Assembly: GCA_043729555.1 (NCBI GenBank) | Contig: JAYTLG010000280.1 | Location: forward strand, 1 to 18,241 | Length of the DNA: 18,241 nucleotides | Source of the DNA: Cytophaga sp. | Lineage (GTDB): Bacteria; Bacteroidota; Bacteroidia; Cytophagales; Cytophagaceae | Direction of reading: 5' to 3' | In this document: positions 1 to 18,241 of the stretch, piece by piece | Layout of the letters: each line of letters begins with the position of its first letter | Numbering within the stretch: the first letter of the stretch is position 1 | Position numbers and translations under genes: made by a program | Notes under the pieces: model-generated | Database searches by the model: none | Seen by the model: the letters and a program-made list of their open reading frames with translations, nothing else | Told to the model about the DNA's origin: nothing

Positions 1-56
1 ACCTCATTTACACACCTAAGCTTAAACTCATAATCATACTTGACTTTCCGTAACAT

Positions 57-95
57 AAAACTGCCCCCAAATAGTGTCTAACTTTTTGGGGGCAG
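57..95 (-). terminator. Rho-independent terminator downstream of the hipT-like gene
   Basis: Perfect 11-bp GC-rich stem ctgcccccaaa (61-71) pairs with tttgggggcag (85-95), loop 72-84. Read on the minus strand the hairpin is followed by TTTTATGTT (plus-strand aaaa at 57-60). It lies 58 bp past the TGA stop at 153-155. Confidence 0.5.
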
Positions 96-152
96 TACAA
101 AATTCAGCGGGATTTTTTTATAACCATTCATTTATCGTAGCGACACTACTCA

Positions 153-1136
153 TCAATCTTTCGTCAATTGTTTTAAACGGCCTTGATACGACTGCCAATA
201 ATTTCTTTTCAGGGTATCATTGAGAAAAGAAACAGCTACCATTTTTTCTACGCTATCGGACTGTGATAACATTACAGACATCATGTCCTTAAACATCTTT
301 TCACTGACTCCTATATGCTCTGCAAGTAGTGAAAATTGTTTACTCGTTTTCCCTTGCGCTAAATTTTTAGGCAATAGTCCGTCTTCCAATGCAAAATCTT
401 TATCATCTATGTGCATTCGACTATTCAGCAAGTCATATGCGGGACTTAGTCTGTAATCTCCCATAGGAGTTTCGAGCAAAGAAAAGTTTTTTAAATGTGC
501 ATCTCCATTTGAAAATAAATAATTAAAGACAAGTATTTTTAACAGCTTCGGTGCTTCTAATTTATAAGCAGGTAAATGCGTTTGCATTAATTGAAACAAC
601 GCTAAATAATTTCCTGCATACTTATAATGTTCACCATGAGTTTGTGGTGTTCTTCCAGCCAAAGATGCAAAATCATCTTGCGCTCGTTTTGTACCATCTT
701 CATTTACATCAAAGCGCTTGGTTATGTAAGCAGGTGTTCCATCTTTAAAAAAGATCAATGCATTTTCAGCCGTTTCTATTCCATATACCTGACGTGCAAT
801 TTGCATCGTGAGGTGTTCGTTAGCTGGCATTTGATCTGCATTTTTACCAGCATCGGGAATTGGTTTCAAAATATACGTTCCGCGTTCACCTTCCTTTATA
901 AGCCTTAACTTATTCTTAACTAATAATACAGAAAACTTTTCCTGTACTCCTGAAATAGACATGCGATTTCTGTTTTCTTCAAAAAGTTCATCGGTTTCAG
1001 GATTGGATGCTGGTGAATCGTAAGGCAATACATGATACACCTTCTTACTCTGAAACACCCTGTTCAAGCAGGTTCTACTGTAGGTGTCAAAACCTGCTGC
1101 TAAGGTGCCGGGGCAATATTTTATTTCAGGTATCAT
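153..1136 (-). CDS. hipT: HipA-family Ser/Thr protein kinase toxin (C-terminal kinase module only, HipT-like), 327 aa
   Basis: Gly-rich loop MSISGVQEKFS: an S-x-S arrangement as in HipT, rather than the single-Ser loop of HipA. Catalytic motif FSNGDAHLKNFSLL and Mg-binding LSPAYDLLNS are present. The HipA N-subdomain is absent here and encoded by the separate upstream ORF. Stop codon is TGA. Confidence 0.8.
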   Translation of the reverse strand: MIPEIKYCPGTLAAGFDTYSRTCLNRVFQSKKVYHVLPYDSPASNPETDELFEENRNRMSISGVQEKFSVLLVKNKLRLIKEGERGTYILKPIPDAGKNADQMPANEHLTMQIARQVYGIETAENALIFFKDGTPAYITKRFDVNEDGTKRAQDDFASLAGRTPQTHGEHYKYAGNYLALFQLMQTHLPAYKLEAPKLLKILVFNYLFSNGDAHLKNFSLLETPMGDYRLSPAYDLLNSRMHIDDKDFALEDGLLPKNLAQGKTSKQFSLLAEHIGVSEKMFKDMMSVMLSQSDSVEKMVAVSFLNDTLKRNYWQSYQGRLKQLTKD

Positions 1137-1161
1137 TTTTTGTTTTTATAGTCACATGAAT

Positions 1162-1482
1162 TTATAGTTTGACAACGCTAACAGCACCGATGCTGTCATT
1201 TTTTGCGGTTGTCATAAGCAATCCAAAATAATCGTCTTGGTCAATTCTATTGTGTTTACATACCACTTGTTTATTCGATCCTTCAGGTAGCATGTTGTAA
1301 AAAAAAGGGAACAAAAATGTTGAATGAAATTCTTGATCGATTTTAGGCAAAGTAAGACTAACACCTGGCTTGTTGCTATCTGTCATCCAAGCATCGTGGT
1401 AACGAAACGTAAACGAACCATCATCGTGTTGAGTTAACACGCCTGCTTCTTCGTCCTTGTATAGTATTATTGCTTTTCTCAT
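1162..1482 (-). CDS. hipS: HipS-like protein (stand-alone HipA N-terminal domain), 106 aa
   Basis: Matches the HipA N-terminal (couple_hipA) pattern: MRKAIILYKDEEAGVLT...FTFRYHDAWM...SLTLPKID...FFYNMLPEG. Start at 1482..1480 overlaps the upstream hipB-like TGA at 1481..1479 (ATGA overlap). It ends 25 bp upstream of the kinase gene. Confidence 0.75.
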   Translation of the reverse strand: MRKAIILYKDEEAGVLTQHDDGSFTFRYHDAWMTDSNKPGVSLTLPKIDQEFHSTFLFPFFYNMLPEGSNKQVVCKHNRIDQDDYFGLLMTTAKNDSIGAVSVVKL

Positions 1483-1697
1483 GTGTTACGAGGCACCTTT
1501 TTAAGTTGTAAGCAAAGCTCCATGCCCAATACATCGGCTAATTTTTGTAGGGTCAATAAAGTCGGATTTCCTTTGCCACTTTCAAACTGTTTTAAAGTTC
1601 TTAAGCCAACACCCGATAGTTCTGCCAAGGTTTCTTGCGTTACCTGCAATACTTCTCTTCGCTCTTTTATACTTTTCACTAACTCAGTAAAGTGCAT
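1479..1697 (-). CDS. hipB: XRE-family helix-turn-helix transcriptional regulator (HipB-like), 72 aa
   Basis: Classic XRE HTH: LKSIKERREVLQVTQETLAELSGVGLRTLKQFESGKGNPTLLTLQKLADVLGMEL. First gene of the three-gene operon and translationally coupled to the HipS-like ORF. Confidence 0.8.
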   Translation of the reverse strand: MHFTELVKSIKERREVLQVTQETLAELSGVGLRTLKQFESGKGNPTLLTLQKLADVLGMELCLQLKKVPRNT

Positions 1698-1830
1698 TAT
1701 ATGGCTCTTTTTTATACAAAAATAGAAGTTATCTTATTAAACACAACACAAAGTGCTTTAAACGGCACTATTTGAAGAATTTTAATACTACTTAGAGATT
1801 ATTGCATTGAATAGTGCTATATAAAGCACT
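1691..1830. promoter_or_regulatory. Three operator-like AGTGC-N8-GCACT inverted repeats at 61-bp centre-to-centre spacing
   Basis: Site 1: 1752-1769, agtgc tttaaacg gcact. Site 2: 1813-1830, agtgc tatataaa gcact, embedded in a perfect 15-bp-arm palindrome at 1804-1839 (gcattgaatagtgct / agcactattcaatgc). Site 3: 1691-1708, agtgc attatatg gctct (4 of 5 in the right half), overlapping the hipB-like ATG at 1697..1695. Centres are near 1699.5, 1760.5 and 1821.5. Confidence 0.55.
1717..1724 (-). promoter_or_regulatory. Candidate Bacteroidetes -7 promoter element (TATTTTTG on the minus strand) for the hipBST-like operon
   Basis: Plus-strand caaaaata is the reverse complement of TAnnTTTG, 20 bp upstream of the hipB-like ATG. 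A possible -33 TTTG (plus-strand caaa at 1749-1752) lies about 24 nt further upstream and overlaps operator site 1. Confidence 0.35.
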
Positions 1831-1865
1831 ATTCAATGCGCATTTTCAAAGGGAAAAAGTAAATG

Positions 1866-1915
1866 ATGTCTATATTTCTAAAGTAAAAAGTTGTTTTTAT
1901 GTCTATATTTCTAAA
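1866..1915. repeat. 17-bp direct repeat atgtctatatttctaaa, two copies
   Basis: Copies at 1866-1882 and 1899-1915 (33-bp period) in the AT-rich spacer between the hipB-like and transglutaminase-like genes. Confidence 0.6.
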
Positions 1916-2008
1916 ATCTCATTAGGCGGACAACGGTCGGCGCATCTTGTTTAGAAGACCATCTAAATGTAGTTACGTTCATATTTTTCATTGAAAACAA
2001 CTTAGCCC

Positions 2009-2164
2009 CTACCTACCATTGTTCTTATTACTCAACGCACGCGTTTTCTTGTCACTCTTTTTTTGTTGTTTAAAATAAGCGCTCAATGCCTCTTCTTCAG
2101 CCTTTGTTATAGCACCTTGTCCTCCAATAAAATCAATATCAAATTTTTGTTTTTTAGTTTTCAT
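2009..2164 (-). CDS. Possible small hypothetical protein, 51 aa (MKTKKQKFDIDFIGGQGAITKAEEEALSAYFKQQKKSDKKTRALSNKNNGR)
   Basis: Hand-translated from the minus strand: ATG at 2164..2162, TAG at 2011..2009. It falls below the cutoff of the supplied ORF track. No recognisable domain; could be spurious. Confidence 0.2.
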   Translation of the reverse strand: MKTKKQKFDIDFIGGQGAITKAEEEALSAYFKQQKKSDKKTRALSNKNNGR

Positions 2165-2309
2165 CGTTAATGACATCTAAAGTTCCACATAAAGCAAATG
2201 ATCATATCTCGTCGCTGGCAAAAACTTACAGCTTATATATCTTATTTTTGAGCCTATCGCTAAGAGTTCCTAATTTATGATACTATCAAAACTACATCCA
2301 TTATCACTC

Positions 2310-2317
2310 TAGTTTTG
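2310..2317 (+). promoter_or_regulatory. Candidate -7 promoter element tagttttg (TAnnTTTG) for the transglutaminase-like gene
   Basis: Motif match about 48 bp upstream of the ATG at 2365. A second match, tatttttg, sits at 2349-2356. Confidence 0.25.
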
Positions 2318-2364
2318 GTACATTTACACCCTCTTTAATTTCTTATTTTATTTTTGACGCATTC

Positions 2365-4224
2365 ATGAAACACCTTATTTTATTTTTTCTACTGTTCATT
2401 GCATTGTCAAGTAATGCTCAAATCCCTAATCCTTTTCATCGAAGCGTAGAAAGTCTGGCAAATAAATTTAAGAAACAATATCCTGACGACAGTACAAGAA
2501 CCGTAGCGATATACGATTGGATTAAGAGCTATATGCGCTATGATTTAAGAGCCTTCGAGAAATATAAATTTAAAGTAAATAGTTATTCATTAAGTAAAAT
2601 CTTGTACAGAAGAAAAGCACTGTGCTTTGGCCTCTCCAAGCTGTTTCAAGACCTATGCCTTCGGTCAGGCATTAAATGCGTACAACTTCAAGGCTATGCA
2701 TTTGAAGATCCAAATGATCCTTACATACATTATTACTACGACAACCACGCATGGAACACCGCTAGTATCAACGGGCACTGGTATTTGTTTGATGTAACCT
2801 ATGACAACGGTTTCATTAAAAAGAAAAAAAGAGTTATTCGAAAGTTTTTAAACAAGACCTTCTCTATTCCTCTATTGTATGAAAAAACAAAATATATTCA
2901 CCAACCAGCAAACCGGTTTTCATTTAAGTCAGGAGCGCAATTTATTCATTCTCATTATCCTGTCTTAATTAATGGGGTGTTGATCAACGATAAGGTGAGT
3001 ATAGCGTCATTTGCAAAAAATGAGGTAAGCGTTTCAGGAGACTATAATCCTTCTTCTTATCCGAACATGGCTCAACTGTATGACTTTGCTGGTTCCAACG
3101 AGTCTATACAATTAAAAATAGCGGCAGACCAATCGGCACTCTTCAATCCAAAAAACAATTTAATAAAGACGGTTAATTACCATAATTCACTATTTCACTT
3201 CAACAAAATAAAAAGCAATTTTAACAAATCAGATGTAGATACGGTCATAAAGTATGCGGCATTATTCAAACGAGACAATACCGCTCTTCATTCAAAAAAC
3301 AGTAAACGAGTAAGCGACGAACATAAAAGTTTATTGGCCTCATTAAACAAAGCCTTAAGCCACAATGAACGACTTGCCATTCAGTACAACAAAAAAGGAA
3401 TTCGGGGCATTACTAAACTAGCCAAAACAGCAGAAGCCAATGCAATAAAATCGAATAAGATTGAAGAACGCCAGTTAAAATTAGAAGAGCATCTGGCCGG
3501 ATCTAGAAAGAAAAACGACACCATTCCTTTTCCTACACATTTAGTACAGCACAAAAAAACAGTAGCAACAGGAGACAGTCTATTGTTTACCTTGAACAAA
3601 GCCAATGGTGTATTGGATAGTTTAAGCATGCGATCTGAAGAATTGTTTAATTCGACTTATCACTTATTAAAAGAAAGAGTAATGTTATTGAATGCACACA
3701 GAGCAGGCGACATGAACCTTAAAACGTATCCAAAGCTGAGTGTCGTCGCGTCTGATATTGATTCCGTAACAAGTTTAATTGATCGCTATAAAACGCAAAT
3801 AGATAAAACAGAATATGAATACAATAAAGTGAGACAACAAGCGATACGAAATGCAACGAGTGGCTTTACATTGACCAGTAAGGAATATATAAAAACACAA
3901 ACAGGTATTTCTGTGCCTCTGCCCTATTCAAAAGACACGTTGGTGGCTGAGTTATTTGTGCGCACGAATGCTTTCAAAGAAGCATTGGTAGTATTTTACC
4001 ATCATGACGAAGAAATAGCAAATACGCAAACCTCGCACTACCTCTCCGCTGCAAAGTTTTTAAAAGGAGAAAAGAAACTTATTCAAAAAACAATTGTAAT
4101 GAGACAAATGGCTTATAGCTGCAGAATCAATCACGAGAACCGTCGTTACAAAGCCTATGACAACTATGTCTTCAGTATTGCCAATAGCATGAGGATGTTG
4201 AAAATGAGTTATAAGAGAAAATAG
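2365..4224 (+). CDS. Secreted transglutaminase-like (papain-fold Cys protease-like) domain protein with long K/N-rich C-terminal region, 619 aa
   Basis: N-terminal signal peptide MKHLILFFLLFIALSSNAQ. Transglutaminase-core triad context: KALCFGLSKLFQDLCLRSGIKCVQLQGY (Cys), DNHAWNTA (His), GHWYLFDVTYDNG (Asp). About 450 aa of low-complexity Lys/Asn-rich sequence follow. Stop codon is TAG. Confidence 0.7.
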   Translation: MKHLILFFLLFIALSSNAQIPNPFHRSVESLANKFKKQYPDDSTRTVAIYDWIKSYMRYDLRAFEKYKFKVNSYSLSKILYRRKALCFGLSKLFQDLCLRSGIKCVQLQGYAFEDPNDPYIHYYYDNHAWNTASINGHWYLFDVTYDNGFIKKKKRVIRKFLNKTFSIPLLYEKTKYIHQPANRFSFKSGAQFIHSHYPVLINGVLINDKVSIASFAKNEVSVSGDYNPSSYPNMAQLYDFAGSNESIQLKIAADQSALFNPKNNLIKTVNYHNSLFHFNKIKSNFNKSDVDTVIKYAALFKRDNTALHSKNSKRVSDEHKSLLASLNKALSHNERLAIQYNKKGIRGITKLAKTAEANAIKSNKIEERQLKLEEHLAGSRKKNDTIPFPTHLVQHKKTVATGDSLLFTLNKANGVLDSLSMRSEELFNSTYHLLKERVMLLNAHRAGDMNLKTYPKLSVVASDIDSVTSLIDRYKTQIDKTEYEYNKVRQQAIRNATSGFTLTSKEYIKTQTGISVPLPYSKDTLVAELFVRTNAFKEALVVFYHHDEEIANTQTSHYLSAAKFLKGEKKLIQKTIVMRQMAYSCRINHENRRYKAYDNYVFSIANSMRMLKMSYKRK

Positions 4225-4300
4225 TTGAAGTGAAAAATACTTACGCAATACTACTAACATTTCCTTCTTGAAGCATTATTCATGCTTTCTTTATTCCTTC

Positions 4301-4345
4301 CGCAGAGCCTCATTCACGAAGGCTCTGCGACAAAGAAATTTTTTT
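4301..4345. terminator. Hairpin terminator between the convergent transglutaminase-like and flotillin genes
   Basis: Stem cgcagagcc (4301-4309) pairs with ggctctgcg (4321-4329), 11-nt loop, followed on the plus strand by acaaagaaattttttt. Confidence 0.5.
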
Positions 4346-4366
4346 ACTATAAAAATCACATTGGCA

Positions 4367-6271
4367 TTACTTCTTGCCCTCACTTTTCTTAGGATCCATC
4401 ATCTCCATTAACTTCAACCCTAATAAGCCATCCATCGCAGTTCCATTACTGTTGGTACCTCCAATTAAAACATCAGGTATTAATTTAATGTGTCCTTTCG
4501 CAAGCTCCTCCGTGATTTTATACCTCGTAAAGTTTTCACCTCCTAGGGCACTTACAGCAAGTTCGTATGCTTCCGCTGTAGATTTACCGATTGCAAGTAT
4601 TTTGCCTGCTTCAGCACTACCCGTTAACGATATTTGTTCTGCTTGCGCAGATGCTTTTAATTTAATCGCTTCAGATTCTGCTTGAGCCCTTGCTTTCGTA
4701 GCTTCTGCTTCTGCAAACGCACGTAATTTCGTGGCTTCCGCCTCTGCACCTACGGCTAGCTTCACTCCTGTAGCATCACCTTCCGCTTTCTTTACGGTTG
4801 CATTTGCAGTTCGCTCCGCTATCTCTACACTTTGTTGAGCTTTCACAATATCCTTTTGCATATCTGCAATGGCCGTTTCCTTCTCCATTCCTTGGCGGGT
4901 TTCTTGCGCTTTTTTCTGCGTGTCGTAGGTTACTTTTTGTTCTTCTGCAATTTTACGATCTGTCAACGTTTTCATCAACGATTCTGGAGGTACGATGTCG
5001 CCTATCAAAGTATCAACGGCATTCACATTGTATTCATCCAAAACTTTTTTGATGTGCTCCTTCGCTGATTCTTGTCTTTCTTTTCTCGTACTTAGGAATG
5101 CAATCACATCACTGTCTTGCGCAGAGTTACGAAAATAATTTCCGATGGTAGGTTCCAATACTTGCGACACTAAGTTTACCATATTCCCAAATCGCGCAAT
5201 CACTTTCGGAGCCTCAGTGGTAGGAACATGTATGATTTGAGCAACGTCTAAGTTGAAAGGGAAACCATCTTTTGAACGTACCGTAATGGTTGAAAGATTC
5301 TTATCAAGGTTGTGCGCTTCACTGCGAGCAGAAGCCCAATTGAGTACAAGGTTAGTGGTTGGCACGAGTTCAACTTTCATAATGTATTTATTGACAGGAT
5401 ACTTACCAGGTCCTAAAGGCTGCAGCCAAACCCCTTTGAATCCTTTTTCAACGATGTTGCCATGTTTGAAATCAATACCTGTAAGGTCACTTCCTTCTTG
5501 GCCTATGTATGAAATTACAACACCAACATAACCGATAGAAATTTCCGTCATTGGAATTTCTTCAATTTGTACCGCCCAATAATTTAAGTTGTATGAACCA
5601 GCAAGAATTACCTGAGGCTGCAGTCCACGATTACCTCCATTAGCGATGAATTTATCGAAATCTTGAAAATTGTTATGGTCTTCTACTAATTTACCTGCGA
5701 TCTGCCCAGCTTCAATAGGCATACCATCTAAGGTAGTTACTATGCCTACCATGCTTTCTTGAATACGAATCATGTCCGTTACAGAAACTTGAAACAACAT
5801 GGTGTTGATTCTGTAAGAACCCGCTGTGATGTATGTTGCTTGTCTTCCTCTTTGTCCTCCACCTAATAAAAATTTTGTTGCATCTTGAAAGTTGTCACAT
5901 TCCACTCGCAGTCCTAGAATGTTTCCTGTTGGAATTTCACTTCCGTCTTTCGCCATAATTAAACCGATTTTACCTTCTGGAATAATGGTAAAACTTTCCA
6001 TGGTGACATCAAATTGCCATACCCATTTCCAGAAATACAATCCTGGAGCCAGTGTTCTAGATTGAAAACCCGCTTCACCATTGGTTGCGATAATACGTCC
6101 ATCTTGCAATTCTTTATTTGCTCCAAACAAAACAAACTGTTTCGTAACCAGTCCAACTTTATCTTCTGGAACAATAACAACACCGAAGAAAAAACGAAGT
6201 ATGTATTTATATAAAATAATACCGATGATTACGATTGCGATCCAACCGTAACTTAAAAGCACATGTCCCAT
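4367..6271 (-). CDS. Flotillin-family (SPFH/band-7, YqiK-like) membrane protein, 634 aa
   Basis: N-terminal TM segment WIAIVIIGIILYKYIL, SPFH-type core, and a C-terminal Ala/Glu-rich repeat region (AEAEATKLRAFAEAEATKARAQAESEAIKLKASAQAEQ) typical of bacterial flotillins. Stop codon is TAA. Confidence 0.8.
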   Translation of the reverse strand: MGHVLLSYGWIAIVIIGIILYKYILRFFFGVVIVPEDKVGLVTKQFVLFGANKELQDGRIIATNGEAGFQSRTLAPGLYFWKWVWQFDVTMESFTIIPEGKIGLIMAKDGSEIPTGNILGLRVECDNFQDATKFLLGGGQRGRQATYITAGSYRINTMLFQVSVTDMIRIQESMVGIVTTLDGMPIEAGQIAGKLVEDHNNFQDFDKFIANGGNRGLQPQVILAGSYNLNYWAVQIEEIPMTEISIGYVGVVISYIGQEGSDLTGIDFKHGNIVEKGFKGVWLQPLGPGKYPVNKYIMKVELVPTTNLVLNWASARSEAHNLDKNLSTITVRSKDGFPFNLDVAQIIHVPTTEAPKVIARFGNMVNLVSQVLEPTIGNYFRNSAQDSDVIAFLSTRKERQESAKEHIKKVLDEYNVNAVDTLIGDIVPPESLMKTLTDRKIAEEQKVTYDTQKKAQETRQGMEKETAIADMQKDIVKAQQSVEIAERTANATVKKAEGDATGVKLAVGAEAEATKLRAFAEAEATKARAQAESEAIKLKASAQAEQISLTGSAEAGKILAIGKSTAEAYELAVSALGGENFTRYKITEELAKGHIKLIPDVLIGGTNSNGTAMDGLLGLKLMEMMDPKKSEGKK

Positions 6272-6319
6272 GATTCTTTAGATTAAATTGTTTAGTAATG
6301 TTTAGGTTTGTTTTTTTTT

Positions 6320-6327
6320 CAAATGTA
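6320..6327 (-). promoter_or_regulatory. Candidate -7 promoter element (TACATTTG on the minus strand) for the flotillin gene
   Basis: Plus-strand caaatgta, 49 bp upstream of the flotillin ATG at 6271. Confidence 0.25.
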
Positions 6328-6424
6328 AGTAAATAGTTTTTAATAGTTCGCTGTCAAAAATTTATCTCTTTTAGCCAACTGACGACGCCTTATAAATAGC
6401 AACATCGAACACTGGCGTTAAAGA

Positions 6425-6982
6425 TTAATCCTTCGTTGTACTGATTAAGTCTTGCAAAATACCTTGTCCTTCTTCCCAAAACTCCAAGTTGGAATCGGAG
6501 TTTATGTGTCCTTTTAAACCAATGTTTATAAAAGCGCTGCCCCATTGTTTGGCAAAATAGTGGGCACGATCGAAACTCAGATAAGTATCATTCTCGCTTG
6601 CAACTACAATGGAAGGAAACAAAAGCCTTGTCAATGGCATAGGTGCAAAACCTCTCACCTCATCTGGCGTATGCGCAGGAGAATCGACATCGGCAGGGGC
6701 TACCAGCAACGCTCCTTTTACATTCGTATTCTTATAACGTTGTGTCCAATGAAGCACTAAGGAAACGGCAAGACTATGCGCCACTAAAATTACAGGGCCG
6801 TCTAGTTTTAAGAGGGTATCATTTAATTTTTTCAACCACGATTCAAGTTGTGGTTCATCCCATTCGTCTTGAACAAGCTTTACAGCATTGTCAAATTTCT
6901 TTAACCAAAAGGACTGCCAATGGCGCTCTCCCGAATCACCAAGTCCTGGAACAATTAATAATGTTATTCCCGTTTTATTCAT
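6425..6982 (-). CDS. Alpha/beta serine hydrolase, RBBP9/YdeN family, 185 aa
   Basis: Size and motifs fit PF06821-type serine hydrolases: LLIVPGLGDSGERHW, nucleophile elbow VAHSLA, C-terminal GHIN. Stop codon is TAA. Confidence 0.65.
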   Translation of the reverse strand: MNKTGITLLIVPGLGDSGERHWQSFWLKKFDNAVKLVQDEWDEPQLESWLKKLNDTLLKLDGPVILVAHSLAVSLVLHWTQRYKNTNVKGALLVAPADVDSPAHTPDEVRGFAPMPLTRLLFPSIVVASENDTYLSFDRAHYFAKQWGSAFINIGLKGHINSDSNLEFWEEGQGILQDLISTTKD

Positions 6983-7013
6983 TGTTCAAGAATATTTTTC
7001 GCTGACGTGTTGC

Positions 7014-7232
7014 TTAAACTTCAAATAGCACATTGCCTGGTGCCTGTCTGGTAATGTCTTTCAAGTCGGCGGCCGATTTAATGCCAGCATTCCTTATGAC
7101 AAGCTTTGCCCCAGATGCCTTGGCTTGACGCGCCATGTCCTTCAGGTCTGCGGTAGATTTAATGGTTGCATCGATACTGATTCCGCCACCCAGTCTAATA
7201 ATTTCTTTTAAGTCAGTTGTTGATCTGCTCAT
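7014..7232 (-). CDS. Small hypothetical protein with three degenerate internal repeats, 72 aa
   Basis: Repeats STTDLKEIIRLGGGISIDATIK, STADLKDMARQAKASGAKLVIRNAGIK and SAADLKDITRQAPGNVLFEV share the motif S-(T/A)-x-DLK-(D/E)-(I/M)-x-R. The fold was not recognised. Starts 32 bp downstream of the hydrolase gene. Confidence 0.55.
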   Translation of the reverse strand: MSRSTTDLKEIIRLGGGISIDATIKSTADLKDMARQAKASGAKLVIRNAGIKSAADLKDITRQAPGNVLFEV

Positions 7233-7378
7233 GTTAAACGTGTTTTTTTGAAAAATTTCTGTCCACTATAAAAATAATAAAAGTATTAGAAATTACTACA
7301 CAAAAACTACGCAAGCGTAAGGTACTTTCTATCGCTGGCGAAAGTTTAGAGATAGAATTATGCTCCATTTAAACAAGG

Positions 7379-7759
7379 CTATTTCTGATTTTTCAATTTC
7401 TTTTCAACTAACGCACGAATTAAGTCGGCACATCCAATGCCGATAATTGAAGCCATAAAGTCTAAAGGGTCAAATGTTCGAGGCGTAAACAATTGAATAA
7501 TTTCTGTTAAGGATAAAACAGCAAATGTCACAAAAGCAGCTATTAATTTTGATTTGAATTTAAGGTACAATGAAAGGTAAATACTAACCCCTGCAAAGAA
7601 ACTAGGAAGTATACCAAGCATAAATGAATTAACATTAAAATATACAAAAACCCTTCTTAGTATGAAGACAATAAAAAGCCAAAGATATGCCGAACTCATT
7701 GCAATGTTAATTATCCATCGGGCAGATTTATTTTCTCTGTTTATGTGAAAAAAATTCAT
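7379..7759 (-). CDS. VanZ-like family membrane protein, 126 aa
   Basis: Four predicted TM segments. C-terminal VanZ signature LTEIIQLFTPRTFDPLDFMASIIGIGCA (E-x2-Q-x4-R-x2-D-x2-D-x6-G-x-G). Only 10 bp downstream of the big sensor gene's stop, so probably co-transcribed. Stop codon is TAG. Confidence 0.6.
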   Translation of the reverse strand: MNFFHINRENKSARWIINIAMSSAYLWLFIVFILRRVFVYFNVNSFMLGILPSFFAGVSIYLSLYLKFKSKLIAAFVTFAVLSLTEIIQLFTPRTFDPLDFMASIIGIGCADLIRALVEKKLKNQK

Positions 7760-7769
7760 TTTGACAAAT

Positions 7770-10700
7770 TTAATATTCCAATGGCATACTTGTTCTTTTT
7801 ATTAACTCCACTATTTTAGTGTACAATTGGTTTTCATTAATGGGTTTGGAAATATAATCATCCATTCCAAATTCTTTACATTTGGCAACATCAACGGTGG
7901 TAACATCTGCCGTTAATGCAATGATTGGAATATTAGATTTCATTGTATTTCGAATGTATTCCGTTGCTTCATACCCATTCATTTCAGGCATCTGCAAATC
8001 CATCAAAATAATATCGTAGGTATTGGCTTGCAACTTTTCTATTGCAACTTTACCATTACCTACTACTTCATGTTCAAATCCAAAATCGCTTAGCAGAATT
8101 TTTATTAGTAATTGATTTAATGAAATATCTTCCGCTACTAATACGCGTAGGGTTTTGATTTTCGGATCCAATTTAAGCGTTTCTATTTCATCTATTGTTT
8201 CCCTATTCGTTTTCCCAAAGGGAAGGATAAAACTAAATGCGGAGCCTTCTCCCTTCTTACTCGTCACACTAACACTCCCACCTTGAATTTCTACTAATTG
8301 TTTTACAATTGATAGCCCCAATCCAGTTCCACCATAAGAATTTGATGTACTGATTTCTGCTTGTTCAAAAAGATTGAATACTGAACTTATTTTGTCATCC
8401 GAAATTCCAATTCCAGAATCGGTAACGGTAAATTTCAGCAGTATCTTTTCTGCCTCTTCGCTCTGTATCTTAACGCTTAGTGTAATTCCACCTTTATGAG
8501 TAAACTTTATTGCATTACCCATCAGATTTAATACAATCTGATTTAATCTTACTGAATCACCTATTAATACGGATGGAATTTCGTTGTCGTATTCACTGCT
8601 AAATTTTAAATTCTTTTCTTTTATTTTCAGGTCAAACGAATGGACTACTGACTTTATTGATTTTTGTATTTCGAAAGGCTGTTTCTCGAATGTCATTTTA
8701 CCCGCATCTACTTTTGCCAAATCAAGTATATCATTAATGAGCAGCGTTAAAGAATGGCCACTTGTTTTTACAGCCTGAACATACTCCTTTTGTTTTTCAC
8801 TCAACTCGGTTTTCATCAACACATTTGCAAATCCTAAAATAGAATTCAATGGTGTTCGAATTTCGTGACTCATGTTTGATAAAAACTGTTGCTTAAATTT
8901 CGTAGCATTTTCTGCTATTATTTTTGCTTCGATTAATTCTTTTTCAAACAACTTTTGTTCATGAATATCAAAACCAACACCTATAAAGCCAATAAATTCT
9001 CCATTGGGCAAATAACGAGGATTCGCCTGAACCGCAAACCACCTGTATTCCCCATCGTAGCGCTTAATGCGAATGCCGGTTAAGGAATAAGGCTTGCGAG
9101 CTTCAAAAGCAGGTATATACACATCCATAATGGGTTGCACATCGTCTGGATGTATAACGTCATCCCATGTTCTGCCAAGTGCTTCTTCCAATGTTTGCCC
9201 CGTGTAATCTAACCAGTATTTGTTCCAATAACTGATTTTCGCATCTGCAGTTGGTTCTATTATAAATACGTTCAGTGGAATATTGTCAGCCATCAAACGG
9301 AAGCGTTCTTCGCTTTCTCTTAATTGCAAATTGTATTCAGCTTGCGTGGTTACTTCAGTGGCAATGATGCCCACACCTATTATTTGTCCTTCTGTATTGT
9401 GTTGCGGTTGCAAAATGAAATTATAATACTTCAGTGCTATTTTCCCATGCTGTAAAATATGAACTGGAGATTCAACTGCAACAAATGGTTTTCCTGTTGT
9501 GTATACCGCATCAAAAATTTCTTTGTATCCTTGTACGCCTAATTCAGGAAGCAATTCAAAATATGATTTTCCAATGACATCATTACCTTTGCCCCAGATC
9601 TCTATAATGGCATTGTTTGCAGTGGTAATAACCATGTCCTTGCCTTGTAAAATACCAATAGCCGAAGTAGAAGTGGAAATCATGTTGTGGTAACGAAATT
9701 CACTTTCTTCAATTTTTTTATGGGCAATCAACTGTTCGGTAATGTCTTCAATAGCAAGCAGAATTAATTTTTCGTTGCCGGCTTCATTAAGGACTTCGCG
9801 GCCATTAAGTACTACAGTACGTTCGCCAATGTTGGGGAAATTGTGTGCTACTTCAAAATTTTCAAACTTTACCTTATGTAACAGAATGTTTTGTAACTGT
9901 TTCCGTAATGCCGGAATATCCCATTGTTTATTGCCGAGTTCAAATAATAATTTCCCCTCGGTATCTTTTTCATTGACATGGAAAGTTTTATAAAAAGAAG
10001 CATTGGCCGATTTTATCCGAAGGTGCTTATCAAGTACCAACAGAGGTTCGTGCAAGGACGATATAATGGCTTCTGCATAATCTCTTGCTTCTGTAACCTG
10101 TTCATTAAGCCCAATCATTTCCTGGTTTACAACGCTCAGTTCTTCATTGGTACTTTGCAATTCTTCTTTGCTGGTTTCCATTTCCTCATTCAGGCTCTGC
10201 AATTCTTCGCTACCACTCAGCAGTTCTTCATTCGCACTTTGCAATTCTTCGTTGGCTGCTTCCTGCTCTTCGGTAATGCTACGCATGTCCTCACGGCTTT
10301 GCGCCAGTTCTTTTTCTAATTGCTGTATGCGTAAATCTTTGGCGGCACTGGATGATTTAGAAGCAGCGGATGTTTTTTTAATGCTTGTTGGTATTTGCTG
10401 GTTGGCATTTAATAACTGATTGTGAAAAAGCACCAGGTAATGTGGCTCAATAATATTCGGCAATGGTATAGCTTCAATTGAAATAGTGTGTTGCACATCA
10501 TTTATTTGTACCGGAATATTTTCTTTTATAACAGTTGCATTTTCTTTTTTTGCTTTGTGCAAAATATTGCGCAGTTCAAATGCCAATCCTTCTTTAGCCA
10601 TCTTCAATAAATTAAGGCTGGCTTTCCCTGGTGATGGTTCTAAAAAATTGCCGGTCCTACCTCTGAAGTGTACAATATCCATGACCTCATTTACCACCAC

Positions 10701-12353
10701 ACCAGCAGGAGTGTATTTGCTCAGCATAATATCATCGGCGGTTTTTTGAAAATCGGTACGAATGATTTCACTTTTACTGTGCACGTTTTTATCGGCAAAG
10801 CTTTTTTCACTGAGCAAGCTTGCGGTAGGCACAAACCTGCCTGGGATATCTTTACAGGTAAATATCTTATCGGTTTTCGCAGTGCCCTTCAATTGGCATA
10901 TTGCAAAATGATCTGGCACTCCACTGGTTGTTTCTGATTTACCCAGCAATAAAAGTCCTTTTGAATTTAATGCGTAATGAAAAGTGGTGAGTGCTTTTTT
11001 TTGCAAATAAGGCTCCATATAAATAAGCACATTGCGGCAGCTTATTAAATCCATTTTACTAAAGGCAGGATCTTTTAAAAAATTATGGACTGCAAACACA
11101 CATAAATCGCGGATGGTTTTTTTTGCTTGGTAGTCCCCATTATTCTTAGTGAAATATTTTGTCAGGTGCTCTTCGCTTAATCCCTTTACATCGCTGATTG
11201 AATAAACTCCACTGCGGGCCTTTGCAATGGCAGGTTCACTGATGTCAGTAGCAAAAATTTGCACTCTTTGATTTCCGTCAGGGGAAAAAAGATCGTCCAA
11301 CAATTCCTTAAAACAGATTGCTATTGAATATACTTCTTCGCCTGTACTGCAACCAGCCACCCAAACACGAATGGGCTCGCCTTCTATTTTATTTTTTACA
11401 ATAAGAGGAAATACAGATTTGCATAAGGTGTCAAAAATTTTCGGATCTCTAAAAAAATCAGTCACAGGAATCAGTAAATCTTGATACAATAAATCTTGTT
11501 CTGTTTTTTTCTCTCTTAAATATTTTAAATAGGCCGAAGGTTCTTCTGTTTTATTAATGGCCATCCTGCGGAGTATTCTTCTGCGGATGGTAGATTGTTT
11601 ATAATACGTAAAATCTGTACCCTTGCGAATGCGGAGCAGTGAAAGAATGTGTTTAAACACCTCTTCCGCTTGTTGTGGAATATCCTCACCATCTTTACCT
11701 CGAATAATGTTTATTACTTCCAAAAGTTTTTGTGGTATTTTATCGGGCGATAAAATAAAGTCAACTACCCCCGCTTCAACGGCGCTATGCGGCATGCCTT
11801 CATAGGCTGCCGATTCCTCGTCTTGCGCAAAAGTGATGCCTCCATTATCTTTAATCGCCTTCAAACCCATGGTGCCATCACTAGCCGTGCCAGACAATAC
11901 CACACCAATAGCATGGCTTTGATGTACTTCGGCAAGCGATGTAAAAAAAAGATCAATGGGGAGGTTACGTTCCATTTTGCTTTTTGCTGGGCGTTGACTA
12001 AGTTCCAGCACACCATCATTAGCAATCATCATTTTATTGCTGGGGAGGATATAAATATGGTTGGGCTGAACTTTAATATCATCCGCAATTTCGAGTACTG
12101 GAATCTTGGTAACTTTTTGCAGCAATTCTACAAGAAGACTTTCGTGGTTGGGATCAAGGTGCTGTACCAACACATAAGCCATACCGGAGTCTTCGGGGAT
12201 TGCTTTTAATAATTTTTTAAAAGCATCGAGCCCGCCAGCAGATGCACCAATGCCCACCACAGGAAAAATGTTAGTGGACTTGATGAGTTCCTTATTTATT
12301 TCTGGTATTGAATTTTTGGATTTCATCTCGAGTGCATTAAGGCAGCGGCTCAA
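7770..12353 (-). CDS. CheB methylesterase - CheR methyltransferase - coiled-coil - PAS x3 - HisKA - HATPase_c - receiver hybrid sensor protein, 1527 aa
   Basis: Residue numbers are approximate, counted by eye. CheB triad context GIGASAGG, VQHLDPNH and LSGTASDG (about aa 30-210). CheR N-terminal and SAM-binding domains with VWVAGCSTGEE (about aa 225-475). Seven perfect heptads of x-N-E-E-L-Q-S (about aa 695-746). Three PAS domains (about aa 755-1130). H-box NMSHEIRTPLN (His about 1163). HATPase G-boxes DSGIGI and GGTGLGLSIV. Receiver with DIILMDLQMPEMNG (Asp about 1452). Stop codon is TAA. The alternative start MKSKNS (codon 10) cannot be excluded. Confidence 0.85.
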   Translation of the reverse strand: MSRCLNALEMKSKNSIPEINKELIKSTNIFPVVGIGASAGGLDAFKKLLKAIPEDSGMAYVLVQHLDPNHESLLVELLQKVTKIPVLEIADDIKVQPNHIYILPSNKMMIANDGVLELSQRPAKSKMERNLPIDLFFTSLAEVHQSHAIGVVLSGTASDGTMGLKAIKDNGGITFAQDEESAAYEGMPHSAVEAGVVDFILSPDKIPQKLLEVINIIRGKDGEDIPQQAEEVFKHILSLLRIRKGTDFTYYKQSTIRRRILRRMAINKTEEPSAYLKYLREKKTEQDLLYQDLLIPVTDFFRDPKIFDTLCKSVFPLIVKNKIEGEPIRVWVAGCSTGEEVYSIAICFKELLDDLFSPDGNQRVQIFATDISEPAIAKARSGVYSISDVKGLSEEHLTKYFTKNNGDYQAKKTIRDLCVFAVHNFLKDPAFSKMDLISCRNVLIYMEPYLQKKALTTFHYALNSKGLLLLGKSETTSGVPDHFAICQLKGTAKTDKIFTCKDIPGRFVPTASLLSEKSFADKNVHSKSEIIRTDFQKTADDIMLSKYTPAGVVVNEVMDIVHFRGRTGNFLEPSPGKASLNLLKMAKEGLAFELRNILHKAKKENATVIKENIPVQINDVQHTISIEAIPLPNIIEPHYLVLFHNQLLNANQQIPTSIKKTSAASKSSSAAKDLRIQQLEKELAQSREDMRSITEEQEAANEELQSANEELLSGSEELQSLNEEMETSKEELQSTNEELSVVNQEMIGLNEQVTEARDYAEAIISSLHEPLLVLDKHLRIKSANASFYKTFHVNEKDTEGKLLFELGNKQWDIPALRKQLQNILLHKVKFENFEVAHNFPNIGERTVVLNGREVLNEAGNEKLILLAIEDITEQLIAHKKIEESEFRYHNMISTSTSAIGILQGKDMVITTANNAIIEIWGKGNDVIGKSYFELLPELGVQGYKEIFDAVYTTGKPFVAVESPVHILQHGKIALKYYNFILQPQHNTEGQIIGVGIIATEVTTQAEYNLQLRESEERFRLMADNIPLNVFIIEPTADAKISYWNKYWLDYTGQTLEEALGRTWDDVIHPDDVQPIMDVYIPAFEARKPYSLTGIRIKRYDGEYRWFAVQANPRYLPNGEFIGFIGVGFDIHEQKLFEKELIEAKIIAENATKFKQQFLSNMSHEIRTPLNSILGFANVLMKTELSEKQKEYVQAVKTSGHSLTLLINDILDLAKVDAGKMTFEKQPFEIQKSIKSVVHSFDLKIKEKNLKFSSEYDNEIPSVLIGDSVRLNQIVLNLMGNAIKFTHKGGITLSVKIQSEEAEKILLKFTVTDSGIGISDDKISSVFNLFEQAEISTSNSYGGTGLGLSIVKQLVEIQGGSVSVTSKKGEGSAFSFILPFGKTNRETIDEIETLKLDPKIKTLRVLVAEDISLNQLLIKILLSDFGFEHEVVGNGKVAIEKLQANTYDIILMDLQMPEMNGYEATEYIRNTMKSNIPIIALTADVTTVDVAKCKEFGMDDYISKPINENQLYTKIVELIKRTSMPLEY
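10116..10271 (-). repeat. 21-bp tandem nucleotide repeats encoding the NEELQS heptad coiled-coil linker of the CheB/CheR hybrid
   Basis: Repeated ctttgcaattcttc-type units are visible on the plus strand. The reverse-strand ORF 10147..10419 with repeated LCNSSL is the mirror image of this. Confidence 0.7.
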
Positions 12354-12610
12354 TGTACACTATTAATCTATCTGTTTGGGATTTCATATGCAGTAAGACT
12401 TCGCCTTTACCCTTTTATCTGCTTAAAGTGATAAAGAAACAGCTTACGTTTAAAATGGCTAGAGAGGTGTTCTATAGTAAAGAAATAAAAAGCGCTGGCG
12501 GAAGCTTAAAAGTCAGTCCAACACGAGCGTTAAAGAATGTACTCAACGAGCTTGGGCTAACAAATCCAATGTCGAAACAAGTTTTAATTTTAGCTGGCGA
12601 AAGCTGATAG

Positions 12611-13303
12611 CTAATGATCGTGTTTCTGCAAGCTAACTTTTGTCCTAAACCCTCCACCATCAACAAAATCCTTAAACTTTTTATTCGACAGATGGAGTGC
12701 CGGAGCAAATATTGGTTTCCATACATCGCTAGAATCTATAAATTTATTCCTATCCTGTTCGTTGGTGATATTTATAGAATAAGAATTTGCACTCACATGC
12801 TCAAATTGAAAAATCTCCCAGTTATTTTTATCGATAAAATGATTTAAATAATATTTTCCATTCGACTGAATTAATTTGTCTTTCTTATGCAAGTTCATGA
12901 TGGTGTCTTGAGTGCTTTCTTTGAATATGAGATAACCATCTTGTATAATTTTTATTTCATTTTTATGCCTTTCAACGACCTGTGCTGTATCGAATTTAGA
13001 CAGTTGATAATACGTTGAAAATTCTAGTGAGTAAAATGCTAGCTGATCCGTAATGGTTAACATTCCCGAAAAGATCATGACCGAATCTTGTAGCATGATA
13101 AAATCCTTTGAGTAGTATTTTGAATTATAAAATATTTCTTTATTTCTTGACCCGATTGTGCTGTCAGCACTATAATACATCCCTACTAATTCAGCGGTAA
13201 AGTGCTGTAGCTTTATGCCATCCTTGGGCATAGGCCTGTCAAAGTTTATACCCGAACAGCTTGCCAACAAAATGCAACATAATATCAAATGTATTTTTTT
13301 CAT
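12611..13303 (-). CDS. Lipoprotein, function unknown, 230 aa
   Basis: Signal peptide with lipobox MKKIHLILCCILLASCSG (Cys after L-A-S). Stop codon is TAG. It is 257 bp upstream of, and co-directional with, the CheB/CheR hybrid gene. Confidence 0.65.
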   Translation of the reverse strand: MKKIHLILCCILLASCSGINFDRPMPKDGIKLQHFTAELVGMYYSADSTIGSRNKEIFYNSKYYSKDFIMLQDSVMIFSGMLTITDQLAFYSLEFSTYYQLSKFDTAQVVERHKNEIKIIQDGYLIFKESTQDTIMNLHKKDKLIQSNGKYYLNHFIDKNNWEIFQFEHVSANSYSINITNEQDRNKFIDSSDVWKPIFAPALHLSNKKFKDFVDGGGFRTKVSLQKHDH

Positions 13304-13460
13304 CTTACTATACTCTTGCAGGCGAAAGCTTTTAGCTTGTGCCTTTTATTTTTAGAGCGTATCGCTCGGTGTTTATTGTGTTATAGTATGTTCGAGCTAT
13401 AAGCTCTATATCCCGAAGTCTCGGGATAGACAAAAGATACTCTTGCGCCAACAGATCTGA

Positions 13461-13664
13461 CGCGGATGTTACGAAGGATCATCCGTGACATACACTAAAA
13501 CTAATATTAACAATATCGACTTTAGGGATCTGCGATCCCTACCTCAATTTAAATATAAAAATAAAACACCATTATCAATGTATGGATTGCAAATCCATAT
13601 GCACATTGCTACACTTTATTACTTTGTGGTAAATGGCACGGATGATCCTGCGGAACATCCGCGC
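13461..13664. repeat. Mirror-symmetric array of four GGAT/ATCC-cored palindromic sites bounded by a 27-bp inverted repeat
   Basis: IR-L cgcggatgttacgaaggatcatccgtg (13461-13487) versus IR-R cacggatgatcctgcggaacatccgcg (13638-13664): 25 of 27 match when reverse-complemented. Internal perfect 19-bp palindromes tagggatc-tgc-gatcccta (13523-13541) and tatggatt-gca-aatccata (13581-13599). Site centres at 13474, 13532, 13590 and 13651 (spacings 58, 58, 61 bp), symmetric about roughly 13562. Confidence 0.6.
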
Positions 13665-13688
13665 CATTTGTGTAATTATTTATTATTT

Positions 13689-14870
13689 CTAATTTCCATT
13701 TTCAAACATTGGCAACTCAATCGTAAATATTGTTCCTTTGTCTTTACCTTCACTATTTACTTTTACGTTTCCTCCGTGCCTTTCTGCAATTTCTTTGGCA
13801 ATCCATAAACCAAGTCCCGTAGACACTTCATTGCCTGTCGGTTTAGCACTTAACTTACTAAACTGCTTAAAAGCATTATTCATATCCTCAATCGTCATTC
13901 CTTGCCCATTATCTTTTACTTCTAAAATTACTTTTTCTCCTTTTTTCTCTAAAAGGACAGTAATGTCTTTGCCGCTTGGCGAATACTTAATAGCATTACT
14001 TAAAAAATTATCTATCAATTCTGACAACCTTGTTTTATCTCCATGAACAAGTATATTCGTCTCTACTGAACTTTCTATTTTCTGCTGTTTTTTTGATGCT
14101 ATTACCTTATTAGTTGATATTACTCTGTTAGTAAGCTCGGAAAGATCAAAAGACTCAAATCTATAAGGAATATCTTTTGACGAATTTACAGCATGCCTTA
14201 AAAAACTATCTACTGCCTGTATGCTTTTATCTGCGAAAGATTTTATCATATCCCCCATTTCTTCTACCTCATCAGGATTTCCTTTTTGCTCTTTTATTAA
14301 ATCTACTAAATAAGGGATGTTGCAAACTGCACTACGGACATCGTGAGTTATCATATAAGCCATTTTATTTTGTGAATTTATTGCCGAACGAGCCATTAGA
14401 CGCAATTCTAACTGCTCAATCACAACATAGGCTAAATCTTCTAATATCTGTTGTTCCGTATTATTTAGGGTTCTTGGCTTTTTGTCAAGAACGCAAAGCG
14501 TCCCCAAGTTGAAACCGTCAGAGGTTGTTAAAGGAACTGCTGCATAAAATCTTAATCCAAATTCACTTGTTACTAATGAATTTCTAAGTGTTCTGGGGTC
14601 TTTTAAAGCATTTTCTACCATTTAAAAATCCTTAGAAAAAATAGCTGATGCACATAGCCCTTCTTCTCTTGGTATTTGCTGAACATTCAAGCCAAATGCT
14701 GACTTAAACCAAATTCTATCAGTATCTACTAAAGAAACAATAGCAATTGGTACGTTTAATAACTTTGCTACTAATTTTACTATACGGTCGTATGTTCCAT
14801 CTGGTGGAGTATCCAAGATCTCAAACTTCCTTAGTGTTTCTAATCTTTTTATCTCTGTTTCTGTTGTCAT
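13689..14870 (-). pseudogene. GAF-sensor histidine kinase interrupted by one in-frame TAA (ORFs 14622..14870 and 13689..14621 share a frame)
   Basis: The 82-aa upstream ORF is the N-terminal half of a GAF domain (LETLRKFEILDTPPDGTYDRIVKLVAKLLNVPIAIVSLVDTDRIWFKS). The 310-aa ORF continues it (ENALKDPR...GLRFYAAVPL) into a HisKA-like H-box (ITHDVRSAV) and HATPase_c (DNGQGM, GLGLWIAKEIA). TAA at 14624..14622 is followed directly by ATG 14621..14619 (TAAATG). Confidence 0.7.
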
Positions 14871-14888
14871 TGTTTTTTTTAATTAAGG

Positions 14889-15000
14889 CTAACGGATAGC
14901 GTGTTGTAGACGGTGCAGGAGTTAAAGCTCTTCACTGCACGCTAGTACCGAGGGGAGCCATGGGCTTATCTTTGCGTAGCCAAGCCCATGGCGATTAATG
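14889..15000 (+). repeat. Copy 1 of a ~115-bp repeat family (5' box ctaacggatagcg, 3' hairpin gccatgggctt...aagcccatggc, tail gcgatta)
   Basis: Aligns with the copies at 17023 and 17987. Hairpin 14957-14992 has an 11-bp stem. Sits 19 bp upstream of the GAF-kinase ATG at 14870, directly adjacent to the left inverted repeat of the transposase unit. Confidence 0.7.
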
Positions 15001-15010
15001 GCTCCCCACT

Positions 15011-15729
15011 GGCGCGAGCATCCTGCTCGTGCCCAAAGCACATAGAGCGTCCCGCTCGGGCATCCTATAACATTGCAAGACAAGAAGCCACTTTTGCCCT
15101 GCATGATCTCTTGCGCTACTGTATAGCCATTCTTCTGGCTACAATACAAATCCTGACGTTACAGGATTCATGTGAATATAATTCATTTTTTGATAAAACA
15201 CCTCATCACTAAATAACTCTATGGGATGATTGTGTTGTTCCCAAAATTGAAAGTCTTTTGTATTTGAATTATGTTTTCCGGCATGTCTCATCAACCACAA
15301 CAACCATCTTTTTCTACTTTCTTACGTATTGCTTTCTGCTTCCAGCATCGTATGAAAAACACGAGAGATATAACCTTTTAAATTTCTTATAGTTTCACCT
15401 AAATTGTCAGGTGCTGCTGAACGCAAGATCAAATGAATGTGACTGGTCATGATACAGTACGCATAAACTTCCAGTCCATTGTTTTGCTGGTAATGTTTTA
15501 TGGCATTAAAAAAGACTTCTTTGTATTCGTTTCGAATAAAAAAATCGATCCAATCGATAACAATGAAGGTGACAAAGTGGGCATGACGATCTGCTCCGAA
15601 GCGATATTTTCTACTCATAAAAAATAATTTAAAAAATGTTCTTCAAATATAATGAATGGCATTGTCTTATTCAAGTATCCCCGCGCGGGACGCTCTATAT
15701 ACTTGTGGCACGAGCAGGATGCTCGCGCC
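15011..15729 (-). mobile_element. RAYT/IS200-like Y1 transposase unit flanked by 50-bp GC-rich inverted repeats (REP-like)
   Basis: Left IR 15011-15060 (ggcgcgagcatcctgctcgtgcccaaagcacatagagcgtcccgctcggg) and right IR 15680-15729 are 45 of 50 identical when reverse-complemented. Each IR contains two GC-rich imperfect hairpins (ggcgcgagca-tcc-tgctcgtgcc; cccg-ct-cggg). They enclose the transposase gene with 78-bp and 61-bp gaps. Confidence 0.65.
15139..15618 (-). pseudogene. IS200/IS605-family (REP-associated, RAYT-like) Y1 HuH transposase with in-frame TAA at codon 99
   Basis: The 98-aa ORF 15322..15618 carries the HuH motif (CIMTSHIHLIL). Continuing by hand in the same frame past TAA (15324..15322) gives 62 more codons: ESRKRWLLWLMRHAGKHNSNTKDFQFWEQHNHPIELFSDEVFYQKMNYIHMNPVTSGFVL, ending at TAG 15141..15139. 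The catalytic-Tyr motif YIHMNPV resembles the RAYT YIxxNPV context. The full length of 161 aa is typical of Y1 transposases. Confidence 0.7.
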
Positions 15730-15767
15730 AGAAAGGGCTATTTCAATGTCGTTCATCAGCCCTTGTG

Positions 15768-16964
15768 CTAAGTACTTTCGTCAAACATAATTTCGTCTGA
15801 ACTACCCACTTTATATAATGGTTTCTCAATGGGTAATGTAAAATAAAAAGAAGAACCCTCGCCTTCAATACTTTCTACCCATATTTCACCACCATTTTTT
15901 TCTAAAAATCCTTTAACCAATAATAACCCAATTCCAGCACCCTTATCCTTTTTTCTTGCTTCTGAAAGGGCTTTCATTTGTGGTGTAAAAAGTTTAGCCA
16001 TTATTTCTTTCGACATTCCAATTCCAGTGTCCTTAACCTGAATAATAATTTTGTCATCTTTACTTTTTGCTGAAACCGTTACTGCCCCTCCTTTTTCGGT
16101 ATGTTTTATCGCATTTGAAACTATATTTTGTACGATGGAAATTAGCATTTTGCCATCTGCAAATACGGACGTATTTTCTTCGATTTCGTGATGAAGATTT
16201 ATTGTATTTATTGAAGCACTTTCGTTTAATGTTTCGAACACCTTATCAATGTATTCGGTTAACTTAATTTTTGTTGGAGAAAAGGTGTCTGATGCGTATT
16301 TTATTCTTGCCCATTCAACTAAATAATCTAACATATCTAATTCATCAATTGATGATTTATAGAGTAAGTCAAGCATTTCCTGAACAACATCAGGTTTCAT
16401 TTTATGAAAATTTTCTTTCAAATATTTTGCAGTTCCTATGATAGATGATAATGGACTGCGTAAATCGTGTGAAAGTATTGCCATAACACTTTCTTTATGT
16501 GTGTTAAGGTCTTCTAATTCTTTGACATATTTCTTTATAGAATCCTCCGATTGTTTCCTGTATGTTAAGTCCTGTAAAATTTTAACATATCCTATCATCA
16601 CTCCATCTATACTAACGAGTGGAAACACCAACCCAAAAGCATAAAACAAGCTCTTGTCTTTAGCGATATGCCATCTATTATCTGTTGCTCTTCCTTCTTT
16701 TAAAGCTGTTTCAATTTCTTTTTTCGGGACACCATTTTTTAAATCTTCATCCGTAAATATTAAATCGAATGGCACTCCAAGAACTTCGTCCACTTCATAA
16801 CCAAATATCTTTGTCGAACCGGCACTCCAACTATTTATATTAAATTCTTTATCTAATGTAAAAATTGAATAATCCTGCAAACTGTCAATTATTTGGCTAT
16901 AAAATTCAGCTGTCGGAAGATATTTATTTTTAAGAATTTTCGGATTGTCTTGTTTGTTTTCCAT
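15768..16964 (-). CDS. PAS-domain sensor histidine kinase (cytoplasmic), 398 aa
   Basis: N-terminal PAS domain (aa 15-135), H-box AILSHDLRSPLSSI, and HATPase_c with NAIKHT, DTGIGM and GAGIGLLLVKG. No TM segments. Stop codon is TAG. Confidence 0.8.
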   Translation of the reverse strand: MENKQDNPKILKNKYLPTAEFYSQIIDSLQDYSIFTLDKEFNINSWSAGSTKIFGYEVDEVLGVPFDLIFTDEDLKNGVPKKEIETALKEGRATDNRWHIAKDKSLFYAFGLVFPLVSIDGVMIGYVKILQDLTYRKQSEDSIKKYVKELEDLNTHKESVMAILSHDLRSPLSSIIGTAKYLKENFHKMKPDVVQEMLDLLYKSSIDELDMLDYLVEWARIKYASDTFSPTKIKLTEYIDKVFETLNESASINTINLHHEIEENTSVFADGKMLISIVQNIVSNAIKHTEKGGAVTVSAKSKDDKIIIQVKDTGIGMSKEIMAKLFTPQMKALSEARKKDKGAGIGLLLVKGFLEKNGGEIWVESIEGEGSSFYFTLPIEKPLYKVGSSDEIMFDEST

Positions 16965-17022
16965 TGGACTTATTTAGTCGTTAGATTGAATTGTTATGTT
17001 ATTGCGTCTACCGCCATTGCAC

Positions 17023-17176
17023 CTAACGGATAGCGTGTTGTGGTCGTTGCAGGTGTTAAAGCTCATCACTTCACTTTAGTAACGAAGTAAGCCATGGGCT
17101 TATCTTTGCGTAGCCAAGCCCATGGCGATTATTGGCTCTGCTGTTTACTCTAGCAGAATACCTGCACTGACAACAA
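17023..17176 (+). repeat. Copy 2 of the repeat family, with extended tail cctgcactgacaacaa
   Basis: 5' box at 17023; hairpin 17091-17126, identical in sequence to the copy-1 hairpin. It fills the spacer between the 52-aa ORF stop (17194) and the PAS-kinase ATG (16964). Confidence 0.7.
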
Positions 17177-17193
17177 TGTTAGGCACAGTGCTT

Positions 17194-17352
17194 TTATTCT
17201 TGAATATCACGGGCTCTAATTCTCACAACCTTGCCATCTTTAGAATACACAAGTTCTCCATCAGATTCTCTTTTGCGCTCAATCAATTTACTGACTGCCA
17301 GTTTTACTCCCAATACAATTTTATCTCTTAATTCTTTGTTCTTACTTTCCAT
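17194..17352 (-). CDS. Unannotated small ORF, 52 aa (MESKNKELRDKIVLGVKLAVSKLIERKRESDGELVYSKDGKVVRIRARDIQE), overlapping the stop of the zeta-toxin-like gene
   Basis: Hand-translated; absent from the supplied ORF track. ATG at 17352..17350 lies inside the last codons of the upstream gene (cttactttccat on the plus strand), giving an 11-nt overlap in the +1 frame. TAA at 17196..17194. The basic N-half plus a beta-hairpin-like C-half is a plausible small DNA-binding or antitoxin-like protein. Confidence 0.4.
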   Translation of the reverse strand: MESKNKELRDKIVLGVKLAVSKLIERKRESDGELVYSKDGKVVRIRARDIQE

Positions 17353-17926
17353 AAGCTGCACTGTTTAAAGTTTCCCAAATCTCTTTATCATAAACTTTAT
17401 TTTCTTCATCTCTACCACCTTCTGATATTAAGTTAGAATGATTTGATGAATTATCAAATATCATCCAATAGTCAACAATTGGAATGAATCGTTTGAATAA
17501 GTTTTCAAGTCCAAGTTTATATCTTCTCTCAATTACCTCTGTGGGAATATTATGACCTCCTTCAGCTACTCGATCTTTAACTCTTTCCTTAGCTAAGTCA
17601 ACAGTGTTTAACCAAAAGTAAATCAATGTCACACTATAACCATATTCTTGAGCCTCTTTCACGGTATTAACATAGCTCTTAGAAGACAATGTCGTCTCAA
17701 AAGCAAAATCCGCTTTTGAAGTTAAAAGTTCATCAATTCTTTTAAGCATTATTCTCCCTGATTGAATAGCTACTTTCTCTGGTTGAAAAGGGGAAAGTCC
17801 TTTTGCAATTTCATCTGCATTAATAAACTCTTTGCAATTAAGTATTTCAGGCAGAACGGTGTATGAAGCCGTTGTCTTTCCAGCACCATTACATCCTGCT
17901 ATAATGTATAAATTTGGCATATTCAC
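17342..17926 (-). CDS. Zeta-toxin-family P-loop kinase (AAA/zeta-toxin domain), 194 aa
   Basis: Walker A IIAGCNGAGKTT near the N-terminus, FINADEIAKG (zeta-type Asp box), and C-terminal AEGGHNIPTEVIERRY matching the zeta-toxin GGHxVPxxvIxxRy signature. Stop codon is TAA. Confidence 0.7.
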   Translation of the reverse strand: MNMPNLYIIAGCNGAGKTTASYTVLPEILNCKEFINADEIAKGLSPFQPEKVAIQSGRIMLKRIDELLTSKADFAFETTLSSKSYVNTVKEAQEYGYSVTLIYFWLNTVDLAKERVKDRVAEGGHNIPTEVIERRYKLGLENLFKRFIPIVDYWMIFDNSSNHSNLISEGGRDEENKVYDKEIWETLNSAAYGK

Positions 17927-17986
17927 CTGATTTTAAGCAAATTTAGTCAAAAAATACGATAAATGCTCTGTCGGCTAACATTGCCC

Positions 17987-18140
17987 CTAACGGATAGCGG
18001 CTTGTGGTCGGTGCAAGTGTTAATGCTTTAATGATTACTTTACTATTGAAGTAAGCCAAGGGCTTATTTTTGCGAAGCCAAGCCCTTGGCGATTAATAAC
18101 AATATAGTTTACTTCACTACGAATCCTGCACTGACTACAA
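17987..18140 (+). repeat. Copy 3 of the repeat family (diverged), with tail cctgcactgactacaa
   Basis: 5' box ctaacggatagcg at 17987. Hairpin 18055-18090 is gccaagggctt...aagcccttggc, i.e. t-to-a and a-to-t changes relative to copies 1 and 2 that preserve the base pair. About 60 bp upstream of the zeta-like ATG at 17926. Confidence 0.65.
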
Positions 18141-18241
18141 ACCGCTGTTGAACTAACACCCTTTGGGTGAACAATCCAACCCAATCTACTAAATTCACGC
18201 TACATTTTAAACTATTAACAATGACTACTATTAAAAAAACA

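Follow-up and report, generated by a model that had tools for sequence, protein, structure and literature searches.

HipBST modules are tripartite toxin–antitoxin (TA) systems, and have been studied only in two gammaproteobacteria, which differ in target, phosphoregulation and operators. HipT is the toxin and HipS the antitoxin, as reported for E. coli (PMC6581861, PMC10627512) as well as Legionella (PMC9325769, PMC10653801). The E. coli O127:H6 system (PDB 7ab3–7ab5) has TrpS as its target, and Trp65 is essential in its HipS. In the Legionella pneumophila system (Lpg2368–2370; PDB 7vkb, 8ezr, 8ezs and 8ezt), HipB(Lp) is a protein of 76 aa with a solved structure (8ezt), which binds three evenly spaced operators (PMC10653801), and several residues of HipT(Lp), R134 and R154 among them, are reported to be critical for HipS binding. 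According to the Legionella authors, there is no detectable similarity between E. coli HipB and HipB(Lp). Homologues of HipBST(Lp) are widespread in Bacteroidota: Lin et al. (2023; PMC10653801, supplementary file 6) list such systems for Flavobacterium, Bacteroides, Pedobacter and Prevotella, among other genera. No experimental test of any Bacteroidota HipBST was found in the literature searched.

The DNA analysed here (the window) is a stretch of 18,241 nt from Cytophaga sp. The original prediction was of a tripartite HipB-HipS-HipT operon with a split HipA kinase, encoded by three minus-strand genes of 72, 106 and 327 aa, with an ATGA overlap between the first two and a 25-bp gap before the third. 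The ORF listing and the sequence bear out this layout, and each of the three proteins matches the corresponding chain of a solved HipBST system. The genes are:

1479 to 1697, minus strand: hipB, encoding an HTH protein of Xre/Cro type (72 aa), which opens the operon and is the presumed autorepressor
1162 to 1482, minus strand: hipS, a 106-aa stand-alone HipA N-subdomain-1, the presumed antitoxin, whose start overlaps the hipB stop
153 to 1136, minus strand: hipT, a 327-aa HipA-like Ser/Thr kinase core without N-subdomain-1, the presumed toxin

The yardstick used for membership was the HipBST tripartite TA family (Gerdes clade III / Vang Nielsen 2019), in which hipB, hipS and hipT follow each other in this order, tightly packed on a single strand, as they do here. 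The ATGA overlap of hipB and hipS is at 1479–1482, and the 25-nt gap between hipS and hipT (1137–1161) comes with a stop codon between the two parts. HipS and HipT are thus separate proteins, unlike the single polypeptide including N-subdomain-1 that characterizes canonical HipBA. The names already given by NCBI are ‘HipA N-terminal domain-containing protein’ and ‘type II TA system HipA family toxin’.

The HMM searches proposed as a check were run. The only Pfam domain found in HipT is HipA_C (3.9e-40), and the protein aligns over its full length (residues 5–324) with HipT(Lp) (7vkb_A/8ezr_B; E=2e-30, 31% identity, 109 bits), as expected for a kinase core that lacks the N-subdomain-1 of about 100 aa. 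The match to HipT(Ec) (7ab3_C) covers only residues 55–238 (E 5e-10, 26% identity, 42 bits), and that to HipA covers HipA residues 141–363 (1.8e-8, 37 bits). On these pairwise scores the locus is closer to L. pneumophila than to E. coli or to HipA, and its short HipB is in keeping with the HipB of about 75 aa that goes with the L. pneumophila type. The prediction had likened the locus to the E. coli O127 system, and in this respect it needs to be corrected. Two regions of HipT were located by alignment:

936 to 959, minus strand: Gly-rich (P-) loop S60-I-S62-G-V-Q-E-K, following M59
423 to 509, minus strand: catalytic motif N210-G-D212-A-H-L-K216-N217 and Mg-binding motif P232-A-Y-D235-L-L-N

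The Gly-rich loop reads as predicted from S60 to K67. Ser60 and Ser62 align with Ser57 and Ser59 of E. coli HipT and with Ser54 and Gln56 of L. pneumophila HipT, so that the dual-serine (S-ψ-S) loop of the E. coli O127 type is present, its phosphorylation being expected by analogy. The loop had been put forward as a hallmark, which overstates its value as a distinguishing mark, since S-ψ-S is the majority state of HipT kinases (PMC10627512) and occurs in 63 of 74 full-length HipT representatives. All 83 loci have S-[ILV]-S at this place, and S60, S62, G63, V64, Q65, E66 and K67 are invariant in an alignment of 34 relatives. D212 aligns with D197 of HipT(Lp) and its motif with ‘NNDMHLRNF’ of HipT(Ec), while the D235 motif aligns with ‘PVYDFV’. 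The catalytic (D212, K216, N217) and Mg-binding (D235) residues are intact and invariant in the same 34 relatives, and with S60/S62 they make up the pattern of a HipBST kinase, D212-x3-K216-N217 included, in alignments to both HipT(Lp) and HipT(Ec).

HipS is matched by Couple_hipA (Pfam, 4e-20) and by couple_hipA TIGR03071 (NCBIfam, 5e-27). Among PDB sequences it matches three solved HipS proteins, namely HipS(Lp) (7vkb_B; 1.8e-11, 34% identity), H. influenzae HI_0666 (3.4e-10) and E. coli O127 HipS (7ab3_B; 4.5e-10), and also residues 3–104 of HipA (4e-6). It is therefore a homologue of HipA N-subdomain-1 of about 100 aa, directly upstream of hipT. Two matches whose absence would have refuted the prediction, that of the 106-aa ORF to the HipA N-subdomain and that of the 327-aa ORF to the kinase core motifs, were thus both obtained. 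The segment of HipS corresponding to the region of Trp65 in E. coli was placed by alignment to 7ab3_B and 7vkb_B:

1276 to 1287, minus strand: HipS motif P66-E67-G68-S69

In the alignment, Glu67 corresponds to Glu63 of E. coli HipS, and Ser69 occupies the position of the inhibitory Trp65, so that the tryptophan that lies beside the Gly-rich loop in the E. coli O127 type is replaced by serine. All 82 relatives for which hipS was recovered have PEG[S/T/A/P]NKQ, and none has Trp. AlphaFold2 models were of low confidence for both HipT (pLDDT 41.5) and HipS (pLDDT 54.8), which reflects the lack of depth in the alignments, where no member was less than 76% identical.

HipB is matched by HTH_3 (Pfam, 8e-13) over residues 10–61, as expected for an HTH HipB. 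There is little beyond this domain, and HipB is therefore without a long extension. The best NCBIfam match is the couple_hipB/Y4mF antitoxin family (1.6e-13, which is under the cutoff of the family), and among PDB sequences HipB matches HipB(Lp) (8ezt_A; 3.2e-4). Across 77 relatives its identity is 70–87%.

The lack of Trp65, which is what makes E. coli HipS inhibitory, could suggest that the system is split and yet works in the manner of HipBA, with HipS and HipT rebuilding an active kinase, HipS acting as a needed subunit or a neutral lid, and HipB being the true antitoxin. This would fit with the Legionella HipS-HipT complex, which is nearly in the HipA conformation (PMC10653801), and with the best NCBIfam match of HipB being a HipB-type antitoxin family. 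However, neutralisation of HipT is achieved by HipS, and not by HipB on its own, in both HipBST systems that have been tested (PMC6581861, PMC9325769), and one of these, the Legionella system, is itself Trp-less. Moreover, a 72-aa HipB offers little more than an HTH domain, and the PEG motif of HipS, which faces the active site, is invariant in the alignment of HipS relatives. We therefore consider a HipBA-like mode of action very unlikely.

The order hipB-hipS-hipT is kept in all 77 related Bacteroidota genomes with enough upstream DNA. The relatives span Flavobacteriales, Bacteroidales, Cytophagales, Sphingobacteriales, Chitinophagales and Saprospiraceae, with about 80% amino-acid identity across classes of Bacteroidota. 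Among Bacteroidota, the species-representative genomes that carry a close relative number at least 483, and at a cutoff of E<=1e-10 there are more than 8000 matching database proteins. All three genes have dN/dS of about 0.08 (hipB 0.085, hipS 0.081, hipT 0.078) at dS of about 1.5, indicating strong purifying selection. These results bear on whether the two ORFs could be a decaying hipA, that is, a single-gene pseudogene whose frameshift or interruption makes it look like two genes. HipS and HipT are together colinear with HipA, and the 25-nt spacer of the window is absent from most relatives, where the genes typically overlap by 4 nt (ATGA) or 1 nt, and both of these observations could be read in this way. 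Against this, the genes are split in all 77 relatives, so that the split is ancestral; both halves are under the purifying selection just described; the same hipBST sequence is found on three independent metagenome contigs; and the solved split systems share its boundaries. The comparative data refute a pseudogenised hipA, and its probability is negligible.

When all flanking ORFs were clustered, the flanking genes were found to be unrelated among 80 loci, and no recurrent neighbour emerged from these flanks, the largest cluster being a generic PAS/His-kinase family found at 8 loci. A scan of the window for tRNA and tmRNA genes found none, and there is thus no obvious integration hotspot. It is concluded that hipBST travels as a self-contained cassette.

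Strong selection and high identity across classes would be unusual for a purely selfish module, which raises the idea that the same machine is selected for anti-phage abortive infection rather than for plasmid-type addiction or persistence, a phage freeing HipT from HipS or HipB and translation being shut off as a result. PADLOC gives matches to the candidate pair PDC-M03A/B (1e-8 and 3.9e-5), although these are weak, and otherwise only generic HTH models are matched. Phage defence has been validated for DS-6/HipAD, a HipA-family kinase system of another kind (PMC13092281). No case of HipBST defending against phage was found in the literature searched. Fic-like, AAA-ATPase or type I restriction genes lie near a few relatives, but given that the flanks are unrelated among the 80 loci there is no consistent defence-island context. 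We regard a selected role in phage defence as rather unlikely.

Upstream of hipB, a promoter-like element and three palindromes of the form AGWGC-N8-GCAC were identified:

1717 to 1724, minus strand: TATTTTTG, a match to TAnnTTTG, which we take to be the consensus of the Bacteroidetes −7 promoter element, 20–27 nt upstream of the hipB ATG
1692 to 1708, minus strand: proximal operator-like palindrome AGAGC-N8-GCAC, whose right half-site is the start of hipB (ATG-CAC)
1752 to 1769, minus strand: middle operator-like palindrome AGTGC-N8-GCACT, adjoining the presumed −33 element on its upstream side
1813 to 1830, minus strand: distal operator-like palindrome AGTGC-N8-GCACT, which forms the centre of a larger palindrome (18+18 nt, 1804–1839)

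The palindromes are evenly spaced at 61 bp centre to centre. The three sites are the only ones in the window, where 0.12 would be expected, and all lie within 1692–1830. Among 75 relatives, 159 of the 160 matches to the motif fall at one of three places: at exactly −10 (the proximal palindrome, 56 relatives), at −72 to −70 (the middle one, 53 relatives) or at −133 to −130 (the distal one, 50 relatives). The peaks in the upstream conservation profile are the three palindromes and TAtaTTTG. No other upstream block is as well conserved as TAtaTTTG (about 2 bits per position in 74 relatives); the proximal palindrome has the consensus AgaGC..TAtAATGCAC, with information of up to 2.0 bits per position. 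L. pneumophila has three evenly spaced operators upstream of hipB, but the half-site, spacer and spacing of the palindromes found here are unlike those of Legionella O1. Because the half-sites and spacer (6+8+6) differ in this way, binding by HipB is argued solely from phylogenetic footprinting, which points to the palindromes as candidate HipB operators. We also considered whether the palindromes at 1752–1769 and 1804–1839 are terminators of an upstream 55-aa ORF, given that 1769–1752 scored as terminator-like in a terminator scan. This was rejected, because their distance to the hipB ATG is fixed in 75 loci with unrelated upstream genes.

At the other end of the operon, the prediction had placed a strong terminator. 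A hairpin followed by UUUU does exist at 60–96, and the enclosing 81-nt stretch (45–125) folds at −28.2 kcal/mol (z −4.2), but it belongs to an inserted element and not to the operon. This came from comparison with two sibling metagenome contigs (L002 and L003), which encode identical hipBST proteins and have DNA identities of 99.5% and 100% respectively. Both agree with the window as far down as position 100 and no further; they then run on into ...CAGCGGGATTTTTTTATAAC, a complementary arm that completes another, far stronger hairpin (−35.4 kcal/mol, z −10.4). The end of the window is therefore read as follows:

100 to 129, minus strand: left half of the native operon terminator (GAATGGTTATAAAAAAATCCCGCTGAATTT), cut in its loop
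1 to 99, minus strand: left end of an IS3-family insertion sequence, outside hipBST and not shared with L002 and L003

Positions 1–99 hold a terminal inverted repeat, its internal complement (the hairpin at 60–96) and the first 18 codons of an OrfA transposase (ATG at 56–54). The 32-aa OrfA N-terminus from L001 is matched by HTH_Tnp_1 at E 0.005. Searching the metagenome contigs for the exact IS end (43 nt) gave no match, while a degenerate back-translated pattern located a full related copy (in L084). This copy has the same hairpin, OrfA (HTH_Tnp_1, 3e-11) and OrfB (rve, 1e-25), and its right inverted repeat matches. An IS3-family element has inserted into the loop of the native terminator. 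The disrupted terminator and the 25-nt hipS-hipT spacer could change expression in this strain.

Taken together, the data indicate that the locus is most probably a functional type II tripartite HipBST toxin–antitoxin module of an L. pneumophila-like subclade. By homology, at only 26–34% identity, we infer its toxicity, neutralisation by HipS, autophosphorylation, target and HipB-DNA binding. By analogy with E. coli O127 and L. pneumophila, it is HipS rather than HipB that would adjoin the Gly-rich loop and hold this loop in an ATP-incompetent conformation, and Ser60 and Ser62 would be autophosphorylation sites that tune both activity and sensitivity to HipS. HipB dimers are predicted to bind the three palindromes adjoining the presumed −33 element, covering the hipB start codon and the transcription start, which is predicted some 12 nt before the ATG, by which the operon would repress itself. 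Participation of HipB in the HipS-HipT complex is also probable.

The cassette is intact and belongs to a known type, one often found in Bacteroidota, and its annotation is therefore correct but fairly ordinary. A minimal HipB in a Bacteroidetes-like host had been thought to make it an uncharacterised variant, but HipBST(Lp)-type systems of Bacteroidota were catalogued in 2023, and the 76-aa HipB(Lp) is both characterised and solved. The new details are the three-palindrome promoter, the serine at the Trp65 position of HipS, and the IS in the native terminator. The Bacteroidota cassette is among the most widespread and best conserved versions of HipBST, and it could serve as a third reference point, because it mixes features of both models. 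It could reveal how a HipS without the Trp inhibits a HipT with two loop serines, what the substrate of HipT is, and why the module is kept, and its conserved promoter with three candidate operators provides a ready regulatory map in a phylum with unusual promoters. A bolder proposal is that it represents a third, functionally distinct HipBST subtype, combining an E. coli-like dual-serine loop and a Trp-less, Legionella-like HipS with an operator code of its own that includes a start-codon operator, its conservation possibly reflecting a benefit to the host, for example in phage defence, and a target other than TrpS. This we put forward as speculative and rather improbable.

By pairwise bit scores (109, against 42 and 37), the nearest characterised system is L. 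pneumophila HipBST. The two share gene order, a short HipB (76 aa in L. pneumophila, 72 aa here), a HipS without Trp at the Trp65 position (Ile and Ser respectively), the HipT catalytic residues (D197/K201, corresponding to D212/K216) and three evenly spaced palindromes upstream of hipB, here candidate operators. They differ in the Gly-rich loop, which is S-V-Q in Legionella and S-I-S here, so that the window HipT, like that of E. coli, has a second residue that could be phosphorylated. The Legionella operators are TTACTG-N6-CAGTAA (O1, from the oligonucleotide table) with 53-bp gaps and O1 lying 24 nt upstream, in contrast to AGWGC-N8-GCAC at 61-bp spacing with a proximal palindrome that covers the start codon. 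The promoter is of Bacteroidetes type, and the Legionella ORFs overlap by 4 bp, in place of the 25-nt spacer between hipS and hipT. The HipS-contact residues R134 and R154 of HipT(Lp) are Val and Glu in the window HipT; given that these are not conserved and that HipS lacks Trp65, the HipS-HipT interface may differ from those of E. coli and Legionella.

The E. coli O127:H6 system has in common with the window the tripartite build, the S-I-S loop, the Glu in the PEG motif of HipS, and the Asp residues for catalysis and Mg binding. It differs in using Trp65 as the HipS wedge, where the window has Ser, and in the extra N-terminal segment of its HipB. Canonical HipBA of E. coli K-12 shares the kinase fold family and an HTH partner gene that comes first, and its palindromic operators (TATCC-N8-GGATA) have an 8-nt spacer, as do the palindromes found here. 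It differs in that HipA is a single polypeptide of 440 aa with one inactivating autophosphorylation site (Ser150), that HipB is the antitoxin, and that there are four operators.

The hipBST genes of the window are arranged as follows.

1479..1697, minus strand: hipB, 72 aa; HTH_3, 8e-13 (Pfam); couple_hipB/Y4mF antitoxin, 1.6e-13 (NCBIfam), which is the top NCBIfam match of this protein, yet under that model's cutoff
1162..1482, minus strand: hipS, 106 aa; Couple_hipA, 4e-20 (Pfam); TIGR03071, 5e-27 (NCBIfam)
153..1136, minus strand: hipT, 327 aa; HipA_C, 3.9e-40 (Pfam); no NCBIfam entry given

In the window sequence, hipB and hipS share an ATGA overlap, and hipS and hipT are separated by 25 nt. 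This is the layout of three minus-strand genes given in the original prediction, with which both coordinates and sequence agree, and its assignment of the products to an HTH regulator, a HipA N-domain and a HipA kinase is matched by the Pfam and NCBIfam searches. In the solved HipBST complexes, every protein also matches its counterpart chain. It is concluded that the identification as HipB, HipS and HipT is right, and that the locus is a further member of a known HipBST subclade. The suggestion of an uncharacterised variant does not hold, since the subclade has already been catalogued: 'HipBST LP' systems from Flavobacterium, Bacteroides, Parabacteroides, Pedobacter, Prevotella, Capnocytophaga and others are listed in a supplementary table of PMC10653801, which describes homologs of the Legionella pneumophila (Lp) system as 'widely distributed' in the FCB superphylum. 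The literature searched contained no experimental test of any Bacteroidota HipBST.

HipT was compared with all PDB sequences, and matches Lp HipT (7vkb_A, 8ezr_B; E 2e-30, residues 5-324, 31% identity), E. coli O127 (Ec) HipT (7ab3_C; 5e-10, residues 55-238, 26% identity) and HipA (1.8e-8, spanning HipA residues 141-363). The predicted kinase loop SISGVQEK is indeed present, and reads ...R-M-S60-I-S62-G-V-Q-E-K67. Ser60 and Ser62 align with Ser57 and Ser59 of E. coli HipT and with Ser54 and Gln56 of Legionella HipT, D212 aligns with the catalytic Asp (D197 in Lp HipT), and D235 lies within the Mg-binding PAYDLLN motif; all four residues are invariant in an alignment of 34 relatives. An S-[ILV]-S loop is found in 63 of 74 full-length HipT representatives, drawn from a library of 50%-identity representatives. 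Four more distant proteins, P0244 (543 aa), P0246 (442 aa), P0257 (415 aa) and P0259 (424 aa), are 45-52% identical to HipT and carry 90-210 additional residues C-terminal to the kinase core; these may be fusion proteins that include, for instance, a HipS-like domain or another one.

In the same PDB comparison HipS matches HipS(Lp) (1.8e-11, 34% identity), H. influenzae HI_0666 (3.4e-10), HipS(Ec) (4.5e-10) and HipA residues 3-104 (4e-6), and the 72-aa HipB matches the 76-aa chain of HipB(Lp) (8ezt_A, 3.2e-4). The P66-E67-G68 motif of HipS is conserved and is followed in the window by Ser69, where E. coli has Trp65, which is needed there for inhibition (PMC10627512), and Legionella has Ile. 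None of the 82 relatives with a recovered hipS has Trp at this position.

HipT has more than 8000 matches among database proteins at E<=1e-10, with more than 120 clusters 80-87% identical to it. Those that bear a name are annotated as 'HipA domain-containing protein' or as 'type II toxin-antitoxin system HipA family toxin', and come from Flavobacterium, Lutibacter, Spirosoma, Saprospiraceae, Bacteroidales and others. Among the 50%-identity representatives there are 4121 matches at E<=1e-3 and 173 at E<=1e-30, the top full-length ones being 310-345 aa, the length of HipT. Among GTDB contigs (one genome per species) a close relative occurs in 483 genomes, the best 80 of which are 76-84% identical and belong to Flavobacteriales, Bacteroidales, Cytophagales, Sphingobacteriales, Chitinophagales and Saprospiraceae. 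The order hipB, hipS, hipT is kept in all 77 of these 80 loci that have sufficient upstream DNA, the other three being cut by contig ends. No family recurs among the flanking ORFs of the 80 loci, and the cassette is self-contained and placed in unrelated neighbourhoods. Compared with the window, all three genes have a median dN of 0.12-0.14, a dS of about 1.5 (often saturated) and a dN/dS of about 0.08, which indicates long-maintained functional genes. The aspartate-semialdehyde dehydrogenase on L002, a metagenome contig with identical hipBST proteins, is 89-93% identical to Cytophagaceae and Chitinophagaceae MAG proteins and 80-82% to Pedobacter, and confirms an uncultured Bacteroidota host. 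Among named proteins the best match to HipT comes from Flavobacterium (87%), which hints at exchange within the phylum.

Overlapping genes are the rule among the relatives: the hipB-hipS overlap is 4 nt in 69 loci, and the hipS-hipT overlap is 4 nt in 46 and 1 nt in 19. The 25-nt spacer and the 106-aa HipS are a local peculiarity of the window, HipS in the relatives being 108-109 aa: unlike in nearly all of them, an A-rich stretch (1137-1161) replaces the ATGA or 1-nt overlap, and HipS ends 2-3 codons early. The junction is identical on three independent contigs and is therefore not an assembly error. In four relatives a gene for a four-helix bundle of about 115 aa (Pfam 23S_rRNA_IVP, E 1.3e-28) lies between hipS and hipT, the copies being 75-86% identical in DNA.

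L012, 3558-3950: 23S_rRNA_IVP insert gene
L056, ~3590-3995: 23S_rRNA_IVP insert gene
L075, 1384-1774: 23S_rRNA_IVP insert gene
L077, 3612-3995: 23S_rRNA_IVP insert gene

Enlarged hipS-hipT spacers with short tandem repeats (GCTGTTAGGCTGTAG..., GAATTAAGAATTAG..., and CAATGGG/CAATGGA runs) occur in L023 (3796-3995), L029 (3736-3846) and L056 (3351-3460).

Upstream of hipB are three copies of the palindrome AGWGC-N8-GCAC, 61 bp apart.

1692-1708: proximal copy
1752-1769: middle copy
1813-1830: distal copy

The number expected by chance over the full window is 0.12, and the rest of the window has no copy. In 75 related upstream regions aligned by the hipB ATG, the motif G[AT]GC-N8-GC[AT]C is matched 160 times, and 159 of these matches fall at three fixed positions (-133..-130 in 50 loci, -72..-70 in 53 and -10 in 56). 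Conservation per position is highest at the palindromes and at a TAtaTTTG block at -27..-20, which fits the Bacteroidetes -7 promoter element TAnnTTTG. The right half of the proximal palindrome is formed by ATG-CAC at the hipB start, and ATGCAC is present in 73 of the 75 loci. HipB dimers would bind the three palindromes and repress the promoter, with the start site inside the proximal operator. HipB of Legionella likewise binds three evenly spaced operators (PMC10653801), but its O1 is TTACTG-N6-CAGTAA with 53-bp gaps; both half-site and gap differ from those in the window, and therefore the recognition code differs. Just upstream of the distal palindrome are two exact 17-nt direct repeats, ATGTCTATATTTCTAAA, at 1866-1882 and 1899-1915 (33 bp apart). 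Further upstream, a 55-aa lysine-rich ORF (2009-2176, minus strand), also found on L002, has no significant Pfam match.

The strong terminator that was predicted to end the operon stands as a structure: there is a hairpin with a U-run at 60-96, and the surrounding 81-nt stretch (45-125) folds at -28.2 kcal/mol (z -4.2). Its origin is different, and the hairpin is the left end of an insertion sequence. L002 and L003, a second such metagenome contig, encode all three proteins exactly, but match the window no further than position 100. Past this point both go on to close a long hairpin, AAAAAAATCCCGCTGAA-TTTC-AGCGGGATTTTTTT (-35.4 kcal/mol, z -10.4), which is the native hipBST terminator and in L002 separates hipT from a convergent GH20 gene. 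The window departs from them within the loop of this hairpin. The new sequence comprises window 1-99 and 41 nt in L001 (11137-11177), a contig that extends the window. It contains the terminal inverted repeat ACTGCCCCCAAAAAGTTAGAC followed by its near-complement, a pair that forms the hairpin at 60-96, and 4 nt further on an ORF starting MLRKVKYDYEFKLRCVNEVLKK... (HTH_Tnp_1, E 0.005 over 30 residues). A complete related element in L084 (~4150-5600) has the same hairpin immediately before OrfA (HTH_Tnp_1, 3e-11); its OrfB carries an rve integrase domain (1e-25), and its right end bears a matching inverted repeat. Together these observations identify an IS3-family insertion sequence in the native terminator, inside which the contig ends. 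The left-end hairpin may still stop read-through from hipT.

Several other elements occur in the window. A 194-aa Zeta-toxin/AAA_33-like P-loop kinase (17342-17926, minus strand; Zeta_toxin 1.4e-11) and a 55-aa ORF that overlaps and then follows it (17194-17361, minus strand) may be a second toxin-antitoxin-like pair. A 98-aa IS200-like Y1 transposase fragment (15139-15618, minus strand; Y1_Tnp 1.7e-8) apparently continues in a 54-aa ORF, and is flanked by 58-nt inverted repeats (15009-15066 and 15674-15731, 88% complementary). Dispersed 116-nt repeats (14889-15004, 17023-17138 and 17987-18102; 73-89% identity) carry the palindrome GCCATGGGCTTATCTTTGCGTAGCCAAGCCCATGGC and look REP/MITE-like. 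A 1527-aa ORF (7770-12353, minus strand) is called a CheB/CheR-PAS-HisKA hybrid sensor protein on the source contig, and several more His-kinase genes occupy 13689-14621 and 15768-16964.

A role in phage defence is possible; the points in its favour are the precedent of a different HipA-family kinase system (PMC13092281) and weak matches of the window system to PADLOC phage-defence models. E. coli O127 is the organism in which HipBST was defined; its toxic HipT uses TrpS as a substrate and autophosphorylates at Ser57 or Ser59, with HipS as the antitoxin (PMC6581861). Among 48 HipT orthologues, those with an S-psi-S loop form the largest group (PMC10627512). In Legionella, bound HipS turns the P-loop from loop to helix, blocking ATP binding (PMC9325769), and HipT toxicity is not rescued by TrpS or GltX (PMC10653801). 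By homology with these systems, the HipT of the window would be toxic and HipS its antitoxin, and the target and the DNA binding of HipB would likewise be read across. Judged by its sequence, the window system mixes features of both: the dual-serine loop is E. coli-like, while the Trp-less HipS and the short HipB are Legionella-like.

What the first reader, a model, noticed from the sequence alone, without database searches (positions are those of the whole stretch)
13304..13688. Mirror-symmetric array of GGAT/ATCC palindromes (27-bp inverted repeats plus two perfect 19-bp palindromes) with ~58-61-bp spacing
Four sites share a GGAT-N-ATCC core: aaGGATcATCC (in IR-L), tagGGATCtgcGATCCcta, tatGGATTgcaAATCCata, and acGGATgATCC (in IR-R). 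They are placed symmetrically about position ~13562 at 58/58/61-bp intervals. Each outer 27-bp repeat can also fold on itself (cggatg...catccg). Further palindromes lie just upstream (atcccga-agtc-tcgggat at ~13411; gagcg-tat-cgctc at ~13358). The region sits between the GAF-kinase stop and the lipoprotein/CheBR operon start. This density and symmetry is not explained by a simple terminator. Candidates are a multi-operator regulatory region for a dimeric GGAT-recognising regulator, a small structured RNA, or a MITE-like element.
Basis: seen in the sequence. Interest (0 to 1): 0.6.

Follow-up and report, generated by a model that had tools for sequence, protein, structure and literature searches.

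The report
REP-like hairpin repeats (REPIN) in Bacteroidota
The symmetric palindrome array is two facing copies of a conserved two-hairpin repeat, a REPIN-like miniature mobile element of the kind associated with REP-associated tyrosine transposases (RAYTs) in Bacteroidota; it is a well-resolved example of a known class, not a gene-specific operator array.

Summary
The four "GGAT" sites are not four equivalent operators. They are two inverted copies of one ~92-nt module: hairpin 1 (GGCGCGGATG-TTCCGCAGGAT-CATCCGTGCC), a ~30-nt A-rich spacer, then hairpin 2 (TATGGATYTGYRATCCATA). The copies lie at 13456-13546(+) and 13576-13668(-).

The same module occurs in at least 8 Bacteroidota MAGs and several metagenome contigs, in unrelated intergenic contexts. 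It almost always forms the same convergent doublet of ~200-235 bp. One arm always carries a "GGGATC" hairpin 2 and the other an "ATGGAT" hairpin 2 (13 of 13 doublets). Both hairpins show compensatory changes. No target-site duplication was found.

In all five loci that carry a related 184-188-aa RAYT gene (NCBIfam REP_Tyr_transpos; subclass 2.6 / group 5), modules lie within about 110 nt of that gene (55-58 nt in four of them). The window holds a decayed RAYT (15079-15618, two in-frame stops). It is bracketed by a second module type, and that type recurs at 13317-13373, inside the finding.

The whole intergenic region is therefore a cluster of REP/REPIN-like elements. This is a new member of a known kind, of modest interest.

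The parts
13451..13672 (.). Type-1 REPIN-like doublet, the whole unit (~220 bp): two convergent two-hairpin modules plus a central AT-rich spacer.
   Evidence: It is 91% identical over 219 nt to L015 6235-6453, in an unrelated gene context. It aligns end to end with 12 other doublets.
13456..13546 (+). Module A (arm with the 'G-type' hairpin 2).
   Evidence: Covariance model R1 scores it 84.5 bits, E=7e-17.
13458..13490 (+).
   Evidence: ssDNA fold; pair counts on 31 copies.
13523..13541 (+). Hairpin 2 of module A, TAGGGATC-TGC-GATCCCTA (G-type).
13547..13575 (.). Central AT-rich spacer of the doublet.
   Evidence: Conserved with L015. It differs between doublet subfamilies.
13576..13668 (-). 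Module B (arm with the 'T-type' hairpin 2).
   Evidence: Covariance model R1 scores it 93.0 bits, E=9e-19.
13581..13599 (-). Hairpin 2 of module B, TATGGATT-TGC-AATCCATA (T-type).
13632..13668 (-). Hairpin 1 of module B: AATGGCGCGGATG/CATCCGTGCCATT, a 13-bp lower stem including a G.T wobble, an inner 3-bp stem and a GCA loop.
   Evidence: ssDNA fold at -23.3 kcal/mol for the module.
13317..13373 (+). Type-2 module: hairpin 1 GGCGAAAGCT-TTT-AGCTTGTGCC (13320-13344), a 10-nt spacer, then hairpin 2 GAGCG-TAT-CGCTC (13355-13367).
   Evidence: Model R2 was built only from the RAYT-flanking modules of the window and of L003. It hits here at 32.1 bits, E=3.6e-8. ssDNA fold.
13388..13452 (-). Possible decayed partner arm of the type-2 module. 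It holds GAGCT-ATA-AGCTC (13394-13406), ATCCCGA-AGTC-TCGGGAT (13411-13428) and GGCGCAAGAG...CTTTTGTC.
   Evidence: By-eye alignment. Model R2 gives only 9.7 bits, E=0.59, so this is inconclusive.
15079..15618 (-). RAYT (REP-associated tyrosine transposase) pseudogene with in-frame TAA (15322-15324) and TAG (15139-15141).
   Evidence: Pfam Y1_Tnp. NCBIfam NF047646 at 84 bits against a cut-off of 80. Frame translation. 39% identical to the L011 RAYT.
15007..15063 (+). Type-2 module flanking the 3' end of the RAYT: CTGGCGCGAGCA-TCC-TGCTCGTGCC ... GAGCG-TCC-CGCTC.
15677..15733 (-). Type-2 module flanking the 5' end of the RAYT, an inverted copy (90% identity over 52 nt).
13689..14621 (-). Upstream neighbour: GAF(partial)-HATPase kinase ORF. 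The gene appears split from its N-terminal 82-aa ORF by an in-frame TAA.
12611..13303 (-). Downstream neighbour: a 230-aa ORF with a lipoprotein-like N-terminus (called as 206 aa in public assemblies) and no family match.

Best explanation
The intergenic region is a cluster of REP/REPIN-type repeats. These are non-coding, hairpin-forming, non-autonomous elements that belong to a REP-associated tyrosine transposase (RAYT, HUH/Y1 family) system of Bacteroidota (TnpA-Y1 subclass 2.6 = RAYT group 5).

The mirror-symmetric array (13451-13672) is one REPIN-like doublet. It consists of two ~92-nt modules in convergent orientation, each with hairpin 1 on the outside and hairpin 2 on the inside. The two arms carry different hairpin-2 subtypes, as in the Y/Z pairs of E. 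coli BIMEs. The left part of the gap (13317-13373, perhaps to 13452) is a second, related module type. That type also brackets the decayed RAYT gene 1.6 kb away.

Inferred mechanism, from what is established for TnpA-REP and IS200/IS605:
- A cognate RAYT recognises hairpin 1 on single-stranded DNA, for example at the replication fork. Recognition would involve the conserved 5' foot CTGG and the conserved G.T mismatch near the stem base.
- The RAYT then cuts and rejoins, so that the doublet is copied or moved into intergenic DNA without a target-site duplication.
- Any effect on the flanking kinase and lipoprotein/CheBR genes (transcript-end hairpins, attenuation or mRNA stabilisation) would be a by-product, not the reason the array exists.

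Shown here: the repeat family, its structure and covariation, the doublet architecture, dispersal in unrelated contexts, linkage to RAYT genes and the lack of TSDs.
Not shown, only inferred: binding, cleavage, mobility and any effect on transcription.
For: 1. The exact 24-mer of hairpin 1 occurs on 11 contigs of 8 Bacteroidota MAGs and on 6 metagenome contigs. In most of them it is followed ~30 nt later by the same hairpin 2.
2. Model R1 finds 31 strong modules (56-102 bits). They pair up as 13 convergent doublets of 198-237 bp, like the one in the window.
3. Structure on the 31 modules: 96.8% of cells are paired against 26-47% when partners are slid. Seven pairs show compensatory change, and 0 of 500 shuffles reach the observed value. 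One pair of hairpin 2 is GC in 14 copies and UA in 14.
4. Every one of the 13 doublets has one G-type arm and one T-type arm.
5. A G.T wobble near the stem base is present in 19 of 31 copies. The top strand folds better than the bottom strand in 4 of 4 modules tested.
6. 27 of 31 modules overlap no ORF of 150 aa or more, in loci that are ~70-75% coding by that measure.
7. The whole doublet is 91% identical to one in L015, whose genes are otherwise unrelated.
8. No TSD exceeds chance in any of the 13 doublets.
9. All five loci with a related RAYT gene (L002, L003, L008, L011, L020) have modules within about 110 nt of it. The distance from the start codon is 55-58 nt in four of them and about 110 nt in L008.
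10. These proteins pass NCBIfam 'REP-associated tyrosine transposase' at 108.8 bits against a cut-off of 80. They carry NHVH, WQ, YIHxNP and SS motifs with HuH-to-Y spacing of about 85 aa. This is the signature of the Bacteroidetes-specific subclass 2.6, whose genes are described as flanked by atypical secondary structures with copies elsewhere in the genome.
11. Table S1 of that paper lists near-identical hairpins: Spirosoma GCTGGCGCGAGCATATGCTCGTGCC; Pedobacter saltans ...CATGTTCCGCAGGGCATG...; Flavobacterium johnsoniae and Bacteroides xylanisolvens GGATT-TGC/GCA-AATCC.
12. The window's own RAYT pseudogene is bracketed by inverted type-2 modules. A model built only from RAYT-flanking type-2 modules hits 13317-13373 at E=3.6e-8.
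Against: - Copy number could not be measured in the source genome. Only this 18-kb contig and near-identical contigs are available.
- In the MAGs the exact 24-mer occurs only 1-3 times per genome, and the pieces that could be read hold up to about 8 modules per MAG. This is far below the hundreds typical of Pseudomonas or E. coli REPINs.
- The cognate RAYT for the type-1 hairpin is not in the window. The local RAYT is dead and is flanked by type-2 modules.
- No empty-site comparison was possible.
- The canonical GT[AG]G foot is absent.
- No biochemical or transcript data exist.
- The partner arm of the type-2 module is not statistically supported (E=0.59).
Confidence: 0.85

Rival explanations
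1. Multi-operator regulatory region. A dimeric regulator would recognise GGAT-N-ATCC and bind four symmetric sites to control the lipoprotein/CheBR operon or the kinase.
For: The sites are palindromic and symmetric. The array lies upstream of the 230-aa gene and the CheBR gene. The intergenic region is 100% conserved in three other assemblies, but these are the same strain and so carry no information.
Against: - The same array occurs beside unrelated genes in many genomes.
- The outer and inner sites are different hairpin kinds.
- Compensatory changes preserve pairing rather than a fixed sequence.
- A conserved G.T wobble and a systematic strand asymmetry have no meaning in duplex DNA.
- The modules are linked to RAYT genes.
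Confidence: 0.03
2. A structured small RNA or cis-regulatory RNA (leader, terminator or stabiliser) selected for an RNA-level function.
For: Both strands fold strongly (z about -7.8). The hairpins covary. REP elements in other bacteria are known to affect termination and mRNA stability (background in PMC3733652). A weak terminator-like hit lies at 13649-13663.
Against: - No Rfam family matches, even at E up to 10.
- The doublets are two-fold symmetric and sit in co-directional and convergent gene gaps alike.
- There is no consistent U-tract.
- RAYT linkage and the lack of any conserved gene partner argue that an RNA role is secondary at best.
- This reading is not mutually exclusive with the best explanation.
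Confidence: 0.07
3. A conventional MITE: a deletion derivative of a DDE-transposase IS, with terminal inverted repeats, mobilised in trans.
For: It is ~220 bp with long inverted arms, intergenic and multi-copy across genomes.
Against: - No target-site duplication in 13 of 13 copies.
- No DDE transposase is linked to the copies.
- The arms are made of conserved local hairpins, with a heterotypic arm pair in 13 of 13 doublets.
- The linked gene in five of five loci that carry one is a Y1/HUH RAYT.
Confidence: 0.05

Closest known systems
REPIN-RAYT systems (REP doublets forming hairpins; Bertels & Rainey 2011, PMC3116915; RAREFAN preprint 10.1101/2022.05.22.493013)
   Same: Inverted doublets of hairpin-forming REP units. 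They are extragenic, dispersed and non-coding. They cluster around a Y1/HUH RAYT gene. The doublet, including its spacer, is conserved as a unit, and no TSD is present.
   Different: - The foot is CTGG, not GT[AG]G.
- Each arm is ~92 nt with two hairpins, so the doublet is ~215 bp rather than ~100 bp.
- Only a few copies per genome could be seen here, against tens to hundreds.
- The RAYT belongs to subclass 2.6 / group 5, not group 2 or 3.
E. coli BIMEs / REPtron with TnpA-REP (PDB 4ER8; described in PMC6006769 and the references it cites)
   Same: Two different REP subtypes are paired in inverted orientation (Y/Z in E. coli; G-type/T-type hairpin 2 here). The RAYT gene is bracketed by such repeats. 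The REP stem carries a mismatch.
   Different: Sequence, foot and RAYT subclass differ (2.2 in E. coli). It is not known whether host factors (IHF, gyrase) bind here.
'Atypical secondary structures' flanking subclass 2.6 TnpA-Y1 genes of Bacteroidetes (Quentin et al. 2018, PMC6006769, Table S1)
   Same: - The RAYT signature matches: NH[LIV]H, WQ, YIHxNP, SS, about 180 aa, long HuH-to-Y spacing.
- Near-identical hairpins are listed: Spirosoma linguale GCTGGCGCGAGCATATGCTCGTGCC; Flexibacter litoralis CTGGCGCAAGGT...; Pedobacter saltans ...CATGTTCCGCAGGGCATG...; F. johnsoniae, B. xylanisolvens and Runella GGATT/GGGATT...AATCC(C).
- Copies are reported elsewhere in the genome.
   Different: - That work lists single hairpins found by manual inspection next to the genes.
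- The exact type-1 hairpin (GCGGATGTTCCGCAGGATCATCCG) is not in its tables or in any searchable paper.
- The two-hairpin module, the heterotypic convergent doublet and its conservation as a unit across genomes are resolved here.
IS200/IS605 insertion sequences and their hairpin-bearing MITE derivatives
   Same: Y1/HUH enzyme family, recognition of imperfect hairpins on one DNA strand, and no TSD.
   Different: As recalled, IS ends are two hairpins on the same strand flanking tnpA/tnpB. Here the hairpin modules are inverted, enclose no gene, and the linked enzyme scores as a RAYT (108.8 bits) rather than IS200 TnpA (29.8 bits against a cut-off of 55).

Membership tests
REP/REPIN-RAYT system | Short repeat unit that forms a hairpin, with pairing maintained across copies | tested here: met
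   31 modules are 96.8% paired. Seven pairs show compensatory change, and 0 of 500 shuffles reach this. ssDNA folds have z from -3.4 to -5.4.
REP/REPIN-RAYT system | Two units in inverted orientation forming a doublet that is conserved as a unit | tested here: met
   13 convergent doublets of 198-237 bp. The window doublet is 91% identical to the L015 doublet, spacer included.
REP/REPIN-RAYT system | Extragenic, and dispersed at several places in a genome | tested here: met
   27 of 31 modules are outside ORFs of 150 aa or more. Several contigs per MAG carry them: bin.142 (L002, L014), RYN_299 (L003, L005), RYN_301 (L004, L013); sample Ga0247813 (L016, L018, L020). Copy number looks low, and the source genome itself could not be counted.
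REP/REPIN-RAYT system | A cognate RAYT gene flanked by the same repeats (REPtron) | tested here: met
   This holds in L002, L003, L008, L011 and L020 for type-1 modules, and in the window for type-2 modules around the RAYT pseudogene. The cognate RAYT for type-1 is not within the window.
REP/REPIN-RAYT system | RAYT protein with HUH and catalytic Tyr motifs that passes a curated RAYT model | tested here: met
   NF047646 scores 108.8 bits (L011) and 84 bits (window pseudogene) against a cut-off of 80. Motifs NHVH/SHIH and YIHxNP are present. A weak match to 4ER8 TnpA-REP has E=0.003.
REP/REPIN-RAYT system | Conserved 5' GT[AG]G tetranucleotide at the hairpin foot (canonical REPs) | tested here: not met
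   The foot is CTGG. This agrees with subclass 2.6, which is reported to lack GT[AG]G.
REP/REPIN-RAYT system | High copy number (tens to hundreds per genome) | tested here: inconclusive
   Only 1-3 exact 24-mers per MAG, and up to about 8 modules per MAG in the pieces that could be read. MAGs are incomplete and tend to break at repeats. The source genome is not available.
REP/REPIN-RAYT system | RAYT binds and cleaves the hairpin on single-stranded DNA; the element is mobile | not testable with these tools
   Only indirect evidence: the same doublet in unrelated contexts and strand-asymmetric pairing.
TnpA-Y1 subclass 2.6 / RAYT group 5 (Bacteroidetes) | NH[LIV]H, WQ, YIH[QN]NP and SS motifs; about 179 aa; HuH-to-Y distance about 82 aa | tested here: met
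   L011 RAYT: 184 aa, NHVH at residues 59-62, FWQ, Y145 in YIHRNP (R in place of Q/N), YSSAGDY; HuH-to-Y distance about 85 aa (one search compared). Compared by eye with the published table, not with the authors' HMMs.
TIR-type MITE (DDE transposase derived) | Target-site duplication flanking the element | tested here: not met
   The longest shared flank word is no better than shuffles in 13 of 13 doublets.
Operator array for a specific regulator | Conserved association with one regulon or neighbouring gene across genomes | tested here: not met
   Flanking ORFs differ in every locus.
Described RNA family (Rfam 15) | Match to a curated covariance model | tested here: not met
   No hit at gathering score over the window. 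Only chance-level hits appear at E up to 10 in 13200-13800. No tRNA or tmRNA was found.

The most novel reading that the evidence does not exclude
The Bacteroidota element may be a distinct REPIN architecture: a bipartite arm (a RAYT-recognition hairpin plus a second, exchangeable hairpin) that always pairs heterotypically (G-type with T-type). In this reading the second hairpin and A-rich spacer have been co-opted for a host function, such as a bidirectional transcript-end or insulator element or a host-protein binding site. That would explain why hairpin 1 stays 24/24 identical while the linked RAYTs diverge to 52% identity, and why copy numbers stay low.
Probability: 0.2. Interest if true: 0.45.

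Novelty: new member of a known kind. Interest (0 to 1): 0.3.

Why it matters
For annotation, the result removes a false lead. This is not a bespoke regulatory switch for the CheBR operon. It marks the whole 385-nt gap, and the RAYT locus 1.6 kb away, as REP/RAYT territory.

For the REPIN field, it gives a concrete, alignable family (covariance models R1 and R2, 31+ copies) for the poorly characterised Bacteroidetes subclass 2.6 / group 5 RAYTs. Their repeats were previously described only as 'atypical secondary structures' found by eye. The family makes three things directly testable with oligonucleotides: the CTGG foot, the conserved G.T mismatch, and the obligate pairing of two hairpin-2 subtypes.

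Tried and rejected
- Rfam at gathering score over the whole window and at E up to 10 over 13200-13800 gave nothing meaningful. There are no tRNA or tmRNA genes.
- The promoter/terminator scan gave only weak terminator-like matches at 13649-13663 and 13355-13367, on the strand opposite to the genes.
- The viral contig scan for the 24-mer found none.
- An empty-site comparison was not possible. The 230-aa protein has no homologue other than itself among 5.8 billion proteins. The contigs that carry it are the same strain, with an identical intergenic region, and their differences sit only at contig ends.
- BLAST-short did not link 13317-13373 to the RAYT-flanking modules. The link was established with a covariance model.
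- The TSD search was negative.
- Two GC-rich hits of the 24-mer (Myxococcota L006, Actinomycetes L009) match only the 24-nt core and lie inside long ORFs, so they were set aside as coding-sequence coincidences.
- Stop-codon reassignment was considered for the in-frame stops and rejected, because the stops are of two kinds (TAA and TAG).
- A literature search for the exact hairpin sequence found no paper.
- The 10-nt direct repeat ATACTCTTGC (13310-13319 and 13437-13446) was considered as a TSD. It is more simply part of the decayed type-2 arm, or chance.
Full report
**1. The observation**

The 385-nt gap at 13304-13688 lies between two minus-strand genes. One is a GAF(partial)/HATPase kinase ORF (13689-14621). 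The other is a 230-aa ORF with no family match (12611-13303), followed by a 1527-aa CheB-CheR-PAS-HisKA-HATPase-REC protein.

- The 27-nt inverted repeat sits at 13461-13487(+) and 13637-13663(-). The copies are 25/27 identical, and no shuffle gave a match.
- The two 19-nt palindromes sit at 13523-13541 and 13581-13599. They are the only GGATYNNNRATCC matches in 18 kb.
- The two GGATNATCC sites are present.
- The upstream palindromes sit at 13355-13367 and 13411-13428.
- The region folds much better than shuffles on both strands (z -7.85 and -7.70).

Only the quoted spacings are off. Centre-to-centre distances are 52/58/54 nt, not 58/58/61. The symmetry centre of ~13561.5 is correct.

**2. What the array is made of**

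A scan of one genome per bacterial species for GCGGATGTTNCGNAGGATCATCCG returned 13 loci. Eleven are contigs of 8 Bacteroidota MAGs, labelled Cytophagaceae, Chitinophagaceae, Sphingobacteriales, Flavipsychrobacter or 'Bacteroidetes'. The other two (Myxococcota, Actinomycetes) match only the 24-nt core and lie inside long ORFs, so they are coding coincidences.

In most Bacteroidota loci the hairpin is followed, after ~30 A-rich nucleotides, by TATGGATCTGTGATCCATA or a compensated variant. The unit is therefore a ~92-nt module:
- a CTGG foot;
- hairpin 1, GGCGCGGATG / CATCCGYGCC, with an inner TCC-GCA-GGA stem-loop;
- an A-rich spacer;
- hairpin 2.

The window holds one module on each strand, at 13456-13546(+) and 13576-13668(-). 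This is why four 'sites' appear mirror-symmetric. They are not equivalents of the inner palindromes.

A minority of loci (L007, L008, L010, L012, L019) combine the same hairpin 1 with a different hairpin 2 (GCCGGT...ACCGG).

**3. Architecture and structure across copies**

A covariance model of the module (R1) finds 31 strong copies (56-102 bits) in the window, the MAG loci and six metagenome contigs.

- They are organised as 13 convergent doublets of 198-237 bp, with hairpin 1 outside and hairpin 2 inside, exactly as in the window.
- On the 31 copies, 96.8% of cells are paired, against 26-47% when partners are slid.
- Seven pairs show changes on both sides, and no shuffle reaches the observed values. 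One pair of hairpin 2 is GC in 14 copies and UA in 14.
- That split has a simple cause. In every one of the 13 doublets, one arm carries a GGGATC...GATCCC hairpin 2 and the other an ATGGAT(C/T)...ATCCAT hairpin 2. This recalls the Y/Z REP pairs of E. coli BIMEs.
- A G.T wobble near the base of hairpin 1 is kept in 19 of 31 copies. It would be an A.C mismatch on the other strand.
- As single-stranded DNA, the 'top' strand folds better than the bottom strand in all four window modules tested.

Pairing conserved through compensation, together with strand asymmetry, points to a single-stranded hairpin as the functional form rather than a duplex operator.

**4. Dispersal and boundaries**

- 27 of 31 modules overlap no ORF of 150 aa or more, in loci that are ~70-75% covered by such ORFs.
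- Neighbouring genes differ from locus to locus.
- The most telling case is L015, from a 424-kb metagenome contig. The whole window doublet, central spacer included, is 91% identical over 219 nt. Apart from one small gene, nothing else in the 11.6 kb is related to the window, even at protein level. This fixes the unit at about 13451-13672 and shows that the doublet, not the single hairpin, is what is propagated.
- Doublet subfamilies with their own spacers exist.
- No target-site duplication exceeds chance in any of the 13 doublets.
- Similarity ends a few nucleotides outside ...(A/C)CCTGG and CCAG(A/G)T...

**5. Link to a transposase**

In L002, L003, L008, L011 and L020, a 184-188-aa gene lies next to the modules. 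The distance from its start codon is 55-58 nt in four loci and about 110 nt in L008. In L003, L008 and L020 a further module abuts its 3' end.

- These proteins pass NCBIfam NF047646 'REP-associated tyrosine transposase' at 108.8 bits against a cut-off of 80. They fail the IS200 transposase model (29.8 bits against 55).
- They match Pfam Y1_Tnp and, weakly, the solved ISDra2 TnpA and E. coli TnpA-REP structures.
- Their motifs are NHVH, WQ, YIHRNP and YSS, with an HuH-to-Y distance of about 85 aa and a length of about 184 aa. This is the signature of TnpA-Y1 subclass 2.6 (= RAYT group 5) of Quentin et al. 2018.
- That subclass is Bacteroidetes-specific. [quoted passage not shown]
- Bertels et al. 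2017 report that 16-mers flanking group 5 RAYTs occur about 31 times per replicon.
- Table S1 of Quentin et al. lists hairpins that are plainly the same kinds: Spirosoma linguale GCTGGCGCGAGCATATGCTCGTGCC; Flexibacter litoralis CTGGCGCAAGGT-TCT-ACCTTGTGC; Pedobacter saltans ...GACATGTTCCGCAGGGCATGTC...; F. johnsoniae, B. xylanisolvens and Runella GGATT/GGGATT-NNN-AATCC(C).
- The exact type-1 hairpin is not in those tables or in any searchable paper.

**6. The rest of the region, and the window's own RAYT**

The window contains a RAYT homologue at 15079-15618(-). It is 39% identical to the L011 type and scores 84 bits on NF047646. It has in-frame TAA and TAG stops, so it is a pseudogene.

It is bracketed by inverted copies (90% identical over 52 nt) of a second, shorter two-hairpin module: CTGG-CGCGAGCA-TCC-TGCTCGTG-CC, a 10-nt spacer, then GAGCG-TCC-CGCTC. 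This 'type-2' module shares the foot and stem base with type 1 (CTGG, GGCGCG/CGTGCC, including the G.T wobble). It also occurs next to the RAYT genes of L003 and L020.

A model built only from the four RAYT-flanking copies (R2) hits window 13317-13373(+) at 32.1 bits, E=3.6e-8.

The stretch 13388-13452(-) looks like its decayed partner (GGCGCAAGAG..., GAGCT-TAT-AGCTC, with an extra hairpin ATCCCGA...TCGGGAT). This is not statistically supported (9.7 bits, E=0.59).

The whole 385-nt gap is therefore essentially filled by REP-type modules.

**7. Mechanism**

Shown here: the family, the structure, the doublet, the dispersal, the linkage to RAYT genes and the absence of TSDs.

Inferred from established knowledge of TnpA-REP and IS200/IS605 (summarised in PMC6006769):
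- The cognate RAYT recognises hairpin 1, its 5' foot and its mismatch on single-stranded DNA.
- It cleaves and religates through a 5'-phosphotyrosine intermediate.
- It thereby copies or moves the doublet.

Hairpin 1 stays 24/24 identical while the linked RAYTs diverge to 52% identity (L008 against L011). Hairpin 2 is exchangeable. This suggests hairpin 1 is the recognition element and hairpin 2 an accessory of unknown role.

In this window the elements may be fossils. The local RAYT is dead, and the type-1 RAYT is not on the contig.

Effects on the kinase 3' end or the lipoprotein/CheBR 5' region are possible but untested. The hairpins are not followed by a U-tract on the transcribed strand.

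**8. Rivals**

- An operator array is contradicted by dispersal, covariation and strand asymmetry.
- An RNA-level role cannot be excluded, but it has no positive support (no Rfam match, no fixed orientation).
- A DDE-type MITE is contradicted by the absence of TSDs and by the RAYT linkage.

**9. Verdict**

It is a new member of a known kind. The RAYT subclass and the general nature of its flanking hairpins are published. What is added here is the specific type-1 family, the two-hairpin module, the obligate heterotypic doublet and its conservation as a unit.

Interest is modest (0.3). The main limits are that no copy count was possible in the source genome, no empty site was found, and there are no experimental data.

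Noticed in passing
window 14889-15004, 17023-17138, 17979-18095 (all + strand): A third repeat family of ~116 nt is present in three direct copies (89% and 82% identical). It contains a long hairpin GCCATGGGCTT...AAGCCCATGGC. Each copy lies 18-58 nt upstream of the start codon of a minus-strand gene: the 82-aa GAF N-terminal ORF, the PAS histidine kinase 15768-16964 and the zeta-toxin-like gene 17342-17926. It has no Rfam match and was not found in loci L002-L020. It could be another REP-like/MITE repeat or a shared 5' leader or promoter module.
   Followed up: partly
window 15079-15618 (-): The RAYT homologue carries two in-frame stops: TAA at 15322-15324, where relatives have Arg, and TAG at 15139-15141, where relatives have Glu. 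It is otherwise colinear with intact 184-aa relatives.
   Followed up: yes
window 14619-14624: The GAF-kinase gene appears split. The 82-aa ORF (14622-14870) ends in TAA and is immediately followed by the ATG of the 310-aa ORF. The Pfam GAF match in the 310-aa ORF starts at profile position 68, so the first half of the domain is in the upstream ORF. This is probably a nonsense mutation, and gene decay in this neighbourhood.
   Followed up: partly
window 7010-7233 (-) and L015 6538-6756 (+): A small ORF of about 72-74 aa (MSKSTNDLKEILRLGGGISIDAAIK..., with an internal LKD(M/I)ARQA repeat) is 82% identical at nucleotide level between the window and L015. It is the only other shared sequence between them. 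In L015 it sits 35 nt from the REPIN-like doublet; in the window it is 6 kb away.
   Followed up: no
L008 3231-5316: Two ORFs with nearly identical N-termini (MISIQQLQEEFVQHFGTAATEIFFS... of 383 aa and MINIQQLQEEFVQHYGTSATETFFS... of 236 aa) lie in tandem, with type-B REP modules at 4447-4516 and 5262-5322 next to them. This could be a partial gene duplication associated with the repeats.
   Followed up: no
L003 1909-2001 (+): A variant of hairpin 1 that is a perfect 11-bp palindrome (GCGGATGTTCC-TTCG-GGAACATCCG). It looks as if the 5' arm of type 1 were paired with its own reverse complement. It abuts the stop codon of the RAYT gene and follows a type-2 module.
   Followed up: no
L006 7579-7602; L009 7751-7774: The exact 24-mer GCGGATGTTGCGCAGGATCATCCG also occurs inside long ORFs of GC-rich Myxococcota and Actinomycetes MAGs, without the rest of the module. 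Two such hits are more than random expectation for 22 fixed bases, so a conserved peptide motif may underlie them.
   Followed up: partly
window 13310-13319 and 13437-13446: A perfect 10-nt direct repeat, ATACTCTTGC, brackets the type-2 module region. It is either chance or part of the decayed inverted arm.
   Followed up: partly
L001 (Logan contig SRR23617305_117450): An independent assembly of the same strain breaks at window position 13362, inside the type-2 module. Short-read assemblies tend to break at sequence that is repeated in the genome.
   Followed up: no

Follow-up and report, generated by a model that had tools for sequence, protein, structure and literature searches.

Between two GC-rich inverted repeats in an 18,241-nt stretch of Cytophaga sp. 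DNA (here called the window) lies a 98-amino-acid open reading frame with the appearance of a truncated transposase, which raises the question of what kind of element this locus represents and whether any part of it still works. The original prediction, made from the DNA alone, was of a RAYT-like Y1 transposase with an internal TAA, bracketed by REP repeats and a plausible source of the hairpin repeats dispersed nearby.

Translation of the minus strand from an ATG at 15618, together with Pfam, NCBIfam, and homologue searches, delimited a RAYT pseudogene resembling TnpA-REP subclass 2.6 at positions 15065 to 15618 (minus strand). Its span of 554 nt equals 185 codons minus 1 nt, the ancestral form being 184 codons plus a stop. 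The locus is situated between genes for a PAS kinase and a GAF kinase. In the conceptual translation, the HuH motif SHIHL occupies residues 59 to 63 (H60-I-H62), and the catalytic Tyr147 lies within YIHMNPV. The minus-strand translation agrees with the proposal that these motifs are split by an in-frame TAA at 15322 to 15324, and the 98-amino-acid reading frame does lack the catalytic tyrosine, because Tyr147 lies beyond that TAA. However, the gene carries more lesions than the one originally described. Alignment with homologues showed that the TAA (minus strand) replaces a conserved Tyr at residue 99, where the DNA of the closest orthologue (locus L001) reads acgTATgaa and that of the window acgTAAgaa. 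An in-frame TAG at 15139 to 15141 (minus strand) replaces a conserved Gln at residue 160, encoded by CAA in L001 and by CAG in the orthologue at locus L016; this TAG comes after ..SGFVL, and homology extends beyond it (PEEWLYSSARDHAG). Comparison of the 3' end with that of L001 revealed a third lesion, a 1-nt deletion whose exact site falls within 15082 to 15099 (minus strand), the distance from the AG codons to L-A-(M/V)-L-stop being 17 nt in the window versus 18 nt in L001. After this deletion, the ancestral C terminus LAML and its TAG (15065 to 15067) fall in another frame, while the current frame continues into the left REP arm. Given the second stop, the deletion near the 3' end, and intact close relatives of 184 amino acids, the ancestral protein was therefore 184 amino acids long and not the 161 amino acids originally conceived.

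It could be argued that the gene is still functional, with the TAA and TAG being read through or representing assembly errors and the frameshift being bypassed. The coding sequence is otherwise well preserved (among 967 homologues, the best, an intact orthologue, is 84% identical in amino acids), both copies of the outer hairpin described below are perfect, a neighboring GAF kinase gene also has an in-frame TAA, and the second RAYT copy at locus L022 is stopped at the same Tyr99 codon. Against this, the gene has three lesions, which are independent and of two kinds. The 98-amino-acid product was found exactly on six contigs, four of which were taken for comparison, one from a Logan run and the others from three ENA assemblies; the 921-nt cassette region was 100% identical from end to end in three of these contigs, and the short Logan contig was equally identical along the 773 nt that it contains. 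Near-identical copies of ENA ERZ27314285 contig k141_219066 are present in ERZ28573533 and ERZ27315200. Since four contigs that were assembled separately agree in the cassette without a single difference, sequencing or assembly error was ruled out as the source of the stops. An alternative genetic code or stop reassignment was also ruled out, because TAA and TAG are the normal full-length stops of 11 neighboring genes and TGA likewise ends full-length neighbors, indicating the standard code; a stop-codon check found no internal stops in the long open reading frames of the window. A conserved programmed stop at Tyr99 was rejected as well. The second L022 copy is the one other pseudogene that shares it, which we take to be coincidence because the remaining stops in the family are scattered (positions 23, 31, 68, and 123). 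With in-frame stops also present in the relatives L030, L040, L058, and L084, decay is common in this RAYT family. We consider it very unlikely that the gene still functions; at most, it can yield a 98-amino-acid fragment with the HuH motif and without the nucleophile, so that this RAYT copy is inactive.

The family of the ancestral protein was assessed by profile searches with a query consisting of the restored protein, with its two stops written as X and with the frameshifted tail. This query scored 84.1 bits against the NCBIfam model NF047646 (REP_Tyr_transpos), above the cutoff of 80, and 22.6 bits against the IS200 model NF033573, below the cutoff of 55; the score against Pfam Y1_Tnp (PF01797) was 34.3 bits (cutoff, 23). 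A single-sequence search of the PDB did not separate RAYT from IS200 (E = 0.013 versus 0.02), whereas a search with the family profile did, giving Escherichia coli TnpA-REP (4ER8) as the best match (E = 1.4e-6) and ISDra2 TnpA at 1e-4. A C-terminal extension following the Tyr motif, NPV..G.V....W.[YF]S[ST], aligned with residues 92 to 137 of 4ER8 chain A in phmmer and hmmsearch; the YSS within it corresponds to residues 166 to 168 of the restored protein, of which Ser167 and Ser168 are invariant. These data support the original view of the gene product as a Y1 transposase of the RAYT/TnpA-REP type and not a TnpA of IS200. The suggested Bacteroidetes-like setting is consistent with the origin of the homologues in Cytophagaceae and Chitinophagaceae metagenome-assembled genomes; the named sources are Cytophagaceae, Chitinophagaceae, Rufibacter, Catalinimonas, and Flavipsychrobacter.

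Comparison of positions 15011 to 15060 with the reverse complement of 15680 to 15729 reproduced the 45 identities in 50 positions first noted, and a repeat finder extended the arms to 58 nt at 88% identity (15009 to 15066 and 15674 to 15731). On the basis of repeat finding, patterns, and folding, we placed an upstream REP arm in gene sense at 15674 to 15736 (minus strand) and a downstream arm, inverted relative to the gene, at 15004 to 15066 (plus strand), the inner end of which overlaps the ancestral stop codon. The upstream arm consists, in order, of the foot CCTTTCTGG, hairpin 1 (15707 to 15729), and, beyond a spacer of 9 nt, hairpin 2, TAGAGCGTCCCGCGCGG (15681 to 15697); the downstream arm consists of the foot CCCCACTGG, hairpin 1 (15011 to 15033), a spacer, and hairpin 2, TAGAGCGTCCCGCTCGG (15043 to 15059). 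Folding of the repeat-sense strand as single-stranded DNA confirmed two hairpins per arm, with z-scores of -3.8 and -4.6. Hairpin 1, the outer one, is a 23-mer identical in both arms, GGCGCGAGCA-TCC-TGCTCGTGCC, and forms a 10-bp stem with a conserved G·T wobble on a CT(G/A)G foot, the smaller second hairpin following. Elsewhere in the window, no copy of the 23-mer was found with up to 3 mismatches, and none of 200 shuffles gave any match. The foot, of which CCCCACTGG, CCTTTCTGG, and CCCCGCTGG are examples, takes the form (C)CT(G/A)G, and a GT[AG]G foot is not present, as expected because the REPs of subclass 2.6 reportedly lack it (PMC6006769).

A leader (15619 to 15673, minus strand) separates the upstream arm from the ATG; it was identified by comparison with L001, in which it is conserved (GGGGATACTTGAATAA...). 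Some 30 nt ahead of the ATG it contains TATATTTG, which presumably matches TAnnTTTG, the -7 promoter consensus of Bacteroidetes, and is a candidate promoter; a sigma-70-like match at 15674 to 15646 reached only 9 of 12 positions. A search of the whole window against Rfam at E ≤ 1 gave only two chance-level matches and assigned neither the arms nor the repeats near them to a known RNA family, and no tRNA genes were found in the window.

The arrangement of the arms proved to be general in the family. With a strict definition of the REP, 82 related loci had upstream REPs that faced the gene by 41 to 2 and downstream REPs that did so by 42 to 3, giving 83 of 88 inverted toward the gene and 5 otherwise when both sides were pooled. 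The inverted repeats of the flanks beat every shuffle in 65 of 69 related loci, and of 98 flanking hairpins in the correct orientation, 83 kept the G·T wobble. Compensatory changes were observed in 8 of 9 stem pairs; because the hairpins of this covariation set were picked by a hairpin scanner, their 100% pairing is by construction, and the informative signals are the two-sided changes and the orientation bias only. At distances of more than 300 nt from the gene, 21 REP copies were counted in 716 kb of related loci, and L016 has seven within 4 kb. The exact 23-mer occurred at 18 sites in 15 loci of 13 GTDB genomes (representatives, a set that does not include the genome of the window) and is common to Flavobacteriia, Cytophagia, and Chitinophagia; a RAYT was also present at only 2 of these 15 loci. 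The L001 and L016 orthologues have the same arms in unrelated gene neighborhoods. Moreover, L016 contains a gene-less doublet (4059 to 4252) that retains the last RAYT codons, and L010 contains one with 53-nt arms 136 nt apart. These observations hint that cassettes may lose the gene by internal deletion.

Whole cassettes in unrelated neighborhoods, and a doublet resembling a deletion derivative of an insertion sequence, are what would be expected if the locus were a decayed ordinary IS200/IS605 element, autonomous, with subterminal hairpins and not REP associated; Pfam, moreover, identifies the protein only as a general Y1_Tnp (IS200-like) transposase. The protein shares with the TnpA proteins of IS608 and ISDra2 (PDB 2XM3) the Y1 HuH fold family PF01797, and the HuH regions align. 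However, it fails the IS200 model while passing the RAYT model, and it is longer (184 versus about 130 to 150 amino acids), with a C-terminal tail of the RAYT type that aligns to 4ER8. IS200/IS605 ends carry hairpins on one strand, whereas those of the window are true inverted repeats across nonpalindromic spacers, of a kind that faces the gene with the bias given above; in many genomes the hairpin also lies away from any transposase gene. IS200/IS605 elements are often paired with tnpB, and no tnpB-like open reading frame lies between or beside the REP arms in the window. We therefore regard an IS200/IS605 origin as improbable. Still less probable is a reading of the GC-rich arms as regulatory hairpins of the host (terminators or mRNA stabilizers, for example) that flank the gene by chance and have no functional tie to it. 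REPs act as terminators and stabilizers in other bacteria, and on the minus strand the left arm has a terminator-like score at its hairpin 2. Against such a role, the same footed hairpin stands on both sides of a homologous gene, in fixed inversion, on dozens of unrelated contigs, and its stem covaries between loci while foot and wobble stay fixed; the published description of subclass 2.6 agrees with an association between gene and hairpin (PMC6006769).

The lineage to which such a REP-associated gene might belong has been described as TnpA-REP subclass 2.6 (Quentin 2018, PMC6006769), which is RAYT group 5 (Bertels 2017, PMC5581495). According to Table 1 of the former study, subclass 2.6 proteins are about 179 amino acids long, have an SS tail and the motif consensus NH[LIV]H, WQ, and YIH[QN]NP, and come mostly from Bacteroidetes. 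The gene flanks are described there as atypical secondary structures without GT[AG]G, the 5' foot canonical for subclasses 2.2, 2.4, 2.5, 2.7, and 2.8, with copies elsewhere in the genome, and the gene copy number per genome is low (mean, 1.8), without duplication of the insertion sequence type (PMC6006769). The REPs in its Table S1 are of the type GCT[GA]GCGCGAGC...GCTCGTG(CC), including GCTGGCGCGAGCATATGCTCGTGCC of Spirosoma linguale, i.e., GCTGGCGCGAGC-ATAT-GCTCGTGCC, and GCTAGCGCGAGCGTCCCGCTCGTG of Aequorivita (PMC6006769). The window REP CTGGCGCGAGCATCCTGCTCGTGCC shares foot and stem with both, the hairpin reading (A)CTGGCGCGAGCA-TCC-TGCTCGTGCC where S. linguale has the form just given. 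The restored protein likewise resembles this subclass in its 184 amino acids, HuH, Trp motif, YIHxNP, SS tail, and Bacteroidetes host, as do its flanking hairpins without GT[AG]G. Subclass 2.6/group 5 is thus a probable fit to the protein's length and SS tail, to the phylum of the host, and to repeats that are not of the GTAG type, an assignment made from published descriptions and REP tables. In contrast to the published group, the window copy is a pseudogene, with two nonsense codons and one frameshift, and its clade has SHIH and YIH(M/L)NP (SHIH, WE, and YIHMNP in the window; SH[IV]H, WQ, and YIH[LM]NP in close relatives). Distant matches of the same searches carry the consensus forms, NHIH in P0073 and Y[ILV]HNNP in, e.g., P0080, L030, and L040. 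The arms of the window also differ in being bipartite, with hairpin 1 followed by the second hairpin TAGAGCGTCCCGCTCGG; this second hairpin is present in the closer Cytophagales/Chitinophagales relatives and not beside the Flavobacteriales copies. The arm-gene-arm arrangement in Bacteroidetes is not new, having been published as subclass 2.6/group 5.

REP-like relics also appear to be present in the intergenic DNA of the window. A solitary bipartite unit at 13318 to 13369 (plus strand), detected by nhmmer, pattern, and fold, has a variant hairpin 1, GGCGAAAGCT-TTT-AGCTTGTGCC, with the G·T wobble kept, and a hairpin 2, TAGAGCGTATCGCTCGG. It was the only extra unit found in the window with an nhmmer model built from 8 arms (E = 0.011; model positions 3 to 53); its hairpin 2 pattern had 0 mismatches where 0.09 chance matches were expected, and its fold z-score was -4.0. 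Inverted-repeat search and folding identified a REP-like inverted doublet at 13451 to 13673 (unstranded), with 50-nt arms that are 78% complementary and 123 nt apart and a right-arm fold z-score of -6.2. Its halves, GACGCGGATG..CATCCGTGAC at 13459 to 13489 and GGCACGGATG..CATCCGCGCC at 13635 to 13665, have the stem base G(G/A)CGCG...CGTG(C/A)C in common with hairpin 1. The GCTGGCGAAAGCTT family gave 4 matches in the window versus 0.00 expected and is too diverged for the nhmmer arm model. As to the suggestion that the gene is a plausible source of the nearby hairpin repeats, only the smaller hairpins at 13304 to 13688 and a few decayed GCTGGCG units resemble the arms; the large 165-nt repeats are unrelated to them in sequence. 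The latter were rejected as REPs spread by the RAYT gene, having no sequence in common with the arms. Copy 1 of the 165-nt repeat is truncated where the left arm begins. A simple insertion of the cassette into this copy was not supported, as the missing 45 nt were not found beyond the right arm.

Like E. coli TnpA-REP and its REP-BIME system (PDB 4ER8; subclass 2.2, RAYT group 2), the locus combines a Y1 HuH enzyme having an alignable C-terminal NPV..G.V....W..S region with inverted flanking REPs built as a hairpin plus 5' foot. The similarity is weak by the single-sequence and profile E values given above, the window protein has an extra ~20 to 30 residues between the HuH and Tyr regions, and its REP has a CT(G/A)G foot instead of GTAG and a conserved G·T wobble instead of a bulge. 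The gene-less inverted doublets of the same arms in L010 and L016, and the REP-like doublet of the window, recall REPINs (Bertels and Rainey 2011, PMC3116915). However, the doublets here are larger, at about 190 to 245 nt, are formed from bipartite arms, and in at least one case look as if derived from the gene cassette by internal deletion.

Taken together, we conclude with a probability of about 0.88 that the locus is a decayed REPtron of a Bacteroidota-specific RAYT lineage, TnpA-REP subclass 2.6 (RAYT group 5). The original unit comprised an upstream REP arm, a gene for a 184-amino-acid Y1 HuH transposase, and an inverted downstream REP arm; both the arms and the few hairpin units related to them in the intergenic DNA close by are copies of the REP. 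By analogy with E. coli TnpA-REP and IS608 TnpA, the intact enzyme would bind single-stranded DNA at the hairpin and its 5' foot, cleave beside the hairpin through a 5'-phosphotyrosine link with an HuH-bound metal and Tyr147, and rejoin the strands such that REP units were spread or rearranged. The present copies may be fossils or may be handled in trans by another RAYT copy in the genome.

We also hypothesized, tentatively and at well below even odds, that subclass 2.6 has a phylum-wide recognition code and that its arm-gene-arm cassette still moves as a unit. The code would comprise the CT(G/A)G foot, at which cleavage is putative, the stem base GCGC...GTGC, and the invariant G·T wobble; the cassette would move whole and shed gene-less doublets by internal deletion. 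The parts of the published subclass 2.6 work cited here catalogue REP sequences and mention neither this consensus nor the wobble nor mobility of the cassette. If cassette mobility is true, these RAYTs would be nearer to active insertion sequences than to the domesticated, immobile RAYTs of Proteobacteria.

The locus itself is an ordinary decaying member of a published Bacteroidetes RAYT class and has little importance alone. For annotation, the 98-amino-acid open reading frame becomes a pseudogene fragment, and the GC-rich hairpins in this AT-rich contig become REP units and not unknown regulatory elements. The survey of related loci characterizes the REP of subclass 2.6 concisely by a CT(G/A)G foot, a conserved G·T wobble, a covarying stem, and an inward-facing orientation, which could help the automatic annotation of REPs and RAYTs in Bacteroidota.

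The RAYT (REP-associated tyrosine transposase) gene of the window opens on the minus strand at an ATG (15618-15616), and its open reading frame (ORF), translated as MSRKYRFG...TSHIHLILRS...ESNT, ends at a TAA at 15324-15322. Past this codon, homology resumes in frame (ESRKRWLLWLM...FQFWEQ...MNYIHMNPVTSGFVL) as far as a second in-frame stop, a TAG at 15141-15139, beyond which it reads PEEWLYSSARDHAGQK. In an alignment with relatives, conserved residues stand opposite both stops, Tyr99 opposite the TAA and Gln160 opposite the TAG; in the DNA of the closest orthologue the two codons are TAT and CAA, and in another orthologue the Gln160 codon is CAG. The final eight residues of the frame could not be aligned with relatives, and the normal stop is absent from it. 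Compared with the orthologue, the stretch from the AG codons to the C-terminal L-A-(V/M)-L-stop is 1 nt short, and the shifted frame gives CTT GCA ATG TTA TAG, or LAML-stop, at 15079-15065. The gene spans 15065-15618, 554 nt, which is 185 codons minus one base. The TAA at Tyr99, the TAG at Gln160 and the 1-nt loss therefore constitute three inactivating lesions, in a gene whose ancestral product is reconstructed as 184 amino acids (aa) long. The original prediction described a single internal TAA and a 161-aa conceptual protein; the TAA is real, the TAG and the deletion have to be added to it, and the length is superseded by that given by the orthologues and the shifted-frame LAML-stop. That the 98-aa ORF lacks the nucleophile holds, as only an N-terminal fragment without the catalytic Tyr could be made.

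The exact 98-aa product was present on six contigs, four of which (three ENA assemblies and one Logan run) were compared. The 921-nt region around the gene was 100% identical over its full length in three of the four, and the short Logan contig was 100% identical across the 773 nt of the cassette region that it covers. These contigs probably represent one population, and the identical sequence in all four excludes assembly error as the source of the lesions. Stop-codon reassignment was likewise excluded: the window has twelve further ORFs, 82 to 1527 aa long, and all run without an internal stop to a terminal TAA (6), TAG (5) or TGA (1). A live gene expressed by read-through is thus contradicted both by this normal use of TAA and TAG and by the number and variety of the lesions (three, of two kinds). 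Decayed members are no rarity in this family: an in-frame stop interrupts an otherwise full-length match in 4 of the best 80 family loci, and more broken secondary copies exist. One related locus (L022, 4787-5103) holds a second, frameshifted copy in which codon Tyr99 is a stop, as it is in the window. Another (L073, 6666-7355) holds a paralogue broken after residue 45 by about 49 inserted codons with four stops; the insert may be a repeat that entered the gene, a situation reported for subclass 2.4. Less than 1 kb from the RAYT pseudogene lies a second damaged gene, a GAF-histidine kinase gene (13689-14870, minus strand) in which an in-frame TAA at 14622-14624 separates an 82-aa from a 310-aa ORF; the Pfam GAF domain (residues 24-149 of the fused product) spans this stop.

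Pfam assigns the RAYT protein only to the general Y1_Tnp family. Among NCBIfam models, the REP_Tyr_transpos model NF047646 was passed (84.1 bits; cutoff, 80), whereas the IS200 model NF033573 was not (22.6 bits; cutoff, 55). Searches returned about 970 homologues, those with a named source belonging to Cytophagaceae, Chitinophagaceae, Rufibacter, Catalinimonas and similar Bacteroidota; the close ones are 184 aa long and the best is 84% identical. A profile built from 20 homologues and compared with PDB structures matched Escherichia coli TnpA-REP (PDB 4ER8) best (E = 1.4e-6), the match taking in the C-terminal NPV..G.V....W..S segment, and the ISDra2 TnpA less well (E = 1e-4). These data support the RAYT assignment originally proposed.

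The gene is bracketed by inverted arms, for which the predicted 45/50 identity (15011-15060 aligned with 15680-15729 in reverse complement) is exact; a repeat finder extended them to 58 nt at 88% (15009-15066 and 15674-15731). Outermost in each arm is a foot that is rich in pyrimidines and has CTGG as its last bases (CCCCACTGG or CCTTTCTGG). Next comes hairpin 1 (GGCGCGAGCA-TCC-TGCTCGTGCC), whose 10-bp stem has a G.T wobble as its fourth pair, and a spacer of 9 nt separates it from the innermost element, hairpin 2 (TAGAGCGTCCCGC(T/G)CGG), so that the two hairpins expected in each arm were found. Hairpin 1 is identical in both arms and had no match elsewhere in the window even with three mismatches allowed, nor in any of 200 shuffles. 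Folded as single-stranded DNA, the repeat-sense strand of the arms (-15.7 and -18.2 kcal/mol) was more stable than the complement (-13.9 and -15.7 kcal/mol), which fits a wobble that turns into an A-C mismatch on the complement.

Scanning of metagenome contigs with the family alignment gave 80 loci. Among the 69 with at least 150 nt on each side, 65 had an upstream-downstream inverted repeat outscoring every shuffle, nearly always of the form CT(G/A)GCGC(G/A)AG...CT(C/T)GTGC. We then applied a strict REP definition to 82 loci (716 kb), requiring a CT[AG]G foot and an unbroken stem of 8 bp or more with at least one G.T. Upstream REPs were in the gene sense in 41 cases and opposite in 2, downstream REPs were inverted in 42 and not in 3, and both arms were present in 29 loci; the inward-facing arrangement proposed for the window thus recurs across the family. 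With the wobble requirement removed, 83 of 98 correctly oriented flanking hairpins still carried a wobble. Across 30 distinct short-loop variants, two-sided changes were seen at all but one of the 9 stem pairs; the fifth pair and the pair next to the foot, for instance, switch from G-C to A-T. The hairpin scanner that picked this set makes its 100% pairing a matter of construction, which is not so for the two-sided changes or the orientation bias. The G.T pair was retained in 28 of the 30, a set picked by a scanner requiring wobble.

REP sequences are usually lineage specific. The exact 23-mer of hairpin 1 was seen 18 times, in 15 loci belonging to 13 GTDB species genomes, including Maribacter, Arenibacter, Myroides, Chryseobacterium, Flavobacterium, and Chitinophagaceae and Cytophagaceae MAGs, and was preceded by CCCC(G/A)C(G)CT at nearly all sites; just 2 of these 15 loci (8 kb each) also contain a RAYT. 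An identical 23-nt hairpin with a CCCC(G/A)CT foot is therefore found in three classes of Bacteroidota, at 1 to 3 exact copies per genome (L002-L015), a notable breadth that could reflect strong constraint or horizontal spread. Gene-less inverted doublets were detected in L010 (53-nt arms at 89%, 136 nt apart), L008 and L013, tandem copies in L015, and 21 REP copies lay more than 300 nt from the gene among the 82 loci. In a Cytophagaceae MAG (L016, JAQZBV010000027.1) with a RAYT 76% identical to that of the window, seven further REP copies lie within 4.2 kb upstream of the gene (L016 1-4300). There, a gene-less inverted doublet (4059-4252) carries, directly after its left arm, ATGTTGTTATAA in reverse complement. 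This is the end of the coding sequence of a RAYT with its stop, as expected of an internal-deletion derivative, and it suggests that doublets arise from cassettes in this way.

These observations bear on what else the locus might be. An ordinary IS200-type element is contradicted by the model scores, by the 184-aa length, by the inversion of the arms and by how many hairpins occur without a gene, although close orthologues with the same arms in different gene neighbourhoods leave room for cassette mobility. Were the arms host regulatory hairpins unconnected with the gene, the orientation statistics (41:2 upstream, 42:3 downstream) would not be expected, and this explanation is also contradicted. 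The RAYT/REP interpretation of the original prediction is thus supported, with the corrections to the gene.

Intergenic DNA makes up 3.4 kb of the 18.2-kb window. A model of eight arms found one further bipartite unit (13319-13369, E = 0.011), whose hairpin 1 has a different inner stem with the wobble kept (GGCGAAAGCT-TTT-AGCTTGTGCC) and whose hairpin 2 is exact. The same spacer holds an inverted hairpin-2-like unit (13392-13408), a REP-like inverted doublet (13459-13489 and 13635-13665, stem base G(G/A)CGCG...CGTG(C/A)C) and three more small hairpins. This 385-nt region (13304-13688), with eight small hairpins of several kinds, has the look of a BIME-like cluster; TGGATTGCAAATCCA at 13583-13597, among others, resembles subclass 2.6 REPs listed for F. 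johnsoniae and B. xylanisolvens in Table S1 of PMC6006769. A consensus derived post hoc, GCTGGCGAAAGCTT, matched four intergenic window sites at no more than one mismatch (0.00 expected) and a fifth at two, all on the plus strand; on weaker support, these look like decayed REP units. Five GCTGGCG(A/G)AAG(C/T)T-type units lie in intergenic plus-strand DNA at 2214, 7334, 12494, 12593 and 13318, among minus-strand genes and under a GC skew that is negative throughout, and their placement may reflect strand bias (n = 5, a small number).

The window has other structured elements as well. A repeat of about 165 nt, which has no sequence in common with the arms, occurs on the plus strand in three copies 79 to 89% alike (17022-17185, 17985-18150 and, truncated, 14889-15004), with imperfect terminal inverted repeats (CCTAAC..TTGT.GTC.GTGCAGG), fold z-scores of -4.4 and -5.0, and a central hairpin (GCCATGGGCTT...AAGCCCATGGC) whose pairing copy 3 keeps through a two-sided change. 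It matched nothing in Rfam and nothing in the other loci compared. Every copy lies 19 to 60 nt upstream of a minus-strand gene start, and the repeat could be MITE-like or a leader RNA. Copy 1 ends exactly where the left REP arm starts, and the 45 nt that it lacks were not detected on the far side of the right arm. The 1725-2365 intergenic region contains a perfect 16-bp palindrome (TGCATTGAATAGTGCT-ATATAA-AGCACTATTCAATGCG, 1803-1840), and a terminator-like hairpin (ACTGCCCCCAAA...TTTGGGGGCAGT, 60-96) lies downstream of the minus-strand gene at 153-1136.

In the subclass scheme of Quentin et al. 2018 (PMC6006769) for Y1 transposases, subclass 2.6, equivalent to RAYT group 5 of Bertels et al. 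2017 (PMC5581495), comprises proteins of about 179 aa, mostly from Bacteroidetes, with NH[LIV]H, WQ, YIH[QN]NP and an SS tail; their genes have atypical secondary structures on the flanks, which lack GT[AG]G and recur at other places in the genome. Repeats listed for it in Table S1 include GCTGGCGCGAGCATATGCTCGTGCC (Spirosoma linguale), GCTAGCGCGAGCGTCCCGCTCGTG (Aequorivita), CTGGCGCAAGGTTCTACCTTGTGC (Flexibacter litoralis) and GCTAGCGCTCGTATTTTACGAGTGCC (Zobellia); the first shares the foot and nine stem pairs with hairpin 1 of the window and differs in the loop alone. Group 5 flanking 16-mers are given about 31 occurrences per replicon in PMC5581495. A reservation about the match is that, in contrast to the published motifs, the immediate clade of the window protein has SHIH and YIH(M/L)NP; NHIH and YxHNNP are borne by more distant homologues from the same searches. 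On these published accounts, this kind of element has therefore already been described, and the window element, matched to subclass 2.6 by description and listed repeats, is a further, decayed member.

At most a 98-aa N-terminal fragment without the Tyr could be made from the window locus, which is therefore inactive. It is established for E. coli TnpA-REP and IS608 TnpA that such enzymes bind hairpins on single-stranded DNA, cleave through a 5'-phosphotyrosine and religate. By analogy, an intact enzyme would bind the hairpin together with its 5' foot in single-stranded form and cleave nearby through a 5'-phosphotyrosine intermediate, using HuH-bound metal and Tyr147, and religation would multiply or rearrange REP units. 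The window arms would then be either fossils or sites on which a different genomic copy of the enzyme acts. Neither a foot-plus-wobble code nor cassette mobility is stated in the portions of PMC6006769 and PMC5581495 used here. Taken jointly, our observations may tentatively be read as a phylum-wide foot-plus-wobble recognition code in a lineage that is still moving as a cassette, a reading to which we assign a probability of roughly 0.3.
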